From contig CAWFFN010000008.1 in the NCBI GenBank assembly GCA_963815115.1, positions 192,001 through 256,000 of the forward strand: 64,000 nucleotides of DNA, in the 5' to 3' direction. The translations under genes were made by a program, and so were the position numbers. The notes below the pieces were generated by a model. The model saw only the letters and a list, made by a program, of their open reading frames with translations. It did not search any database and was not told the DNA's origin. This stretch comes from an uncultured delta proteobacterium (lineage in GTDB: Bacteria > Desulfobacterota > Binatia > DP-6). This document shows positions 1 to 64,000 of this stretch, piece by piece; positions within the stretch are counted from its first letter, which is position 1, and every line of letters starts with the position of its first letter.

Positions 1-499
1 CGCGGAGCGCGTCGAGCAGATCGACCTCGATGGGATGCTCGATGTCCTGGCCACCCTGGTGGCGCGTTTCCTCGGCCGCGCCGCCGAACATCTCGTTCAG
101 GATGTCGGCGAATCCGCGGTCGTCGCCGCCGCGCTGCCGGCCGCCACCGAGCGACCCGAAGTCGAACTCGACCCCGGCGTCGCCGCCCCCCGCGCCGCGG
201 CGGAAGGAGAAGCCGTGCCCGCTGTCGGCCCAGCGCTTGTACTCACGCGCGCGCGCCGGATCGAAGCCGGCTTGCAACCCTTCCATCCCGAACTCGTCGT
301 AGAGGGCCCGCTTGTGCTCGTCGGACAGCACGTCGTTGGCGAGCGACAGGTCCTTGAAGCGCTCCTCGGCCTGCTTGTCCCCCTGGTTCACGTCCGGATG
401 GAACTTGCGAGCCAGCTTGCGGTAGGCCTTGCGGATCTCGTCGGCCGAAGCGCCCTTGGAGAGCCCGAGGATGGCGTACAGATCTCGCTCTTGCGCCAT
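1..499 (-). CDS. DnaJ-domain chaperone (CbpA/DnaJ class II-like), runs off the window
   Basis: Manual translation from ATG at 499: MAQERDLYAILGLSKGASADEIRKAYRKLARKFHPDVN (J-domain HPD motif), then a G/F-rich segment. Confidence 0.9.
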   Translation of the reverse strand, partial: MAQERDLYAILGLSKGASADEIRKAYRKLARKFHPDVNQGDKQAEERFKDLSLANDVLSDEHKRALYDEFGMEGLQAGFDPARAREYKRWADSGHGFSFRRGAGGGDAGVEFDFGSLGGGRQRGGDDRGFADILNEMFGGAAEETRHQGGQDIEHPIEVDLLDALR

Positions 500-519
500 C
501 GTCGGTCAGGCGAGACTGC

Positions 520-711
520 TCACTCGCCGTACTGCAGTCGGACCTTCGTGTCGGCAACCTCGCGCAGCGCGGTGACGATCTCTTTGTTGTCCGACTCGAC
601 GAGCGGACGAGCGCCCTTCAGCAGCTGCTTCGCCCGGCGGGCGGCGAGCAGCACCAGCTCGAAACGGTTGGGGACCTGCTCGAGGCAGTCCTCGACGGTG
701 ATGCGTGCCAT
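520..711 (-). CDS. rpoZ: RNA polymerase omega subunit
   Basis: [30 protein letters not shown]...ALREVA. Confidence 0.97.
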
Positions 712-786
712 GATCGGGACATTCCTAACCGAAAAGGCGAGGGAAGGGAACCGTCCGGAGGACGGCTCCCGGGGGCCGCCGAGACC

Positions 787-1575
787 TCAGGCGCCGTACG
801 GCGGAAAGCCGGTGACGCCGAGTCCGGCGGTCAGGCCACCGTCGGCCACGATCGCGGCGCCCGTGATCGCCGACGACTCCTCGCTGGCGAGAAAGAGCGC
901 CACGTTGGCGATCTCGTCGGGCCGGAGGCAGCGGCCCAGGGCGTGCTCCGCGGCCAGCTGGGCGCGCGGCTTGGGGGCGAACTGGCCGATGAAGTCGAGC
1001 AGCGGGGTCTCGACCGCACCGGGGCAGATGCAGTTCGCGCGGATGCTCTTGCGGCCGTACTCCACGGCGACCGTCCGCGTGAGGTTGATCACCGCCGCCT
1101 TGGCGGTCGCGTAGGGCGCCGCCATGATCTCGCCGAACAGCCCGTCGACCGACGAGGTCGTGATGATCGAGCCGCCGCCGCGGGCGAGCATCGCCGGGAT
1201 CGCCGCCCGCATGCCGTAGAAGACCCCGGTGAGCGAGACCTGGAGGCTGCGGTCCCACACCGCGGGATCGATGTCGGCAACGTAGCCCCCGCCCGTCCAC
1301 ACGGCGTTGTTGTGCATCACGTCGAGCCCGCCGAAACGCTTCACGGCGCAGGCGACCGCGGCCTCGAGATCGGCCAGCACGCCGACGTCGGTGCGCTGGA
1401 ACGCCGCCCTGCCGTTTCCCGCTTCGATCTCGGCCACCACGCGCGCGCCGCCGGCCTCGTCGATGTCGGCGCAGACGACGGCGGCGCCCTCGGCCGCGAA
1501 CCGGCGCAGCGTCGCCGCGCCGATGCCCGACGCGCCGCCGGTCACGATCGCCACCTTGCCTTCGAGTCGTGCCAT
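787..1575 (-). CDS. SDR-family oxidoreductase
   Basis: TGGASGIG, NNA, YATAK (YxxxK), IRANCICPG motifs; start MARLEGK. Confidence 0.93.
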   Translation of the reverse strand: MARLEGKVAIVTGGASGIGAATLRRFAAEGAAVVCADIDEAGGARVVAEIEAGNGRAAFQRTDVGVLADLEAAVACAVKRFGGLDVMHNNAVWTGGGYVADIDPAVWDRSLQVSLTGVFYGMRAAIPAMLARGGGSIITTSSVDGLFGEIMAAPYATAKAAVINLTRTVAVEYGRKSIRANCICPGAVETPLLDFIGQFAPKPRAQLAAEHALGRCLRPDEIANVALFLASEESSAITGAAIVADGGLTAGLGVTGFPPYGA

Positions 1576-1655
1576 CGGCGGTCGCATAGCGCACGCCCGC
1601 CGGGGAGTCACCAGCTTGACTTCCTGGGCATCGCCTCGATACGAGCCAGCGGCGC

Positions 1656-2111
1656 ATGGGACTGCTCTCGCGCCTGCTCGGCACCGCCGGACCTCGCGAC
1701 CTCCTCGCCGACCTCGTGGAAGCGTACCGGGCCGAGGCGGAGCAGGCGGCGCGGCTGCGCCAGCACGCCGAGCACGCGCGCTACGCGCAGGTGGCGACGG
1801 CACTGCGCGACCTCGCCGAGGTCGAGGATCGCCACGCCGGCTGGCTGCGCGACGCCATCCTCGCCCGCAATGGCGGCGTGCCCCCGGTGGCGCCGGCGCC
1901 GCCCGTGGCGCGCAATCAGTGGGAGCGCGCCGTGGGGTCGCGCCAGGAGGCGCAGCGCAAGCGGCGCCGGCTGGTCGAGCTCTTCGGGCGCTGGGATCCC
2001 GACGAGGTGGAGGCGGCCGACCTGCTGCGGCGGATCGAGCGCGAGGATGGCCAGACGATGGGGGCCTACGAGGAGCTCGTCATGCGCGCCGACCCGCACG
2101 CGCTCGGCTGA
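1656..2111 (+). CDS. Ferritin-like four-helix hypothetical protein
   Basis: Helical 151-aa ORF with EVEDRH and EREDG motifs. Confidence 0.6.
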   Translation: MGLLSRLLGTAGPRDLLADLVEAYRAEAEQAARLRQHAEHARYAQVATALRDLAEVEDRHAGWLRDAILARNGGVPPVAPAPPVARNQWERAVGSRQEAQRKRRRLVELFGRWDPDEVEAADLLRRIEREDGQTMGAYEELVMRADPHALG

Positions 2112-2143
2112 TCGGCCGGCGCTGGCTCGGCCAGGCGCGCGCC

Positions 2144-2884
2144 TCAGTCGGACCGTGCGAGCCAGAGGAACACCTCGCGGTTCCCCTTCGGTCCCGGCAG
2201 CACGGAATCGGCCTCGCCGCGCGCCGTGAGGCCGAGCGCCTGCGCCGCCGCGCGCACGCGCGCCACCGCCGCCGCGCGCACCGCCGGCTCCCGCACGACG
2301 CCGCCCTTGCCCACCTGGCCGCGCCCGGCCTCGAACTGCGGCTTCACCAGCGCGATCACGGTCGCCGCCGGCCGCAGGACCGCCGCCACCGCCGGCAGGA
2401 CGATCGCGAGCGAGATGAAGGAGACGTCCACCGTGGCCAGGTCGGGAGCCTCCGGCAGCATGCTCGCCTCCAGGCGGCGCGCGTTGGTACGCTCCAGCAC
2501 CGTCACGCGAGCATCCTGGCGCAGCGCCCAGGCGAGCTGCCCGTAGCCGACGTCGAGCGCGAACACGCGCCGCACGCCACGCCGCAGCAGGCAGTCGGTG
2601 AAGCCGCCGGTCGACGCGCCCACGTCGAGCGCGACCTGGCCCGCGACCTCGAGACCGAAGGCGTCGAGGGCCCCGGCGAGCTTCTCGCCACCGCGGCTGA
2701 CGTAGTCCGACGCCGGCCTGCGCAGCCGCAGCGCCGCGTCCGCGGCCACCAGCGCGCCCGGCTTCGTCGCCGGCCGGTCCCCGACCAGGACCTCGCCCGC
2801 GAGGATCAGCCGCTGGGCTCGCTCCCGGCTCGGCGCGAGTCCGAGATCGACGAGCAGGCGATCGAGGCGGACGCCGGCTCCCAC
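2144..2884 (-). CDS. tlyA: TlyA-family rRNA 2'-O-methyltransferase
   Basis: S4 domain [38 protein letters not shown]. Confidence 0.96.
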
Positions 2885-2893
2885 GGCACGCCC

Positions 2894-3794
2894 TCAGCCT
2901 GAGCGTGCCGACGGCGCCGGCTGGTCGAGCTGCGCCACCACCAGACATGCGATGGCGCGCAACGCCTCCGCCCGCGCACCGAGCGGCGCCAGGGCCGCCA
3001 GCGCGCGGTCGCGCGCCTGCTCGGCATGGCGTGCGCGCGCGGGCCATCCCGAGCACCGCCGGATAGGTGGCCTTGCCGAGCGCGGCGTCGGTGCGCCCGT
3101 CCCCGGCTTGCACCGCGTCCATGATGTCGTCGACGATCTGGAAGGACAGGCCGAGCTGCTCGCCGTACGTCGTGAGGCGGCGCACCAGCGGCGGGCGAGC
3201 GCCGCCCACCAGCGCGCCCACCCGTGCCGCGGCCGTGAACAGCGCGCCCGTCTTGCCACGATGGATGGCACGGATGCGCGCCAGCGTCGCGGGATGTCCC
3301 GCCGCGGCGAGATCGAGGGCCTGGCCGCCCACCATGCCGGCCTCGCCCGCGGCGCGGGCCAGCTCGCCGACGGCGGCGAGCGCGCGCCGAGGCGCCACGG
3401 TGGTCGCGGTGGTCATGAGGCCGAAGGCCTCGGTGAGGAGCGCGTCGCCCACCAGGATCGCGACGCCCTCGCCGAAGACGCGATGGCTGGTGGGGCGCCC
3501 GCGGCGCAGGTCGTCGTCGTCCATGGCGGGGAGATCGTCGTGCACCAGCGAGTAGGTGTGGACCAGCTCGAGGGCGCAGGCGAAGGGCATGACGGCGCGC
3601 ACCGACGCGCCCGCCACCTCTCCCGTGGCGAGTGCGAGGATCGGGCGTAGCCGCTTGCCGCCTCCCAGCAGGCTGTAGCGGATGGCCCGGCGCAGCGCCG
3701 GGCCGCGCGCCGGAAAGCGCCGCGCGAGCGCGCTCTCGACGAGCCGCCGCCGCGCGGCCAGGTAGCCGTGGAGGTCCAACTCACCTGGGCTCAC
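2894..3794 (-). CDS. ispA: Farnesyl-diphosphate synthase / geranyltranstransferase (frameshift near 3' end)
   Basis: [40 protein letters not shown]; C-terminus in a second frame ending at 2894. Confidence 0.9.
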
Positions 3795-4037
3795 TCCTCC
3801 TCGTCCCGGAGCGGGCGGGTCAGCAGCGAGCCATCCGAGGTCGCGCAGCAATACCTCGACCCGCTGCGCGACGTCCTCGAGGCGAGCGGCGAGCAGCCGC
3901 ACGAGCGCCATGCCCCGTTCGAAGGCGGCCAGCGACTCCTCGAGCGGCAGCTCGCCCTGCTCGAGACGGCGCACGAGGGCCTCCAGCTCGGCCATCGACT
4001 CCTCGAACGGCGGGCGCTCCTCGCGCGGGTCGCTCAT
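3791..4037 (-). CDS. xseB: Exodeoxyribonuclease VII small subunit (frameshift near 3840)
   Basis: FEESMAELEALVRRLEQGELPLEESLAAFERG; shifted tail [14 protein letters not shown] overlaps the ispA GTG. Confidence 0.92.
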
Positions 4038-4093
4038 CGCGGCTCCGTGAACGGCGGGCGCTCGTCACGCGGCTCGCTCATCGTGGCTCCGTG
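4006..4093. repeat. 44-bp imperfect tandem duplication at the xseA/xseB junction
   Basis: aacggcgggcgctcctcgcgcgggtcgctcatcgcggctccgtg (4006-4049) vs aacggcgggcgctcgtcacgcggctcgctcatcgtggctccgtg (4050-4093). Confidence 0.9.
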
Positions 4094-5433
4094 CGTTCCA
4101 CCCGGCCGATGGCGCGGCCGCGGGAGAGCACCAGCGCGACGGCGTCGCCCGGTTTGAGGGCCGCCGCATCCCGCACCACTGGGCCGTCCGGGCCACCATG
4201 GCGGACGATGGCGTACCCGCGTTCGAGGCAGGCGAGCGGGGAAAGTGCCGTCAGAGCGCGCTCGGTGCGCTGGAGCGGTCGCGCGCGCTTCCGCCAGACG
4301 CGCGGCGACGCCGACCTGCAGGCGCTCGCTGGCGACCGCCAGCCGTCCCCGCGCGGCGTCCACGCGAGCGGTCGGCCCATTCCCCTCGAGCCGACGCGCG
4401 AGCATCGCCAGCTCGCGGCGCTCCCAGGCGACACGCCGTCTCAGCGAGCGCTCGAGGCGCTGGGCGAGGTCGTCGAGGCGCACGCGGAGATCGTCGAGCC
4501 GGCGCTGCGGGCCGGAAAGACGGCTCGCACAGGAGACCACGCGCTGACGCGCCTCCCGCACCCGGCGCCCCAGCCCGGCCACCAGCTTGCCGCGCAGCCC
4601 GGCGACCTCCGCCAGCAGGCGCGTACGCTCCGGCACGACGGCGGACGCTGCGGCGGTCGGCGTCGGCGGCGCGCAGGTCGGCCACGAAGTCGGCGATCGT
4701 GAAGTCGATCTCGTGCCCAACCCCGCTCACCACGGGCACGCGCGACGCGGCGATGGCGCGCGCCACCACCTCCTCGTTGAACGCCCACAGGTCCTCGAGC
4801 GACCCGCCGCCGCGGCCCACGATGAGCACGTCGACCGCGCCGAACGCGGTTCAGCTCCGCGATCGCCGCCGCGATGTCCTTGCGCCGCACCGGCGCCCTG
4901 CACGACGCACGGGACGCACGATCACGCGCGCCGCGGGCCAGCGCCGGCGGAGCGTGGTCAGCATGTCGTGCACCGCGGCGCCGGCGAGCGCCGTGACGAT
5001 GCCGATGGTGCGCGGAAACGACGGCAATGGCCGCTTGCGTGCCGGATCGAACAGCCCCTCGGCGTCGAGCCGGTCCTTCAGCTGCTCGAACGCCAGGCGC
5101 AGCGCGCCGAGCCCGCGCGGCTCCAGGTGGTCGACGATGAGCTGGAGCGCGCCGCGTGGAGGATAGAAGCCGATGCGCGCGCGCGCGACGACCTCGAGCC
5201 CATCGGTGGGGTCGAACGGCAGCGTCTGGGCAGCCGCTGCGGAAGAGCACCGCCGCGAGCTGGCTGAGATGGTCCTTGATGGCGAAGTAGACATGGCCGG
5301 AGGACGCCCGTCGCACGACGACAGCTCCCCCGCGACCCAGACCGCGCCCACCGACTCGGTCGAGGGCGTCCCGGATGGCGCCGGCGAGCTCCGTCACGGT
5401 CAGGATGCGCGGCCGGACGGGCGAGCCGAGCAT
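4078..5433 (-). CDS. xseA: Exodeoxyribonuclease VII large subunit (multiple frameshifts)
   Basis: Pieces in different frames: [77 protein letters not shown]. Confidence 0.92.
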
Positions 5434-5447
5434 CGGGCGCTCGCCGC

Positions 5448-6830
5448 TCACTCGGTGCGCTGCGCGACCGTCGTCTTCTGGACCTGACCGCTCTTCAGCA
5501 GATCGAGCGCCTTGTCGAGCTGCGGGTCGTGGCCCAGCTCGCCTTCCTTGACGTCCGGCGGCGCGATCTCGCCCGGCGTCGTCGCCGTCCGGCGAACCCC
5601 CGTCGGGATTCGGCTCGTCTTGCCTTCTCCCGGGATGATGCGAGGTGGCGCGGCAGGTTGGCCTCGCGCAGCATCGTCCCGCTCGCGTCGCCGTTCCTCT
5701 CGCCGTTCTGGCCACCTGCTTGCCCTGCTCCATGATGATGTCGGGCGTGATGCCGGTCGCCTGGATCGAGCGGCCGTTCGGCGTGTAGTAGCGCGCCGTG
5801 GTGAGGCGCAGCGCCGACGTTCTCGTCGAGCGGCAGGATCGTCTGCACCGAGCCCTTGCCGAAGGTCTGCGTGCCGAGCACCAGCGCGCGCTTGTGGTCC
5901 TGCAGCGCGCCGGCGACGATCTCGGAGGCGCTGGCGCTGCCGCCGTTGACCAGCACCACCATCGGGAAGTCGGCCTGCGTGCCGGCCTTGTGCGCGAAGT
6001 ACTTCTGCTTCTGGTTCTCGAGGCGGCCGTCGGTGTAGACGATCAGGCCCGAGTCGAGGAACACGTCGGAGACCTTGACCGCCTGGGTCAGCAGCCCGCC
6101 CGGGTTGTTGCGCAGATCGAGGACCAGGCCGCGAAGTGCCGCCGGTGTCCTTCTCGAGCTGGCGAGCGCCTTCTCGACGTCGTCGTCGGTGCGTTCCTGG
6201 AACTGGGTGATGCGCAGGTAGCCGTAGCCTTTGCGGCAGGACCTGGCCTTCACGCTCTGGATCTTGATGACCTCGCGCGTCAGCGTGACGTCGAGCAGCT
6301 CGGCGGCGTTCTCGCGCCTGATGGTGAGGCGGATCTTGGTGCCCTTCGGGCCGCGCATCTTCTTGACGGCTTCCACGAGCGGCATGTCCTTGGTGAACTC
6401 GTCGTCGATCTTGATGATCTGGTCGCCGGGCCTTGACGCCGGCGCGCGACGGCGGGCGTGTCCTCGATCGGCGACGACGACCGTGAGCACGCCGTTGCGC
6501 TTCGTGATCTCGATGCCGAGGCCGCCGAAGCTGCCCCGCGTGTCGACCTGCAGCTCCTTGTAGAGTTCGGGCGTCAGGTAGGCGCTGTGCGGATCGAGCG
6601 AGGCGAGCATGCCGTTGATGGCGCCATCGATCAGCTGCTTCGTGTCCGACCTCGTCGACGTAGTTCTTCTGGACCATGGCGAGGACGTTGGTGAACGTCT
6701 CCAGCTCCTCGTACGAGGCATTCGGGGCGGCCCCCACACGCTCTGCTCCGCGGCCGCCCGAGAAGAGGACGGCCAGGAGAATGGCCAGAGGGACCGCCAG
6801 TGCCAAACCGGTGCGCCGATTTCCGTTCAT
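5448..6830 (-). CDS. ctpA: Carboxyl-terminal processing protease, S41A family (multiple frameshifts)
   Basis: LDPHSAYL, GSFGGLGIE, DLRNNPGG, SASASEIVAGALQD, TFGKGSVQ, DPQLDKAL. Confidence 0.92.
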   Translation of the reverse strand: MNGNRRTGLALAVPLAILLAVLFSGGRGAERVGAAPNASYEELETFTNVLAMVQKNYVDEVGHEAADRWRHQRHARLARSAQRLPDARTLQGAAGRHAGQLRRPRHRDHEAQRRAHGRRRRSRTRPPSRAGVKARRPDHQDRRRVHQGHAARGSRQEDARPEGHQDPPHHQARERRRAARRHADARGHQDPEREGQVLPQRLRLPAHHPVPGTHRRRRREGARQLEKDTGGTSRPGPRSAQQPGRAADPGGQGLRRVPRLGPDRLHRRPPREPEAEVLRAQGRHAGRLPDGGAGQRRQRQRLRDRRRRAAGPQARAGARHADLRQGLGADDPAARRERRRCASPRRATTRRTAARSRRPASRPTSSWSRASRWPERREERRRERDDAARGQPAAPPRIIPGEGKTSRIPTGVRRTATTPGEIAPPDVKEGELGHDPQLDKALDLLKSGQVQKTTVAQRTE

Positions 6831-6886
6831 GCACCCCTCGCGATGACCGTACTATACGTGCCCGGGCGAGCGGAGGGAAATCTGCC

Positions 6887-7441
6887 TCAGGGGGCTGCTC
6901 CGGTCCCCGCCGCGGCAACGTCCGTCGGCGCCCTGAGGAGCGCCTCCAGCGCCTCCACCTGTGCCGGAGCATCCCACTGCCGGGGACCGATCACCCGCTC
7001 CACCACCCGTCCCTCGCGGTCGATGATGAAGGATTCGGGATAGCCCCACACCTGGTAGCGGTCGCCGACCTGGTGCTCCGGGTCGACCAGCACGGGGAAG
7101 GTCAGCCCGAGGTCGCGCACGAAGGGGGCCACTGCCGCCTTGCCCGCCTCGTCCTGGCTCACCGCGAGCAGGACGAAGCCCCGATCGCGCAGCTGCCTGA
7201 ACAGACGCTCCATTGACGGCATCTCCTCGCGGCAAGGCGGACACCAGGTGGTCCAGAGATTCAGCAGGACGACCTTGCCGCGCAGGTTCGACAGCCGGAC
7301 GGCTTGACCGGCGAGGTCGGGGACCGCGAAGTCGGGGGCGAGCGCGGGGGTACGGCCGTGGAGCGCGCCGACGGCCAGCACGGTGGCCACTCCGAGCCCC
7401 ACGGTCACCAGCGCGATTCTCAGGCCTCGGCTGCGCGCCAT
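6887..7441 (-). CDS. TlpA/ResA-family thiol-disulfide oxidoreductase
   Basis: N-terminal TM helix; LNLWTTWCPPCREEMP. Confidence 0.92.
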   Translation of the reverse strand: MARSRGLRIALVTVGLGVATVLAVGALHGRTPALAPDFAVPDLAGQAVRLSNLRGKVVLLNLWTTWCPPCREEMPSMERLFRQLRDRGFVLLAVSQDEAGKAAVAPFVRDLGLTFPVLVDPEHQVGDRYQVWGYPESFIIDREGRVVERVIGPRQWDAPAQVEALEALLRAPTDVAAAGTGAAP

Positions 7442-8187
7442 CTTCCCTGCGCCAGCAGCCGGGTACCGCCGACGACGACGAGCACCAGGCTGGCGAGCTG
7501 TGCGGCAGTCAGGTTGCCCATGACGACCGGATTGACGCGCACGAATTCGACCAGGAACCGCGCCCCGCTGGCGAGCACGAGGTACCAGCAGAAGATGGTC
7601 CCGTCGGGCTGGGGCGATCGCCGCCGGCGCCACAGGATCGCGAAGATGGCGAAGTAAGCGAGCGACTCGTAGATGGGTGCCGGATGCACCCGGATGCCGG
7701 GAGGATACGGCCATCCCACCACTGCATACGGGTACGCCATGCCCCAGGGCACCGTCGTGACCGTGCCCCAGTCACCGTCACCCGAGAGCTGACAGCCGAT
7801 GCGGCCGATCGCCTGGCCGATCACGAGCGCCGGAGCCACCGCGTCCGCCCCGCGCCACCAGGGAATGCCGTGGCGCCTGAAGAAGAGCGTCATCGCCAGC
7901 GCGCCGCCGACCAGGCCGCCATAGAAGACGAAGCCGCTGCCGGTGAAGAGCAGGCCGAAGGGATCGCGCAGGAACCCCGGCCAGTCCTCGAAGACCAGCC
8001 ACAGACGCGCGCCCACGAGGCTGCCGACCGCACACCACAGCACCGCCGACGACGCGAGGTCGCCGCTGTATCCCTTGCGCTCGAGCTCCAGCCCCAACAC
8101 GTGCCCCGCCGCCATGAAGGCGATCGCGAGCATCATGCCGAAGAGGTGAATCGGGATGGGGCCGAGGTGGAGGACGTCCGGTATCAT
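7420..8187 (-). CDS. lgt: Prolipoprotein diacylglyceryl transferase
   Basis: [37 protein letters not shown]. Confidence 0.94.
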
Positions 8188-8263
8188 CCGGGTCTTCCAT
8201 CCTAGCCGAGCCACCAGGTCACTGCCACTCGCGCCTCCCGAACGATCGTGCTTTAACGCGCGC

Positions 8264-8719
8264 GTGCGAGCCGTGGTGCAACGCGTGCGCGAAGCGCAGG
8301 TTGCGGTCGCCGGCGAGGTGATCGGCGCCATCGGCCACGGTCTCTGCGTTCTGGTGGGCGTCGCGGCGGGCGATTCGGCGGCGGAGGCCGAGCTCCTCAG
8401 CCGCAAGGTGCTCGCGCTGCGCGTCTTCGACGACGACGCGGGACAGATGAACCGCTCGCTGGACGACGTCGGCGGAGCGCTCCTCGTGGTGTCGCAGTTC
8501 ACGCTGCACGCCGACTGCCGCCATGGCCGCCGCCCCTCCTTCACCGCCGCCGCGCCCGCCCCGGCGGCGCGCGCACTGTACGAGCACTTCGTCGCCGCGG
8601 CGCGCGTGGCCGGCGCGACGGTGGAGACCGGACGGTTCCAGGCGCGCATGACCCTCGCGCTGGTGAACGACGGCCCGGTCACGCTGCTGCTCGACACGGC
8701 CGAGCTCCGAGCCGCCTGA
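8264..8719 (+). CDS. dtd: D-aminoacyl-tRNA deacylase
   Basis: RAVVQRV, VSQFTL, GRRPSF, NDGPVT; GTG start. Confidence 0.96.
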
Positions 8720-8720
8720 G

Positions 8721-9185
8721 ATGCCGCGCGCGGGATTCACGGCCATCCACGCCGGCCGCATCCGCTTCGGCAAGGACGGCTGCTGGTACTGCGACGACGA
8801 GCCGATCGCCAACCGCGCCATCTGCCGGCTCTACGCCCGCGCGATGACGATCGGGCCGGACGGCCAAGCTCGCCTCACGCTCGGGGAGGATCGCGCCGAG
8901 GTCGAGATCGAGGACACGCCCTGGGTCGTGATCGGGATCGAGGGCGATTCGGAGCATGGCTTCACGCTCGTCCTGAACGACGAGACGCGCGAGCCGCTCC
9001 ACCCCGGAGGTCTGCGCCTGAGCCCCCAGCACGTTCCGTACTGCCGGGTGAAGGGCGGCCGTTGCGAGGCCCGCATGCTGCGCAACGCCTACTACGCCCT
9101 CGTCCGCCACGCCGAGCCCGGACCGGACGGCACCTGCATCCTGCCGGTCGCCGGCCGGCGCATCCCGCTCGCACCGCCGTCCTGA
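8721..9185 (+). CDS. DUF1285-like conserved hypothetical protein
   Basis: DGCWYCDDEPI, VEIEDTPWV, PYCRVKGG..EAR pattern. Confidence 0.7.
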   Translation: MPRAGFTAIHAGRIRFGKDGCWYCDDEPIANRAICRLYARAMTIGPDGQARLTLGEDRAEVEIEDTPWVVIGIEGDSEHGFTLVLNDETREPLHPGGLRLSPQHVPYCRVKGGRCEARMLRNAYYALVRHAEPGPDGTCILPVAGRRIPLAPPS

Positions 9186-9191
9186 GCGACC

Positions 9192-9644
9192 GTGCACGTC
9201 GTGCTCGTGGCTCCCGAGATCCCGCCGAACACCGGCTCCATCGGCCGCCTCTGCGTCGCCACCGGCACGCCGCTCCATCTCGTCGAGCCACTCGGGTTCA
9301 CGATCGACGACCGCCAGCTCCGGCGCGCGGGGCTCGACTACTGGCCGCACGTCGAGGTGCATCGCTGGGCCACCTGGGACTCGTTTCTCGCCGGCCGTCC
9401 GCCGGGGCGGCTGCTCTGCTTCGCCGCCCGCGCGCCGCGCGCCTACACCTCGCTCGCCTACCGCGCGGACGATCTGCTGGTCTTCGGCGGCGAGAGCCGC
9501 GGGCTGCCGGCCGCGGTGCGCGAGACCCATGCCGACGCGACCTACGCCATCCCGATCGCGAGTCCCCACGTCCGCAGCCTCAACCTCGCCACCGCGGTCG
9601 CCATCGTCCTGTTCGAGGGTCTGCGGCAGCTCGGAGCCGCGTGA
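9192..9644 (+). CDS. trmL: tRNA (cytidine34-2'-O)-methyltransferase
   Basis: PEIPPNTG, RRAGLDYW, FGGESRGL, RSLNLA. Confidence 0.96.
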   Translation: MHVVLVAPEIPPNTGSIGRLCVATGTPLHLVEPLGFTIDDRQLRRAGLDYWPHVEVHRWATWDSFLAGRPPGRLLCFAARAPRAYTSLAYRADDLLVFGGESRGLPAAVRETHADATYAIPIASPHVRSLNLATAVAIVLFEGLRQLGAA

Positions 9645-10475
9645 GGCCGGCCCGTCCCGCCGCCGTACTCGTCCTGACGCTGCTGGCGGCATGCGCGCCG
9701 ATTCCCGCTGCCGCGCCAGTCGACCTTCCATCCCTCGGACGCCGACCTCGCCGTCACGCGCATCGTCCACGGCTCGTTCGTGCTCGAGCTGCACGGGACG
9801 CGGCTGCTGGTGGATCCGTGGTTTCACTCCAGCTGGCTGATTCGCCAGCGCGAGGCGCTCGGACTCACGCCCGCCACCCTGCCGAAGCTCTCCGCCGTGC
9901 TGCTCACCGGCGACGACGTCACACGGCTCGATCCGGATGCATTGCACGAGCTGGCGGCCAATACCCCGCGCGCGGTCGTGCCCCCGGCCCTGCGCGAGCG
10001 CATCCTCGCCCTCGGGTTCCATGACGTCACCGGTCTCGCCTGGTGGGAGCGCGCGGACGTCGACGGGGTCACGATCACCGCCGTGCCCACGAGCGCCGGG
10101 CCGCGCGAGAACGGCTACGTCGTGGTGTCGCACGACACCCGGCTCTACTTCGCGGGCGACACCAAGCCCTTCCCCGATCTGGTCGACGTGGCGACCGCGT
10201 TCCCGCACCTCGACGTCGCCGTGCTGCCGATCGGCGGCCGGCGCAGCTTCGGCATGGCGCGCCAGATGACGCCCGAGCAGGCCGCCGACGCGGCGGCCCT
10301 GCTGAAGCCCGCGCGCGCCATCCCGAGCGGCTTCGGAGCCGTCAGCGGCTCCCCGTTCATCTCGTTCCCCGAGGATCCGGTGGGCGCGTTCCGCAAGGCG
10401 ATGGAGCAGAAGGGGCTCGGCGACCGGCTTCTCATCCTGGAGCCGGGCGAGAGCTGGCACTACGCCAAGCCCTGA
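9641..10475 (+). CDS. MBL-fold lipoprotein (UlaG/NAPE-PLD-like); 1-nt frameshift near 9705; island integration target
   Basis: Lipobox LAAC in one frame, then LLVDPWF, LYFAGDT, LPIGG, ILEPGE in another. Confidence 0.8.
10396..10475 (+). repeat. attL-like 80-bp direct repeat (3' end of the MBL gene)
   Basis: 73/80 identical to 42407-42486 by manual alignment. Confidence 0.9.
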
Positions 10476-10658
10476 GGTCGGGGAGCGCCCCAGCGTTGAG
10501 GTCGAGACCATACCGGGCGCAACAACTCGAACGTGTGCGGCTTTGAGCTTGGGCTCTGCCCGGCGGCTCGTGAGCGGCGGTTGGTCTCAGCCGTGTGATC
10601 GGCAGCGTACCGCACGCTCACCCGGGAAGGGTGGACGCGGAGGCGACATCGTCGTCCC

Positions 10659-10934
10659 GTGCTCGAGCTGCCTGTCGACCATGACGACGGCCGGCGCAAA
10701 GGGCACTTCGTCTTCGTGGGCGATCGCGTTGCTGCCCGGGACCGAGATCGACTGCTGGCGTGGATGGTCCACGGCGCGTCTCTCGAGGACAATCGTCTGG
10801 TGTGCCGGCCGACACCTCGTGAGCGCCCTGCCCTTTGGAGCCACTTCTACCTCGACGACGACGGCCGCGTGAGCGCACCCGGCTGCGTGCCGCAGGGGGT
10901 GGCGCTGGAGCGCTTCGTGCGGAAGCTGCAGTAG
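10659..10934 (+). CDS. Small hypothetical protein
   Basis: 91-aa ORF, GGAGG upstream, protein-like composition. Confidence 0.45.
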   Translation: MLELPVDHDDGRRKGHFVFVGDRVAARDRDRLLAWMVHGASLEDNRLVCRPTPRERPALWSHFYLDDDGRVSAPGCVPQGVALERFVRKLQ

Positions 10935-10992
10935 GTCGACGCCGGAGGTCGTCGGCTGGGTCCGGGTTACGGCGAGAGCCGGCGTGCGAACC

Positions 10993-13059
10993 TCACCGTC
11001 GATGGGTTCCGGGCTCCCAAACCGCAACGTAGATCCGCGTTTCATCCTGTCGCTCGATCGTTCCCTGAAGGCTTCCGACGCTGAACCCGGCCTGGCGCGC
11101 CCCCTGTTCGCCCACGCTGGCCAGTGCTCGTCGGGCGCTGCCGCTCACGCTCCTGCCGGCCATGCGAGCAACCACGTTCGCGATGTAGTCGACGCTGGCC
11201 GAGCCAGGAAGAGTGGCCTCCGCCTGTCGCACGCGGAGCGTCCGCGTGTCGTAGAGATAGGACAGCGAGAGCGAACCGGGGACCACCTCGGGGAACATGT
11301 CGATCGTGGTGTTCGCCCAGTAGCCACGATCCTTCTCGTAGCTGGGTCGTCCCAGGCGGGCGCGTATCTCCTGACGACTCGCTCCCACCGCGAACGGGAG
11401 TCCGCTCGGTAGCGGACCGCCCAGTGATGCCGGGGAACCCGCAGCGCCTTGGCCTGGACTCGGCGATTGGGCGCCGGCCGGCACCATCGGCCCTGCGTTG
11501 CTCCCTCGCAGGTCGACGATCGACCAGGGGTCACCGGGCACGAGGCGAACCGACAGCGCCCAGTTCGTGACGACGAGCTTCTTCTGTTTGTCGACTTCCT
11601 CCGTTCGCAGCGCCAGGTCGACGCCCTCGGTGTCGGTGTTCGTGATCGCGATGTCCGTGATGCGGAAGGCGGAACTGGCCTTCTCGCACTGCGCTCGCTT
11701 GTCGTCCTGCCTCACACCCCACATGGCTGCCGCGGCCGCACAATCGCCACGCGAGAGGTTCTCGTAATACCTGCGCACGAAGCCGACGGCGCAGCGTGGC
11801 GGCGCCGACCTCCAATCGTCGCACGTGTCGCTCGGGGGCGGCTCTCTCTCGACCTCGACCCGCCGCGGCTCGACCCGCGGGGCAGCGGGCGTCGGCGGCG
11901 GCGCAGGCAGGTCTCCCTGCAGCCCGATCGAGACCGCGTCATCGGGTGCGAGCGCGTGCGCGGCCATTGCCAAGCGCCGCGCGTCATCCCAGGCTCCGGC
12001 TCGCGTCGCTTCCCGGGACGCCGCGGCCAGCTTCTGCAGTTGCTGCGGAACTGCGGCGGTCGCGCTCTCGACCAGATCGGGTCCCTCGCTGACGCTCATC
12101 GTCAGATGGAGATCCGGAAACGACCCGGCACCCGCGCCCACCACGAAGCGCATGATGGGTATGGGCACCTTGGGCGCCGTCACGAGGGCGAGGGATCCTG
12201 GGCGCGCCAGGAACTGGCGAATCTGCGCTCGCATCGTGGCATCGACGCCTGGCGCATTGTTCAGGGCGTCCTCGACCCCGTCGCTGAGGCGGCGTGCAGC
12301 GCTGGGCGCGGACTGTTGCGACTGGAGGGCGGCGGCCATGACCAGTCGCGGGAGCAGCCCGTGATCCTCGTAGCGCAGCTCCGCACGCGCGAGCGCCGTG
12401 TCGTGGAGCGCCGCCAGCACTGGACCTGCCAGGCTGGCGAGCACGGCAGCCGATGTGGCCGGGTCACCGAGCTTGCTGAGGTCGAGTCCGGGCAGAGCAC
12501 TGGGGACCTCGAAGCTCACGCCCGCCACGTGTGCCGACAAGGTGAGCGCTCCGAGATCTTGCAGCGCGAGGCCGATGTGCTCGACGTCGAGTTCCCGACT
12601 CGTCGCCTCGTAGCGATAGGCAACGGTGACGTCGCCGACGAGCGGGCGGTCGAGGGCGCTTGCCAGTGCCCAAGGCATCGGCGGCATCTGGGGGGGAAGA
12701 TCGGCGGTCACATCGCGCAGCGAGAGGTCCATCGCGAGAGGCGCGAGAGCACCTTCGGTGAACTTCCGGACGGCGACGTCACCGACACGAAGGGTGAAGC
12801 CAGTGGCGACCGGCCGTATCGTCAGGGCGTGGACGTGCGCCACGGGGGGGAGGATGTCGACGTCGACGTTCTCGTAGTCGACGTCGGCGTAGGCGGCGGC
12901 ACGCTTCAGCACCTCGTTTGCCCGTGCGCGGGCCGTCTCGGTGAGCCAGCGCTTGGCGGCGATGGCTCCGGCCACCAGCACGATCGCCAAGGCGATGCCC
13001 GCCAGGACGAACCCGACCAGCCGCGATGCCCGAGAGCGGGAAGACGACTCGTTCGGCAT
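10993..13059 (-). CDS. Membrane-anchored multidomain hypothetical protein
   Basis: N-terminal TM, Pro-rich linkers, NTF2-like segment (FVRRYYENLSRGD), C-terminus ...RIYVAVWEPGTH. Confidence 0.75.
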   Translation of the reverse strand: MPNESSSRSRASRLVGFVLAGIALAIVLVAGAIAAKRWLTETARARANEVLKRAAAYADVDYENVDVDILPPVAHVHALTIRPVATGFTLRVGDVAVRKFTEGALAPLAMDLSLRDVTADLPPQMPPMPWALASALDRPLVGDVTVAYRYEATSRELDVEHIGLALQDLGALTLSAHVAGVSFEVPSALPGLDLSKLGDPATSAAVLASLAGPVLAALHDTALARAELRYEDHGLLPRLVMAAALQSQQSAPSAARRLSDGVEDALNNAPGVDATMRAQIRQFLARPGSLALVTAPKVPIPIMRFVVGAGAGSFPDLHLTMSVSEGPDLVESATAAVPQQLQKLAAASREATRAGAWDDARRLAMAAHALAPDDAVSIGLQGDLPAPPPTPAAPRVEPRRVEVEREPPPSDTCDDWRSAPPRCAVGFVRRYYENLSRGDCAAAAAMWGVRQDDKRAQCEKASSAFRITDIAITNTDTEGVDLALRTEEVDKQKKLVVTNWALSVRLVPGDPWSIVDLRGSNAGPMVPAGAQSPSPGQGAAGSPASLGGPLPSGLPFAVGASRQEIRARLGRPSYEKDRGYWANTTIDMFPEVVPGSLSLSYLYDTRTLRVRQAEATLPGSASVDYIANVVARMAGRSVSGSARRALASVGEQGARQAGFSVGSLQGTIERQDETRIYVAVWEPGTHRR

Positions 13060-13269
13060 CCTCGTGCCCCGCAGGTAGAAAGGCCGGATACGACCCCGGC
13101 GGAGGGTACGTCAAGACGCTCTCGGCCCATCCGCGCAGGCATGGAGCAGCGCGCTGCTCAGCCGAGAATCGCTGGTCGTGACACGGGAGAGGGCGAGCAG
13201 ACGTCGTCCCACAGAACCGTGGCGTGGGAATCCGTAGCCCGACCTATCGTACCAGGCCGCCACGCGACC

Positions 13270-14295
13270 GTGATCGGTCGTCTCGTGCTTGCCGTGCTCG
13301 CGATCGCACGGCTCGCGACCGCGGCAACCATCGATGTGAACGCCGTCGAGGGTGGCGCCAGCGCGATCGTCGTCGTGACCGGGCGTCTGGAGGCCGTCGA
13401 CGGAGACCGGTTCATCTCGGCCGTTTCGAGATACGAGAATGCCACCATCGTGCTGAACAGCAACGGGGGAAGCCTGATCGCCGGTCTCCAGATGGGCAAC
13501 GTGATCCGCGGTCGACGGTACACGACGCTCGTTCCCGACGGAGTGCACTGCGCATCGGCCTGCGCCGTCGCATGGCTGGGCGGCACTCGCCGGCTCATGG
13601 GGCCGGACGCGCGGATCGGGTTCCACGCCGCCTACACGATGGAGAACGGGCAACCGGCAGAATCGGGTGTCGCCAACGCTCTCGTCGGAGCCTACCTCGC
13701 GCGTATCGGTCTTCCGGACCGAGCCGTGGTGTACATCACGCACGCCGCTCCCACCGACATGACATGGCTCGACGTGGACGAAGCCCGGGCGGAAGGGATC
13801 GACGTCGAGCTGCGGCTTCCCCCGAGCGCCAGCGCGCATGCCCCCGTCGCTCCGCCCACCACGTTTCCATCGGTCACCGCGAGGCGCCCGACAGCCGGTG
13901 ACGCGATCGCACTCGCCAACGAGTACTGGCTGCGGTGGTCCGGAAACGACCAGGAGGCTCTGACGTTCCTCGCGAGGACCTACGCTGGGGACGTCGAGTT
14001 CTACGGACGACACCGTTCCCGCCACCTGGTGATGGAGGAGAAACGCCGCTTCGTGGAACGGTGGCCAGAGCGGGTCTATTCCGTGCGTCCGGCGTCGCTG
14101 TCGGCCCGGTGCACCCCGGATAGTTCGATCTGCATGGTCGACGGGATCGTCGACTGGGACTGTCGGAGCACGCGGCGAGCAGCAGTGCGGTCGGTCGGGG
14201 CCGCGAGCTTCACGTTCCAGATCGCGCTGTCGACGACAGGTACGGCCATCATCGGTGAATCGGGGTCGCTGATCCAGCGCCGGATCGGTCACTGA
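13270..14295 (+). CDS. Secreted COG3904-like (ClpP/crotonase-fold) protein with C-terminal NTF2-like domain
   Basis: Signal peptide; LNSNGG, CASACAVAWLGG, IGFHAAY; YAGDVEFYG..EKRRFVERWPER. Confidence 0.8.
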   Translation: MIGRLVLAVLAIARLATAATIDVNAVEGGASAIVVVTGRLEAVDGDRFISAVSRYENATIVLNSNGGSLIAGLQMGNVIRGRRYTTLVPDGVHCASACAVAWLGGTRRLMGPDARIGFHAAYTMENGQPAESGVANALVGAYLARIGLPDRAVVYITHAAPTDMTWLDVDEARAEGIDVELRLPPSASAHAPVAPPTTFPSVTARRPTAGDAIALANEYWLRWSGNDQEALTFLARTYAGDVEFYGRHRSRHLVMEEKRRFVERWPERVYSVRPASLSARCTPDSSICMVDGIVDWDCRSTRRAAVRSVGAASFTFQIALSTTGTAIIGESGSLIQRRIGH

Positions 14296-14980
14296 GCATC
14301 TTGGTTCCCAGCTGACCGACCCGCAGGTGCGGAACCGCGGACCCGACGTCATCGACTGAACGCTCCGGCCGCGCCATCTGCCGATCGACGCCTCCGATCA
14401 CCGTTTCCGGGTGCCTTCGATCATTGCGCCCCGGTCGCGAAGCCGAACTTGTTGCTCTTGATCTTGAAGTGGGCGGGGTCCGGTCGAAGGTCGTTATCGC
14501 CGCATCGGGCGGACCGTAGCCGAGCACGGTGTTGCCTGAGATCGTGTTGTTGCGGATGGTTTCCGCGGGGGCGAAGCTGAGTCCGACGCATCTGGCGCGG
14601 TAGGACCGCCGGCGGCCCACGTTTCGCTCGACTATTCCGCATCGTCTATGGGAGACACGGGAACGTGCGGATCGGCCCCGTCGTCTGTCTCATGGGTGAG
14701 CTGCTTCTGATGTCCGCCGAGGCTCAGGCCCGAAGGCGCTCGCGCCCAGGTGCCGCACGGGCCGGTTCGTGACCTCGACCGGCGGCCTGCTGGCCGGCGG
14801 GGGCGCCACCGGCGCGTCGAGCGACACGATCGTGCTGGATGCGCAGGGGAACGCGGACGTCACGAACCGCTGCACGATGATCGACCTCGTCGCCCACCGC
14901 CACGAAGGTGGCTTCCACGCCGCAGATCCGCGTGGATGTCTTCGGGGGGACAGTCCAGCAGCTGGCTCTGGAAAAGGAGA

Positions 14981-15445
14981 ATGGACATGATCACCGAGGT
15001 CATCGAGCAGTGGCATCGCTACCTCAAGGGCGAGTTCCCGGAGGCGCTCGACGAGCTGCTCGCCGACGACGTCGTCTTCTACTCGCCGGTCGTGTACACC
15101 CCACAGGCCGGTAAGGAGATCACCAAGCTGTACCTGCAGGCCGCGGCCGTGGCGCTCCCGGGGGGTGCCGACGGCTCGTCCGGATCGCCCGCCCCGGCAG
15201 GGTCCGACAGCTCTCGACGGTTCCGCTACACCAGGCAGGTCCTCGCCGGCGACACTGCGGTGCTCGAGTTCGAGACCACCGTCGAGGGCAAGTACGTCAA
15301 CGGGGTCGACATCATCCGCGTCAACGACCAGGACAAGATCGTCGAGTTCCGGGTGATGATCCGCCCGCTCCAGGCGGTCAACGCGGTCCATGCCCAGATG
15401 CGATCGATGCTCGAGAAGCTCGGCGGGACCGGCACGTCGCGCTGA
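14981..15445 (+). CDS. NTF2/SnoaL-like family protein
   Basis: LLADDVVFYSPVV, VNGVDII, FRVMIRPL; AGGAG RBS. Confidence 0.9.
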   Translation: MDMITEVIEQWHRYLKGEFPEALDELLADDVVFYSPVVYTPQAGKEITKLYLQAAAVALPGGADGSSGSPAPAGSDSSRRFRYTRQVLAGDTAVLEFETTVEGKYVNGVDIIRVNDQDKIVEFRVMIRPLQAVNAVHAQMRSMLEKLGGTGTSR

Positions 15446-15491
15446 CCGACACGTCGGGACGGCGGGCTCGTGAGACCATGACGACCTGGAG

Positions 15492-17264
15492 GTGGGACCA
15501 TGCGGGGAGGCTCGCCTGACGAGGCTGCGCACGCTCGGCGCGCTCTGCGCCCTCGTCGCCGCCGCCACGGGCTGTACGAGTCGCGACCCCCCGCCCCCTC
15601 CGCCCTACAACATCGTCGTCGTGCTCTCCGACGCGCTCCGCGCCGCGAGCCTGCCCATGTACGGCTATCCGCGCGACACCGCGCCCCATCTCGCGGCGCT
15701 CGCGCGCGAGAGCCGGCTGTTCGCGACCCATCTCGTCCACTACCCGGGCACGACGACGTCGCTGAGCCAGCTCTTCACCGGCCGGCTCGTCCCGCCGCTC
15801 CTGCTCGGCAACAAGGCGATCGCGGTGCCAGTCGACGCGATTCCCGCCGATCTCTTCGTGCTGCCGGAGGTGCTCCGGGCGCACGGCTATCGCACCGGGA
15901 TCGTCACGTCACACTACTGGTTCACGGAGGGAACGCCGCTGCTGGCGGGCTTCGAGAGCCGCACCGTCGTGCCAGGCGGCGATCGCTCGTATGCGCCGTT
16001 CGAGGAGCTCATGCCGCCGATCACGGCGTTCATCGACGCGGCGCGCACGGATCCGCGCCCGTTCTTCCTCTACGTCCACTCCCTCGACACGCACGCCCCC
16101 AACGACTACCACCCCGGCTTCGACGGCTTCCGCGACGCGCCGGGCTTCTCCGACGCCTACAACCGCTACGACGCGGAGATCCTCTACACCGACCACTGGG
16201 TCGACGAGCTCGTCGCCCTGCTCCGCCGCGCCGGCCTGCTCGACCGCACGGTGTTCGCGTTCACGGCCGACCACGGCGAGGAGCTCGGCGAGCTCGGTCC
16301 CGAGCGCTGGAACCGCGATCACGGCCTCACCGTCCGCCGCGTCCTGCTGCACGTGCCGTTGCTCATCCGCTTTCCCGGCGATCCGGCGCGCGGGCGGCGC
16401 TACGACGCCCTCACCCGGCACATCGATCTCGCGCCGACGCTGATCGGGCTCGCCATGCCGGGCTTCGCGTTCGACGGCTACCGCATCGACGGCGAGGACC
16501 TGAGCGGCGCGCTCCGCGCCGGCGACGACGGCGGGAAGACGTCGCGCACGAGCATCTCGTCCAGCCCGCGATACCGGGGCATCGACGTGGGCGACCTGGA
16601 GCTGCACTACGATCAGTGGGAGGACACGTTCTCGCCGCTCTACCGGCCGGCCCCCGACGCGCACAACTACCCGATGCTCCGCGAGGTCGACGACGCGAGC
16701 ACGCGCGACCGCCTCGTCGGCGAGCTCCGGCAGGAGATGGAGCGCCGTGACCGCGAAGGCGCGGCGCTCCCCCCCAGAGCCGACCTCCCCGACGACGTCC
16801 AGATCCCCGTCCCGACGACCGTCGCGGCGGAGAGCGCCAGCAGGCCCACGTTCACCGACGCCGCCGAGGATCAGCGCTGGACGCACACCGGCGCGCTCCT
16901 CTCGTGCGCTCCCGGCGAGCATCCCGGCTCCCTCACCGTCGCGACGCGCTGGGTCCCGGGCGTCTACCGCGTCGCGATCAACCTGCACGCGGGCCTGCTC
17001 CGCCAGGGGTACCGCGACGAGTTCACGGTCGCGCTCGGGCGCGACGGCGATCCGCCGCAACGTGTCCGCGGCGCCGACGCGGACGCTACGGGATGGGTGG
17101 ACCTGGGCGAGCACACGATCGGTCGCGAGCTGGTCCTCACGATCGGCACGCCGGACGGCGGGGTCGCGATCGGCGGACTGCGGCTGCGGCGCGCCGCCGG
17201 GCCGCCATCCGACCAGCCGGACGACGGAACGCGCGGACGCCTGCGGTCGCTCGGCTACGAGTGA
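15492..17264 (+). CDS. Sulfatase/alkaline-phosphatase superfamily protein, probable lipoprotein
   Basis: NIVVVLSDALRA, YGYPRDTAP, YDAEI, TADHGEE, HIDLAPT, terminal LRSLGY. Confidence 0.88.
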   Translation: MGPCGEARLTRLRTLGALCALVAAATGCTSRDPPPPPPYNIVVVLSDALRAASLPMYGYPRDTAPHLAALARESRLFATHLVHYPGTTTSLSQLFTGRLVPPLLLGNKAIAVPVDAIPADLFVLPEVLRAHGYRTGIVTSHYWFTEGTPLLAGFESRTVVPGGDRSYAPFEELMPPITAFIDAARTDPRPFFLYVHSLDTHAPNDYHPGFDGFRDAPGFSDAYNRYDAEILYTDHWVDELVALLRRAGLLDRTVFAFTADHGEELGELGPERWNRDHGLTVRRVLLHVPLLIRFPGDPARGRRYDALTRHIDLAPTLIGLAMPGFAFDGYRIDGEDLSGALRAGDDGGKTSRTSISSSPRYRGIDVGDLELHYDQWEDTFSPLYRPAPDAHNYPMLREVDDASTRDRLVGELRQEMERRDREGAALPPRADLPDDVQIPVPTTVAAESASRPTFTDAAEDQRWTHTGALLSCAPGEHPGSLTVATRWVPGVYRVAINLHAGLLRQGYRDEFTVALGRDGDPPQRVRGADADATGWVDLGEHTIGRELVLTIGTPDGGVAIGGLRLRRAAGPPSDQPDDGTRGRLRSLGYE

Positions 17265-19810
17265 GATCCGTCGGCGCGCGGCTCCGCGGGTCCCGCACCT
17301 GCTGCGCCGATCGTCACCAGCACGCCGGGCGCGCCCGACGTCACCCGGGGCGCGACCTGCACGCGCGCCGCGGGGTAGCGCGCGCGCAGCTCGGCGTCGA
17401 CCCGCGCGGCCCGCGCCTGCGCCAGCGCCGCGAGCGCTCCCGGCGCCGGGGACACCGTGCGCCCGAGCTGCGCCAGCCGCCGGGCCTGCTCCCGCGTGAG
17501 CGCCGGCGGCGGGTCCGGTGCCGGGTCGACCGTCGCCCGCAGATGCTCCACGAGCGCACGCCATTGCGGCGTCTCGGGCTGGCTGCCGAGCGCGTCGAGG
17601 ATCGCCCGCGCCCGCAACACGGCGACGTCGGCCTCCCCGCTCCGTCCCGCGAGCGTGACGGCGCGCGACGGCTCGCGGGCCAGGAGCACCGCGAGCCGGT
17701 CGAGCGTCTGCACGGCCGCCGGGTCGAGCGCGTCGCCACCCGCCGGGGACGCGATCGTCACGGCGCCGGCCGCGGGCAGCGAGCGCAGCGCGGCCTCGGC
17801 CAGCGCGTCCCGGAACGCGGTGCGAACGCGCGCCGCGGTGTCGGACACCGGCGCGTCGAGCGCGCCCGCGATCGCGAGGTCGAGGACGGCGGGACCGCCG
17901 CCCTCCTGCGCCAGCGCGAGCGCGCGATCGAAGGGGACGCCGGGAGCAAGGGCGAGCGGGTCGCCGTCGCTGCGCTTCTCGGGCGACACGCCGTCCAGCA
18001 CGATCCGCGTCGGCGCCCTGAACGCCCGTCCCTCGAGGTCCACCGTGCTCGTCAGCGTCAGCGTGCCGGCCGCCGCGCCCCAGCCCGTGGCGCCCGCCAG
18101 GTACGGGTGCAGCGCAGCCAGCGGGATGTCGCGCATGCCGAGCTCCACGCGCTTTGCGGGACCGAGCTCCGCCGCCACGTGGAGCGACGCGCGATCCATG
18201 CGCGTCGCGGCCGTGACATCGGTGCGCCGCGGTTGCGGTCCGCCGGCACGGTGCAGGACGACGTGCACGTCGCGGAAGGTGGCCTGGTAGAGCGGCTCGA
18301 CCACGCGGTCCTCGAAGAAGAGCGTCCCGTCCTGCGCCTCGACGGTCGACTCGAGCTCCTCGGGCGGCGGCGGCGCGTCGCCCGCGGCGGCCGCCACGGG
18401 CAGCAGCGCCGCGAGCCGCCGCATCGCCGCGAGCCCGCGGACGTCGCGGCGCAGCACCAGGTACGGCGCGTCGACGACGGCATGCCGGAAGGCGGCGTGG
18501 CGCGGCGCCAGCGTGAAATGTGCGACGTCGGTCGCGAGATGCTGCCAGCCGAGGATCGGCTCGCCGTCGACCGTCACGGACACGTCGTCGAGCGCGAGCG
18601 TGCCGTCCGAGAGGACGACCGGCAGTCCGGTCACGGCGAACGCGCCGCTCACCGCGCCGGCGATGGCGAGCCCGGACGGGAGCGGCGCCAGGAGCGCCGC
18701 GACCTCGACGCCGTCGAGCTTCACGCGTCCCTCGACGGCGCGGCGCGCGACGTCGATCGTGCCGCGCGCGCGCACCCGCCCGGCCGCGCCGACCCGGGCG
18801 CGCGCGGCGACCGTCGCCGGCCCGGCCGTCGACACGCCGCGCGCGACGAGACCCGTCACGTCGAGCGGAGGCCACCCCTCAGGGCGAATGCGCACGCCCG
18901 CCAGCGACAGCACGTCGATCGCGCCGCCCCAGCCGAACGGCGCGGCGCGGGGCGCGTCGATCCCGCCGTCGCGCATCGAGAGCGCGCGCATGCGCATCAT
19001 GCCGCCCTCGAGGTCCGCATGCACTCGTGCGAGTCGCACCGCGCCGAGCCGCGCGCGCCATCCGCTGCGATCCGCCAGCCGCAGGCGCTCGATGCGGAGG
19101 TCGCCGTCGAGCCGCGCACTCGAGGCGTCGGCGGATCGGCGGTAGCCGACGCGACCCGTCGCGCTGCCAGCGCGGACACCGGCCGGCAGCAACGACGCGA
19201 CCGGACGGAGGTCGAGACCGCTCGCCGCCGCCGTCAGCCGGAGCCCTCGCGTGTCTCGCCGGCCATGGAAGCGCCCGCCCTCGACCTGACCCCGGAATCG
19301 GAGCGGCGTCCGTCCGCGGCCTCCCCACACCGCCACCGACGACGCCGCGACGTCGTGCAGGTGCGTCGTCCGTCGCGCGAGCCGGCGGACGTGGCCGGCG
19401 GTGACGTGCAGCTCGCCGATGCGGAGCGACGTCCACCGCCACGCCCCCGCGCCGTGTGCGACGGCTCCGTCGACCCATCCACGCTCCACGTCGACACGCC
19501 GGAGACGGAGCTGCCGGCGGACGAGCGCCATGAGTGGCGCCTCGATCCGCACCCGGGCGGCGTGCAGCACCGGGCGGCCCCGGTGCGCCGACGTCACGTG
19601 GACATCGCCCAGGTCGAGGGCGAACGGCCGCCACTCGATCCCGAGGCGCCCGATCTCGACCGGCCGGCCCGTCGCGCGCGTGAGCGTCCACCCGAGGAGC
19701 GCGGCGCCCGCGGTCGGCAGCGCGAGCCACGCGGTGACGACCACGCTCGCGACGAGGAGCGCCGTCCACGCCCCTCGACGCGCCGCACGGCTCGGGCGGC
19801 GGTCCGGCAT
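17255..19810 (-). CDS. DUF748/AsmA-like envelope protein
   Basis: N-terminal TM, beta-rich body, FEDRVVEP, LHPYL..G.L, LDLAIAGALDAP. Confidence 0.75.
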   Translation of the reverse strand: MPDRRPSRAARRGAWTALLVASVVVTAWLALPTAGAALLGWTLTRATGRPVEIGRLGIEWRPFALDLGDVHVTSAHRGRPVLHAARVRIEAPLMALVRRQLRLRRVDVERGWVDGAVAHGAGAWRWTSLRIGELHVTAGHVRRLARRTTHLHDVAASSVAVWGGRGRTPLRFRGQVEGGRFHGRRDTRGLRLTAAASGLDLRPVASLLPAGVRAGSATGRVGYRRSADASSARLDGDLRIERLRLADRSGWRARLGAVRLARVHADLEGGMMRMRALSMRDGGIDAPRAAPFGWGGAIDVLSLAGVRIRPEGWPPLDVTGLVARGVSTAGPATVAARARVGAAGRVRARGTIDVARRAVEGRVKLDGVEVAALLAPLPSGLAIAGAVSGAFAVTGLPVVLSDGTLALDDVSVTVDGEPILGWQHLATDVAHFTLAPRHAAFRHAVVDAPYLVLRRDVRGLAAMRRLAALLPVAAAAGDAPPPPEELESTVEAQDGTLFFEDRVVEPLYQATFRDVHVVLHRAGGPQPRRTDVTAATRMDRASLHVAAELGPAKRVELGMRDIPLAALHPYLAGATGWGAAAGTLTLTSTVDLEGRAFRAPTRIVLDGVSPEKRSDGDPLALAPGVPFDRALALAQEGGGPAVLDLAIAGALDAPVSDTAARVRTAFRDALAEAALRSLPAAGAVTIASPAGGDALDPAAVQTLDRLAVLLAREPSRAVTLAGRSGEADVAVLRARAILDALGSQPETPQWRALVEHLRATVDPAPDPPPALTREQARRLAQLGRTVSPAPGALAALAQARAARVDAELRARYPAARVQVAPRVTSGAPGVLVTIGAAGAGPAEPRADGSHS

Positions 19811-19887
19811 CCCCGCCGACGCTCGCAGACCCGGACGCCAGGCGCAACACTTGACAGCGCGTGCCGCCGGCGCGAAGGGCGAGCCCC

Positions 19888-20706
19888 ATGCGCCGCGCCG
19901 CGAGCGTGCTCGTTCTCGCCTGTGGCGCCGCATCGGTGGCGGACACCGGCGGTCTCACGACGTCGTTCCCCGCGTGTGAGGTCGTCGTGCCGGCGGTCGC
20001 CCGCGCCGCGTCCTGGCTCGCGGCATTCCCGCAGGAGGAGCTCCGCTTCGACGCGGCGATCATGCTGAGCCAGCTCCGCCGCACGATCGACGGGAACTCC
20101 CTGGCGGCGGCGTTCGACACGGCGCGTGTCGTCGCCGACCACGACGACGACAATCCCCAGCGCCGCTTCTGGCTGCCGGACTTCGCCTCCCCGCCGGAGC
20201 ACACGGCGCGCTGGACGGTGCCGTCCGACGGGACGACGCGGGTCAACACGAACCGGGTCCTCATCGAGGCGCTGCACTGCGCCGAGAACGGCTGGCGACG
20301 GGAGACGATGGCCTACGTCTGCGGACCGATGCGCGACGGCGGCGGCTACGAGTCGACGCACGCGCTGTGGGCGCTCGATCTCGCGCGCCGCCGCGGCTGC
20401 GTCACGCGCGCCGAGTTCCATCGCTGTGCACGGCCGATCGCGGTCGAGCTCGACGCGGCCGAGCGCGCACCGCGCGCGCCGGCACGCTCGCTCGACCTCG
20501 ATCTGTTCGCCGAGCGCCTGCTCGTGCTCGCGATGGCAGGCTGGCCGGCGGATCGCCTCGAGCCGTGGGCCCACGAGCTGCTCCGCCGCCAGCAGCCCGA
20601 CGGCAGCTGGACCGTCCCCGGCGCCGACGAGCCCGCGTATCACCGCTATCACGCCACCGCGATGTCGGCCTGGGCGCTCGCCGAGTGGTGCCGGAGGCTG
20701 CGCTGA
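19888..20706 (+). CDS. Secreted alpha/alpha-toroid-like hypothetical protein
   Basis: Signal peptide; QW-type motif LLRRQQPDGSW; YESTH, YHAT. Confidence 0.7.
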   Translation: MRRAASVLVLACGAASVADTGGLTTSFPACEVVVPAVARAASWLAAFPQEELRFDAAIMLSQLRRTIDGNSLAAAFDTARVVADHDDDNPQRRFWLPDFASPPEHTARWTVPSDGTTRVNTNRVLIEALHCAENGWRRETMAYVCGPMRDGGGYESTHALWALDLARRRGCVTRAEFHRCARPIAVELDAAERAPRAPARSLDLDLFAERLLVLAMAGWPADRLEPWAHELLRRQQPDGSWTVPGADEPAYHRYHATAMSAWALAEWCRRLR

Positions 20707-22199
20707 GACCGGCGGGGGACCTGGCGCGCCGCGTCCTCGGCGCCGACCTGCGGGCGCTCGCCGTCCTGCGCATCGGACTCGGCATGGCCGTCCTCGCCGA
20801 TCTCGCCGTGCGGGCCGGCGACCTGTACGCCTTCTACACCGACGCCGGCGTCCTCTCGCGCAGCGATGCGCTCGTCCTGTTCGGCTGGCTGCACGCGTGG
20901 CCGCTCTGCGTCCACATGGCCGGCGGCAGCTCCTGGAGCCAGGCGCTGCTTTTCCTCGTCGCAGCGGCCGCGGCGGCGGCGCTCGTCGTCGGCTGGCGCA
21001 CGCGGCTCGCGACCGCCGTCACGTGGCTCCTCACGATGTCGGTGCAGCTGCGCAACCCCTTCGTCGGTGCCGGCTACGACCAGCTGCTCCGCATGCTGCT
21101 CTTCTGGGGCTGCTTCCTGCCGCTGGGCGCCCGCATGTCGGTCGACGCGATCCGCCGGCCCGCGTCCACGACCGCCTGCCTGTCGGTGGGCACGGTCGCG
21201 CTCCTGGCGCAGGTCGTCATCGTCTACGCCAGCGCCGGCATCGCCAAATGGGTCCAGCCCGCCTGGCACGACGGGAGCGCGCTGCTCTCCATCCTCGACG
21301 ACGACTTCCGCGTGACCGCGAGTGGCCTGCTGCTCGCGCGTGCGCCGGATCTGGCGCGGAGCCTCGGACGGGCCGTGCCCGTCCTCGAGATCGGCGGCGC
21401 GACGCTGCTGCTGGCGCCGAGCGCCCTCGTGCGAACGGCGACCGTGGCCATGCTCTGCGCGATGAACGTGCTGTTCGGGCTCTGCCTCGACATCGGATTC
21501 TTCCCGTGGGTGGCATCCATCGCGCTCCTCGGGCTCCTGCCGTCCTGGGTCTGGGAGCGACCCGTGGTCGAGCGGTGGGTCGTGCAGCCGATCGACCGCG
21601 CCGCGGCGTGGGGTGCGCGCCGGCTTCCGGCCGGCGCGCCGCGGCCGGTGCGGCGTGTGGCCGTGCTCGAGGCGGTGTGCGCCGTCTTCCTCGCCTACGT
21701 CGCCGTCTGGAGCGTCGGAGTCGCGCGCGATTCGGCGTACCGCCCGCGACCCGGAATCGGATGGCTGGGGAGCACGTTCTTCCTGCAGCAGGACTGGCGG
21801 ATGTTCTCGGTGCCGCCGACGCGGAGCGGCTGGATCGTCATCCCGGGCCGATTGACCGATGGTCGCGAGGTCGACCTGCTGCACGCCGGAGGTCCCGCGC
21901 CCCGCGCGGACGCCAGGAGCGTGACGCCGGTCGCCTGGGAGAAGCCGGCCGTGCCATCGCGCCTCTACCGGAACGATCGCTGGCGCCTCTTTCTCGCGCG
22001 ATCCGTCCACGGCCCGGGCACGGAGGAGTGGCTCCGGCACTACGGCCGCTACCTCTGCCGCGAGTGGAATGCGGCCCCGGCCGGCGTGCCCCAGCTCGAA
22101 AGCTTCCAGATCGTCTTCATGGTCGCGCCGGTGCCCGCGCCGGCGGGCTCCCGCGTCCACCGGCGCGAGATCGCCTGGACCCATCGCTGCCTCGAATGA
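20685..22199 (+). CDS. HTTM-domain membrane protein
   Basis: DLRALAVLRIGLG, LVVGWRTR, QLRNP, PLGARMSVD, GIAK...WHDG, QDWRMFS. Confidence 0.88.
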   Translation: MVPEAALRPAGDLARRVLGADLRALAVLRIGLGMAVLADLAVRAGDLYAFYTDAGVLSRSDALVLFGWLHAWPLCVHMAGGSSWSQALLFLVAAAAAAALVVGWRTRLATAVTWLLTMSVQLRNPFVGAGYDQLLRMLLFWGCFLPLGARMSVDAIRRPASTTACLSVGTVALLAQVVIVYASAGIAKWVQPAWHDGSALLSILDDDFRVTASGLLLARAPDLARSLGRAVPVLEIGGATLLLAPSALVRTATVAMLCAMNVLFGLCLDIGFFPWVASIALLGLLPSWVWERPVVERWVVQPIDRAAAWGARRLPAGAPRPVRRVAVLEAVCAVFLAYVAVWSVGVARDSAYRPRPGIGWLGSTFFLQQDWRMFSVPPTRSGWIVIPGRLTDGREVDLLHAGGPAPRADARSVTPVAWEKPAVPSRLYRNDRWRLFLARSVHGPGTEEWLRHYGRYLCREWNAAPAGVPQLESFQIVFMVAPVPAPAGSRVHRREIAWTHRCLE

Positions 22200-22307
22200 C
22201 GCGAGCCCGAATTTTCTTGACCCTCACACTGCAGACTGGTAGCCCAGCGCAGCCTGTCGGCTGTGGCCCGCGGGTCTCCGGTGCAGAGTCGATCTTTGGA
22301 GGTGTCG

Positions 22308-24422
22308 ATGAGCGCTTCTAAAACTGCCATCGGGCTCGCGTTCTTGCTCGCCGTCTTGCCACGGCCGGCGGGCGCCATCCCGAGCGGGGACGCCAAGTGC
22401 CGCAAGAGTCTCGGCGCCGGCGTGAAGAACGCGATGAACGTGGTGCTGAAGGAGCAGCAGAACTGCTTCAAGTCCGTGATGGCGGGGCGGCTCGCCGGCG
22501 TGAACTGCGATGACGTCCACGACCCCGCCTTCCCCGGTGCGCTCAAGGTCCAGACGGCCGCGAACAAGGCGGTCAAGCTCGCCGCCAGCGGCTGCGCGCT
22601 CGCATCGACCCCGCAGACCAACGGCTACGTGTTCTGCCCGTCGCCGTGCGGCGCGATCTCGATCTCGGGCTACGCCGACGTCGCGAACTGCCTCGTGTGT
22701 CTGACCGAGTCCGAGTCGAGCATCGCGGACAACAGCGCCTACGGGACGCCGCCGCCGGCGCTCTCGAGCGACGATCAGCGGTGTCAGATCCGCGTCGGGC
22801 AGGCGCTCCGCAAGTACGGCCTCGTGCGCGCGAAGGCCCAGCAGACGTGCCAGTACTCGGAGGACATCTCGCCGCTCGGCACGAACTGCCGCATCGCCGA
22901 TCCCAAGGGCACCGTCGCGAAGGCGGTCATCAAGCTGAAGCTGTCGATCGCGAGGTGCGCCGACGCGGATCTCGCCGGCCTCACGAGCTGCGCGACCAAC
23001 GTCAACGGCGAGCAGAGCTGCATCCAGGGTGCAACCGAGCTGATGGTCGACGACCTGTTCGCCGACGTCTACACGCCGGCCGGGACGAGCGCCGTCTTCG
23101 TCTCGTCGAACACCGGGTCGCCCGGCGGCACGGGAACGATCGCCGATCCCGTCGATACGATCACCGGCGGCCTCAGCGTCGCGATCGGCAGCGGCGCGGC
23201 CAACGTCTTCATCGACGGCGGCGCCTACAGCGAGTCGCTGTCGCTCGTGAGCGGGATCAACCTGGTCGGCGGGTTCAACTCCGCCGGCGGCTGGATCCAG
23301 GACGGCTCCGCCACGACCGTCTTCGGCGGCACGACGGGCATCCTCGGCGCGCTCGTGGCCGACGTCGTCGTGGATGGGCTCACCGTGCACTCGGCCGGGA
23401 ACGGCTCCACGGGCGGCAGCTCGTACGGCATCCGGCTGGTCGGGTCGACGAACGTCATGATCAAGGGCGGGACGATCGTCGCCGGCAGCGGCGGCCCCGG
23501 CGCGAACGGCGGCAACGGCGGCAACGGCTTCGCCGGCGGTGGTGGCGGCAACGGCGGCAACGGCTGCGAGGACTCGTCCATCTTCTGCGACAGCTGCGCG
23601 CGACCCGGCGGCGGGAGCAGCGGCCCCGGCGCCATCTGCAACGGCGGCACCGGCGGTGGTGGGGGCGGCGGCGGACTGTCCGGGAAGGACACGTCGTCGG
23701 GCAACCCCGGTGGCGGCGGCGGCAACGGATCGGGAGCGGCGGGCTCGAGCGCGGGCGGCTCGGGCGGCTCGGGCGGCGGCGCCAGCAGCATCGGCTTCCA
23801 CGGCAACGTCGGCTCCCCCGGCAACGCAGGCTCCGACGGGTCCGGCGGCGCCGACTTCGGCGGCGGGGTGAGCACGTACGCGCCGGCCGGCGGCGGCGGC
23901 GGCGGCAACGGCTCGGCCGGTGGCGGTGGCGGCGGTGGCGGCGGTGGCGGCGGCGGCAGCTCGGTCTGTGACAGCTGGGGCGGCGGCGGCGCCGGTGGCG
24001 GCGGTGGCGGGTGCGGCGGCGGTGGCGCCAGCGCCGGGACCGGCGGGGGCGGCTCGTTCGGGATCTGGATCGACGGCGGCAATTCGACCGTCGTCGGCGT
24101 CACCATCCAGACCGGCACCGGCGGCACCGGCGGCAGCGGCGGCGCGGGCGGCACCGGCGGCGGCGGGGGCGGCGGCGGCGCGGGCGGCGGCGGCGAGGAC
24201 GACTCCGGCGCCGGCGCGGGCGGTCGAAACGGCGGGAACGGTGGCCGCGGCGGACACGGCGGTGGTGGCGGTGGCGGTCCGTCGATCGGGATCGCGTGCG
24301 TCAGCGGCGGAACCGCCGCGACGAGCTCGAACGTGTTCACGATCGGCGCCTCGGGCTCGGGCGGCAGCTCGCCGGCGAGTCCGGGCGCGACGGGTCGCAA
24401 CGCGAACACGTCGGGCTGCTGA
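22308..24422 (+). CDS. Secreted protein: Cys-rich helical domain, DUF1565-like beta region, PGRS-like Gly-rich region
   Basis: GGAGG RBS, signal peptide, GTIADPVDTI, YSESLSL..GINLVGGF, long GGxG runs. Confidence 0.85.
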   Translation: MSASKTAIGLAFLLAVLPRPAGAIPSGDAKCRKSLGAGVKNAMNVVLKEQQNCFKSVMAGRLAGVNCDDVHDPAFPGALKVQTAANKAVKLAASGCALASTPQTNGYVFCPSPCGAISISGYADVANCLVCLTESESSIADNSAYGTPPPALSSDDQRCQIRVGQALRKYGLVRAKAQQTCQYSEDISPLGTNCRIADPKGTVAKAVIKLKLSIARCADADLAGLTSCATNVNGEQSCIQGATELMVDDLFADVYTPAGTSAVFVSSNTGSPGGTGTIADPVDTITGGLSVAIGSGAANVFIDGGAYSESLSLVSGINLVGGFNSAGGWIQDGSATTVFGGTTGILGALVADVVVDGLTVHSAGNGSTGGSSYGIRLVGSTNVMIKGGTIVAGSGGPGANGGNGGNGFAGGGGGNGGNGCEDSSIFCDSCARPGGGSSGPGAICNGGTGGGGGGGGLSGKDTSSGNPGGGGGNGSGAAGSSAGGSGGSGGGASSIGFHGNVGSPGNAGSDGSGGADFGGGVSTYAPAGGGGGGNGSAGGGGGGGGGGGGGSSVCDSWGGGGAGGGGGGCGGGGASAGTGGGGSFGIWIDGGNSTVVGVTIQTGTGGTGGSGGAGGTGGGGGGGGAGGGGEDDSGAGAGGRNGGNGGRGGHGGGGGGGPSIGIACVSGGTAATSSNVFTIGASGSGGSSPASPGATGRNANTSGC

Positions 24423-24436
24423 CGACGGAATCCCGG

Positions 24437-27036
24437 ATGGACCGCATGACGCGACGGCGCACCGTGTCGCTCGTACTGGTCCTGGTGGCGGGCGGGCTCG
24501 CGACGGCCGACGCCACCGTCCTCACGTGCCGGAAGAGCGCCGGCTCGAAGGCGGCGGCGCTCTACAAGTCGGTCGCCAAGACGTACGCGAGCTGCGCGCG
24601 GTCGCTCGCGGGGGGGAAGACCTGCGACAAGGGCGTGCGCGACGCCCGCGCGTCGGTGGCCCTGTCGAAGGCACGCTCCGCGGTGCTCGGCGTCTGCGAT
24701 GCGACGACGGCCGCCGGCCTCGGCTTCGCCAGCAACGGCGATCTCTCGGTCCGCCTCGCGGGGACGGCGGCGGGAGAAGGCCGCCAGGCCACGGACGGCG
24801 CCTACGGCCGCGACGCGACGGTGATGACCGATACGCTCGCGCGCTGCGCCAAGGTGCTCGCCACGCGATCCGCCAAGGCCGGCTCGTTGCTCGTGAAGAC
24901 GCTCACGCCGTGCGTCACGACCTGCCCGCCCGCGACGACCGCGAAGGTCGATGCCGCGTTCGCGAAGGCCGCCACCTCGGTGAGCCGTTCCTGCGCGCCT
25001 GCCGATCTGATCACGCTCGCCGGCACCGATCTCACGACGTACCTGGCGACCGTCCGCACCGGCGCGGAGCGGGTCGTCAACGCCTTCCATCCCGGCTTCA
25101 ATCCCGCGCTGAGCGTCGTCTCGCCGACGCCGTCGACGATCCTCTCGCCCGGCTCGCTGCCGACGACCGTCGACGTCGTGTCGCTCGTGGGCGCCATTCC
25201 ACACGCCGGCTACGTCATCGACGTCAGCGTGGCGGGCCTCGTGTCGAGCTTCGACACGGCCACCAACCACTTCACCCGCACCATCTCGGTGCCGACGCCG
25301 GCGGTGCCCGCCCTGAAGGCGACCGTGCCCGTCTCGCTCAAGTCGCACACGACCCTCGGCACGATCTCGACGACGGCGAACCTCCACTTCAACCTGGCGA
25401 GCCTCGCCCCGTCGGTCGTGATCGACACGCCCACCAGCGGAACGATCACGCCGTCGGGCTCGGTCACGGTCTCCGGGCAGGTGCTCGGCAACCTGCCCCA
25501 GGCCGACGTCCTGACGGTCGGCGGGACCGCCGCGTCGTTCAATCCCGCCACGGGCGCGTTCTCGACGTCGGTGGCGCTCGGCCACGCGGTCAACGTCATC
25601 GAAGCCACCGTGCAGTCGATCGGGCTCGGCACGTCCGACACCGACTCGGTCGTCGTCCTGAAGGGCGCCGCGCTCGGGCTCGGCACGCGCGTCCCGACCG
25701 GCAACTTCAACCGACTCAACAACTCGGGCTTCGTCCACGTGCAGAGCGTCATCCAGAGCAAGCTCGACCCGGCGTTCGACCCCTCGCAGTTCGTGGGCAT
25801 GTCCTTCGGCGGGCACGAGGTCCTCGGGTTCTCCACCGGCGCCAAGTCGGCGACCGTCGCGGGCGGTGGCGCGCACACGGTCGCGACGACCATCTCGATC
25901 AGCAACCTCCACCTCGACGCCGACGCCGGCAGCGGCTGCACCGTGCACTACGATGCCGCGAACGTCACCATCAACGCACCGGCCGACCTGCTCCCCGACG
26001 CGATGGGCGACCTCTCCGCCAGCGTCGACCCGATGAACGTGCAGGTCACCTTCACGGGCGATTCCGCCTCGGTGTCGGGGGGATCCTCTGCTCCATCGGC
26101 TCGTTCTTCACGGATGCCCGCGCCGAGATCCGCGCGGCGCTCCAGCCGGGCATCGCCGGCCGCATGCAGGACGCCTTCTCGTCCGCGCTCGCCCAGATCG
26201 ACGTCGGCGGCCCGATCGGCCAGGGGCTCGATGCGACGATCGACGCGATCTACGACGACATCGTCGAGGACTCGCAGGGCGTCACGTTCATCGTCGACTC
26301 GAACATCACCGCGAACAGCCCGATTCCCGATGCCCCCCCGATCACCCAGACGCTGAACCCGACGCCGGCGGGACCGCCGGTCCTCGGGCCGACCATCCCC
26401 TCGACGGCGACGCCGTACGACCTCGGGTTCTGCCTCACCGACGCCTTCGTGAACCGCGCGATGGCGGCCTTCATGCTCCAGGGGCAGTTCAACCTGTCCG
26501 TGACGCAGGTCCCGGTCGGGATGACCAACGTCTCGCTCACGACGGCGCTCGTGTCGGCGCTGCTCGGGGACCCGACCTACGATACCGCGTGCCCGAACTG
26601 CCCCGTCACCCTCGTGCTGAAGCCGAGCGCCGCGGCGGTCGCCCGCGGGCCGCTGGGAGGCGAGACCGGAACGGTCGTCCTGACGGTTCCCAACTACCAC
26701 CTCGACGCCGTCGCCGAGCAGGGCGGCGTGCCGCTCGCGCTCATCAGCGCCAACGTCACCTTCGACCTGCCCGTGACGCTCAACGTCTCCGGCGCGCAGA
26801 TCGCGCCCGTGGTCGGGGCCATCGACCTCACCAACGTCCGGGTGACGGACGATCCGATCGGCGCGGACCCGACCAAGTTCGCCACCGGCGTGACCACGCT
26901 GTTCCCGCTCGCCGCGCAGGCGCTCGGCGGCCTCTTCGCCGCCATTCCCCTGCCGTCGTTCGAGGGCCTCTCGGTCGCGGGCGTGGGCTCGAGCTACAAC
27001 GTCGGCTGCGCGGCGATCTATCTGAACCTGAACTGA
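24437..27036 (+). CDS. Secreted protein: Cys-rich domain, Ig-like domains, putative lipid-binding tubular domain; frameshift in a G run at ~26080
   Basis: First frame to ...SASVSGG, second frame continues ILCSIGSFF...AIYLNLN*; one extra G joins them. Confidence 0.8.
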
Positions 27037-27058
27037 GCTGAGCCGTGCCGTGCCCGCC

Positions 27059-27445
27059 TCACTCCTCGGTCGCGGCGATCAACCACTGGCTCTCCAGCCC
27101 CGCCGCCCGGTGCGTCCCGATCTCCTGCACGTGCGGATCCGTCGCGATCGCCACGAAGGCCTGCCGTGAGGGGTATTCCACGAGCCCGATCATGTGGAAC
27201 CCCTCCCCGCCCGTGCCGATGACCTGTGAATCCACCCGCCCCACCCACAGGAACCGCCCGCCCTTCGACTCGACGAACGCCCGCATCGCCTCCGCGTAGC
27301 GCCGGTACGCCTCCTCTCCCGACACTCCCTCGTCCGCCCCGTCCGCGCGGCGCTTGAAGCGCAGGAGGTTCACCATCACCACCGGCCGGTCCGCGGGACC
27401 GGCCAGCAGGGTTTCGATCTGCTGCGGGGTCGGGTAGAGCGCCAT
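27059..27445 (-). CDS. DUF1330-family protein
   Basis: PVVMVNLLRFK, SGEEAYRRY, LVEYPSRQAF, HRAAGL. Confidence 0.88.
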   Translation of the reverse strand: MALYPTPQQIETLLAGPADRPVVMVNLLRFKRRADGADEGVSGEEAYRRYAEAMRAFVESKGGRFLWVGRVDSQVIGTGGEGFHMIGLVEYPSRQAFVAIATDPHVQEIGTHRAAGLESQWLIAATEE

Positions 27446-27499
27446 CGCAGTCCTCCCTGCATTCGGATCGTGGCATTCGCGACGTCGCGCTTGGGCATT

Positions 27500-27913
27500 T
27501 CACTCCAGAGCCCGAGGAGCGTGCAGGGTTATCGGGAGTACTCGCGCATAGTGCTGGAAGTCGCCGTCAGTCGTCAGAATGCCAAGCCCGCGTCTGTGCC
27601 CGATCGCGCACAGGAGGAAATCCGCGTTTGATCCCTGGATCCCGCGTGATCGGCATAGGTTGTAGAAACTGGCCGCATCTTCGTAGTCGGCTGTGCTGAG
27701 GGGGAGGTCCGGGAACGCCCGAAAGCGCTCGCGAAGGAGTTCGAACTGCTCGCGCGCTCTCACGCCCGACAGCAGCTCCTGGCGGATCGGACCGATCACG
27801 GCGGCACGCCCCTCGCCGATCAACTCCTGCAGCTCACGGCGGAAGGGACTGTCCTGTTCTTTCTTCCGGCGCAGCGCGAGCGACCATACCGGCGTGTCGA
27901 CCAGGATGTTCAC
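27500..27913 (-). CDS. vapC: PIN-domain toxin
   Basis: ILVDTPVWSL, QELLSG, DFLLCA, TTDGDF acidic motif set. Confidence 0.92.
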   Translation of the reverse strand: MNILVDTPVWSLALRRKKEQDSPFRRELQELIGEGRAAVIGPIRQELLSGVRAREQFELLRERFRAFPDLPLSTADYEDAASFYNLCRSRGIQGSNADFLLCAIGHRRGLGILTTDGDFQHYARVLPITLHAPRALE

Positions 27914-28110
27914 GAACGGCGGCGTTGTTTCTTGTAGTCCCAGTGCGGATCGAACTCGATCGTGCCGAACAGATCGAGGATCTTCGACTGGCGCCTGCGC
28001 TGGACGTATTCCTGCAGCGCTTGGGTGACCGTCTCCTTCTTCGTCCGGTGGCCACCGATGGCGCGCGCCTCTTCGAGGAGCCGGTCGTCGATCGCCAGAT
28101 TCGTCGGCAT
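27910..28110 (-). CDS. vapB: VapB-type antitoxin
   Basis: MPTNLAIDDRLLEEA...TKKETVTQALQEY; 4-nt overlap with the PIN gene. Confidence 0.92.
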   Translation of the reverse strand: MPTNLAIDDRLLEEARAIGGHRTKKETVTQALQEYVQRRRQSKILDLFGTIEFDPHWDYKKQRRRS

Positions 28111-28179
28111 GCGCATACTCTCACACAGGTCGGTGTGTAGCACAACCCATCCCGAGTCATGGCATCAGCAACGACACCA

Positions 28180-28324
28180 TGTGCATGGCCTTCCCCCCAC
28201 GAGCCACGCCGACGGTCCGGGCGCATTGCATCGCGGCGGAAACTGGTGTGGCGGCGGAGTCTTCACGCTGTTCGACTTCCTCCCGTCGCAGGTGAGGGTG
28301 GACTCGGGGTTCCGCTGTGTCTCA
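28180..28324 (+). pseudogene. C-terminal fragment of an FGE-sulfatase-like domain
   Basis: RGGNW...GFRC motif ending at the repeat; no N-terminus. Confidence 0.45.
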
Positions 28325-28366
28325 CTTCGGAGCTCCCTTTGGCGCGCGGGGATTGCGTCGGATAAG
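28325..28366 (+). repeat. Dispersed hairpin repeat copy A, left half (interrupted by IS110)
   Basis: CTTCGGAGCTCCCTTTGGCGCGCGGGGATTGCGTCGGATAAG, identical in copies B, C and D. Confidence 0.95.
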
Positions 28367-28408
28367 TTGCTCATGGCCCCTGCGGCCCCACCCTGGCGCA
28401 CGAAACCG

Positions 28409-28417
28409 TGGTACGCT
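28409..28417 (+). promoter_or_regulatory. Candidate extended -10 promoter for the IS110 ncRNA/transposase
   Basis: TGnTACGCT just upstream of the structured region. Confidence 0.4.
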
Positions 28418-28423
28418 GGAACG

Positions 28424-28586
28424 CCACGGCGGCGGAGAGCTCGGGAAATGGAGTGGTGCCTCCGAGCCCGTCGATAAGTTTGAGCCAGGGACCTTGCGAG
28501 CACCCCGGACGGTCGCCACGGCGACGTCGCTGTCGCCAGAGCACGCGTCCCAGGCTTCGATGACGCGGGTCCCGCGCCGCCGTCGC
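28424..28586 (+). ncRNA. Candidate IS110 bridge (seek) RNA
   Basis: Non-coding left end closed by a 9-bp stem ACGGCGGCG (28426-34)/CGCCGCCGT (28575-83); contains matches to target and donor junctions. Confidence 0.65.
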
Positions 28587-28603
28587 AGAAGGAGGGCCAC
28601 ACG

Positions 28604-29830
28604 ATGGAGGTGTTGCCTGCCCGCTGTGCCGGCCGCGACGTGCATCAAGCGACGGTCGTCGCCTGCGTGCGACGCGCCACGCGGAAGGCGGTGCGCCGGG
28701 AGACCCGGGAGTTCGGGACGTGCACGCGGGACCTGCTCGCGCTCGGGGACTGGCTGCGCACGCACGAGGTCACCCACGTCGTGATGGAGTCGACCGGGGT
28801 GTACTGGAAGCCCGTCTGGCACGTCCTGGCCGGGTCCGTCGAACTCGTCCTCGCCCATGCGACCGCGGTGCGCAACGTGCCTGGGCGCAAGAGCGCCGTC
28901 CGCGATGCGGCGTGGTTGGCGGATCTGCTCGCGCATGGCCTGATCCGGCCGAGCTTCGTGCCCGCCGCGGCGACGCAGGAGCTCCGGGGGCTCACGCGGA
29001 CCCGGACGCAACTCGTGCGCGAGCATACCCGGCACGCGCAGCGCGTCCACAAGGTCTTGGAGGACGCCAACCTCAAGCTCGCCACCGTGTTGGCGGACGT
29101 GTTCGGCAGCGCGGGGCGCGCGATCCTGGCGGCACTGGTGGACGGGGAGACGGACCCGGCGCGCCTGGCCGCGCTGGTCACCACCCGGGTCCAGGCCCCG
29201 CGGGCCGCGCTGACCGCGGCGCTGCACGGGACGGTCACCGACTACCATCGGTTCGAGTGGCGCCTCCACCTCGAGCGCATGGCCCAGCTCGATCACGCCA
29301 TCGCGGAGGTCGAAGAGCGCATCACCCATGCGCGCGCCCCCTTTGCGCTCGTCGTCGAGCGGCTCACGACCATCCCCGGGATCAGCCCGACGACGGCGCA
29401 TATCCTGCGCGCCGAGATCGGCCGCGACATGACGCGGTTTGCCACGGCTGGGCACCTGGTGGCGTGGGCCGGCCTCTGCCCCCGCCTCGACGAGAGCGCC
29501 GGCAAGCGCCGCTCTGTCCGCGTCCGCAAGGGCGGCCGGTGGCTCAAGACCGCGCTCGTCCAAGCGGCCTGGGCCGCCATCAAGGTGAAGGACTCCTACG
29601 TCCAGGCGCAGTACGTGCGCCTCAAGGCGCGGCGCGGGCCGAAGCAAGCCATCATCGCGGTGGCCGCCTCGATGCTCGTGGCCGCCTACCACATGCTGCG
29701 CGACGCGACCAACTACTGCGACCTCGGCGCTCACTACTTCGACCGCCGCGACACGCGCCGCGTCGCCGCCCGCCTCGTGCGCCGCCTCACCCAACTCGGC
29801 TACGCCGTCGAACTGCGGCCCGCCGCTTGA
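28604..29830 (+). CDS. IS110-family transposase/recombinase (third DEDD Asp replaced by Ala)
   Basis: DVHQ, MESTGVYWKP, GRKSAVRDA, TIPGI, WAGLCP..ESAGK, AIIAVA; AAGGAGG RBS. Confidence 0.96.
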   Translation: MEVLPARCAGRDVHQATVVACVRRATRKAVRRETREFGTCTRDLLALGDWLRTHEVTHVVMESTGVYWKPVWHVLAGSVELVLAHATAVRNVPGRKSAVRDAAWLADLLAHGLIRPSFVPAAATQELRGLTRTRTQLVREHTRHAQRVHKVLEDANLKLATVLADVFGSAGRAILAALVDGETDPARLAALVTTRVQAPRAALTAALHGTVTDYHRFEWRLHLERMAQLDHAIAEVEERITHARAPFALVVERLTTIPGISPTTAHILRAEIGRDMTRFATAGHLVAWAGLCPRLDESAGKRRSVRVRKGGRWLKTALVQAAWAAIKVKDSYVQAQYVRLKARRGPKQAIIAVAASMLVAAYHMLRDATNYCDLGAHYFDRRDTRRVAARLVRRLTQLGYAVELRPAA

Positions 29831-29855
29831 GGTGTGCCGATCAGTTTCGTACCAG

Positions 29856-29904
29856 GCCTTTTCCGTCACCTTTCACGAAAAGGGCGTTCATGGCGCCTAT
29901 GTCC
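29856..29904 (+). repeat. Dispersed hairpin repeat copy A, right half
   Basis: GCCTTTTCCGTCACCTTTCACGAAAAGGGCGTTCATGGCGCC, identical in B and D. Confidence 0.95.
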
Positions 29905-30211
29905 TGATCGTCGGGGCGGCGTATGCGATGCCCTCGGGCTCGATGCCGGCGTGCTCGCCGCCGCCGTGCGGGCGCGGTCGCCCGCGTGATCACGCCCGGC
30001 GTCACTCGTCGGCAAACACATCTGGTTCCTTCCGCCAATCGTCCAAACTGATCCTGAAATCGGGCGGAAATTTTCTGAGACGGCGGTGCTCACCGGCCTT
30101 CTTCAGTCGCGCATTCTCGTCCCATGCCCGCCTGTCCGACCCAACCCGCTGACTGCTGAATAGAGCGTCCGGGCGGGGGAGCACCAAGATGCAGAAGCAG
30201 GCCCGCGCGGG

Positions 30212-30531
30212 TCAGAGTCCGAGTGCCACGAAGTTGTCGCACAAGGCGACTGCGCTTATGGTCCCGTCGGCTGCGAAGCCGAGGGGGACCCCGCAATGCA
30301 CCTGTCCCAGTCCCCCCTCGTCGGTGAAGACGAAGCCCGGTTGGTCGGGCACCAAGAGCTCGTGGCATACACACGCGACCTTCATCTTGGCATGCTCCCC
30401 GGGGCTAATTGGGGAGCGACCTTCCCGATCAGCCTGTTGAACGTGTCCTGGTCGGTGGCGGCAGCAGGCCTCGCGGTGACCCCCCCCGCCAGCACGGCCA
30501 GCAGCCCGAGTGTCCAATACCGATGTGTCAT
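30212..30531 (-). pseudogene. Small secreted Cys-containing protein, frameshifted
   Basis: MTHRYWTLGLLAVLAGGVTARPAAATDQ signal peptide, continuing in another frame KVACVCHE...CDNFVALGL*. Confidence 0.55.
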
Positions 30532-30662
30532 TGGCGCATCCTCCTTACTGTCTCCGGCCGGCGACCTGCTCGTCGGCGTTCACTCCGGGGGCGTTCAAAC
30601 CGATCGAACAATGTACGGTCCGGTCCGGGTCGCGGGCCCGCGCCACGACAGTCGGCTACCAA

Positions 30663-30929
30663 GCGGCGGCGCGTCGACGCGGGTCCTTTCCTAGGCCCAG
30701 GCCGGCGGCGTGGCGGAGCGTGCTGGTGGTCACGGGCGACGCGCTCGAGGGCGAGCAGGTCATCGCGCGCGCGCACGTGCTCGCGGACAGCGACGTGCGA
30801 CGGGCGGGGCAGCGCGGCACGTTGCGCGTCACAAGCTGGCTCGCGGCGCGGCTGGGCGTGGCCTGTGCGGGCCCTACCGGCGGCGCCCCGGCGACGGGTC
30901 CTTCCCGGGCGGCCGGCCCGGCGTGGCGA
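30663..30929 (+). other. Two imperfect ~50-bp repeats each containing lambda cosQ-like GGGTCCT, upstream of terS
   Basis: GGGTCCTTTCC at 30681 and GGGTCCTTCCC at 30896 with shared flanks CGGCGGCGC and CGGCGTGGCG. Confidence 0.5.
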
Positions 30930-31017
30930 CGCCCCGCAAAATACGCCCAGCGGGTGGGCGCTGCGAGGGTTTTTGGTGGTTGTTGCCCGAGCCGGGTTGC
31001 GCTAGCGGGCACGGAGC

Positions 31018-31525
31018 ATGCCAGGCGAGCTGATGTCGCAGGCCGCGTACGGCCGCCGCCGCGGGATCTCGCAAGCGGCGGTCTGGAAGCGGACGACGGC
31101 GGCCGGCGGGCCGATCCCGGTGCACGGGCCGAAGAAGCTGATCGACGTCGCGGAGGCCGACGCGCTGTGGGAGGCCACCCGCACGGTGCAGGGCGAGGCG
31201 GGGGCCGAGACGGCGCACGAGGCGCCGACGTTCCCGTCGGGCAGTGACCTGTCGCGGGCGCGCGCCGCGGCGCTGGTGGTCGACGTGCAGACCAAACGGC
31301 TCGCGCTCGAGCAGCGCCGCGGCGCCCTCATCTCCCGCGACCGGGCGGTCACCAGGGCGTTCAGCTTCGCCCGCATGCTGCGCGACGCCTGGCTCAATTG
31401 GCCGACGCGGATCGGCCCGCCGCTCGCGGCGGACCTCGGCGTCGAGCCGGCCGTGCTGGTACTCGCGCTCGAGGAGCTCGTACGCGCACCTCCAAGAACT
31501 GGCGAGCGAGCGCTGCGAGTTCTGA
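31018..31525 (+). pseudogene. Phage terminase small subunit-like protein (Nu1-type), frameshift near 31485
   Basis: wHTH SQAAYGRRRGISQAAVWK; FARMLRDAWLNWPTRI..LAADLGV..HLQEL. Confidence 0.75.
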
Positions 31526-31878
31526 ACGAGGGTTACCGACGATCAGGGTACGCTACGGTTCGCCCGCGCGGAGAGCGCGCGAAGCCGGATGAGTGCTCCA
31601 GAGCCGCGCCGGTAGAGGAAACTCCCTCTAGCGGCGACCATGGAAATTGCGGGCGTTGACCCATGGGGACGGTACCAGCGATACGCACGCGGCGGTACGC
31701 GAGCGGGCCGGTCGGGCTTCCAGGGCTTGCGATGGTCCGCGCGCCAGCATTCGAGCAGGTGGCAAATCGGCGCCAGGATGGCGGTGAAGCAAACTGCGCA
31801 AACGTAGGCTGTCAAAATGGCGCAGCACATTTTCCTTTCCCTTACCGGGCGCTGCGCTCGGACTGGACCACCCCCAGG

Positions 31879-32658
31879 CTAGCGGAGCAGACTTACGATC
31901 CAGGGTAGGAACGGCACGACGTTCGTATCCCAGCTGAGGATGCCGGAGCAGTTCGCATCGCCGCCTGAGGTCACGCCAGCGAGTGTATCTCCGACTAAGA
32001 AGGGTCCGCCTGAGTCGCCGTGGCAGGTATCCTGCTGCCAGGGTCGAGCGCGCCAGCAGAGCGAACGGGCCAGATCGCCGGGCCAGACCCCGAGAGCTGC
32101 CATGCGTCTGGGACACCGCTTGAGACGTACGAAGCCCATCTCTTTGAGGCCCACGTTTCCCACCTCGTCCTGACCGTAGCCGACGATCGTGCCAACCGTC
32201 CGCGGACGTGGCGTCCGACCGGCCAGTGGCACCGGATTGACACCCGCGACGGGTGCCTCGAGCAGGAGCATCGCGAGGTCGGCGACAGGAAAGCGAAACT
32301 CAGGATGGATGGCGTAGCCGATGACGGCGTAGGAGGTTCTCGTGGTGGGAGTTGGGAAAAAGACGGCGTCGATCGCCACTGGGCCGTCAGCAACACAGTG
32401 CGCTGCCGTAAGGATCACAGACGGGCTGACCAGCGTGCCGGTACAGAGACCGTAGTTCATCGGGTTCTGGATGCTGAGGCCGGCGACTGCGGGATACGCC
32501 GCCGTGAAAACGCCGTTGATGATCTGGGGGACGGCGTGTTCGGCGAGATCTCGCTGGGCTTGCGGGACGGCGCGCAGCGCCGGATCCGGCAGCATTTGCC
32601 ACGCGTTCGCGTGCGCGTATCCCAGTGTAGTGACGAGGACTAACGACAGCAGTCGCAT
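31879..32658 (-). CDS. Secreted trypsin-like (S1) serine protease
   Basis: IING, CTGTLV..ILTAAHC, DLAML, GDSGGP. Confidence 0.95.
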   Translation of the reverse strand: MRLLSLVLVTTLGYAHANAWQMLPDPALRAVPQAQRDLAEHAVPQIINGVFTAAYPAVAGLSIQNPMNYGLCTGTLVSPSVILTAAHCVADGPVAIDAVFFPTPTTRTSYAVIGYAIHPEFRFPVADLAMLLLEAPVAGVNPVPLAGRTPRPRTVGTIVGYGQDEVGNVGLKEMGFVRLKRCPRRMAALGVWPGDLARSLCWRARPWQQDTCHGDSGGPFLVGDTLAGVTSGGDANCSGILSWDTNVVPFLPWIVSLLR

Positions 32659-32864
32659 TGACACGAACTTCCCTCTCTTCGAACGGTTGCCGGCGTGACC
32701 CCCATTGGCCGCGTTGGGCGCCCGGCTGGAGCGCCTGCTAGAGACGCCGGCTCCGTGCCGCGATGTGTCACGCCGCTCGCTGCCGACGCACAAAGATACA
32801 GCGTCGCCTGGCGATACAGCCCGCCCGTGCAGCGTTTCTGGGCTACTAGGTGGTTCTGCTACCG

Positions 32865-32959
32865 CGCCTGGTCGGAGGTATTCGGGCGCGGATCGCTCGC
32901 GCTTGCCGCGGAGTTCGGCGTCGAGCCATCCGTGCTTGTGCTCGCGCTCGCGGAGCTCG
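32865..32959 (+). repeat. Degenerate second copy of the terS 3' region
   Basis: LAAEFGVEPSVLVLALAEL vs LAADLGVEPAVLVLALEEL (31386-31480). Confidence 0.8.
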
Positions 32960-33098
32960 GGGGGAGGGCGAATCCTCGAGCTCAGCTTGATTGTTAACGA
33001 GGGTCTTCCAAGGTCCTACCAGGAGCGCGGCGACTCTTGAGATCCGCGCAGCCTGACGTGGGTCGTGGGACTATACGGAGCCATCCAATTCAAGTTAG

Positions 33099-33443
33099 AT
33101 GGTGACTAAAGGAGGACTCGTGTCCGATCACGACGAATCTCCACGAGGGGAGGGCCGTCAAGCTGCCCTTCAGGGAAGGGTCGACTTCCACCAAGCGCTA
33201 CTAAAGGAATACCGCACCCGCGGGTATCAGATTGTCCTTGCGCACGCAGGGCTGACTGTCAGCGCAGGTAGGTATGCCGTCGATCGTCCGGGACAGGAGT
33301 CGCTCGCGATCGCGTGTGCCATGACGGTCGTGACAGCCTTCCTGTACAACTGGCTCTCGCGTCTGAAGGAGAAATCGGACGGTCATCGAGATGACGCCAT
33401 GGGGCTGTACAAGCGTTTGGGGGTTGCGCTAGCTAGAGCGTGA
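33099..33443 (+). CDS. Small membrane hypothetical protein, possibly truncated
   Basis: Two hydrophobic stretches, lower GC; AAAGGAGG favours the GTG start at 33120. Confidence 0.5.
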   Translation: MVTKGGLVSDHDESPRGEGRQAALQGRVDFHQALLKEYRTRGYQIVLAHAGLTVSAGRYAVDRPGQESLAIACAMTVVTAFLYNWLSRLKEKSDGHRDDAMGLYKRLGVALARA

Positions 33444-33629
33444 TTCTGAGCACCAGCATTCACGGCACCGCCTTTGGGGTCCGCTCGTCTGGTTCCCGTG
33501 GGCAGCCCTTATAGGTCTTTGGATTTGGATATTGGGTGCAAACGTTCGAACGCTCTGTGCCCTCGTCAAGTAACGCCATCATGGTAGAGTCCGCCAGCGC
33601 GACTCGTGCGCCGGCATACGGCTGCCGGC

Positions 33630-34409
33630 CTAGCGTGGGACGCGGGCGCGCGAGACTCGATGCCCGCGGCGGTCTCGCGCGGAGGTAGTGGCCCCGCTAC
33701 GCCGGTCGTCGAGCTGATCCGTATCGCGCAACTGCTCGGCCGCACGCCCGAAGCGCACTTGGAGCTCCGAGTCCTCTTCGAGGCGCCCGAGGTAGCTCTC
33801 TCCCCCATCGATGGCCGAGGCGGCGATCTCGTCCGCCAGCATCTCGATACTGATGCAGAACACGTGATCGGCTGCCCACCGGGTGCCGAGATATCCCAAC
33901 CAGTGATAGGGCCGCGTCCGCTTGGGGTACACTTGGAGATGTCGGCGATGGCGACCGCGGGCATACTCCCAGGCGATGCAGCGGTCGCCGTAGTGCACCA
34001 CCATCTGCGGCTGCGCCAGATGGACGAGCTTGTGCCGCCACTGCTGTTGCAGGAGCACGATCTGCTCGTCGGTGTACCGCATGACTTCGCGCATATACGT
34101 CGCGGCTCGCTTGCTCGTCGCTCCTCTCCTCGTCTCGCCGGCGTAGAGCGCGCCCAAGAGATCGATGGTGGCGAAGCAATGGATGAGCGCCGGAAAGTCC
34201 ACGTGTCGCCCTAGGTCAACCTCGGCGCCGCACGCTCCGCACGACACGGATTTCCGTAGGCAATGCGCAACGGCCGTCCGTAGCTCGGCCGCGTGTCTCT
34301 GCAGCATGAGCCGCGCCATCTCGAGCAACGCCCGCTCATCTTCGAAGGGCCCTAGCGTGGGCACTGCGCGCCGATCTCCCGCCGCCCGCGCGCCTCGACC
34401 ACCTGTCAT
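33630..34409 (-). CDS. Hypothetical protein with HEPN-like Rx4H motif
   Basis: FPALIHCFATIDLLGALY...WRHKLVH. Confidence 0.6.
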   Translation of the reverse strand: MTGGRGARAAGDRRAVPTLGPFEDERALLEMARLMLQRHAAELRTAVAHCLRKSVSCGACGAEVDLGRHVDFPALIHCFATIDLLGALYAGETRRGATSKRAATYMREVMRYTDEQIVLLQQQWRHKLVHLAQPQMVVHYGDRCIAWEYARGRHRRHLQVYPKRTRPYHWLGYLGTRWAADHVFCISIEMLADEIAASAIDGGESYLGRLEEDSELQVRFGRAAEQLRDTDQLDDRRSGATTSARDRRGHRVSRARVPR

Positions 34410-34525
34410 GACGGCATGCTAGCCGAGTACACTGGGCCCTGCAACGAGCGCTGACGGTGCGGCGAATCAACGCGCGGGGTGGGCGCTGCCGCCGCACCGC
34501 TTCTTCTGGCGCGGCCGGGGTATCT

Positions 34526-34627
34526 CCCCCTTCGGAGCTCCCTTTGGCGCGCGGGGATTGCGTCGGATAAGGCCTTTTCCGTCACCTTTCACGAAAAGGG
34601 CGTTCATGGCGCCCATGTCCCCGACGA
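34526..34627 (+). repeat. Dispersed hairpin repeat copy B (empty IS110 target)
   Basis: Contiguous left and right halves; AG core at 34570-34571. Confidence 0.95.
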
Positions 34628-34645
34628 CGTGATCGCGGCGATGCG

Positions 34646-35306
34646 GTGAGTGCAGAGTACCGCAGGATCCGGATTGTGCCGCTGCTCGAGCCACCGCCGG
34701 CGAAACTGCGGTCGTCGGAACCTGCGCGCGGTGATAGACGGAGCGCCGTGGTCGATGCGCCCGAGCCGCTCACGGACGAGGCGCTGGAGAAGGTCCTCGT
34801 TCGCGGCCTGCAACCCGGACGGGTGACGCTGATCGAGTACAACCCGACATGGCCAGCGGCCTCCGGACCCACCGTGCCCGCATCGAGCAGGCCCTCGGCG
34901 ACCGGATCCGCCTGATCGAGCACATCGGATCGACCGCGGTTCCCGGGCTGGCGGCCAAACCGATCATCGACGTCGTGGTGGCGGTGGACGACCCGACGAC
35001 GAGGGCTCCTACCTCGACGACCTGGTGAACGCCGGGTACGGCGTGCGGGTCAGGGAGCCGGGCCACCGATGCCTGCGGTTCACCGAGGGCGAGCCCGCCA
35101 ACGTCCACTGCTATGCCCCCCGGGTCCGTCGAGATACGCCGCTACCTGGCGCTGCGCGACCGTCTGCGTGCCACGCCGACGAGCGCGCCTGGTACGAGGC
35201 CACGAAACGTGAGCTCGCGCAGCGGGAATGGAAGGACGTGAACCACTACGCCGAGGCCAAGGGGCCGGTCATCCGGGCAATCCTGGAGCGCGCCCGCTGT
35301 GACTGA
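34646..35306 (+). pseudogene. GrpB/UPF0157-family protein, several frameshifts
   Basis: EYNPTWP, IEHIGSTAVPGLAAKPIID, YEATKRELA, YAEAKGPVI in different frames. Confidence 0.85.
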
Positions 35307-35527
35307 TCCACCGGGACAGGGCACTCGGCGGGCTGCAAGTTCGTAGCGCCGACTCGTTCCCAAGCGACCGATCACCGCCGACTGAGCGTCGCCTGGTCCC
35401 GATTCCCTGAATCCTCCGGAAGGTGGACCCCTGCATCCACCCTCGCGGCCCGTGCGTAGGGTCCATGAAATGGTTGCCGAACCGGCCGAATCCCGGCCGA
35501 AAATCCCGGGCAGCCCGGAGGAGTCCC

Positions 35528-36211
35528 ATGATGACCATTCGTTCCGAGAGTAGCAGGTGGCTGGCCCGTGCCGCGGTGGTCGCGGCGATCGCGGTCGCAC
35601 GCGTGAGCAGCGCACAGGAGCTCGATCAGAAGCAGTTCAACCTGTTCCCGGACCCATCGGTCGTGCGATGCCTGGCCGCGTTCCCCGACGATCCGTCGCG
35701 CCCGCCGTCGGCGAGCGTCACGGTCAAGCGCGGCAAGCTCAACGACCGCCTCGACATCACGCTGCGTAACATCAAGCCCGGGCTCGCCTTCGACATGTTC
35801 ACCGTCGAGCACAGCAAGTTCCTCGCCAACGGGACCGTCGATCCCGCCTTCGTCGCCCGGAACAAGAGCTTCGGCCTCGCCTGGTACCAGTCGGACCTCG
35901 AGGTAAAGAACGACCACCGCAACGTGACCACGATCCAGACCATCCTCGTCGACCAGATCTTCGGGTTCGACCCCGTCGTCGGGCTCGATCCGACCAACAC
36001 CTTCCACGTCGGCTTCTGGTTCAACGACCCGCAGGTTCCCTTCGACCTCGGGTGCGAGCCCGGCGCGGCGACGCCCACCGTGACTCCGTTTAACGGCGAG
36101 CACCACGCCGGCCCGCTCGCCATGATCAGCCTCCCCGAGGCGGCGACCGATCTCGGCCCGCTCTGCCTCAACCCCGATCTGTCCAGCGATCCGGTCCACT
36201 GCAATCCGTGA
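35528..36211 (+). CDS. Secreted hypothetical protein
   Basis: GGAGGAG RBS, signal peptide, LAWYQSD, TFHVGFWFNDP, FNGEHHAG. Confidence 0.8.
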   Translation: MMTIRSESSRWLARAAVVAAIAVARVSSAQELDQKQFNLFPDPSVVRCLAAFPDDPSRPPSASVTVKRGKLNDRLDITLRNIKPGLAFDMFTVEHSKFLANGTVDPAFVARNKSFGLAWYQSDLEVKNDHRNVTTIQTILVDQIFGFDPVVGLDPTNTFHVGFWFNDPQVPFDLGCEPGAATPTVTPFNGEHHAGPLAMISLPEAATDLGPLCLNPDLSSDPVHCNP

Positions 36212-36341
36212 GTGGCCACCCATCAGGCCCGGGCTGCCCCGGGTGTTTCAGTCGAGCGCGTGGGCCCCGGGCCCGCGCGCTCGCGCGTTTCGGGTCCAGC
36301 CGTTCGGCGACCACGGGGGGCCGCCACGCGAGCGGTAGCAT

Positions 36342-36405
36342 TCGTCGCCGGACTTCGGCCTTATCCGACGCAATCCCCGCGCGCCAAAGGGAGCTCCGAA
36401 GGGGG
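36342..36405 (-). repeat. Dispersed hairpin repeat copy C (inverted, short-loop variant)
   Basis: Reverse complement reads CCCCCTTCGGAGCTCC...GTCGGATAAGGCCGAAGTCCGGCGACGA. Confidence 0.92.
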
Positions 36406-36419
36406 CGCCGCACCCCACG

Positions 36420-36990
36420 CGCTGCGCGCTTCGGCGGGGAGTTCTACTGGACCGCGGACCTGGTCCGAAGCATCGAGGCCTTGCGGCAGAATCTACTCGA
36501 CGCGCGCGCGCTCCTCGGTTGGCTGCAGGCCGAGGACCCGCGCCCGGTCGGTGTCATGGGGCTCAGTCTCGGCGGCGCGCTGACCCTCGCGCACACCTGC
36601 CTGGAGCCCCGCTTCGCGTTTTCGATCCCGCTGATCGCACACATGGACCTCGCCGCGATGGTGGCAGACGCGCCCGTCCTGCGCAGCATGCGGCACGAGC
36701 TACGCCAGTTCGGCTGGGGTGTCGACGAGTTCGGGCGCTTCGTCCGCGACATCGGCTGGTACGACCTGGCGCCGAGGCTGCCGCCCGACCGCATCTACAT
36801 GTTCGCGGCATCGGACGACCGCTTGTTCGACCCGGGCATCGTGGAGGAAATGTGGCGGCGCTGGGGGCGGCCGGCGATCCGTTGGTACCCCGGAAGTCAC
36901 ATGGGCTTCCTCGTGCGCTTCCCCGACGCGATCGCGGAAGCGCGGCGCTTCATCGATCAGTCATCGGACCGCGGGGGCCGGGGCGATTGA
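36420..36990 (+). pseudogene. 5'-truncated alpha/beta hydrolase
   Basis: GLSLGG nucleophile elbow, ASDDR, GSHMG; no plausible start after repeat C. Confidence 0.75.
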
Positions 36991-38893
36991 CAGCAGACGC
37001 GTCACCGTCGCCCGGCGTGGCGGGCAGCACTATGGACCGCGCATTGCCGGCATTCCGTCGGTCCGACAGGATGCTGTCGTAGGTCACGACGGCGCCGCCG
37101 CCGGTCGCGGCCAGCGATGTGACGGCGTCATTGGCCGTCCCGGTCACGAGCGGAAATCCCTCGAGGTCGACCACTGAACCCGCCCGCGTGACCCGCGCGC
37201 CGTAGACGTCCGTGCCGTTCGTGGCCGCCTCCCGGCCGTCCGTCCACACGACGAGATACTCCGCACCCGTGAAGGCCGCCGCGATTCCGGTCTTCGCGCC
37301 CGGCGCGCTGGATACCACGAACTCGTCGCCGTCGGCCGAGAGATCTGCATGACGAAGCTGGCCTCGGATGACGGCCTTCTCCACCCAGAGGATGAGGTAC
37401 GATTCGCCGTCCGAAACGAGAGCGTGTGGCTCATCGTTGTATCGCCGGTCACTTTCCATCGGCCAGGGGACTGGCAGCACGGGCCGCGGCGGTAGAGCCA
37501 CGGCAGGTCCAGGCGACGCCGGTCCCGTCGCGGGCGCGATTGCGGCGCTCCACGCGGTGGGCTTCCAGCGGTTGCTGTAGGGAGCCGGGCTGCCAGGGGG
37601 CGGGAAATGCTCCCAGTCGGTGGAGGACCAGAGCACGCCGAATCCCCCCGCGCCCGGTACGACGAGGCCGTGCTGATCGCCGTGGGCCGCAATGGTGACG
37701 GGCGACGTCGCGCCGGACGAGAGGCGCGCTGCCCCCAGCACATAGCCGAGCTTCGAGCAGCTTCCGCAGCTCGTGAAGAGATCGATGACGATTTCCGACC
37801 AGAGCACGAAGTAGGCGCCGTCCTGGTAGGCCACCTGCGCGCCCGCGAACCAGCGGTCTCCCCCCTCGGATTCCAGCGACTTCAGCAACACGGGCTGTTC
37901 CAACGCAGTCCCGACCGCCGAGAGGCGAAGAGTGTAGAGCTCGACCGGTAAATCGGGCCCCGGCGTGGTGGCTGCCCGGAAGCCGACGCCATCAGAGGTG
38001 AGCCCTGCAATATCGGGCGGAAATACGAGCTCTCCCGGGTCGATCCAGGAGCCGTCCGGCCCGACGCGGCGCCAATGCTCGCCACCACTGTCGTGCCACC
38101 GCAACAGCGCACCGCCCGGTGCCGCCGTAGCGACCACCGCCCGCGAATCAGGTGCGGCGACAGGTGGGAGGACTTCCGGGCTGACGCTCGGCGCCCCCGC
38201 CGTCGTCGTGGTGGTCGACGTGGTGGTGGTCGTGGTCGTCGCTGGTGTCTCGAGCGCAGCGACGAACGCAGCCACGCAGACGTCGTCGATGATCGCCCCC
38301 ACCTCCGCCGCGTTGCCGAGCGGCGGCAGGCAGCGGTTCCGCGACTTCACCTCGAGCTTCGTGAAGCAGCCTTTGGTCGGATCGGCGCCCCCGTCGAACT
38401 TCGCTTTCGTCTTGTCGAGGCAGCCGTCGGCGTTCGGATCGTTCGGCTTCCCGGGGGTCTCCGCCTTCCGGTGGCACGTGAGCACGCTCCGCAGCTTCTG
38501 GGCCGCACACATCTTCTTCCCGGCGTTGCACTTGCTCTGGGTGAGTGGGGCCGGGTCGATCGCGCCGACGACCTGCTGCACGCACACGTCAACCAGCATC
38601 GCGACGAACGCGGTATCGTCGAACGTCACGCAGTCGTTGCGCGTCTTGGTCTCAAGCTTCCCGAAGCAGGTATCCGGCCCGACGACACCGAACTTGGCCC
38701 GCGCCTTGTCGATGCAGGCGCCGGCGTTCGGGTCCGCCGTCTTCTCGCATTTCAGCAGTGAGTCGACTGCCTTCGAGACACACTCGTTCTTGCCGGCCAG
38801 GCACTTGGTCTGCGGTCCCGCGGCGACGTCGGTCACGGCGGCCGTGAGCACGACCAGGACGCCGAATGCAACGAGGTTCAGGTGCTTCGTCAT
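36950..38893 (-). CDS. Secreted protein: tandem Cys-rich helical domains, Thr linker, beta-repeat domain
   Basis: Signal peptide MTKHLNLVAFG; KCLAGK and KCNAGK repeats; TTTTTTTSTTTTT; DGESYLILW, YLVVWTDGR, DVYGARV. Confidence 0.85.
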   Translation of the reverse strand: MTKHLNLVAFGVLVVLTAAVTDVAAGPQTKCLAGKNECVSKAVDSLLKCEKTADPNAGACIDKARAKFGVVGPDTCFGKLETKTRNDCVTFDDTAFVAMLVDVCVQQVVGAIDPAPLTQSKCNAGKKMCAAQKLRSVLTCHRKAETPGKPNDPNADGCLDKTKAKFDGGADPTKGCFTKLEVKSRNRCLPPLGNAAEVGAIIDDVCVAAFVAALETPATTTTTTTSTTTTTAGAPSVSPEVLPPVAAPDSRAVVATAAPGGALLRWHDSGGEHWRRVGPDGSWIDPGELVFPPDIAGLTSDGVGFRAATTPGPDLPVELYTLRLSAVGTALEQPVLLKSLESEGGDRWFAGAQVAYQDGAYFVLWSEIVIDLFTSCGSCSKLGYVLGAARLSSGATSPVTIAAHGDQHGLVVPGAGGFGVLWSSTDWEHFPPPGSPAPYSNRWKPTAWSAAIAPATGPASPGPAVALPPRPVLPVPWPMESDRRYNDEPHALVSDGESYLILWVEKAVIRGQLRHADLSADGDEFVVSSAPGAKTGIAAAFTGAEYLVVWTDGREAATNGTDVYGARVTRAGSVVDLEGFPLVTGTANDAVTSLAATGGGAVVTYDSILSDRRNAGNARSIVLPATPGDGDASAVNRPGPRGPMTDR

Positions 38894-39366
38894 GACCCGT
38901 CTCCGCGCTGCCCGCGGTTGGTCGTCGACCCTTGTATCGTCTCGGGACGCGCGAGGCGCGTCGCCGGTAGCCCGAGTCCTCGTCCAGCGCGCTCCCGCCG
39001 ATCGCAGCCCCCGATCGACGGACATCGCGAGACTCGAGCGCAAGGCGCGTGCCACACACTCGTCACGGAGGCAATGTGGCTCTTCCGGAGACCGCGTGGA
39101 CCTCGACTCTCGTCCGTCGGAATCGAGCGGGGCGTCTTCCCAAGATCGGGAAGCGACTCGCGCTGGCATAGTCCTCAGTGCTAGCCTGACATCTTTCACG
39201 GTGGGCTAGACCGTCGCATACGGCCGGCCCTCCAGTCAGGGGAAGATAACGGTGGGTGAGGACAAGCCGTCGAGCACATGGGCTACCTATGGCGAGTGCC
39301 CTGCTGAAGCCTCCCGCTGCGAGCCCCGGCGCGCGGCGCGGGACAGGCTTGGGACGCGTCCGGCGG

Positions 39367-40680
39367 TCATGGGTGGCGTGACGTCCACGCGGGGTCATCG
39401 GTCACGAGCTGCGTGAGCCAGGTCAGCAGAGTCGTCTCGTTCTCACTGAAGTTCGCCGGCGTGAACAGGGTGGTGTGCGTCGACCCGGGGAAGAAGAAGT
39501 AGTGGAAGCGGGCGGTCGGATCGAGCCGGTCCGCTGCCATGGTCACTAGCGCGCTCTGGAACGCCGGGCCGGAGAGCCCGGAGCCCGAGCTGATCGTCTC
39601 GTCTTGCAACGAGGAGATGAGCGCTAGGCGGGAGCCTGGGTACGTGCTCGCGAGTCCCGAGAAGAACAGGGACATATCGGTGCGACAGGGTGCGCCGCAC
39701 ACCGGGTCGGTGACGCGGTCGAGCCGCCAGCTCGCGAACGCGGGCGCATAGGACACCAATGGCGCCGAGGACGGCTCCAGGAACGGGCCCGAGTCGTCGA
39801 CCATCTCGACGGTCGCCGCGGGCCACCGTCCGCGGACGTCCGGGTAGTTCAACGCCGCGCCTAACCCGCCTGCCGATGAGCCGGCGATCACGACGCGATC
39901 GGCACCCGGGAACGTCGGCGCGAGCCGCGCCAGGTAGGCGAGCACGTTCGCGTGCCCGACGTGATAAAACATCCTCGTCGTCTGGCCGTCAAGGCTCGTG
40001 TAGGTGGCGACGTTCGTGCCGGCATGGAAGTCTCCGGTGCAGTACGGGACTATGACGAAGCTCCAGTCCTTAAATGGGTTCGCGGACATAGTTCGATCGA
40101 ACACAGTGCCGGTCAGATACTGAACGAACGCCGCAAACTGTGCTTGCCCAAACGGCCCGTGGACGGCCGTGTTCAGCACGAAGCACGTCAGGTAGTCCCA
40201 GCACCCGCCGCCGCCGTTCAGGAACACGAGGACGTGGTCCGACATCGCCGACGGGTTCAGGCCGATGCCCGTCGCCGAGCCGTCGTCGCAGGCGGAGTCC
40301 GGAAAATCGACCCATGTCCACGTATTGGTGGGCGCGACAATCGCTGAACCACCGGGGAGGGTCGTGCTGATGGTGGACGTCGTCGTCGTCGTCGAGCTTG
40401 TCGTCGTTGTTGTGGTAGGACACACGGGAGTACCCGTCTCCTTGCAGCTAGCTGCGCAGGATGAGGTAACCTGACTATGACATTGATGCTTGGCCTTTCT
40501 CATGCACCTACGAGCCTTACCACGTGGTGAAGTAGGACATGAGGCGACCGCAGCATCAACACAATCAATGACAGCACCGGAACAGGTCGATGCACACTCA
40601 TGGCAGGCCTTGGGAGTCTTGGCCATCGAACTCCCAATCGGGATAAGGACAAGCCACAATACACTCAGGAAATATCTCAT
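39367..40680 (-). CDS. Pectin-acetylesterase/Notum-like hydrolase with N-terminal Cys-rich domain and Thr linker
   Basis: CDDGSATG, FLNGGGGCW, VPYCTGDFHAG, GSSAGG, DSGP, GSTHT. Confidence 0.9.
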   Translation of the reverse strand: MRYFLSVLWLVLIPIGSSMAKTPKACHECASTCSGAVIDCVDAAVASCPTSPRGKARRCMRKAKHQCHSQVTSSCAASCKETGTPVCPTTTTTTSSTTTTTSTISTTLPGGSAIVAPTNTWTWVDFPDSACDDGSATGIGLNPSAMSDHVLVFLNGGGGCWDYLTCFVLNTAVHGPFGQAQFAAFVQYLTGTVFDRTMSANPFKDWSFVIVPYCTGDFHAGTNVATYTSLDGQTTRMFYHVGHANVLAYLARLAPTFPGADRVVIAGSSAGGLGAALNYPDVRGRWPAATVEMVDDSGPFLEPSSAPLVSYAPAFASWRLDRVTDPVCGAPCRTDMSLFFSGLASTYPGSRLALISSLQDETISSGSGLSGPAFQSALVTMAADRLDPTARFHYFFFPGSTHTTLFTPANFSENETTLLTWLTQLVTDDPAWTSRHP

Positions 40681-40701
40681 CGGTCTCGCCTTGTAGCGAC
40701 C

Positions 40702-41244
40702 TCACTGATGGTTCACTCTCTTGTAGTCGCGCACGAACTCCTCGATTGAGGCTATGTAGCCGTCGCGCAGCAGGGAAACAATGGAGACGGAGGGACCCAC
40801 ATCCGAGCCCAGCGTCAGCCACGTTATGGCACGAGTATACATTGCTTCATCACTCTTCTGTGGGATCAACTGCCAAAACATTAGATGCCAGAGTACGATC
40901 GAACCCGAAGTCATCCACGTTTGGTCCCTCGTTCGGAGGAAGTCAGCACCCACGTCTAGGCAGAGACAAGGATAAGTATGTGGATTATCAGTCGGTGGGA
41001 GTACTTTGATCCCTGCAGCCCTTAGTCGGCTTTCGACATCTGCTCTGTAAGTTGACTCGGGAATATCACTTATCCCGCTCACACTTATGCAAACGGACAT
41101 CGCATTGATCCCCTTGAGTGACGTCGCCTGAGTTCTGACCTGTGCCGGATCGGGTCGTTGCGCTAGTGCAGTACCTGTGGAGGCAGAAGACACCAGGAGG
41201 ATGAGGAGCAGGGACTTCAATGGTAAGTGTTTCATAGGGTTCAC
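40702..41244 (-). CDS. Secreted hypothetical protein (lower GC)
   Basis: Signal peptide; SLKGI..VESRLRAAGIKVL...FVRDYKRVN. Confidence 0.7.
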   Translation of the reverse strand: MNPMKHLPLKSLLLILLVSSASTGTALAQRPDPAQVRTQATSLKGINAMSVCISVSGISDIPESTYRADVESRLRAAGIKVLPPTDNPHTYPCLCLDVGADFLRTRDQTWMTSGSIVLWHLMFWQLIPQKSDEAMYTRAITWLTLGSDVGPSVSIVSLLRDGYIASIEEFVRDYKRVNHQ

Positions 41245-41532
41245 TTGTCATCCCGTACTGCTCGCACAAGACTTGGGCCAAACTTGTTGCCAATTCTCTG
41301 CGGGAGGCCACCTGGCACTAACGCGACTCCCCATGCGTCCCTAGCATCCACGAGTATGAGATTGTTATTGTCATAGTGACGGGGATCCGGAGGGGCCAAG
41401 CAGGCCTCTGCCCCTGGGAAATTGAGGCACTGGCACGTCATGGTGGTGGACGACCAGAAGCTGTTGGGCCCAGGATGCGCCACCTACTAGATGGGCCATC
41501 AGTGCTATTACCAAGAGCCGTACCAAGCGCAT
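41241..41532 (-). pseudogene. Small secreted protein, frameshifted
   Basis: GAAGGAG RBS, MRLVRLLVIALMAHLVGG, continuing in another frame TCQCLNF..ACLAP. Confidence 0.45.
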
Positions 41533-41974
41533 GTCCGGGTCTCCTTCGTCAGATCGAGCGTCAGCGGGATGAGCGGGGGGCAGAGCCGACAGCGTCCAGG
41601 TCAGTTGGCCGCGTGGACGGCCCCCCATCCCCTGCGCTGGTCAGGTGGGAGGTGATCAGAGGGATAGCTAGGCAGTTCTGGCCTCGGCAGTCCTCCTCCC
41701 TAGTTTGTCACACTCCACCAGCAGGTATCCCCATCCCATGCGGGGGAGGCTTCAGTCAAGCAAAAGTGGATGGCGGGCGCCGGAACCACTGACGACAGCG
41801 GCGCCTATGGCTACTCCGGGCCTCGTGCCCTGGCCCGGCATCGCCTTGGTCAATTCCGGGCCGGTCCAGCCGGGGTCCCTCCTGCCTAAGAACGGCCTCA
41901 GCCACGTGCAGGCTCTAGCAACGAGCCCGAGGGCCTTCAGCGACCGAGTTGCTGGAAGAGGTACAGCCTCGCGG

Positions 41975-42074
41975 CCCCTTCGGAGCTCCCTTTGGCGCGC
42001 GGGGATTGCGTCGGATAAGGCCTTTTCCGTCACCTTTCACGAAAAGGGCGTTCATGGCGCCTAATCCGCGACGA
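41975..42074 (+). repeat. Dispersed hairpin repeat copy D (empty IS110 target)
   Basis: Contiguous left and right halves; AG core at 42018-42019. Confidence 0.95.
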
Positions 42075-42336
42075 CAAGGACGCCGTGTTCCGCACCTACT
42101 TCATCAACAACCGCGGCGACGAGCAGATGGGGAGCACCTGGAACTACCTGGACATCACGCCGCTCGGGCGCCAGGAGGAGTGGGAGGATTCGCCCAAGGG
42201 CTACCCGCAGAGCGCGCCGTGCAAGTGGTGGAACCGGCACGACGCCTACGGCGACGCGCAGTCATCTCAATGGCCGACCGTCGTCGATCGCAGCCTCGTG
42301 CTCCTCGAGGGTGAGAAGGAAGGCAAGGCCACGTAA
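42075..42336 (+). pseudogene. C-terminal fragment of a DUF899 thioredoxin-like protein
   Basis: FRTYFINNRGDEQMGSTWNYLDITPLGRQEEWEDSPKGYPQ; 5' part missing at repeat D. Confidence 0.85.
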
Positions 42337-42406
42337 CGCAGACGAGATTCTTGTGCGGTCCACGCGTGCAACGTGTCCGCGCGGGGGACGTCCGGGTAAT
42401 ACTGCG

Positions 42407-42486
42407 AGGCGATGGAGCGAAAGGGCCTCGGCGACCCGCTTCTCATCCTCGAGCCGGGCGAGAGCTGGCACTACGCCAAGCCCTAG
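42407..42486 (+). repeat. attR-like displaced 3' end of the MBL gene
   Basis: AMERKGLGDPLLILEPGESWHYAKP*; its TAG overlaps the convergent MMPL stop (CTAG). Confidence 0.9.
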
Positions 42487-44813
42487 GCCGCGGCGTCCTT
42501 CGCCGGCCGCACGGCGAGGAAGCGCGGCCGCACCACCACCAGCGCCGCCGGCAGCGTGACCAGCGCCGTTGCCGCGCTGGTCGCCATCCAGAGCGCGAGC
42601 AGCACGGCCATCTCGCCGACGAAGCGCAGCTCGGTCAGCGTGAAGCAGAGGACGCCCGCGGTCATGGCGATGGCGGTGAACGCGACGGTGCGGCCCGCGC
42701 CGGCGATCGCCTCGCGCACGGCGTCGTCGAGCGCCATGCCCGCGCCGGTGCGCTCCTGGACCCGGCTCAGGATGTAGATGCCGTAGTCGATCCCGAAGCC
42801 GACGCCGACGGCGATCACGGGGAGGGTGTCGAGGTCGAGCCCGATGCCGCGCGCCGCCATGTAGCCGTTCACCACGGCGTTGGCGAGGACGAGCGGCAGA
42901 ATCAGGAGCAGCGCGGCCGCGAGCGAGCGGTAGGTCAGGATCGTCACGACGAGGATGACGCCGAAGGCCGCCACCGTCATCCGGGCGTCGCTCCGCAGGA
43001 TCTCGTCGTACACCGCCGCCATGACGCCGATGAGGCCGCCCGCGAGGCGGAAGTGCGCGCCCTCCAGCGGATGCGCGGCGATGTAGCGCTGGGCGGCGGC
43101 CACGACGCTGCGCACCGTCTGCACGCTGTGATCGCTACAGAAGAAGGTGAGCTGGCCGATCCGGAAGTCCGGGGTGAAGAAGCGCGCGCTGGTGCTCGGG
43201 GGGATGAACCCCCAGTAGGTGAAGAAGGTCTCCGCCACCTCGCGCTCGGTGGACGGGATCACGCCCCACTTGGGCTCGAGCTCGTTGAAGCGCTCGCGCA
43301 TGCCCATCATGATGTCGACCGGCGAGATGCTGTAGCCCACCATCGGCAGGCGCTCGAGCTCGCGCTGGAATCCTTCCATCGCCCGGAGGAGCGCCGGGTG
43401 GTAGAGCGCGCGCGGCGCGTCGCCCTCGACGATGACCACGAACGGCTCGCTGCCGCCGAACCGCTCCTGCACCGCGCGGTGGCTGCGGTTGAACTCGGAG
43501 TCGGGCGCCAGGATGCGCGACGCGGAGCCGGGATCACCGATCTCGAGCCGCGGGATCAGCCCGGCCCCGATCGCCGCCAGGGCCCCCGAGGCGAGGAGCG
43601 CGACCCAGCGGCCGCGCGGGCCGGTCACCGCCGCCGCGAGGCGCCGGCAGCCGCGGGCCAGCAGGCCGGCGTCGCGCGCCCGGATCGTCTCCACCTCGGG
43701 CGCGCGCAGGTGGCGATAGACGATCGGGTTCAGCAGCAGCTCGGTCACGATCAGCGACAGCAGCCAGAGCGTCGCCGTGAACGCGAGGGCGCGCAGGGCC
43801 GGGATGGCGACGATGGCGATGGCGAGGACGCCGAGCGCGTCGGTCATGATGCCGGCGATCGTCGGGGCGGCGAGCCGGGTGAAGGAGCGCTGCACCGCGT
43901 CCTCCTTCGCGACGCCGGCGGCCAGCTCCTCGTAATAGCGGTCGTGCATCTGCGCCGAGTGGCTCACCGCGCGGGCGGTGATGAGGAACGGGATCACGAG
44001 CGTCAGCGGATTGAGCGCGAAGCCGGAGAGCTGGACCAGCCCGAAGCCCCAGATGGCGGCGAGTCCGCCGGAGATGGTCGGCCGCAGCGCCCCGCGCCAG
44101 TCGCGGAAGTAGCGGTAGAGCAGGACCCAGGTCAGCACCACGGCGCCGGCGAACGCCAGCAGCACCTGCCACTGCAGCGCCAGGATCCACCCGTTCTGGC
44201 GTGGCGGCCCCGCCACCGAGACGGTGGCGCGCTCGTCCGCCAGGGGGAGGATGGTCTCGTTCACCGCCGCGAAGAGGCGCCGCGCGTCGAGGCGGTGCTC
44301 CGCGAAGCCGGCGCGGATGACGGCCGCGCGCTCGTCGAGCGACACCAGGTTGCCCAGGATGTAGCCCGACGCCAGCACCTGGTGCTCGATCTGCTTCGCC
44401 TCCTCGCCGCTGGTCACCGGACCCGACATCACGGGATCCCCGGTCATGCGGCCGCCGCTCTGCACCTGGATCACGCGGGTGAAGCGGCTCGCCAGGGAGT
44501 CGATCTGGTCGTGGTTCACGCCCGGGAGGCGGTCGACCGCCTCGGTGGCGCGGAAGATCGTCGTCAGGATCTCGGGCGTGAAGATCGTTCCCGAGCGCGC
44601 CTCGATCATGACCGTGAGGACGTTCGCCTCCCCGAAGTTCTCGTGGAAGCGGTTGTGCACCTCCATGAAGGGATGCCCCTGCGGGAGGAGGTCGCCGGGA
44701 TGGAAGTCGAGCTCCAGCCGTGCCGCGAACACGGCGAACACCAGGGTCACCGCGAGGACGGCGGCGACCACCAGGCGTCCGTGCGCGACGAGCCAGGCGG
44801 CGAGGCGGGCCAT
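42483..44813 (-). CDS. MMPL/RND-family transporter
   Basis: Two-repeat TM architecture; ARAVSHSAQ, GVGFGIDYGIY, AGRTVAFTA. Confidence 0.92.
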   Translation of the reverse strand: MARLAAWLVAHGRLVVAAVLAVTLVFAVFAARLELDFHPGDLLPQGHPFMEVHNRFHENFGEANVLTVMIEARSGTIFTPEILTTIFRATEAVDRLPGVNHDQIDSLASRFTRVIQVQSGGRMTGDPVMSGPVTSGEEAKQIEHQVLASGYILGNLVSLDERAAVIRAGFAEHRLDARRLFAAVNETILPLADERATVSVAGPPRQNGWILALQWQVLLAFAGAVVLTWVLLYRYFRDWRGALRPTISGGLAAIWGFGLVQLSGFALNPLTLVIPFLITARAVSHSAQMHDRYYEELAAGVAKEDAVQRSFTRLAAPTIAGIMTDALGVLAIAIVAIPALRALAFTATLWLLSLIVTELLLNPIVYRHLRAPEVETIRARDAGLLARGCRRLAAAVTGPRGRWVALLASGALAAIGAGLIPRLEIGDPGSASRILAPDSEFNRSHRAVQERFGGSEPFVVIVEGDAPRALYHPALLRAMEGFQRELERLPMVGYSISPVDIMMGMRERFNELEPKWGVIPSTEREVAETFFTYWGFIPPSTSARFFTPDFRIGQLTFFCSDHSVQTVRSVVAAAQRYIAAHPLEGAHFRLAGGLIGVMAAVYDEILRSDARMTVAAFGVILVVTILTYRSLAAALLLILPLVLANAVVNGYMAARGIGLDLDTLPVIAVGVGFGIDYGIYILSRVQERTGAGMALDDAVREAIAGAGRTVAFTAIAMTAGVLCFTLTELRFVGEMAVLLALWMATSAATALVTLPAALVVVRPRFLAVRPAKDAAA

Positions 44814-44907
44814 GTCGGTTCGCTAGCACCCGCGCGGCACGACCGGCAGCGCGCGACGGTGCCGCCGGGCACCGGGCATGCGGCGGGCCGGCCGGCGGAT
44901 GCCGGAG

Positions 44908-45878
<971 letters not shown>

Positions 45879-45882
<4 letters not shown>

Positions 45883-46799
45883 TGCACGACTCCGGCGTAG
45901 ATGTCCATGACGCCGCGGAGGAAGTCGAGCGCGTCGGCATGCTTGCGCTGGAAGGAGTTGCGTCCGATGATCGAGCCGAAGCCGCCGCCGTCGCGGATGG
46001 CGCGGATCTCGTCCATCATCGTCGAGGTCTCCTTGGCCTCGCCGCCCGAGAAGATGACGATGCGGCGGCCGGCGAACGCGCTCTGCACCACGTGCCTCAC
46101 GCGCTCGGTCGCCGTCCCGACCGGAATCTTCTCCTTCTCGTAGACCTTCTTGGCGGCGTCCTGCTCGATGTGCGCCGTGGGCAGCTTCACCTTGATGACG
46201 TGGGCGCCGAGCTGCGCCGCGATCTGGGCCGCATAGGCGACCACGTCGATGGCCGTCTCGCCTTCCTTGGAGATGCCGGCGCCGCGCGGATACGACCAGA
46301 CCACCACCGCGAGACCCTTGCGCTTCGCCTCCTGGGCGAGGTCGCGCAGCTCCTGGAGCATCACGTTGCGCAGCGACGAGGCGGGATAGATGGTGAACCC
46401 GATGGCCGCGCAGCCCAGCCGGAGCGCCTCGTCGACGCTGCCGGTGAGCGCGGAGCAGGGCTCGCCCTTCGACAGCGAGTCCGAGTTGTTGAGCTTCAAA
46501 ATGAGCGGGATGTCACCGGCGAACTCCGCGGCCCCGGCCTCGAGGAAGCCGAGCGGCGCGGCGTAGGCGTTGCAGCCCGCGCCGATGCCGAGCTCGAAGT
46601 GATAGCGCGGGTCGTAGCCGGCGGGGTTGGGCGCGAAGGAACGCGCCGGACCGTGCTCGAAGCCCTGGTCGACGGGCAGGATCACCATGCGCCCCGTGCC
46701 GCCGAGGCGGCCGTGGTTCAGCATGCGGGCCAGGTTGGTGAGCGTGCCGGGGTTGTCGCTCCCGTACCAGCTCAGTATCTCGCGCACTCGCTCTTTCAT
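45879..46799 (-). CDS. fbaB: Class I fructose-bisphosphate aldolase (DhnA type)
   Basis: [32 protein letters not shown]. Confidence 0.95.
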
Positions 46800-46836
46800 G
46801 GTCCCTCCGTCATCGGGTCTTTCTGATTCTCGCGCC

Positions 46837-47094
46837 CTAGGACCGCCCGCAGCGTCCGCCGCCGCAGTCCGGACGTCCGCAGTGCTCGCGCTCGAGCCAC
46901 ACGGCGTAGCCCACCCGCTCCAGCTCCGCCTCCGCGACCCAGCGCAGGTCCTCGGGGTCGAGCTCGGCCTCGCAGTGCATGCACCGTCGCCGATCCTCGC
47001 CCCGTTCGTCGACGGCGACGACGACGAGCACCTCCTTGTCGCAGCGCGCGCAATGCCCGAGCGGAAACTCGCCGTCAAGAGGAGCACCGGTCAT
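46837..47094 (-). CDS. Small Cys-rich putative zinc-ribbon protein
   Basis: CARC, CMHC, CGRPDCGGGRC; overlaps upstream gene. Confidence 0.7.
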   Translation of the reverse strand: MTGAPLDGEFPLGHCARCDKEVLVVVAVDERGEDRRRCMHCEAELDPEDLRWVAEAELERVGYAVWLEREHCGRPDCGGGRCGRS

Positions 47095-47594
47095 GGCTGC
47101 TCTCCGCCGGCGGCGCCGAGACCGAGGGCAGCGAGCTCGTCGAGCATGTGCGCGCGGTGCGTGGCCGGCCAGTACGTGCGCCCGCAGCGCGGGCAGCGCT
47201 GGAAGTGCTCCTGGGTGGCGAGGACATAGGGCGGCACGTGCGGCGCGGCCTCGTCGCGGGAGACGGCCTCGAGCGCACGGTTGCAGTTGAGGCAGCGATG
47301 GAGAAATTCCCCGCCGAGTGGGATGGCGGCTGCCACCTGCCGGAGCTGCTCGCGGAAATGATCGCTCGCCACGAAGAGGTGCGGCGGAAGCTCCGGATCG
47401 CGCAGCAGGCGCGTGTCGCGCGTGAGCAGCAGGCGCCCCTCCCGCCGGGCGCGACCGACCAGCGAGCGGCCGCTCAGGTGCGGCCCATAGGCCACGTCAT
47501 GCCCGAGGATGCGCAGCCAGCGCGCCAGCCGGCCGAGCATCTTGTCGACCGCGAAGGCTCGAAGAGCCCCCACCGGCGCCTCCGCTCCGGTCAT
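47091..47594 (-). CDS. Mut7-C RNase domain protein
   Basis: DKMLGRLARWLRILGHD, LLTRD, RCLNCN, CPRCGRTYW..H. Confidence 0.93.
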   Translation of the reverse strand: MTGAEAPVGALRAFAVDKMLGRLARWLRILGHDVAYGPHLSGRSLVGRARREGRLLLTRDTRLLRDPELPPHLFVASDHFREQLRQVAAAIPLGGEFLHRCLNCNRALEAVSRDEAAPHVPPYVLATQEHFQRCPRCGRTYWPATHRAHMLDELAALGLGAAGGEQP

Positions 47595-47616
47595 GGGGCG
47601 CACTCTACGGCGTCCG

Positions 47617-48696
47617 CTAGCCGCTTTGCAATTTCCCCCGCTCGACGGCGAGGGCAGCCAGCGAGCGGAAGGGATCGGGCGCCCCGCGCGCCGCGGCGAC
47701 CAGCGCGCGGAGCCCCGGGCCCGGATCGGTGTCGGCGGGGGCGAGCGCCGCGAACTCGTCGAGGCGGGTGGCATAGAGCAACGCACCCAGCAGCCGGGCG
47801 TTGTTCGGCGGCAGCAGGTCGTCGCCGCCGTCGAGCCCACGGCGGGCCAGGGAGCGGGCTGCGGCCCTCGCCAGCGCCGCCCGCCTGAGCTCGCGCTCAT
47901 GGAGGTCGGGATGGCTCGCATAGAGCCGCCGCAGGCGCGCGGCCAGGCGCTGCAGCACGCGGGCCCGCGCCTGCGTCGCGGCCCACGCGGCCCGGGCCGT
48001 CTCGCAGCGCGCGGCGTCCGCTCCGGGACCGGTGCAGAAGAAGGCGATCGCGCCGCGCTCTCCCGCGAAAGTCGCCGCCGATTCGTTGAACGCCGGCTCG
48101 CCCGCCACGTAGAGCGTCTGGTGGAAGAGCTCGTGCAGGACCGTGGTCACCAGCGACACCGGCCCTGCATCCGCGGTGGTGGACAGCAGCGGATCGGCGA
48201 ACCAGCCGAGCGTGCTGAAGGCCGTGGCGGGGCGCACGTCGACGTCGAGGTCGCGCTGCGCGAGGCGGTGCGCCTCGGCCCTCGCGGCGCCGGGATCGAA
48301 GAAGCCGCGGTACGGGACCCGGCCCGCGATCGGGTACCACCAGGTGTAGGGCTCGAGCCGATCCCGGTACGCCGCCGAGACGACCTGCACGGTCGTCTCT
48401 CCGGGCGACACCGCGGCGTAGGTGGTGTAGCTGTCCCCCACCTCGAAGCCCAGCTGGTCGCGCGCGAACGAGCGCGCCGCCAGCACCAGCGCGAGCCGCT
48501 CGCGCAGCTCCGGGGTCACGTCCTGACGGGCCATCACCCGCGGGATCGGCTCGCGCCGCAGCAGGATGCGGGCCTCCGCCAGGCCCAGCCGCGCGACGTA
48601 GAGCGGCTGGCCGCAGGCGGCGAGCAAGAGCGACAGCCCGACGACGGGCAGCAGCCGGCGCGGAGCGCGCCCCGCCGCGCCCCGCGGCCGCGTCAC
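47617..48696 (-). CDS. Putative zinc aminopeptidase lipoprotein
   Basis: LAAC lipobox, VPYRGFF, AFSTLGWFADP, HELFH, FNESAA. Confidence 0.9.
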   Translation of the reverse strand: MTRPRGAAGRAPRRLLPVVGLSLLLAACGQPLYVARLGLAEARILLRREPIPRVMARQDVTPELRERLALVLAARSFARDQLGFEVGDSYTTYAAVSPGETTVQVVSAAYRDRLEPYTWWYPIAGRVPYRGFFDPGAARAEAHRLAQRDLDVDVRPATAFSTLGWFADPLLSTTADAGPVSLVTTVLHELFHQTLYVAGEPAFNESAATFAGERGAIAFFCTGPGADAARCETARAAWAATQARARVLQRLAARLRRLYASHPDLHERELRRAALARAAARSLARRGLDGGDDLLPPNNARLLGALLYATRLDEFAALAPADTDPGPGLRALVAAARGAPDPFRSLAALAVERGKLQSG

Positions 48697-50486
48697 GGCC
48701 GCCCCGCCCTCGCACGCCGCTCCGGCACCTCGCTCCCGGCGTACTGTAGCCGGTAGAGCTTGGCGTAGATGCCGTCGCGGGCGAGCAGCTCGACGTGGGT
48801 GCCCGACTCGCGCAGCTCGCTCTTGTGCAGGACGAGGATCCGATCGGCGGCCTCGATGGTGGAGAGGCGGTGGGCGATGACCACGGCGGTGCGGCCGGCG
48901 AGCAGCTTCTCGAGCGCGTCCTGCACCAGCCACTCCGTCTCCGGGTCGACGCTCGAGGTCGCCTCGTCGAGGATCAGGATCGCGGGGTCGTGCGCCAGGG
49001 CGCGGGCGAACGCCAGGAGCTGGCGCTGGCCGCCGGAGAGGTTGCTGCCGCGCTCGCGCACCTCGGCGTCGTAGCCCCCGAGCCGGTGGACGAAGGTGTC
49101 GGCGTTCACGTGTCGGGCTGCCGCCTCGAGCCGTTCGCGCGAGATGTCGGGCCGGCCGAGCGTGAGGTTGTCGGCCACGCTCCCGTTGAACAGGAAGACG
49201 TCCTGCAGGACCACGGCCGTCCGCCGCCGCAGCGCACGCCGCTCCCACTCGCGCACGTCGACGCCGTCGACCAGCACGCGGCCGCGCTGCACATCGTAGA
49301 GCCGCTCGATCAGCTTGATGATGGTCGTCTTCCCCGAGCCCGTCGCACCGACGATCGCGATCCGCTCGCCGGCGGCGATGCGGAACGAGACGTCGCGCAG
49401 GACCCAGTCCTCGCCGCGATAGGCGAACCAGACGTGCTCGAAGACGATCTCGCCGCGCGGCGCGGGCGGCCGACGCGGCGTCGCGGGCTCGGGCTCCGTC
49501 TCCTCGTCGAGCAGCGCGAAGATGCGCTCGGCCGCGGTCATCGACGACTGCATCACCGCGTACTTCGAGCTGAAGTCCCGGATGGGGACGAAGAACTGGT
49601 TGATGTACTGGATGAACGCCAGCACCGTGCCGATCTCGAGCGCGTGCACCTGCCGGAGCCGCGCGCCCTCGAGCAGCATGGCCGCGACCGACACCGTGCT
49701 CACCGAGTCGACGATCGAGAACAGCGCCGCCTCGAGCTTGTTGGAGAGCTGGTTCGCGTCGCGATGGGACGCGTTGAGCTTCTCGAACTCGGCGTAGCAG
49801 CGTCCCTCGCGCGCCGAGAGGGCGATCACGGACATGCCGGAGATCGATTCCTGGAGGTAGGCGTTGATGCGCGCGATGCGCTCCCGGATCTCGCGATAGG
49901 TGCGCCGCGCCATGCGGCGGAAGAAGTCGATGGCGAACGTCATGGGAGGCAGGAGAACGAGGCTCGCGAGCGCCAGCCGCCAGTCGATCCACAGCATGAA
50001 GCCGATGACGCCGACCAGCTTGAGCCCGTCGAGCGCGATGGTCATCGCGCCGGCCGCGAACATCTCGCTGAGCACGTCGACGTCGGTGGTGACGCGCGAC
50101 ACGACCTTGCCGACGGGGTTGCGGTCGAAGAAGCGCATCGGGAAGCGCTGCAGGCGCTCGAACACCGCGCCGCGCAGATCGGCGAGGCTGCGCTGCGCCA
50201 CGACCATGGTGAGATACTGCTGCCCGTAGAAGGCGAGGAACTCGCCCGCGATGGCCCCCACGAACCACAGCCCGAGGCGCGAGAGCCCGGCCACGTTGCC
50301 CGGCTCGACGTAGCGGTCGATCCCGATCTTCAGGAGATAGGGCTGCGCCAGGCTGAGCACCTGCTGGACGGCCGAGAGGAACAGCACGAGCCACGCCACG
50401 CCCCGATAGGGCTTGACGTACCCCCACAGCCGTCGGATGAGACGGCCGTCGTAGGCCTTCCCGATCTGCTCGTAGTCGCCCGTCAG
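48693..50486 (-). CDS. ABC exporter, permease/ATPase fusion
   Basis: GATGSGKT, LSGGQRQ, ILDEATSS, AHRLST; start uncertain (probable CTG). Confidence 0.93.
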   Translation of the reverse strand: MTGDYEQIGKAYDGRLIRRLWGYVKPYRGVAWLVLFLSAVQQVLSLAQPYLLKIGIDRYVEPGNVAGLSRLGLWFVGAIAGEFLAFYGQQYLTMVVAQRSLADLRGAVFERLQRFPMRFFDRNPVGKVVSRVTTDVDVLSEMFAAGAMTIALDGLKLVGVIGFMLWIDWRLALASLVLLPPMTFAIDFFRRMARRTYREIRERIARINAYLQESISGMSVIALSAREGRCYAEFEKLNASHRDANQLSNKLEAALFSIVDSVSTVSVAAMLLEGARLRQVHALEIGTVLAFIQYINQFFVPIRDFSSKYAVMQSSMTAAERIFALLDEETEPEPATPRRPPAPRGEIVFEHVWFAYRGEDWVLRDVSFRIAAGERIAIVGATGSGKTTIIKLIERLYDVQRGRVLVDGVDVREWERRALRRRTAVVLQDVFLFNGSVADNLTLGRPDISRERLEAAARHVNADTFVHRLGGYDAEVRERGSNLSGGQRQLLAFARALAHDPAILILDEATSSVDPETEWLVQDALEKLLAGRTAVVIAHRLSTIEAADRILVLHKSELRESGTHVELLARDGIYAKLYRLQYAGSEVPERRARAGRP

Positions 50487-52228
50487 ATCGCCTCCAGCTC
50501 GCCCTCGAGCGACTGCTGGCGGAAGAGATCGGCGTAGGCTCCGCCGCGCGCGAGCAGTGATTCGTGATCGCCGAGCTCGGCGACGCGGCCCTCGTCCAGC
50601 ACCACGATCACGTCGGCCTCCTTCACGGTCGTCAGGCGATGCGCCACGAGAATGGTGGTCCGCTCGTGCAGGAAGCCATGGAGTCGATCCAGGATCTCCC
50701 GCTCGGTGGCGGCGTCCACGCTGGACAGGGCGTCGTCGAGCACCAGCACGCGCGGGGCGGCGGCAAGCACCCTGGCCAGGGTGACCCGCTGCTTCTGGCC
50801 GCCGGAGAGCGTGATGCCGCGCTCCCCCACCACGGTCTCGAGGCCGCGCGGCATGTCGGCGATGTCGCGGCCGAGGCCTGCCGCCCCCACGGCCCAGCTC
50901 ACATCGCCGTCCCCGTCGTCGTCGCCGTCCAGGGCGAGGGCCACGTTCTCGCGGATGGTGCGCGAGAACAAGAACGGGTCCTGCGGCACCAGGCCGACGT
51001 GCCGGCGGAGCCACCCGAGCGGCAGGCTCCGGACGTCGCGGCCGTCGAGCAGGACGCTGCCCGCTTCGACGTCGAAGAGCCGCGGCAGGAGCTGCACCAG
51101 GGTGCTCTTGCCGGCGCCCGTCCGTCCCACGATGGCCACCGTGCGCCCGGCCGGGATGGTGAGATCGATCCCGTCGAGCGCGGGCGGCCCGTCGCGCCGG
51201 CCGGGGTAGCGAAAGGTCACGCCGCGGAGCGCGATCTCACCGCGGAACGGGTCCACTCCCTCGGCACCCGGCGGGCTCGTGATCGCCGGCTCGACGGCGA
51301 ACAGCGCGTTCAGCCGGGCGAGCGCGGCGCGGCCGCGCTGGAGCACGGACAGCATCCAGCCGAGCGCCATGGTGGGCCAGGCCAGCAGATGGAGGTAGCC
51401 GATGAACGCCACCAGGTCGCCGACCGACAGCCGGCCTTCCACCACGTGGCGGCCGCCCAGCCACAGCACCACGAGGGAGCCCACCCCGCCGACGACGTTC
51501 ATCACCGGTCCGATGAAGCCGCGCACCCGCGCCAGGCGGAGATTGGCGTCCTGGAAGCGCGCGTTGAGCCCGGCGAACGCGGCGATCTCGTGCTCCTCGC
51601 AGGCGTAGGCCTTCACGACGTGGATGCCGGCGAGGTTCTGCTGCACGCGGCTCGAGAGCTCGCCCAGCCCCTCCTGGACCCGCAGGGTGCGCTCCATCAG
51701 GAGGCGGCTGGAGCGTTTCACGAACAGCAGCGCCAGCGGGTAGACCGCCAGGGCCGCCAGCGTGAGCCGCACGTCGAGCGACAGCATGATGGCGAGGCCG
51801 TACACGTAGTACACGGGGGTGTTGATGAAGTTGAGGATGCCGGGCCCGAGCAGCATGCGGACCGCGCCGACGTCGTTCACCAGCCGGGACATGAGATCGC
51901 CGGTGCGCCAGGTCTGGTAGAAGCCGAGCGGCAGCGTCTCCAGGTGCCTGAACAGGTCGTTGCGCAGGTCGTACTCGATGTCGCGACCCACGTTGAAGAT
52001 GACGAAGCGCGACACCGTGCGCACGACCGCCTGCGCGCTCGCGATGCCGACGATGAGGGCGAGCGTGGGCGCGAGCGCGGCCGGCGTCCGGCCGGCGGCG
52101 ATGCCGTCGACGACGGACTTCAAGAGCCAGGGCACCGTCATGGTGAGGCTGGTCGCCCCGACCAGGCACACGATGCCGCCCACCAGCCGGAGGCGATAGC
52201 GGGCGAGGTACCCCCACAGACGGGCCAT
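50483..52228 (-). CDS. ABC exporter, permease/ATPase fusion (likely heterodimer partner)
   Basis: GRTGAGKS, LSGGQKQR, degenerate Walker B LDDALS. Confidence 0.94.
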   Translation of the reverse strand: MARLWGYLARYRLRLVGGIVCLVGATSLTMTVPWLLKSVVDGIAAGRTPAALAPTLALIVGIASAQAVVRTVSRFVIFNVGRDIEYDLRNDLFRHLETLPLGFYQTWRTGDLMSRLVNDVGAVRMLLGPGILNFINTPVYYVYGLAIMLSLDVRLTLAALAVYPLALLFVKRSSRLLMERTLRVQEGLGELSSRVQQNLAGIHVVKAYACEEHEIAAFAGLNARFQDANLRLARVRGFIGPVMNVVGGVGSLVVLWLGGRHVVEGRLSVGDLVAFIGYLHLLAWPTMALGWMLSVLQRGRAALARLNALFAVEPAITSPPGAEGVDPFRGEIALRGVTFRYPGRRDGPPALDGIDLTIPAGRTVAIVGRTGAGKSTLVQLLPRLFDVEAGSVLLDGRDVRSLPLGWLRRHVGLVPQDPFLFSRTIRENVALALDGDDDGDGDVSWAVGAAGLGRDIADMPRGLETVVGERGITLSGGQKQRVTLARVLAAAPRVLVLDDALSSVDAATEREILDRLHGFLHERTTILVAHRLTTVKEADVIVVLDEGRVAELGDHESLLARGGAYADLFRQQSLEGELEAI

Positions 52229-52268
52229 CCGATCCTTGTAGCGACGCGTCGCCAGCCGACGCAACGAG

Positions 52269-52303
52269 GAGTCCGACCCGAGACTCCGTCTCGGGTCGGA
52301 CTC
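52269..52303. terminator. Perfect 16-bp-stem hairpin
   Basis: GAGTCCGACCCGAGAC-TCC-GTCTCGGGTCGGACTC directly after the GT2 stop; no U tract. Confidence 0.6.
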
Positions 52304-53719
52304 TCAGCGCGCGCGCGCCACGGCGAGCAGCGACATCCCGACCGGCGGACCGAAGCGCCGCTCGAGGCGCAGCCACGGCACCAGGAAGTCGTTGAGGCGC
52401 GCCTGGATGCCCGGGACCGCCTTGCGCTTCAGCACGCGGGCGTTCAGGAACCAGCCCGGTACGCCCAGCATGTTGAAGTAGCTCAGGTGCTCGACGGCGA
52501 GCCCCGCGCCCTCGAGCTTGCGCATGAGATCCTCGCGCGAGTAGCGCCGGTAGTGGTGGATCGCCCGGTCGATCGACCCGTAGAGCGCCTGCAGCGCCGG
52601 CACGATGAGGATGACGCGCCCGCCGGGCACGAGGACCTCGCGCATGGCACCGAGCGCGGCGCGGTCGTCCTCGATGTGCTCGAGCACGTTCGAGCACACC
52701 ACGGTATCGAAGTGGTCGCGGGGAATGTGGTCCTCCGCCAGGCGGGCCAGGTCGAGCGTTCGGATCTCGACGTTCGGGCTGTCCGCGAAGGTGCGGCGCA
52801 GGAGCTCGACGTACTCGGAATCGAGCTCGGTGGCGAGGACGCGCTCGCGCGTGGACAGGAAGCGCGTCAGCAACCCCGTCCCGGCGCCGACCTCGAGGAC
52901 GGTGCGGCCGATGAAGGGCTTCATCAGATCCCAGAGGAAGCCGTTGTAGCGACGCAGCACCTCGACCCGCCGCAGCGTGGTGTACCCGGCGTCGTCGCGC
53001 CCCACGTCGTGCGCGACGGCGAAGCGCAGGATCGTCCACACCGCGGCGACCGCGTCGCGCCAGCTGATCTTCTTGCCCTCGGCGTACACGCGGCCGTGAT
53101 ACGAGATGGGGATCTCGTAGATGCGGCAGCGGAGATGGGCCACCTTCGCGGTGAGCTCCGGCTCGAGGCCGAAGCGGTTGGAGCGCAGCGGGATGCGGCG
53201 CAGGATGTCGGCCCGGAACGCCTTGTAGCACGTCTCCATGTCGGTGAGGTTCAGGTTGGTGCACATGTTCGACAGGAGCGTGAGAAACCGGTTGCCCACG
53301 GTGTGCCAGAACAGCAGGACGCGGCGCGGGCCGCCGGAGAAGCGCGAGCCGTAGACCACGTCCGCGTCGCCCTCCAGGATGGGAGCGATGAGCCGCGAGT
53401 ACTCGCGCGGATCGTACTCGAGATCGGCGTCCTGGATGACCGCGATGTCGCCCGTCATGTGCGCGATCGCCGTGCGCACCGCGGCGCCCTTGCCCTGGTT
53501 GTGCTGGTGGCGCACGACGACGAGCCGGAAGTCGGGGGAGTCCGGCACGCTCGCCCGGTAGTCCTCGAGGATCTGCGCCGAGCCGTCGGTCGAGCAGTCG
53601 TCGACGACGACGACCTCCTTGCTGATCGGGACGGCGCGCACCCGCTCGAGCAGCACGCGCACCGTGCCCGCCTCGTTGTAGACCGGCACCAGGACGGAGA
53701 GGCGGCTGGGCACCGACAT
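52304..53719 (-). CDS. GT2 (DPM1-like) glycosyltransferase fused to a SAM methyltransferase
   Basis: VPVYNE, DDCSTDGS, QDADLEYDP, DMETCYK; LEVGAGTG, NVLEHIED. Confidence 0.93.
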   Translation of the reverse strand: MSVPSRLSVLVPVYNEAGTVRVLLERVRAVPISKEVVVVDDCSTDGSAQILEDYRASVPDSPDFRLVVVRHQHNQGKGAAVRTAIAHMTGDIAVIQDADLEYDPREYSRLIAPILEGDADVVYGSRFSGGPRRVLLFWHTVGNRFLTLLSNMCTNLNLTDMETCYKAFRADILRRIPLRSNRFGLEPELTAKVAHLRCRIYEIPISYHGRVYAEGKKISWRDAVAAVWTILRFAVAHDVGRDDAGYTTLRRVEVLRRYNGFLWDLMKPFIGRTVLEVGAGTGLLTRFLSTRERVLATELDSEYVELLRRTFADSPNVEIRTLDLARLAEDHIPRDHFDTVVCSNVLEHIEDDRAALGAMREVLVPGGRVILIVPALQALYGSIDRAIHHYRRYSREDLMRKLEGAGLAVEHLSYFNMLGVPGWFLNARVLKRKAVPGIQARLNDFLVPWLRLERRFGPPVGMSLLAVARAR

Positions 53720-53819
53720 CGAGGACGCGATTGTCGCAGGCGCTCGACGAGACCTCAAGGACGCCGTCCGGCGGGTCCTTGCCTTGACGGACGCCGGGGT
53801 GGTCGAATAATTCGGCCGC

Positions 53820-54443
53820 ATGCGAGCGTCGGCTCCGGGGTTCCTCGTCGCGCGCGCGATCGGTGGCGTGCTGCCGGCGCTCGTGCTGGCGGCCATCGTC
53901 GCCGGCGGCGTCGGATGCATCACGGTCGACGGGACCCTCGAGGCCGACGGCAGCGCGAACGTGTCCCTGTCGTATACCGTGCCGCCAGGCACCACCGAGG
54001 TCTCGCAGCGCTACGTCCTCACGGCGCCGGGCGTGACCATCCAGTCGCTCACCGTGGCGCCCGATCACGTCGTGTCGGCGCGCCTGCATCTCGACGACCC
54101 GAGCGCCCTCTCGAAGACCAACCTCTTCAAGGACGTGAAGATCAGCCGCCGCACCGAGGGGAAGGACCGCGTCCTCGCGATCGAGGTCACGACGATCGAC
54201 AAGCCCGTCGACAACAAGAAGCTCCCCGGGCCGAAGATCAACCTCACCCTGCCGGGCAAGGTGCTCGAGGCCAGCGAGCACGGCGCCGTCGACGGCGCGC
54301 ACGTGCACTGGGAGTTCACGCTGGCAGACTTCCTCGCGCGCAAGACGTGGAACCTGACGACGCGCTACGAGACCCCCGCCGCTCCCTCCGGCGCCGTCGC
54401 CCCACCGGCGACCACATCCACGACGGTCCCGAAGGCAGACTGA
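53820..54443 (+). CDS. Putative lipoprotein
   Basis: VGC lipobox; DGTLEADGS, LTLPGKV. Confidence 0.7.
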   Translation: MRASAPGFLVARAIGGVLPALVLAAIVAGGVGCITVDGTLEADGSANVSLSYTVPPGTTEVSQRYVLTAPGVTIQSLTVAPDHVVSARLHLDDPSALSKTNLFKDVKISRRTEGKDRVLAIEVTTIDKPVDNKKLPGPKINLTLPGKVLEASEHGAVDGAHVHWEFTLADFLARKTWNLTTRYETPAAPSGAVAPPATTSTTVPKAD

Positions 54444-54484
54444 CGCAGGCGGCGGCCGGCCCCGCCGGGCGCGCCGAGGGAGCC

Positions 54485-55315
54485 ATGAGCTTCAAACAGT
54501 TTCTCCGCAAAGAGATCACCCCCGGCCTCGACGAGACCTACACCGAGGAGCACTGGGCGAAGGGCGCGCCCGGCCGGGCGTACTACGACATCCATCTCTC
54601 GACCATCGAGCAGCACGAGATGGCGACGCCGATCTTCCGGGAGTTCCTCGGTCGCGGCGGACTCCGCGTGCTCGAGTCGGGCTGCGGCACGGGCCGCTGG
54701 ATGGCGCTCTTCGAGAAGCTGGGCAACCGCGCCTACGGTGTCGACGACAGCCCGGGGCCGCTGCGGGTGGCGCGCGAGCACGACCCCGACATGCTGCTGG
54801 TGCGCGCCAATGCGCTGCACACGCCCTATCGCGATGGCAGCTTCGACGCGGCGTTCTCGTCGTACGTCGCCGAGCACTTCGAGGAGGGGCCCGAGCCGCT
54901 CTTTCGCGAGATCCACCGCGTGCTCAAGCCGGGCGGGCTCTTCTTCGTCGTGGTGCCCTTCAACAACACCTTCCGCCGCCTGATCGTGAACCCCGCGTTG
55001 CGCGCCTTCTACGCACTGTGGGCACTGCGCGGCCGGGAGCTCGGGTTCACCGAGTTCCGCTACACGCAAGCGGAGATGGACGGCTTCCTGCGCGCCACCG
55101 ACTTCGAGATCGTGCGCATCGCGCCCGACGACTACTACCTTCCCTGGTCGAAGGGCCTCTTCGTCGACCTGTGCGACGTCGGGTCCTTCGTGCACTTCGA
55201 GCACAAGCCGCCGTACGAGTTCGGACGCAGGGGCCAGGCGGTGATCCGGCTCATCCAGAGGGTCGGGCTGTGGCACTCGTGCGCCGGGATCTTCTACGTG
55301 GCACGGCGCAAGTGA
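54485..55315 (+). CDS. Class I SAM-dependent methyltransferase
   Basis: VLESGCGTG, VAEHF, RVLKPGG. Confidence 0.9.
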   Translation: MSFKQFLRKEITPGLDETYTEEHWAKGAPGRAYYDIHLSTIEQHEMATPIFREFLGRGGLRVLESGCGTGRWMALFEKLGNRAYGVDDSPGPLRVAREHDPDMLLVRANALHTPYRDGSFDAAFSSYVAEHFEEGPEPLFREIHRVLKPGGLFFVVVPFNNTFRRLIVNPALRAFYALWALRGRELGFTEFRYTQAEMDGFLRATDFEIVRIAPDDYYLPWSKGLFVDLCDVGSFVHFEHKPPYEFGRRGQAVIRLIQRVGLWHSCAGIFYVARRK

Positions 55316-56508
55316 ACCCCGATCCCTCTCGACGGAGCGATCAGGGCGTCGAGGGCGATCACGCACCCCCGGCGGCCCCTGCCCCGATCGGTCACCTCGG
55401 CGAGCTCGACGCGTTGCGCGGCGTCGCCATCCTCCTGGTCTTTCTCTACCACTGCGACAGCGTCGTGCGGCCGGAGGCGCACGGCGCCGGACCCTTCTTC
55501 GCCTTCGTGCGCGCGGGCCACACCGGCGTCGCGCTCTTCTTCGTCCTGAGCGGCTTCCTGCTCTCCCTGCCCTTCCTCGCCGAGGCGAACGGCGGGCGCC
55601 ACGTGCGGCGGCGGGAGTACTTCCTCCGTCGGGCGATGCGCATCCTCCCCATGTACTATCTCGCCCTGCTCGTGGCGCTCTGGTTCCTGCACCCGGTCTC
55701 GGCGTGGGCGTCGATGGGGTGGCCCTTCCTGGTGTTCCTGAATCCGCTGGCCGGTCCCTTCGCGCTGTGGCCGTTCAGCATCGGGTGGTGGAGCCTCTCC
55801 ACCGAGGTGCAGTTCTACCTCGTCCTGCCCCTGCTCCCGTTCCTCGCCCGCACCCGGCCGCGGGCGGCACTCGCGCTCGGCGCCTGCGCGCTGGCCTACG
55901 GCCTGTTCCTCGCACGTGTGATCAGGGGGCCGACGATCAACCTCGACGTCTACCTGCACTACAGCCTCTTCGGCCGGGCGCCGCTCTTCCTGAGCGGCAT
56001 CGCCGCGGCGTGGCTGTGGCGGCGCTGGGGGGCCGCGCTTCGCCGTCGCCTGGCCGCCCCGGGGTGGCTGGCGCGCGGCGGGGCGGACGTGCTCCTGCTC
56101 CTGGCGATCGTCGCCCTGTCGTGCATCCTCCAGTGGGTCGCCTGGGTCGGCTTCTGGGAGGCGGAGCGCCGTCCCTACCACGTCTGGCACGTCTTCGAGG
56201 GCCTCCTCTGGGCGAGCGTGCTGCTGTGCCTGCTGATCGCCCCGTTACGCAGCAAGCGGCTCCTCGTGAATCCCGTCCTCGTGTGGATCGGCCTGGTGTC
56301 GTACTCGCTCTTCCTGGTGCACGTGCCGGTGGTGACCTTGACGCTGCACGTCCTGCAGGGCGCTCACCCCGATCACTTCACGCGCTGGAACGCGGAGACC
56401 GTGGCCGTCTGCGCCGCCCTCCTCGCCGTCTGCCTCGTGCTCTCGACCCTGACGTACTGGGCCGTCGAGCGTCCGTTCTTGCGCCGGAAGGCCCGGCTGG
56501 CGCGCTGA
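55312..56508 (+). CDS. Acyltransferase-3 (OafA-like)
   Basis: LDALRGVA, GVALFFVLSGFL, WSLSTEVQFY, SYSLFLVH, VERPF. Confidence 0.94.
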   Translation: MNPDPSRRSDQGVEGDHAPPAAPAPIGHLGELDALRGVAILLVFLYHCDSVVRPEAHGAGPFFAFVRAGHTGVALFFVLSGFLLSLPFLAEANGGRHVRRREYFLRRAMRILPMYYLALLVALWFLHPVSAWASMGWPFLVFLNPLAGPFALWPFSIGWWSLSTEVQFYLVLPLLPFLARTRPRAALALGACALAYGLFLARVIRGPTINLDVYLHYSLFGRAPLFLSGIAAAWLWRRWGAALRRRLAAPGWLARGGADVLLLLAIVALSCILQWVAWVGFWEAERRPYHVWHVFEGLLWASVLLCLLIAPLRSKRLLVNPVLVWIGLVSYSLFLVHVPVVTLTLHVLQGAHPDHFTRWNAETVAVCAALLAVCLVLSTLTYWAVERPFLRRKARLAR

Positions 56509-56518
56509 TGGCCGCGCG

Positions 56519-57193
56519 TCAGGGCCGTGCGGCGACGAGAAACATCTGCTTGCCGAACACGAGGTGGAGCGGCCGGCAGCGGAGATAGATCCGCAGGAGG
56601 AGCGGCGAGCGCGGCATGCGCGACTTCACCGTGTAGGGCAGGAAGCGCGGGCGCACGTGCTCGACGCGCAGGCCCGAGAGCTCGAGCGCCTCGACCATCG
56701 AGCGGTCGCTCAGCGGCAGGTGATGATCGAGGTAGTCCCAGTACTCGCGGTACGCGAAACGGATGTTCGGCTGCAGGATCAGCATGCGGCCGCCCGGACG
56801 CAGCACGCGCCCCACCTCGGCCAGGGCCGCCAGCAGATCTTCCGTGGAGCGGAAGTGCTCGAAGACGTTGCTGGCGAAGACGACGTCGACGCTGCTCGCG
56901 GCGAGCCACCCCAGGTCGTGCGCGGGCCCGCAGTGGGTCTGCACGCCCGGCGCGGCCCGGCGCGCGAGCTGCGGGTCGCTGTCCACGGCCCAGCGCTCGC
57001 GGGCGCGGATGTGATTGACGAACTCGCACATCCCGGCGCCGAGGTCGACGAGACACGCGTCCGCGGGCACCCAGCGCTGGAAGAAGTCCACGCACAGCAC
57101 GCGCCAGAGGGCGTCCTTGGCCTCGCGATCGGCGGCGCTGAAGCGGCGCTCGTACAGCTCGGAGATCGTCCCGCTGGAGGGCTCGGGTGTCAT
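56519..57193 (-). CDS. Class I SAM-dependent methyltransferase
   Basis: DLGAG, SNVFEHF, VLRPGG. Confidence 0.9.
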   Translation of the reverse strand: MTPEPSSGTISELYERRFSAADREAKDALWRVLCVDFFQRWVPADACLVDLGAGMCEFVNHIRARERWAVDSDPQLARRAAPGVQTHCGPAHDLGWLAASSVDVVFASNVFEHFRSTEDLLAALAEVGRVLRPGGRMLILQPNIRFAYREYWDYLDHHLPLSDRSMVEALELSGLRVEHVRPRFLPYTVKSRMPRSPLLLRIYLRCRPLHLVFGKQMFLVAARP

Positions 57194-57328
57194 GCGCAGC
57201 GCCCGTCGATCGTCGCCGACGACGGATCGGCCCGGACCCTAGGCGCGCGGACGCTGGAAGGCAAGACGGTGACGGCAGACGTGTTTGGTTGAATCCCCGT
57301 CCCGGCCACGGCTACCATCGCGCGGTTC

Positions 57329-58876
57329 ATGCCGAGCCCCGCCTCCGCCGCCCCGGAGCGCCGCCCCGGCGCTTCCGGGTCGTGGCACCCGCTCGTGCTC
57401 GTTCCGCTCGCCCTGGCCGCGTGGGTCTACCTGCCGATCACGCGGGTCTACTTCTTCGCCGACGATTTCATCCTGCTGGCCAGCATCGCCAGCGACCGCG
57501 TGGCGGCGTTCCTGCTCCGGCCCTTCGGCGGGCACAACTGCCTCGGCCGGAACGCCGTCTTCCTCGCCTCGTACCACATCCTCGGGCTGCGCGCGGATCT
57601 CTACTACTGGAGCGTGCTCCTCACGCACCTGCTGAACGTGGCGCTGCTCTTCGGCCTGCTGCGCGCGCTCAGCGCGAGCGCGCTCCTGGCGTGCTTCGGC
57701 GCCGCGCTGTGGGGCATGTCGCCGCTCCAGGCGGGCACGCTCGGCTGGTACTCCGTGTACGGACAGGTGCTGGCGGCGACCACCATGCTCCTGGTGCTGC
57801 ATGCGCTCGCCCGCCTCGCGGCCGCCGGCGCGCCGCTCGCAACCCGCACCGCGGGCGTCTGGTTCGCCCTGCTCCTCCTCGGCACGACCTTCTTCGGCGT
57901 CGGCCTCGGGGTCGCCCTGGTCTTTCCGTTCGTGCTCTTCCTCCTGCTTCCCGACTCGTGGCACCGACGCGGTCTGCGCGCCGCCTTCCTTTCCCTGCCC
58001 GCCGTCACCCTCGCCCTCTATTTCGGCCTGCGCTGGGTCGCCAACCGCGTCGAGCCGTTTCCGGTCGAGGAGATGGTGCACGAGGCGCTCAGCCATAGCG
58101 GGTTCGGTACCGTGCCACCGATGTGGATCCAGCTCCTGGGCTTCTCGATGGCCGGGACGGTCCTCGGCTTCTTCCTGCCGGGCAGCTATCCCGACGCCGC
58201 ATCCGTGGCCGCCATCCTCGCGTTCTGTGCGGGGCTGGGCGTCGCCGCCTGGCGGAGCGATTGGCCCGCACGCCGCGCGATGCTCGCCATGCTGGCGCTC
58301 GCAGGCGCCATCTACCTCGTCATCGCGCTCGGACGCGCCCACGCCTACCAGGCGTTTCACGTCTCCCCCGAGCAGGCCGCGGCCGTGTCGCGCTATCACT
58401 ACGCCGGCTCGCTCCCGGTGACCGTGCTGCTCTGTCTCGTCCTCCAGCAGCTCGGCCGGCTCGGCGGGTTGCGGGCCGTCCCGCGCGGGCTCGCCCTCGC
58501 CGTCGGACTCGGCGTCCTCGTCGTCGGCAACCGCCGCACCGGCGTCGCCATCGACCAGCGCTTCCCGTGCCGCGACTACTTCGCCCGCACCATGCAGGAG
58601 ACCTCGGCCGCGGTGGCGTCGCACCCGGAGGGCGCCACGGTGTATCTCGAGAATCTGGCCAGCCCGCGCTACCTCCTGGGACCCGCCATGCCGGATCGAC
58701 TCTTTCCCGGGCGCGCCGCGGTGTTCCTGCTCACGCACCGCACGGACACCCTCGACGGCCGGCGGGTGCGCTTCATCGAGCGCGATCCCGAGGTGATGGC
58801 CTGGTACCTCGACCGGCCCGAGACGCGCCTGGCGCAGCTCCTGGTGACGCCCGAGGACGCCGGCCGGCAGCCGTGA
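57329..58876 (+). CDS. Polytopic membrane protein, GT-C-like
   Basis: YFFADDF after first TM, many TMs, SRYHY. Confidence 0.75.
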   Translation: MPSPASAAPERRPGASGSWHPLVLVPLALAAWVYLPITRVYFFADDFILLASIASDRVAAFLLRPFGGHNCLGRNAVFLASYHILGLRADLYYWSVLLTHLLNVALLFGLLRALSASALLACFGAALWGMSPLQAGTLGWYSVYGQVLAATTMLLVLHALARLAAAGAPLATRTAGVWFALLLLGTTFFGVGLGVALVFPFVLFLLLPDSWHRRGLRAAFLSLPAVTLALYFGLRWVANRVEPFPVEEMVHEALSHSGFGTVPPMWIQLLGFSMAGTVLGFFLPGSYPDAASVAAILAFCAGLGVAAWRSDWPARRAMLAMLALAGAIYLVIALGRAHAYQAFHVSPEQAAAVSRYHYAGSLPVTVLLCLVLQQLGRLGGLRAVPRGLALAVGLGVLVVGNRRTGVAIDQRFPCRDYFARTMQETSAAVASHPEGATVYLENLASPRYLLGPAMPDRLFPGRAAVFLLTHRTDTLDGRRVRFIERDPEVMAWYLDRPETRLAQLLVTPEDAGRQP

Positions 58877-60387
58877 CGTCCGCTCGCATCCCGCTCTGGC
58901 ATCCGCTGATGCTGGTGCCGCTCGCGCTGTCCGCGTGGGTCTACTACCCGATCACGCGGGTCTATTTCTTCGCCGACGATCTCATCCACCTCCTCACCAT
59001 CGCGAACGACGGCCCGCTGGCGTTCGTGCTCAAGCCCTTCGGCGGCCACGCGCTGGTGGCCCGCAACCTCGCCTTCCTCGCCGCCTACGAGCTCTTCGGC
59101 CTGCGCTCCGAGGCCTACTACTGGACCGTGCTCCTCACCCACCTCCTCGACGTGGTGCTGCTGTTCGCCGCGCTCCACGCCCTCACCCGCAGCGCGCCGC
59201 TCGCCTGCTTCGGCGCCGCGCTCTGGGGCGCCTCGCCGCTCGCCGTCGGCACCATCGGCTGGTACTCGGTCTACGGCCAGACGATGGCCGCGACGGCCTT
59301 CCTCGTGGTGCTCGCCCAGCTCGCCCGCCGCGCCGCCGCCGACGCGCCTCTCACCACGCGGACGGCCGTCCTGTGGTACGCGCTCCTGCTCCTCGGGGTG
59401 GTGTGCTTCGGGACCGGGGTCGGCGTCGCCCTCGCCTTCCCGGCCGCGCTCTTCCTCCTGCTTCCCTCGGCCTGGCGCCGTCCCGGGCTGCGCGCCGCCT
59501 ATCTCGCCCTGCCCCTGGTCACTCTCGCCGTGTACTACGCTGCGCGCCGGCTCTACCTCCTGGTCGGCCCGCTGCCGATCGAGGAGGCGCTGCACGAGCA
59601 ATTCGCCCGCGATAGCGTGGCAATCCTCCTGCCCATGCTCGGCCACCTGCTCGGGTTCTCCGTCGCGGGCACGGTGCTCGGCTTCTTCCAGCCGGCGTAT
59701 CCCTCGCCCGCGTGCTGGGTGGCCGTCGGCGCGTTCTGCGCCGGCCTCGGGACGGTCGCCTGGCGCGGCGACGCCGCGGCGCGCCGCGCGGCGCTGGCCA
59801 TGGCCATCGTCGCCCTGACGACCTACCTCGTCATCGCGCTCGGCCGCGCGGCGGAGTACGCGGTCTGGAAGATCCCGGCGTGGGGTGCGGCGGGATACGC
59901 GCGCTACCACTACCTGACGACGATTCCGATGGTGGTGCTGCTCTGCCTCGCACTCCAGCAGGTCGGCCGGCTCGGCCGCCTGCGCGCGGTCCCCCCCTGG
60001 GCAGCGCTGATTGCCGGGCTCGGGCTGATCGTGGGCGGCCGGCTCGATTCGCGCTTCGCCATCGACGAGCACCCGCAGGCCCGCTACTGGGTCGCCCAGA
60101 CGCTGCGGGAGCTCCACGCCGACGTCGCCGCGCAGCCCGCCGGGAGCACCGTCTATCTGGAGAACCGGCAGTCGCCGGTGGTCGTCCTCGGGCCCGCGGT
60201 CCGCAACCTCGCGTTCCCGGGGCGCGCCGCGCTCTTCGCGATCACGCACCCGTCGGATGCGCTCGACGGGCGGCGGGTGCGATTCGTCGAGCCCGACGAC
60301 GCCGTGCGAGCCTACTATGCCGATCAGCTCGGCCGGCGGATGGCGCAGCTGCTCGTTGCCCCCGCCGACGTCCCGAAGCGGCCCTGA
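58873..60387 (+). CDS. Polytopic membrane protein, tandem paralogue of the upstream gene
   Basis: YPITRVYFFADD, PFGGH, GWYSVYGQ, FPGRAA, LDGRRVRF shared. Confidence 0.75.
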   Translation: MTSARIPLWHPLMLVPLALSAWVYYPITRVYFFADDLIHLLTIANDGPLAFVLKPFGGHALVARNLAFLAAYELFGLRSEAYYWTVLLTHLLDVVLLFAALHALTRSAPLACFGAALWGASPLAVGTIGWYSVYGQTMAATAFLVVLAQLARRAAADAPLTTRTAVLWYALLLLGVVCFGTGVGVALAFPAALFLLLPSAWRRPGLRAAYLALPLVTLAVYYAARRLYLLVGPLPIEEALHEQFARDSVAILLPMLGHLLGFSVAGTVLGFFQPAYPSPACWVAVGAFCAGLGTVAWRGDAAARRAALAMAIVALTTYLVIALGRAAEYAVWKIPAWGAAGYARYHYLTTIPMVVLLCLALQQVGRLGRLRAVPPWAALIAGLGLIVGGRLDSRFAIDEHPQARYWVAQTLRELHADVAAQPAGSTVYLENRQSPVVVLGPAVRNLAFPGRAALFAITHPSDALDGRRVRFVEPDDAVRAYYADQLGRRMAQLLVAPADVPKRP

Positions 60388-60430
60388 TCGCGGTCGTCCG
60401 CCGTTGACAGCCCGGAAGGCGCCCGCCTAG

Positions 60431-61270
60431 ATGGCGCCGGCGCCTGCCGCCGCCCGCATCACGATGTCGTACAAGATCTATCTCTGGGACGCGCTCAGCG
60501 CGATCGAGTGGAGCCAGGCCGCGTGGCGCATCGGCGGCAACGACGCCTCGACCGAGAACTGCACCGTCGAGATGATCCATGACGTCCTGCTCGAGCACCT
60601 GCCGAAGGACGGGCTCATCGTCGACGCGGGCTGCGGCACCGCGAAGTGGCCCATCTATCTCGGCCGTGCGGGCTACCGCTGCGTGGGCGTGGAGATCAGC
60701 CACGACGCCTGCCTGGCGGCGCGCGCCGTCGATCCGACGCTTCGTCTGGTGCGCGGCGACACGCGGCGCGCCCCGCTCGCGAGCGGCTGCGCCGACGCGG
60801 TCCTGTCCCTCGGCGTCGTCGAGCACGACGAGGCGGGACCGGCGGCCGGCCTGCGGGAGCTGCGACGCATCCTCAAGCCGGGCGGCGTGCTCGTCCTCGC
60901 CGTACCGTTCAACAACCCCTTCCGCCGGCTCCTGGTGAACCATCTCCAGACCTGGGTCACCTGGAGGCGCCGTCGCGCGCGCATGTCCCTCGGCTTTGCC
61001 GAGTACCGCTTCAGCGCGCGCGAGGTGCGACACCACCTCGCCGACGCGGGATTCGAGATCCTCGCATCCTACCCGAACGACCTGCGAGCGCCGAAGGTGA
61101 TGGGCCTCTGGGTCGACAACGACAACCTGGTGGTCAACCCGCTCGTCCGGACCGACCCGGATCGGCTCTTCATCCTTCCCGGCTGGAAGGGCCGGCTCGC
61201 CCGGGTCGCGCTCGACCGGGCTCCGTGGCTGGTGTGCGGCGAGGCGGCGTTCGTCGCCCGCGCGCGTTGA
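60431..61270 (+). CDS. Class I SAM-dependent methyltransferase
   Basis: DAGCGT, GVVEH, RILKPGG. Confidence 0.9.
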   Translation: MAPAPAAARITMSYKIYLWDALSAIEWSQAAWRIGGNDASTENCTVEMIHDVLLEHLPKDGLIVDAGCGTAKWPIYLGRAGYRCVGVEISHDACLAARAVDPTLRLVRGDTRRAPLASGCADAVLSLGVVEHDEAGPAAGLRELRRILKPGGVLVLAVPFNNPFRRLLVNHLQTWVTWRRRRARMSLGFAEYRFSAREVRHHLADAGFEILASYPNDLRAPKVMGLWVDNDNLVVNPLVRTDPDRLFILPGWKGRLARVALDRAPWLVCGEAAFVARAR

Positions 61271-61285
61271 GCCGCGAGCGCGCGA

Positions 61286-62470
61286 TCAGCGCAGCCCCAG
61301 GCGCTCGAGCGGCAGGGGGCGATCCAGGATGCCGTCGCGCAGCCCGCGCAGGGTCTCCGCCATCTCGCTCATGCGCCCGCTGCGCACCGCCCGCACGACG
61401 TCGCGCGGGAGACGCCAGCCGAGCGCGAGCGGCAGAGCGGCCACTCGCCGCGCCGTAGCGAGCGTCCCGCCGTCGTCCTTCCCGCCCCCGAGATACGCCC
61501 GCGCCACGTCCGGCCACGTGAAGCGCCCGAGGCGGAACCATCCTTCGGCGCCGAGCAGGACCGCCATCGCCTCGAGCGGCAGCTGGCGCGCGAGGGCACG
61601 GGCGAACGCGCGGCGCTGATCACGATCGGCATGCGATCGCAGCAGCCGGACGGTGTTGCGCATGCCGAGATACGTCCGCACCGGGTTCCACGGCATGGGC
61701 TCGGCGTTGGGCAGATCGGGAAGTCCCGAGCCCCACGCGCCGGCGGGCGGCTGCCGGGAGAAGCGCGCGGTGCTGCCCGAGCCACGGTGGAACACGCGCG
61801 AGTAGGGCTCGAAGAAGATCTCCCAGCCGGCCGCCCGGGCGCGCAGGCACCAGTCGACGTCCTCGTGATACGCGAAGTAGGCGTCGTCGAAGAGGCCGAC
61901 CTCGCGGAGCGCGTCGGCGCGCAGGAGCAGGCTGCATCCCGGCACCGCCCCGACCTGGAGGCGCCGGTCGAAGCCCTCGGAAGCGAGGCAGTTCACCCCG
62001 CGCAGCTGCACCACGTAGCGCTCGTGCAGGTGGACGTCGAGATACGCCACGTCGAGCAGCTCGGGACGGTCGAGCCGGAAGACGGCGCTGGCGACTGCGC
62101 CGCTGCGCGGGCTGTCGTTCATGGCGGCGAGCAGTGGCGCCAGGAAGTCGGCGGCGACCCGGGTGTCGTTGTTCAGGAGGAGGACGCCGGCCGCGCCCTG
62201 CTCGAGCGCCGCCTCCATGCCGGCGTTGTTGCCGCCGGCGTAGCCCCGGTTCTCGGGCAGGAGGAGGACGCGCTGGTGGGGAAAGCGCCCGCGAATCTCC
62301 TCCACCGACCCGTCGCGCGAGCCGTTGTCGACCACCAGGACCGAGGCCCCCCGGAGCTCCGCCGCCGCGAGGCTCTCCAGGCAGGCCACCGTGTCGCGCC
62401 CGCCGTTCCAGTTGAGCACGATGACGACGACGTCGCGCCCGGTCATGCCGCGCGGGTCCGCGCGGCTCAT
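61286..62470 (-). CDS. GT2 glycosyltransferase
   Basis: VLNWNG, VDNGSRDGS, LLNND, YHEDVDWC. Confidence 0.93.
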   Translation of the reverse strand: MSRADPRGMTGRDVVVIVLNWNGGRDTVACLESLAAAELRGASVLVVDNGSRDGSVEEIRGRFPHQRVLLLPENRGYAGGNNAGMEAALEQGAAGVLLLNNDTRVAADFLAPLLAAMNDSPRSGAVASAVFRLDRPELLDVAYLDVHLHERYVVQLRGVNCLASEGFDRRLQVGAVPGCSLLLRADALREVGLFDDAYFAYHEDVDWCLRARAAGWEIFFEPYSRVFHRGSGSTARFSRQPPAGAWGSGLPDLPNAEPMPWNPVRTYLGMRNTVRLLRSHADRDQRRAFARALARQLPLEAMAVLLGAEGWFRLGRFTWPDVARAYLGGGKDDGGTLATARRVAALPLALGWRLPRDVVRAVRSGRMSEMAETLRGLRDGILDRPLPLERLGLR

Positions 62471-63708
62471 CGCAGGCCCAGCTGCTCGAGAGGCAGCGGG
62501 CGGCCGAGCACACCATCCCAGTGCCCGCGCGCGCAGGCCTCGACCTCCGCGGTGAGCCCCTGCTCGCGCGCCCGCCGGACGTCACGCGGCAGCTCCCGCA
62601 GCAGGGCGGCCGGCGCATGCCACAGCGCGCGCAGCGCCTGCCGCAGGGTGGGGCGGCGATCACCCCGGGCGCCGACCGCCTCGAGGCAGTAGCGCGACAG
62701 GGCGCCATGGTACGAGAGCAGGCCGAGCTTCAGCTCTTCCTCGCGATCGACCACCACGGCGAGCATCTCGAGCGGCAGGTTGTAGAGCGTCGAGCCCGCG
62801 AAGTAGAGCGTGTGCGCGACGCCGGCGTGGTGGCGGATGAAGCGCACGGAGTTGCGCGCGCCGAGATAGGTGCGGACGGGATTCCACTGCAGCGGGATCG
62901 GATTCGGCAGCGACGTCTTCTCCTGCGCCGGCCGGGACCGTGCGGGCCGCTGCACGTCGGTGCTGCGCGAGTAGTGGTGCCAGACGCGCGAGTACGGCTG
63001 GTAGTAGATGTAGTATCCGGCCTTGCGGGCGCGCAGGCACCAGTCGATCTCCTCGTGGTACGCGAAGTACGACTCGTCGAGCAGGCCGACGCGCGCCAGC
63101 GCGTCGCCGGCGACCAGCATGCTGCAGCCGATGCCCGCGTCGACGCGGCGCAGCTGGTCGTAGCCCTCGCCGGGCAGTGCGTTGACGCCACGGCGGCGGT
63201 GGAGGCCGAAGCCGAAGTGGATGTCGGACCAGGCCTGCTGCAGCACCTGGGGCGAGTCGAGGCGCATGATCGCGCTCGACACCGCCGCGGCCCGCGGATC
63301 GCCGTTCAGCACCTCGAGCAGCGGCGCGAGGAAGTCGGCGGCGACGACCGTGTCGTTGTTCAGCAGCAGGATGGCGCCCGCGCCGCCGTCGAGCGCCGCG
63401 CGCATGCCGGCGTTGTTGCCGCCCGCGTAGCCGCGATTCTCCTCCAGCGCCAGGAGGCGGACCTGCGGGAAGCGCGCGGCGATGGCGTCGACCGAGCCGT
63501 CACGCGAGCCGTTGTCGACGACCCAGACGGTCGCGCCCTCGAGCGCGGCGCCGGTCAGGCTCTCCAGGCACGCGAGGGTGACGTCGCGGCCGTTCCAGTT
63601 GAGCACGATGATGGCGACGTCGGCGGGCGTGAGCCGGCGGTTCGGGCCCGGCGGCGCGGAGCCGATGAGCGGGGCCAGGAGCCGGCGCACACGGGGACGA
63701 AGTTGCAT
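62467..63708 (-). CDS. GT2 glycosyltransferase, tandem paralogue
   Basis: VLNWNG, VDNGSRDGS, LLNND, YHEEIDWC; same terminus RPLPLExLGLR. Confidence 0.93.
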   Translation of the reverse strand: MQLRPRVRRLLAPLIGSAPPGPNRRLTPADVAIIVLNWNGRDVTLACLESLTGAALEGATVWVVDNGSRDGSVDAIAARFPQVRLLALEENRGYAGGNNAGMRAALDGGAGAILLLNNDTVVAADFLAPLLEVLNGDPRAAAVSSAIMRLDSPQVLQQAWSDIHFGFGLHRRRGVNALPGEGYDQLRRVDAGIGCSMLVAGDALARVGLLDESYFAYHEEIDWCLRARKAGYYIYYQPYSRVWHHYSRSTDVQRPARSRPAQEKTSLPNPIPLQWNPVRTYLGARNSVRFIRHHAGVAHTLYFAGSTLYNLPLEMLAVVVDREEELKLGLLSYHGALSRYCLEAVGARGDRRPTLRQALRALWHAPAALLRELPRDVRRAREQGLTAEVEACARGHWDGVLGRPLPLEQLGLR

Positions 63709-63844
63709 GGGTCGAGCGCCGGCGAATCGTAGTCGGCGCCTCCCCGGGGGTCAACGTTCGGGCGCGCTCGGCAGCCGCGCGGTTGCCGCCCTCGACCGTC
63801 CCCTGGTATAGCCCCCGATCTCACCGGCCACCCGCCGTCCCCGC

Positions 63845-64000
63845 ATGCGCTCCAGAAGCTGGCAACTCACCGTCCAATTCGCCCTCAAGGACTTCAAGAT
63901 CCGCTATACCCACTCGGTCCTGGGCTACGCCTGGTCGGTCCTCAACCCGCTGGTCTTCGCGGTCATCTACTACCTGGTCTTCTCCGTCTTCATCCGCTTC
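63845..64000 (+). CDS. wzm: ABC-2 polysaccharide export permease, partial
   Basis: Manual translation KDFKIRYTHSVLGYAWSVLNPL. Confidence 0.85.
   Translation, partial: MRSRSWQLTVQFALKDFKIRYTHSVLGYAWSVLNPLVFAVIYYLVFSVFIRF

What the first reader, a model, noticed from the sequence alone, without database searches (positions are those of the whole stretch)
28325..29904. IS110 inserted in a dispersed repeat, with filled and empty target sites in one window
Seen: the left junction is GTCGGATA[AG]TTGCTC and the right junction is TTTCGTACC[AG]GCCTTTT. Empty copies at 34570 and 42018 read GGATA[AG]GCCTTTT; copy C (36360, minus strand) reads GGATA[AG]GCC and then diverges. The element is therefore 28367-29855 with a 2-nt core (CT on the bottom strand), and the predicted circle junction is TTTCGTACC[AG]TTGCTCATG. 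Known: IS110 recombinases such as IS621 use a CT core and target REP repeats. Inference: this is a new recombinase/target pair aimed at a lineage-specific repeat. Here CT lies on the strand opposite the transposase.
Basis: partly seen in the sequence, partly recalled or inferred. Interest (0 to 1): 0.85.

Follow-up and report, generated by a model that had tools for sequence, protein, structure and literature searches.

The report
Site-specific IS110 element, probably disabled

Summary
A 1489-bp IS110-family element (window 28367-29855) interrupts a ~90-bp repeat at a 2-nt AG core. Uninterrupted copies lie at 34520 and 41975, and a left-half copy at 36357-36405 (minus strand).

A second copy (99.3% identical) on another contig sits at the same position and orientation in a diverged copy of the repeat. 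One soil-metagenome contig joins a 97% variant to the same repeat half, with a different outer flank.

The repeat is not REP-like. There are about 8-10 copies in 6.9 Mb, four of them within 14 kb, and it was found in 2 of 41 related genomes.

The 237-nt left end encodes a bridge-RNA-like structure with two homologous internal loops. Three guide segments match the left junction, the right junction and the right target flank, and they covary with the flanks in about 60 relatives.

The guide order is the mirror of IS621. This explains why CT lies antisense to the recombinase gene, and it is a trait of the whole subfamily.

Both copies carry Ala at the third DEDD residue, which is Asp in 81 of 83 relatives and aligns with IS621 D102. 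They also carry a donor-guide mismatch. The element here is probably non-autonomous.

Verdict: a new member of a known kind, of moderate interest.

The parts
28325..28366 (+). Left half of target repeat copy A (left target). The last 2 nt (28365-28366) are the AG core.
   Evidence: 100% identical to the left halves of copies B and D.
28367..29855 (+). IS110-group insertion sequence, 1489 bp, counted with the right-hand core copy (29854-29855).
   Evidence: A second copy lies at G000:C5:1395110-1396598 (minus strand), 99.3% identical.
28367..28603 (+). Left non-coding end (237 nt), which encodes the bridge-RNA-like ncRNA.
   Evidence: alignable across 78 relatives. Four helices, 86.2% of cells paired, 15 of 20 pairs with double changes, 0 of 500 shuffles as high.
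28400..28406 (+). ACGAAAC, the left arm of a subterminal inverted repeat. It is complementary to GTTTCGT at 29844-29850 in the right end.
   Evidence: the column pair is 100% Watson-Crick, MI 0.98; of the 56 of 63 loci whose best inverted repeat is >=6 bp, the left arm lies at +30..+39 in 47.
28439..28485 (+). Loop 1, the target-binding loop. Outer stem 28439-28442 / 28482-28485; inner stem 28454-28459 / 28466-28470.
   Evidence: helices 1 and 2 are 95.7% and 98.3% paired, with compensatory changes. This element has GCUC/GAGC where the family has GGUC/GACC.
28443..28453 (+). 5' strand of loop 1, carrying guide G0 (GGAAAUGG, 28444-28451). [quoted passage not shown]
   Evidence: across the family the mean longest run against the reverse complement of the right flank is 3.93, versus 2.45 for shuffled pairs (maximum 2.79 in 300). 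26 of 61 have runs of >=5 nt.
28471..28480 (+). Guide G1 on the 3' strand of loop 1: UCGAUA-AG-UU. It has the same sense as left target + core + the first 2 nt of the element (CGGATA-AG-TT), matching 8 of 10.
   Evidence: a locus's own guide matches its left junction at >=9 of 10 in 47 of 78 loci, versus 12 of 1087 for other loci's guides.
28488..28573 (+). Loop 2, the donor-binding loop. Outer stem 28488-28493 / 28568-28573; inner stem 28511-28516 / 28541-28545. 28511 is G here, but T in the C5 copy, in the family and in the X2-X4 contigs.
   Evidence: helix 4 is 93.9% paired. Helix 3 is only 63.4% paired.
28546..28555 (+). Guide G2: CGUCCC-AG-GC. It has the same sense as right end + core + the first 2 nt of the right target (CGTACC-AG-GC), with one mismatch at 28549.
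   Evidence: own guide matches 8 of 8 in 46 of 78 loci, versus 1 of 1125 for non-self guides; contigs of X2, X3 and X4 read A at 28549, which makes the match perfect.
28604..29830 (+). Recombinase gene, 408 aa. The codon at 28895-28897 (GCC) encodes Ala98 at the third DEDD position.
29831..29855 (+). Right non-coding end, 25 nt including the AG core. The left-donor segment CGTACC is at 29848-29853.
29856..29904 (+). Right half of target repeat copy A (right target), containing the hairpin CCTTTTC...GAAAAGG.
   Evidence: The metagenome contigs lose similarity after 29904.
34520..34620 (+). Empty repeat copy B; core AG at 34570-34571.
36357..36405 (-). Copy C: the left half through core + GCC, followed by unrelated or strongly diverged sequence.
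41975..42060 (+). Empty repeat copy D; core AG at 42018-42019. Its right edge abuts a C-terminal DUF899 fragment.

Best explanation
This is an IS110-group insertion sequence: a DEDD/serine recombinase gene preceded by a 237-nt non-coding left end. It integrated by conservative recombination at a 2-nt core (AG in the sense of the gene) into a low-copy, lineage-specific ~90-bp repeat.

The left end encodes a bridge-RNA-like molecule with two homologous internal loops.
- Loop 1 reads the target. [quoted passage not shown] - Loop 2's 3' strand (G2) does the same for the end of the element plus the core.

This is the IS621 scheme read on the opposite DNA strand. The conserved CT core is therefore antisense to the recombinase gene throughout this subfamily.

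Shown: the junctions, the empty sites, two independent insertions, the family-wide covariation of guides with flanks, and the RNA helices.
Inferred: that the RNA is made and that it guides the recombination.

The two copies in this genome are probably non-autonomous relics. Their recombinase has Ala in place of the third DEDD aspartate, G2 has a mismatch to its own end, and the window copy has a further change at a conserved loop-2 position. They would have been moved by an intact sibling or a related recombinase, or they decayed after moving.
For: Junctions and empty sites.

Protein domains.

Second copy: it has the same left flank GCGTCGGATA-AG and a right flank ACCCTTTCCGTCACC. The flanks are otherwise unrelated and the base right after the core differs, so this is not a segmental copy or a conversion tract.

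Metagenome: X3 record 23 covers 29438-29904 with 12 differences and then runs into a different flank.

Guides: 63 of 78 aligned relatives have G1 >=8 of 10 at the left junction and G2 >=7 of 8 at the right end. The non-self controls are far lower. G0 shows runs of 3.93 versus 2.45 for shuffled pairs.

Structure.

Genome-wide scan with the guide-derived ideal target: among 124,875 scored AG sites the single best (12 of 14) is repeat copy C9b, and copies B and D are among the 26 sites scoring 11.

IS621 rules and the role of D102: passages of PMC11208160 and PMC11208158.

Ala98.
Against: - No RNA data: all runs were contigs, and the RNA runs held 0.06 of the sampled words.
- A fourth guide, for the left-end side of the donor, was not found.
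- This element's guides fit its own target imperfectly. G1 matches 4 of 6 non-core bases. G0 matches 7 of 8 only with a 1-nt shift, and I chose that register knowing the target.
- Helix 3 of loop 2 is only 63.4% paired.
- Both copies share Ala98 yet occupy different sites. Either the change does not kill activity, or help came in trans; neither was tested.
- Ala98 belongs to a class of change (A:T to C:G) that is oddly over-represented in this element. An assembly artefact is therefore not excluded.
- Contig cover of 28896 was thin and nothing was reported for that base: the X1 and X2 contigs listed do not reach it, and one X4 contig (record 28, 28885-29152) spans it.
Confidence: 0.8

Rival explanations
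1. One reading: an active, autonomous new recombinase/target pair now spreading through a lineage-specific repeat.
For: The ORF is open and both ends are intact. Two copies are 99.3% identical at the same site position. Two identical empty sites lie nearby.
Against: Ala98 stands at the IS621 D102 position, which is Asp in 81 of 83 relatives and in all 14 nearest database proteins. In IS621, mutation of D102 abolished recombination (PMC11208158). N85H and S170A also hit positions conserved in 80 of 81 and 76 of 81 relatives. G2 has a mismatch that the soil variants lack. All 8 coding differences between the copies are nonsynonymous. The best-matching empty site (C9b) and sites B and D remain empty.
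Confidence: 0.15
2. The element is intact. Ala98 and the other A:T-to-C:G changes are sequencing or assembly errors in a repeated region.
For: All 10 differences between the two copies are A/C or G/T. Genome-wide, 179 of 1017 differences between recent duplicates are of that class. The window element has G or C where X2 contigs have T or A 18 times, against once in the opposite direction. From recall, not tested: loss of one colour channel in two-colour Illumina chemistry gives A>C and T>G.
Against: Ala98, His85, Arg100 and Ala170 are present in both independently placed copies. An independent contig set (X1) reproduces the C5 copy's G at 28614. Other recent duplicates in the same assembly do not show the bias.
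Confidence: 0.15
3. The ~90-bp 'repeat' is not a free-standing repeat. It is the end or a recombination site of another mobile or duplicated module, and the IS targets that module, as some IS110/IS1111 members target other elements.
For: Copy D abuts a DUF899 C-terminal fragment whose N-terminal part is nowhere in the genome. C9b abuts what looks, by eye, like a truncated TetR-type helix-turn-helix (not tested by Pfam). All three loci that hold the repeat also hold paralogues of small gene Y, and two hold gene X. The window region has a VapBC pair and lower G+C. Precedent: ISEc21 targets IS3 transposase genes (PMC11187229), and a paper title in a reference list reports IS4321/IS5075 targeting Tn21 ends.
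Against: The repeat has no terminal inverted repeat and no target duplication (by eye). No transposase or integrase is consistently next to it. X and Y have no Pfam family. G001's two copies have no X or Y within 1.5 kb.
Confidence: 0.25
4. The second copy arose by homologous recombination or gene conversion between repeat copies, not by transposition.
For: The repeat halves offer 40-50 bp of homology on each side.
Against: The two sites' repeat halves are only about 83% alike. They differ at the first base after the core (G versus A) and 13 nt left of it, so no flank was co-converted.
Confidence: 0.04

Closest known systems
IS621 (IS110 group; bridge RNA; Durrant 2024 PMC11208160, Hiraizumi 2024 PMC11208158)
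   Same: The same two Pfam domains, and IS621 is the only solved relative (8wt6, E 1.1e-9). Long left end and short right end. A 2-nt core present in target and donor. No inverted ends. An RNA encoded upstream with two internal loops whose strands match the two DNA strands around the core. Two extra 'handshake' bases that match the partner DNA. Insertion into a repeated sequence.
   Different: The recombinase is 408 aa; the solved IS621 chain is 328 aa. The sequence match is distant and covers two stretches only. The guide order is mirrored: here the 5' strand of loop 1 pairs with the top strand, and the 3' strand pairs with the bottom strand and carries the handshake bases. The core therefore reads AG in the gene's sense (CT antisense). 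No guide was found for the left-end half of the donor. The target is a low-copy repeat, not REP. The third DEDD residue is Ala.
IS1111-type seekRNA elements (ISEc11, ISKpn4, ISPa11; Siddiquee 2024 PMC11187229)
   Same: The order of the target matches is the same: the top-strand complement lies 5' of the bottom-strand match (passages).
   Different: In IS1111 elements the non-coding region lies downstream of the gene, and the ends carry 11-13-bp subterminal inverted repeats. Here the non-coding region is upstream. 0 of 63 relatives have a >=7-bp inverted repeat within 25 nt of both ends. The 5-8-bp inverted repeat that does exist is asymmetric, at +30..+39 on the left and -4..-6 on the right.
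ISEc21 (IS110 type with upstream non-coding region; PMC11187229)
   Same: Upstream non-coding region, and an RNA that matches both strands of the target.
   Different: In ISEc21 the bottom-strand match precedes the top-strand match. Here the order is the reverse.
ISPpu9 / ISPpu10 (Pseudomonas putida, REP-targeting IS110 members)
   Same: Orientation-specific insertion into a short repeated intergenic sequence, with filled and empty copies in one genome (abstracts seen in the listing).
   Different: Their targets are abundant REP sequences. Here there are about 8-10 copies, found in 2 of 41 related genomes.

Membership tests
IS110 family (IS110 group) | N-terminal RuvC-like DEDD domain (PF01548) | tested here: met
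   E 9.3e-23, 81.2 bits (cut-off 29), residues 9-154.
IS110 family (IS110 group) | C-terminal Tnp domain (PF02371) with the conserved serine | tested here: met
   E 8e-24. Ser298 is conserved in 82 of 83 relatives and lies in the stretch aligned to the IS621 Tnp domain.
IS110 family (IS110 group) | Complete DEDD tetrad (IS621 D11, E60, D102, D105) | tested here: not met
   D12, E62 and D101 are present (83 of 83 each). Position 98 is Ala in both copies of this genome and Asp in the other 81 of 83. It aligns with IS621 D102. This argues against activity, not against descent from the family.
IS110 family (IS110 group) | No terminal inverted repeats; a short core shared by target and element rather than a target duplication | tested here: met
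   2-nt AG core; no inverted repeat close to both ends.
IS110 family (IS110 group) | Long left non-coding end, short right end | tested here: met
   237 nt and 25 nt. In relatives the left end is mostly 212-255 nt and the right end mostly 12-40 nt.
IS110 family (IS110 group) | Sequence- and orientation-specific insertion | tested here: met
   2 of 2 genomic copies plus one metagenome contig are at the same position and orientation.
IS110 family (IS110 group) | Circular intermediate with abutted ends and a junction promoter | not testable with these tools
   Only contigs could be laid. No circle-junction joint was reported, but contigs cannot show rare forms.
Bridge RNA of the IS621 type | Two internal loops, each with a strand matching each DNA strand around the core | tested here: inconclusive
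   Loop 1: both strands found (G0, G1). Loop 2: only the 3' strand (G2) was found; no guide for the left-end side.
Bridge RNA of the IS621 type | The 5' strand of each loop pairs with the bottom strand and the 3' strand with the top strand; CT core in the sense of the gene | tested here: not met
   The order is reversed and the core is AG in the sense of the gene (rule taken from PMC11208160).
Bridge RNA of the IS621 type | The RNA is expressed and bound by the recombinase | not testable with these tools
   No usable RNA reads.
IS1111 group | Non-coding region downstream of the gene; subterminal inverted repeats of 7-17 bp | tested here: not met
   The non-coding region is upstream. 0 of 63 relatives have a >=7-bp inverted repeat near both ends.
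REP / MITE-type dispersed repeat (for the target) | Tens to hundreds of copies spread over the genome; a palindromic unit or terminal inverted repeats | tested here: not met
   About 8-10 copies. One internal 7-bp-stem hairpin and no terminal inverted repeat (by eye). No Rfam family.

The most novel reading that the evidence does not exclude
The element belongs to a very large, cross-phylum subfamily of long (~408 aa) IS110 recombinases whose upstream-encoded bridge RNA is built as a tandem duplicate of one loop module. Each module is an outer stem, a 5' guide, UGN(N)GC...GCNCG, and a 3' guide + core + 2 nt. It reads DNA in the mirror order of IS621. The crossover site is therefore inverted relative to the gene, with CT antisense. 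The left-end half of the donor has no detectable RNA guide. That half may instead be recognised through a conserved CATGG-hairpin and an asymmetric, covarying subterminal inverted repeat (left +34, right -4). If no one has described this, it is a third architecture of RNA-guided DEDD recombinases, beside IS621/ISEc21 and IS1111.
Probability: 0.3. Interest if true: 0.6.

Novelty: new member of a known kind. Interest (0 to 1): 0.4.

Why it matters
For this genome, the finding is a well-behaved example of RNA-guided, site-specific insertion, with filled and empty sites side by side. It gives clean boundaries, the core and a target.

More broadly, the alignment of about 60 relatives gives a testable map of three guide segments and the RNA helices for a large subfamily. 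That subfamily was characterised in none of the passages I read, and it occurs in cultured Burkholderia, Caballeronia, Variovorax, Streptomyces and others. The map also explains the strand of the CT core.

The Ala98 copies are a natural case of a non-autonomous bridge element. Only A:T-to-C:G changes separate the two copies. That pattern is an unexplained mutational or technical signal worth a look at the reads.

Tried and rejected
Rfam: a scan of 27500-43000 at E<=1 gave only a chance miRNA hit. Nothing matched the left end or the repeat.

Single-sequence fold of the left end: not better than shuffles (z = 0.73). The structure claim therefore rests on the alignment.

RNAalifold on 46 sequences predicted only the loop-1 helices. 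I wrote the loop-2 helices by analogy and counted them. Helix 3 is weak.

Fourth guide (for the first bases of the left end): an anchored-run test, a sliding scan of all columns and mutual information all found nothing above shuffles. A weak signal at window 28411-28425 (z = 3.5) lies in a conserved GGUAC stretch, and I set it aside.

Handshake bases after G2 against the right target: no covariation signal. They fit this element's own site (GC), but I make no family-wide claim.

First boundary estimate for the 60%-related IS on C9: comparing copies gave a 1572-bp unit. The family alignment showed that the true left junction is 85 bp further in.

Readings of the repeat that I rejected by eye:
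- sigma-54 promoter (the GG..GC spacing is wrong);
- ECF -35/-10 promoter (the spacing varies from 7 to 22);
- a Tn3-type inverted repeat;
- a MITE with terminal inverted repeats;
- a peptide coded on the minus strand (the frame is broken in the C5 version);
- an RBS plus start codon for a downstream gene (the short ORFs stop after 5-8 codons, and the ATG is out of frame with the DUF899 fragment).

DUF899 N-terminal half: not found near copy D or anywhere as a fragment.

Half-sites C and C9b as products of recombination at the core: possible, but copy C can also be read as a copy with an internal deletion. I left this open.

Read laying joint 28364->29854 in X1 (it skips 1489 nt; 28 letters on the shorter side): it can come from the identical empty copies B and D, so it is not evidence of excision. 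Parts of the element without contig cover say nothing.

Papers that gave nothing on core strand or guide order: 10.1101/2024.06.21.599552 (passages), 10.64898/2026.08.14.744561 (passages), and the search (1 unrelated review).

I did not see figures or supplements of any paper. Durrant's Extended Data Fig. 10c (six diverse elements) and his supplementary tables may already show the mirrored order. My statement that I found no description rests on searches and the passages.

Full report
**1. The observation**

- The left junction is GCGTCGGATA-AG|TTGCTCATGG.
- The right junction is TTTCGTACC-AG|GCCTTTTCC.

The base before AG differs between the right junction (C) and the target (A). The base after AG differs between the left junction (T) and the target (G). 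The shared core is therefore exactly two bases, and the element is 28367-29855 (1489 bp).

The 14-mer GGATAAGGCCTTTT occurs exactly at 34565 and 42013. By chance 0.03 matches are expected, and none of 100 shuffles reached the observed number. With the element removed, copy A is 100% identical to copies B and D over 86 nt. Copy C, on the minus strand, matches through GGATAAGGCC and then differs.

The only convincing gene inside is 28604-29830. It encodes 408 aa with PF01548 and PF02371.

**2. Independent insertions**

The genome (12 contigs, 6.9 Mb, about 70% G+C) holds one more full copy, at C5:1395110-1396598 (minus strand), 99.3% identical. It sits in a diverged version of the same repeat, in the same orientation and at the same position. 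Its left flank is ...GCGTCGGATA-AG and its right flank is ACCCTTTCCGTCACC....

The two sites' repeat halves are about 83% alike. They differ at the first base after the core, and the DNA beyond them is unrelated. This rules out a segmental duplication or a conversion tract.

I laid contigs from four soil or peat metagenome runs. One 576-nt contig (X3, record 23) covers 29438-29904 with 12 differences and one gap. It is a ~97% variant of the element joined to the right half of the repeat. It carries the letter variants seen in the C9 copies and then runs into a different flank. This is contig evidence only, and I cannot rule out a related strain with a rearranged locus.

**3. What the target is**

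The repeat is rare. blastn and an nhmmer profile find:
- four copies in the window (28325, 34520, 36357-36405 and 41975);
- the filled copy on C5;
- a full copy and a right-half copy on C9, 2.4 kb apart;
- two or three weak diverged members.

Among 41 genomes of the same class it was found in 2: the genome itself and one congener, which has two copies 3.7 kb apart.

The unit has three parts: a conserved left module ending in GCGTCGGATAAG, a hairpin (CCTTTTC...GAAAAGG) whose sequence and length vary between versions, and a conserved right edge. It matches no Rfam family. It has no terminal inverted repeat and does not code.

It keeps company with paralogous genes. A 101-aa gene (Y) lies near the repeat in all three loci, and a 262-aa secreted-looking gene (X) in two. 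Neither has a Pfam family.

Copy D abuts a C-terminal DUF899 fragment whose other half is nowhere in the genome. C9b abuts what looks like a truncated TetR-type gene; I judged that by eye and did not test it.

The window segment from 27 to 42 kb has a VapBC pair and lower G+C. The repeat may belong to a larger accessory module. I could not decide this.

**4. The RNA**

I collected relatives of the recombinase: 13 places in 7 of 41 related genomes and 80 loci from named genome records of many phyla, at 42-62% identity. The 330 nt upstream of the start codon align well in 78 loci.

Two short variable segments stand in conserved contexts:
- G1: GAGCCCG-N6-core-N2;
- G2: GAGCACG-N6-core-N2.

G1 repeats the left junction in the same sense: 5-6 bases of the flank, the core, and the first two bases of the element. 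G2 repeats the last six bases of the element plus the core.
- A locus's own G1 matches its left junction at >=9 of 10 positions in 47 of 78 loci, against 12 of 1087 trials with other loci's guides.
- A locus's own G2 matches 8 of 8 in 46 of 78 loci, against 1 of 1125.

Junction positions were picked by best match, so the non-self control is the fair measure. The junctions also align with each other in the multiple alignment, independently of the guides.

A third segment, G0, lies on the 5' strand of the same loop as G1. It is the reverse complement of the right target flank, with a register that floats by 0-2 nt. Its mean longest run is 3.93, against 2.45 for shuffled pairs (maximum 2.79 in 300). 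26 of 61 loci have runs of five or more.

**5. Structure**

RNAalifold on 46 sequences finds the two helices that close loop 1. I wrote the homologous helices of loop 2 by analogy and counted all four.
- 86.2% of cells pair, against 79.6% in shuffles.
- 15 of 20 pairs have changes on both sides.
- None of 500 shuffles reached any of the five measures.
- Sliding the partners by 1-3 columns drops pairing to 27-49%.
- The outer helix of loop 2 is weak (63.4%).

The two loops are built alike: an outer stem, a 5' strand, UGG(U)GC...GCCCG or UGU(C)GC...GCACG, and a 3' strand carrying guide + core + 2 nt.

In this element loop 1 has 11 nt on each side. This element's outer stem is GCUC/GAGC where the family has GGUC/GACC, which is a compensatory pair of changes.

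**6. Why CT is antisense**

[quoted passage not shown] Here the 5' strand (G0) pairs with the top strand. The 3' strands (G1, G2) pair with the bottom strand, and G1 carries two bases that match the partner DNA. That match reaches 92% and 85% identity at the first two element bases.

Read on the other DNA strand, every one of these relations becomes the IS621 relation, and the core becomes CT. Among 63 relatives with confident junctions the core in the gene's sense is:
- AG in 43;
- AA in 13;
- AC in 1;
- mis-sliced by my script in 6, where by eye it is also AG.

It is a property of the subfamily: the crossover site is inverted relative to the gene and its RNA.

Siddiquee et al. report the same order (top-strand complement first) for IS1111-type elements and the opposite order for ISEc21 (passages). 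IS1111 elements, however, carry the non-coding region downstream and have long subterminal inverted repeats. This subfamily has neither. In the text I could read, I found no description of an upstream-encoded RNA with this order. Figures and supplements were not visible to me.

**7. What I could not find**

No segment covaries with bases 3-7 of the left end. That part of the donor is partly conserved (N5-CATGG followed by a covarying hairpin).

A 5-8-bp inverted repeat links left-end position +30..+39 (ACGAAAC here) to right-end position -4..-11 (GTTTCGT). One column pair is 100% complementary across the family. These features may stand in for the missing guide. That is inference.

**8. Fit of this element to its own target**

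The fit is imperfect.
- G1 is UCGAUA-AG against CGGATA-AG.
- G0 is GGAAAUGG against the complement of CCTTTTCC, 7 of 8 with a one-base shift.
- G2 is CGUCCC-AG against CGTACC-AG.

Even so, scoring every AG in the genome against the guide-derived ideal puts repeat copy C9b alone at the top (12 of 14). Copies B and D are among the 26 sites scoring 11, out of 124,875 scored sites. I allowed the shifted register knowing the target, which flatters this test.

The contigs of runs X2, X3 and X4 read A at 28549, which makes G2 a perfect match. They read T at 28511, the base conserved across the family.

**9. State of the recombinase**

The only solved relative is IS621 (E 1.1e-9). In that alignment IS621 E60, D102 and D105 fall on E62, A98 and D101.

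Position 98 is Asp in 81 of 83 family proteins. The two exceptions are the two copies of this genome. The 14 nearest proteins in the large collection, at 90% to 68% identity (P0002-P0015), all read KSD..DA.

In IS621, mutating D102 abolished recombination in vitro and in bacteria (PMC11208158).

His85 (Asn in 80 of 81) and Ala170 (Ser in 76 of 81) are further departures. All eight coding differences between the two copies change the protein. Seven of them are derived in the C5 copy, judged against P0002.

The element as assembled is therefore probably unable to move itself. Both copies share Ala98, so one of the following holds:
- an intact sibling or a related recombinase moved it (the genome has four copies of a 60%-identical element with the same RNA scaffold);
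- the change is tolerated;
- the change was spread by conversion.

None of these was tested.

**10. An oddity that bears on point 9**

All 10 differences between the two copies are A/C or G/T, and the derived base is always C or G. The shared departures at residues 85, 98, 100 and 170 are of the same class. Against X2 contigs the window has G or C for T or A 18 times, and the reverse once.

Other recent duplicates in the genome show this class in 179 of 1017 differences. I have no explanation. A technical cause is not excluded, although the alleles recur in both copies and one of them recurs in an independent contig set.

**11. Verdict**

The element is a new member of a known kind: a site-specific IS110-group insertion sequence with a bridge-type RNA. 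It sits in a rare lineage-specific repeat and is probably disabled. The mirrored guide order of its subfamily is the most interesting by-product, and it may or may not already be on record.

Noticed in passing
G000:C9:341962-343540, 352679-354264, 428601-430190 (loci L020-L022) and C9:366325-367570 (L023): A 60%-related IS110 element occurs as three identical 1572-bp units. Each unit carries 85 bp of what was left-flank DNA, so the guide-matched left junction CCGTAACA-AG|TT now lies inside the unit. The units' outer flanks share no target, do not match the element's own guides, and show no consistent core duplication. In the fourth copy the right end + AG is followed directly by the start of the 85-bp extension, like a tandem or circle junction. 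This recalls the 'expanded' IS110 loci and one-sided boundary matches in passages of preprint 10.64898/2026.08.14.744561.
   Followed up: partly
window 28367-29855 versus G000:C5:1395110-1396598: All 10 differences between the two copies are A:T<->C:G transversions, with the derived base always C or G. The same class accounts for the departures from conserved residues 85, 98, 100 and 170. Genome-wide duplicates show this class in 179 of 1017 differences. Whether this is a mutational signature or a technical artefact is unknown.
   Followed up: partly
window 42064-42336 (+) and G000:C9 around 1121170-1121215 (minus strand): Gene fragments abut the repeat. A C-terminal DUF899 piece (profile positions 174-224 of 224) starts right after copy D, and its N-terminal part is absent from the genome. 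A TetR-like helix-turn-helix reading frame seems to end at the core of half-site C9b (by eye). This suggests rearrangements with breakpoints at the repeat.
   Followed up: partly
window 30212-30517 (-) and 35423-36211 (+); paralogues at C9:1123709-1125165 and C5:1398675-1398927: Two genes without a Pfam family travel with the repeat. Y (101 aa, C-terminus ...CDNFVALGL) has 3 copies. X (262 aa, apparently with a signal peptide, C-terminus ...SSDPVHCNP) has 2 copies at 82% identity.
   Followed up: partly
window 27500-28143 (-): A VapB antitoxin (PF09957, E 1.2e-18) and a PIN-domain toxin (PF01850, E 2.4e-8) lie immediately upstream of repeat copy A. A DUF1330 gene is at 27059-27445.
   Followed up: yes
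loci L043, L044, L052, L059 and others (table): Several relatives are inserted next to sequences that look like the right end (TTTTC-N6-core) or the left-end start of sibling elements. Examples: the right flank of L043 is a left-end start, and the left flank of L044 equals the right end of L059. These look like tandem or nested insertions at donor-like sites.
   Followed up: no
window 31879-32793 (-), 39367-40680 (-), 40000-42000: A trypsin-family protease gene and a pectinacetylesterase-family gene lie between the repeat copies. G+C falls to 57-60% at 40-42 kb, against about 70% elsewhere. This is consistent with acquired DNA.
   Followed up: no

What the first reader, a model, noticed from the sequence alone, without database searches (positions are those of the whole stretch)
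28424..28586. Candidate bridge RNA with readable target, donor and handshake guides
Seen: a 9-bp closing stem encloses two parallel motifs, GAGCCCG-TC-GATAAG-TT (28464-28480) and GAGCACG-CGTCCCAG-GC (28539-28555). The first matches the target flank plus core (GATAAG) and is followed by TT, the first donor bases. The second matches the donor flank plus core (CGTACCAG, 7/8) and is followed by GC, the first bases of the other target flank. GGAAATGG (28444-28451) matches the opposite-strand target GGAAAAGG at 7/8. Known: IS621 bridge RNA has target- and donor-binding loops plus handshake guides that pair after strand exchange. Inference: these are the programmable guides. The matches are short, so chance is not excluded.
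Basis: partly seen in the sequence, partly recalled or inferred. Interest (0 to 1): 0.85.

Follow-up and report, generated by a model that had tools for sequence, protein, structure and literature searches.

The report
Bridge RNA of an IS110 element
The stretch is the guide-RNA ("bridge RNA") gene of a jumping gene of the IS110 family; it carries short copies of its own insertion site and of its own end, but in the reverse order from the textbook example IS621.

Summary
Window 28367-29855 is an IS110-family insertion sequence (408-aa DEDD/Ser recombinase, 28604-29830). It sits in an ~86-bp repeat that also occurs uninterrupted in the same window, so the junctions and the 2-nt core (AG) are exact.

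A covariance model built from homologues finds the same RNA upstream of the recombinase gene in almost all of 80 homologous loci.

Across 54 non-redundant homologues:
- The 7 nt after GAGCCCG equal left flank plus core.
- The next 2 nt equal the first 2 nt of the element in 45 of 54 loci (10.4 expected).
- The 7 nt after GAGCACG equal the element's right end plus core.
- The 5' side of the first loop is antisense to the right flank.

Two points fail. The second "handshake" (GC) has no family support (4 of 54 against 4.8 expected). No guide for the left-end half of the donor was found.

The guide order and core are inverted relative to IS621 and ISEc21 and resemble the IS1111 type. Expression is not shown. 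This is a known kind of system in a variant layout.

The parts
28367..29855 (+). IS110-family insertion sequence ('IS-A'), 1489 bp. The boundaries are ambiguous by the 2-nt core (AG at 28365-66 and at 29854-55).
   Evidence: Empty sites in the same window and a second copy on contig C5.
28325..28366 (+). Left half of the ~86-bp target repeat, ending ...GCGTCGGATA-AG.
   Evidence: 100% match to window 34530-34571 and 41978-42019, and to 36360-36401 on the minus strand.
29856..29899 (+). Right half of the target repeat (GCCTTTTCCGTCACCTTTCACGAAAAGG...). It starts at the foot of a small hairpin.
   Evidence: Matches window 34570-34616 and 42018-42063.
28372..28392 (+). Conserved left-end hairpin region (CATG + GGCC...GGCC + ACC). 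Its role is unknown.
   Evidence: A hairpin at LE +5 to +22 with different stem sequences occurs in most of 54 homologues; it is weak in this element.
28400..28406 (+). Left arm (ACGAAAC) of a subterminal inverted repeat. Its partner is GTTTCGT at 29844-29850.
   Evidence: The two arms co-vary across homologues.
28409..28417 (+). Possible extended -10 element (TGgTACGCT), 7-9 nt upstream of the RNA's first helix. This is a visual guess.
   Evidence: Read by eye. The consensus scan found no sigma-70 site in 28250-28700.
28426..28434 (+). P1, 5' strand of the closing stem.
   Evidence: 9 pairs, all with compensatory changes, 64.7% of cells paired.
28439..28442 (+). Basal stem of the target-binding loop, 5' strand (GCUC). 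It pairs with 28482-28485 (GAGC).
   Evidence: 93.6% paired; UA/CG exchange at the middle pair.
28443..28453 (+). 5' guide of the target-binding loop (GGGAAATGGAG), antisense to the right flank 29856-29865. In this element it is imperfect: 7/8 with a 1-2-nt register offset, and AG where most homologues have CT facing the core.
28454..28470 (+). Internal stem-loop of the target-binding loop: UGGUGC pairs with G(A)GCCCG.
   Evidence: 96.3% paired.
28472..28478 (+). 3' guide of the target-binding loop (CGATAAG), same sense as left flank LT-5 to LT-1 plus the core. It matches 6 of 7 here; C28472 faces G28360.
28479..28480 (+). Handshake dinucleotide TT, equal to the first two bases of the element (28367-68).
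   Evidence: 45 of 54 homologues against 10.4 expected.
28488..28493 (+). Basal stem of the donor-binding loop, 5' strand (GGGACC). It pairs with 28568-28573 (GGUCCC).
   Evidence: 6 pairs, all with compensatory changes, 67.9% paired.
28494..28510 (+). 5' side of the donor-binding loop, with no guide assigned. GAGCA (28498-28502) is complementary to LE +2 to +6 (TGCTC, 28368-72), but the family gives no support.
   Evidence: Null results.
28511..28545 (+). Internal stem of the donor-binding loop (GGUCGC with GCACG), with an inserted hairpin 28520-28537.
   Evidence: 97.1% paired. Copy 2 has the family-consensus U at 28511.
28547..28553 (+). 3' guide of the donor-binding loop (GTCCCAG), same sense as the right end LD-5 to LD-1 plus the core (GTACCAG, 29849-29855). 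It matches 6 of 7 here; the mismatch is at 28549.
28554..28555 (+). GC after the donor guide. It equals the first two right-flank bases here but not in the family.
   Evidence: 4 of 54 against 4.8 expected.
28575..28583 (+). P1, 3' strand of the closing stem. It lies 8 nt before the GGAGG ribosome-binding site (28591-95).
28604..29830 (+). Recombinase gene, 408 aa.
   Evidence: Pfam DEDD_Tnp_IS110 (9.3e-23) and Transposase_20 (8e-24). The only solved relative is the IS621 transposase, E 1.1e-9.
29844..29850 (+). Right arm (GTTTCGT) of the subterminal inverted repeat.
34530..34616 (+). Uninterrupted copy of the target repeat (empty site).
41978..42063 (+). Uninterrupted copy of the target repeat (empty site).

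Best explanation
Window 28424-28586 encodes the bridge RNA (seekRNA) of an IS110-family insertion sequence (28367-29855).

The RNA folds into a long closing stem that encloses two stem-loops of the same design. Each has a basal stem, a 5' single-stranded side, a conserved internal stem (UGKYGC with GAGCMCG) and a 3' single-stranded side.

In the first (target) loop:
- The 5' side is antisense to the right flank (plus the core in most homologues).
- The 3' side is the same sense as the last 5 nt of the left flank plus the 2-nt core.
- Two further bases copy the first two bases of the element. This is a handshake guide that can pair only after strand exchange.

In the second (donor) loop, the 3' side copies the last 5 nt of the element plus the core.

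Bound to the recombinase, the RNA would hold the excised circle's junction and an empty copy of the repeat together for crossover at the core, as shown for IS621. This step is inferred, not shown here.

Compared with IS621 and ISEc21, the polarity is inverted. The core is AG (or AA) on the RNA-sense strand, which is CT (or TT) on the other strand. [quoted passage not shown] If the site is read on the opposite strand, everything but the missing second donor guide becomes canonical: 5' guide same sense plus CT, then 3' guide antisense plus a 2-nt handshake. I therefore infer the same chemistry, with the RNA-recombinase cassette turned round relative to the crossover site.

This particular copy carries one mismatch in each 3' guide (28472 and 28549), so it may work below optimum.

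The confidence of 0.9 is for 'a genuine bridge RNA gene with these guides'. For the inverted-site reading specifically I give about 0.6.
For: Element and site:
- The recombinase has both Pfam domains.
- A second copy lies in another copy of the same repeat.

RNA family:
- Model R1 matched 85 places in 91 sources, and once in the window, at 28406-28609 on the plus strand.
- It matched 9 places in the window's own genome.

Structure on 78 distinct rows:
- 79.9% of cells are paired, against 65.0 +/- 0.6 in shuffles.
- The covariation score is 0.407 against 0.171 (0 of 500 shuffles reach it) and at most 0.187 with slid partners.
- Paired cells per helix: 93.6% (target-loop basal stem), 96.3% (target-loop internal stem), 97.1% (donor-loop internal stem), 64.7% (closing stem P1), 67.9% (donor-loop basal stem).

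Guides in unselected loci:
- A G..CG + 8-mer whose last 6-8 nt recur just after the gene was found in 71 of 82 loci.
- With CM-aligned columns, the left junction was found in 67 of 85 rows and the right end in 75 of 85.

Positions not used to find the junctions:
- LT-5: 46 of 53 (14.7 expected).
- LD-5: 52 of 54 (22.0 expected).
- RD+1 and RD+2: 49 and 50 of 54; both together 45 of 54 against 10.4 +/- 2.7 (0 of 2000 permutations).

5' target guide:
- The mean longest exact run against rc(LD2+core+RT10) is 5.09, against 3.35 +/- 0.12 after permutation.
- A run of 6 nt or more occurs in 23 of 54 loci against 1.7 expected (0 of 500 permutations).
- The same-sense RT, rc-LT and same-sense LT controls are null.

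Core: AG in 46 of 54 loci and AA in 8 of 54, at both junctions. IS621 has CT, with the T nearly invariant (PMC11208158, passage seen).

Guide order in the literature:
- In ISEc21 the top-strand match is 3' of the bottom-strand match; in IS1111-type elements it is 5' (PMC11187229, sections 9 and 12).

A 91%-identical relative in a soil metatranscriptome contig has G at 28472 and A at 28549. That makes both 3' guides 7 of 7 to the same left-flank 7-mer and the same right end.
Against: - No transcript is shown. The only RNA-library record is one 1765-nt contig of a 91% relative that runs from flank to flank. That could be read-through or DNA. The consensus scan finds no sigma-70 promoter.
- Rfam 15 has no match.
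- MFE folding is no better than shuffles.
- In this element both 3' guides have a mismatch to their DNA (6 of 7 each). The 5' target guide fits only 7/8 with a register offset, and it has AG rather than CT facing the core.
- No guide for the left-end half of the donor was found, in five different tests.
- The second handshake has no family support.
- Junctions in homologues were located with the guides themselves, so positions LT-4 to core and LD-4 to core are circular. The 31 of 37 and 35 of 37 figures come from loci pre-selected for having a match.
- The P1 and donor-loop basal helices are paired in only about two thirds of cells, and on an alignment fitted to the model.
Confidence: 0.9

Rival explanations
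1. Same bridge RNA, but without an inverted crossover site. The chemistry runs on the RNA-sense strand with an AG core, and evolution has simply swapped the two guides within each loop: an RTG-like guide at the 5' side and an LTG-like guide at the 3' side. In that case the 2 nt after the 3' guide would be a new bottom-strand handshake with no counterpart in IS621.
For: The strongly co-varying guides are the same-sense ones that read the left flank and the right end. In IS621 too, LTG and LDG are the long, strong guides (PMC11208160). The missing or weak guide would then be the RDG, which in IS621 is already discontinuous.
Against: This needs a different core (AG/AA) and a different placement of guides on the RNA scaffold. 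Reading the other strand instead restores CT/TT, the 5'/3' order and the handshake position all at once.
Confidence: 0.25
2. The matches in this element are chance or relics (for example a leftover junction from an earlier nested insertion). The region would then be only the leader of the recombinase mRNA.
For: For the single sequence, matches this good arise in 1.8% and 4% of shuffles. No transcript ends are known. The closing stem ends 8 nt before the ribosome-binding site.
Against: Both matches together arise in 3 of 2000 shuffles. The same positions, in the same structural frame, track each homologue's own flanks and ends across phyla.
Confidence: 0.03
3. The RNA gene is genuine, but this copy is a decaying, immobile element. 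It has guide mismatches at 28472 and 28549, G at 28511 instead of the consensus U, and only two copies, about 0.7% apart.
For: Ten differences separate the two copies inside the element. In one search the window's copy is the locus that departs at LD-3 (53 of 54 agree). The 91% relative has the matching bases. IS621 tolerates guide mismatches poorly (PMC11208160, passage).
Against: The recombinase frame is open and has both domains. Both copies share the two guide mismatches and lie in different copies of the repeat, so the element moved at least once while carrying them, unless the second copy arose by recombination.
Confidence: 0.3

Closest known systems
IS621 bridge RNA (Durrant et al. 2024, PMC11208160; Hiraizumi et al. 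2024, PMC11208158)
   Same: - It is encoded in the long left end, upstream of a DEDD/Ser recombinase.
- It has two pseudo-symmetric internal loops, the first for the target and the second for the donor.
- Each guide includes the 2-nt core.
- A 2-nt handshake follows the 3'-side guide of the target loop.
- Insertion is into a repeat, without a duplication beyond the core.
   Different: - The recombinase is 408 aa, against 328 in the solved chain, and only remotely alike (E 1.1e-9).
- The core is AG on the RNA-sense strand, not CT.
- Same-sense guides lie on the 3' side and the antisense guide on the 5' side.
- Both loops are enclosed by one closing stem, rather than standing in tandem after a 5' stem-loop.
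- No second donor guide and no donor-loop handshake were detectable.
- There is a co-varying 7-13-nt subterminal inverted repeat.
ISEc21 seekRNA (IS110 type; Siddiquee et al. 2024, PMC11187229)
   Same: The non-coding region lies upstream, and the RNA carries short matches to both strands of the target.
   Different: In ISEc21 the top-strand match lies 3' of the bottom-strand match (section 12 of the paper). Here it lies 5'.
IS1111-type seekRNAs / bridge RNAs (ISEc11, ISPa11, ISKpn4; PMC11187229)
   Same: The order of the target matches is the same (top-strand match 5' of bottom-strand match), and subterminal inverted repeats are present.
   Different: Their RNA lies downstream of the gene and their transposases are 330-350 aa. 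Here the RNA lies upstream and the protein is 408 aa, the size class that paper gives for the IS110 subgroup proper (395-455 aa).
REP-targeting IS110 elements ISPpu9 / ISPpu10 (PMC12288879; bioRxiv 10.64898/2026.03.19.712850; search listings and abstracts only)
   Same: Insertion is into copies of one conserved intergenic repeat that contains a hairpin.
   Different: Their sequences were not compared here. Whether target DNA structure matters for this element is untested.

Membership tests
IS110-family insertion sequence | Recombinase with an N-terminal DEDD (RuvC-like) domain and a C-terminal Transposase_20 domain | tested here: met
   PF01548 scored 81.2 bits and PF02371 84.3 bits, both above their cut-offs. 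The G-L-x-P-x4-S motif aligns with the IS621 serine loop.
IS110-family insertion sequence | Site-specific insertion with no terminal inverted repeats and no duplication beyond a shared core dinucleotide | tested here: met
   The empty sites overlap both flanks by exactly 2 nt.
IS110 group (as opposed to the IS1111 group) | Long non-coding left end and short right end | tested here: met
   The left end is 237 nt (28367-28603) and the right end 25 nt (29831-29855).
IS621-type bridge RNA | Two internal loops, each with a basal stem, a 5' guide, an internal stem-loop and a 3' guide | tested here: met
   Helices 2-5 are supported. The parallel UGKYGC / GAGCMCG stems are 96-97% paired.
IS621-type bridge RNA | The target loop reads both halves of the target | tested here: met
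   The 3' guide matches LT-5 through the core. The 5' side matches rc(RT) with 0 of 500 permutations reaching the observed value.
IS621-type bridge RNA | The donor loop reads both halves of the donor | tested here: not met
   The right-end half is read (52-54 of 54). No signal was found for the left-end half. Conserved left-end starts limit the power of these tests.
IS621-type bridge RNA | [quoted passage not shown] | tested here: not met
   The order is reversed, and the core is AG or AA on the RNA-sense strand. The feature is met if the site is read on the opposite strand.
IS621-type bridge RNA | Handshake dinucleotides 3' of the 3'-side guides | tested here: inconclusive
   Target loop: 45 of 54 against 10.4 expected. 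Donor loop: 4 of 54 against 4.8 expected.
IS621-type bridge RNA | Transcribed, bound by the recombinase and required for recombination | not testable with these tools
   Only one flank-to-flank contig of a relative exists in an RNA library.
IS1111-type element | RNA downstream of the gene, and a transposase of 330-350 aa | tested here: not met
   The RNA is upstream and the protein is 408 aa. The criteria are taken from PMC11187229, section 6.
IS1111-type element | Subterminal inverted repeats of 7-17 bp | tested here: inconclusive
   Co-varying arms are present: the mean longest inverted match is 6.74 against 5.52 +/- 0.16 after permutation (0 of 300). They are placed asymmetrically, about 7 nt from the right end and about 33-45 nt from the left end.
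Any Rfam 15 family | A match to a curated covariance model | tested here: not met
   There were 0 matches at E up to 10 in 27500-30500.

The most novel reading that the evidence does not exclude
The long-recombinase IS110 subgroup (about 400 aa, spread over many phyla) uses a bridge RNA whose polarity is inverted relative to IS621 and ISEc21. It also reads only three of the four half-sites by RNA. The left-end half of the donor would instead be recognised through the co-varying subterminal inverted repeat and the conserved left-end hairpin. This would be an intermediate between the IS110-type and IS1111-type designs, and would show that the RNA-recombinase cassette can be turned round relative to the crossover site.
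Probability: 0.3. Interest if true: 0.65.

Novelty: new variant of a known kind. Interest (0 to 1): 0.5.

Why it matters
Bridge (seek) RNAs are the only known natural RNAs that specify both partners of a recombination. All mechanistic work rests on IS621 and a few relatives.

This locus gives an exactly delimited natural example: empty sites, a second copy and about 80 homologues. It comes from a different, widespread subgroup. There the guides can be read off directly, the target-loop handshake is strongly conserved, and guide order and core are inverted.

If the inversion and the missing fourth guide are real, they bear on two things: how the scaffold positions DNA strands, and which features of a bridge system are essential for engineering.

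In itself, finding that an IS110 element carries a bridge RNA is expected since 2024.

Tried and rejected
- Rfam scan of 27500-30500 at E up to 10: nothing.
- Single-sequence folding: not better than shuffles.
- RNAalifold on the raw MAFFT alignment found only two of the five helices. I therefore wrote the structure by hand from the window's sequence and tested it.
- Longest-common-substring search between the left end and the region after the gene was too noisy. I replaced it with motif-anchored and CM-anchored searches.
- Fixed-register co-variation for the 5' target guide gave no signal because the loop length varies. The register-free run test did give one.
- Search for a donor guide to the left-end start: 9-mer sliding identity, right- and left-justified column scans, scans anchored on the conserved ATG, and run tests in four orientations on the 5' side and on the 3' tail. 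All were null. One position gave a z of 3.7, which I do not count.
- Donor-loop handshake: null.
- An extension of the 5' target guide complementary to the last two bases of the element: seen by eye in one subfamily (L063/68/82/84) and in L037, but not elsewhere. I make no claim from it.
- Sigma-70 and terminator scan of 28250-28700: 0 sites. The -10-like TACGCT is my own reading.
- Reading the inverted-repeat arms as promoter -10 elements: rejected as the sole explanation, because variants such as CGAAAC/GTTTCG co-vary yet are not promoter-like.
- Public runs: 20 of 22 listed rows hold part of the stretch, all as contigs. Laid runs: X18 gave one 1765-nt contig of a 91% relative, which shows no discrete RNA. 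X19 and X20 cover only 29646-29809. X1 (DNA) carries the element in pieces and one contig that joins 28364 to 29854, i.e. an empty site. None of this shows expression or its absence.
- Literature: searches. One search (bridge RNA with IS900/IS116/IS117/IS902/IS1547) listed no paper holding 'bridge RNA' among its 12 rows. I found no text describing an upstream bridge RNA with the reversed guide order. Figures are not held and supplements are closed, so Extended Data Fig. 10c and the supplementary data of PMC11208160, and the supplementary figures of PMC11187229, may well cover this subgroup.
- Papers, by what I saw: PMC11208158, PMC11208160 and PMC13626964, passages; PMC11187229, outline and sections 6, 9, 12, 13; 10.1101/2024.06.21.599552, passages (nothing useful); 10.64898/2026.08.14.744561, abstract and outline; the rest, search listings only.
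- My recollection of the IS621 RNA sequence was used only to orient my reading. It appears in no call, note or claim.

Full report
**1. What is there.**

The open frame 28604-29830 (+, 408 aa) carries both IS110-family domains: DEDD_Tnp_IS110 at 9.3e-23 and Transposase_20 at 8e-24. Its only solved relative is the IS621 transposase, and only remotely (E 1.1e-9, two stretches, with the serine-loop region aligned).

A search of the window's own genome with 28300-29900 returned three things:
- a second copy on contig C5;
- separate 42-47-nt matches to the two flanks, lying next to each other and overlapping by 2 nt at window 34530-34616 and 41978-42063;
- a left-half-only copy at 36360-36401 on the minus strand.

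Printing these stretches shows the uninterrupted site ...GCGTCGGATA-AG-GCCTTTTCCGTC.... The element is therefore 28367-29855, with AG as the shared core.
- The left end is 237 nt and the right end 25 nt.
- The exact 19-nt site occurs twice more in the genome, plus once with two mismatches.
- The second copy sits in a diverged copy of the same repeat. Inside the element it differs at 10 positions, two of them in the RNA region: 28511 G>T and 28570 T>G.

**2.

For this one sequence the matches are suggestive only. Among 2000 shuffles, 36 reach the left-junction match, 81 reach the right-junction match, and 3 reach both. Folding energy is uninformative and Rfam is silent.

**3. The comparative test.**

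A scan of one genome per species returned 80 loci whose recombinases are 41-61% identical to this one. They come from many phyla.

By eye, the 8-mer after G(A)GCACG already changes from locus to locus, together with the sequence that ends each element...ATTTTC-NNNNN-AG. Such a match was found in 71 of 82 loci. The 8-mer after GAGCCCG recurs 90-120 nt upstream. There it is followed by the same two bases as in the RNA and then by a conserved left-end start. Both junctions were found in 52 loci.

I aligned 37 non-redundant RNAs. I wrote a five-helix structure from the window's sequence, tested it and built a covariance model.
- The model matched 85 places in 91 sources. It matched once in the window, on the plus strand.
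- It matched 9 places in the window's own genome.

On the model-fitted alignment (78 distinct rows):
- 79.9% of cells pair, against 65.0 +/- 0.6 in shuffles.
- The covariation score is 0.407 against 0.171 (0 of 500 shuffles reach it).
- Slid partners reach at most 0.187.
- The target-loop basal stem and the two internal stems are 93.6-97.1% paired.
- The closing stem and the donor-loop basal stem are 64.7% and 67.9% paired, and every one of their pairs shows compensatory changes.
- The alignment is fitted to the structure, which favours it. The unfitted alignment gave the same ranking.

**4. Guides.**

With CM-aligned columns I located the left junction in 67 of 85 rows and the right end in 75 of 85. 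After removing near-duplicates and contig-end cases, 54 loci remained.

Positions LT-4 to core and LD-4 to core were used to find the junctions, so they are circular. The independent positions are:
- LT-5: 46 of 53 (14.7 expected).
- LD-5: 52 of 54 (22.0 expected).
- The two bases after the target guide: 49 and 50 of 54 equal to RD+1 and RD+2. Both together agree in 45 of 54 loci against 10.4 +/- 2.7 after permutation (0 of 2000).

The base before the 7-mer agrees less often than chance (5 of 37 against 9.9), so the guide is 7 nt long.

The 5' side of the target loop carries the reverse complement of the right flank, in most loci ending in the complement of the core.
- The mean longest exact run is 5.09 against 3.35 +/- 0.12 after permutation.
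- A run of 6 nt or more occurs in 23 of 54 loci against 1.7 expected (0 of 500 permutations).
- The three other orientations are null (an earlier version of the test is).

The two bases after the donor guide do not follow the right flank (4 of 54 against 4.8). The window is the only locus with GC there.

No part of the donor loop follows the start of the left end.

**5. This copy.**

- The 3' target guide CGATAAG faces GGATAAG (6 of 7).
- The 3' donor guide GTCCCAG faces GTACCAG (6 of 7).
- In one search, agreement at LD-3 is 53 of 54, and the window's copy mismatches there.
- The 5' target guide fits 7/8 only with an offset, and it has AG where most homologues have CT.
- A 1765-nt contig from a soil metatranscriptome, 91% identical, has G at 28472 and A at 28549. 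It also has the same left-flank 7-mer and the same right end, so in that relative both 3' guides are perfect. That contig runs from flank to flank and does not show a discrete RNA.

**6. How it compares.**

[quoted passage not shown] The 3' side pairs with the top strand, followed by the handshake bases. LD lies in the right end, and transcription runs from the RE-LE junction into the left end (passages).

ISEc21 has the same order. IS1111-type seekRNAs have the opposite order and lie downstream of the gene.

Here the RNA lies upstream, but the order is the IS1111 one. The core is AG (46 of 54) or AA (8 of 54) on the RNA-sense strand, which is CT or TT on the other strand. That fits the IS621 rule that the T is nearly invariant and the C less so.

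Reading the site on the other strand makes three features canonical at once: the loop sides, the core, and the position of the handshake. I therefore favour an inverted crossover site (inference). The rival is a within-loop swap of guides.

The protein's size (408 aa) is that of the IS110 subgroup proper as given in PMC11187229, section 6. I could not build the tree that would settle its placement.

**7. Other features.**

Inverted repeat:
- A 6-13-nt inverted repeat joins the sequence just inside the right end (typically ATTTTC; here GTTTCGT at 29844-50) to a site 33-45 nt inside the left end (typically GAAAAT; here ACGAAAC at 28400-06).
- The arms co-vary. The longest inverted match averages 6.74 against 5.52 +/- 0.16 after permutation (0 of 300 permutations; 7 nt or more in 33 of 54 loci against 15.1).

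Left-end hairpin:
- A small hairpin with varied stems lies at left-end positions +5 to +22 in most homologues.
- 17 of 54 have z below -1.5 against mononucleotide shuffles, and the mean z is -1.0. It is weak in the window's copy.

Either feature could stand in for the missing donor guide. That is speculation.

**8. Verdict.**

This is a real bridge RNA gene with readable target, donor and one handshake guide. It belongs to a known kind, in a variant layout that I did not find described in text (searches; figures and supplements not seen).

Noticed in passing
window 28400-28406 and 29844-29850; homologous loci L020-L099: A co-varying subterminal inverted repeat. The right-end arm (typically ATTTTC) ends about 7 nt from the end, and the left-end arm (typically GAAAAT) lies 33-45 nt inside. 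Variants such as CATCTTC/GAAGATG, ATTTCCTC/GAGGAAAT and a 13-nt pair in L069 keep complementarity. This is an IS1111-like trait in an element with an upstream RNA.
   Followed up: partly
window 28372-28392; first ~30 nt of the left end in homologues: A conserved hairpin directly after a CATG, with many different stem sequences (GCGGC/GCCGC, GTCGC/GCGAC, GAGGCC/GGCCTC and others). It lies upstream of the modelled RNA, so the primary transcript may start nearer the junction, or it may act as DNA.
   Followed up: partly
L003-L006 (own genome, contig C9), locus positions ~1211-2800: A second family (69% nt identity, 4 copies) carries about 93 bp upstream of the site that its own target guide matches (GTAACAAG|TT lies inside the shared sequence). 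The flanks of the four copies match neither target guide. In L006 the right end abuts a further 91 nt of the element's start (...ACTTGGT-AG-CTGATAGG...). This looks like an element that grew by taking in its old left flank. Compare the 'half-match' expansion reported in bioRxiv 10.64898/2026.08.14.744561 (abstract only seen).
   Followed up: partly
window 28325-28366 + 29854-29899, 34530-34616, 41978-42063, 36360-36401 (-); G000:C9:1123504-1123554: The target is a low-copy ~86-bp repeat whose right half contains a hairpin (CCTTTTC...GAAAAGG). The element sits 2 nt before its foot. No conserved gene spans the repeat.
   Followed up: partly
window 28452-28453; same position in L022, L039, L043, L045: In a subset of elements the two bases of the 5' target guide that should face the core read AG (same as the core) instead of CT, while the adjacent bases still match the right flank. 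Unexplained.
   Followed up: no
window 28471; column before the 7-nt target guide in homologues: The base just 5' of the target guide equals the corresponding flank base less often than chance (5 of 37 against 9.9 expected), as if a mismatch marked the end of the duplex.
   Followed up: no
G000:C8:54098-54290 (-), G000:C7:1208760-1208937 (+), G000:C8:720984-721126 (+): Three further matches to the RNA model in the same genome, beyond the two IS-A and four IS-B copies. The last scores only 41.8 bits and looks partial.
   Followed up: no
run X18, contig laid on window 28359-29831: A 91%-identical relative at a different locus. It has the same left-flank 8-mer CGGATAAG but an unrelated right flank (CGGCGGT...) that does not fit its 5' target guide. 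This may be a half-matched insertion, or a chimeric contig.
   Followed up: no
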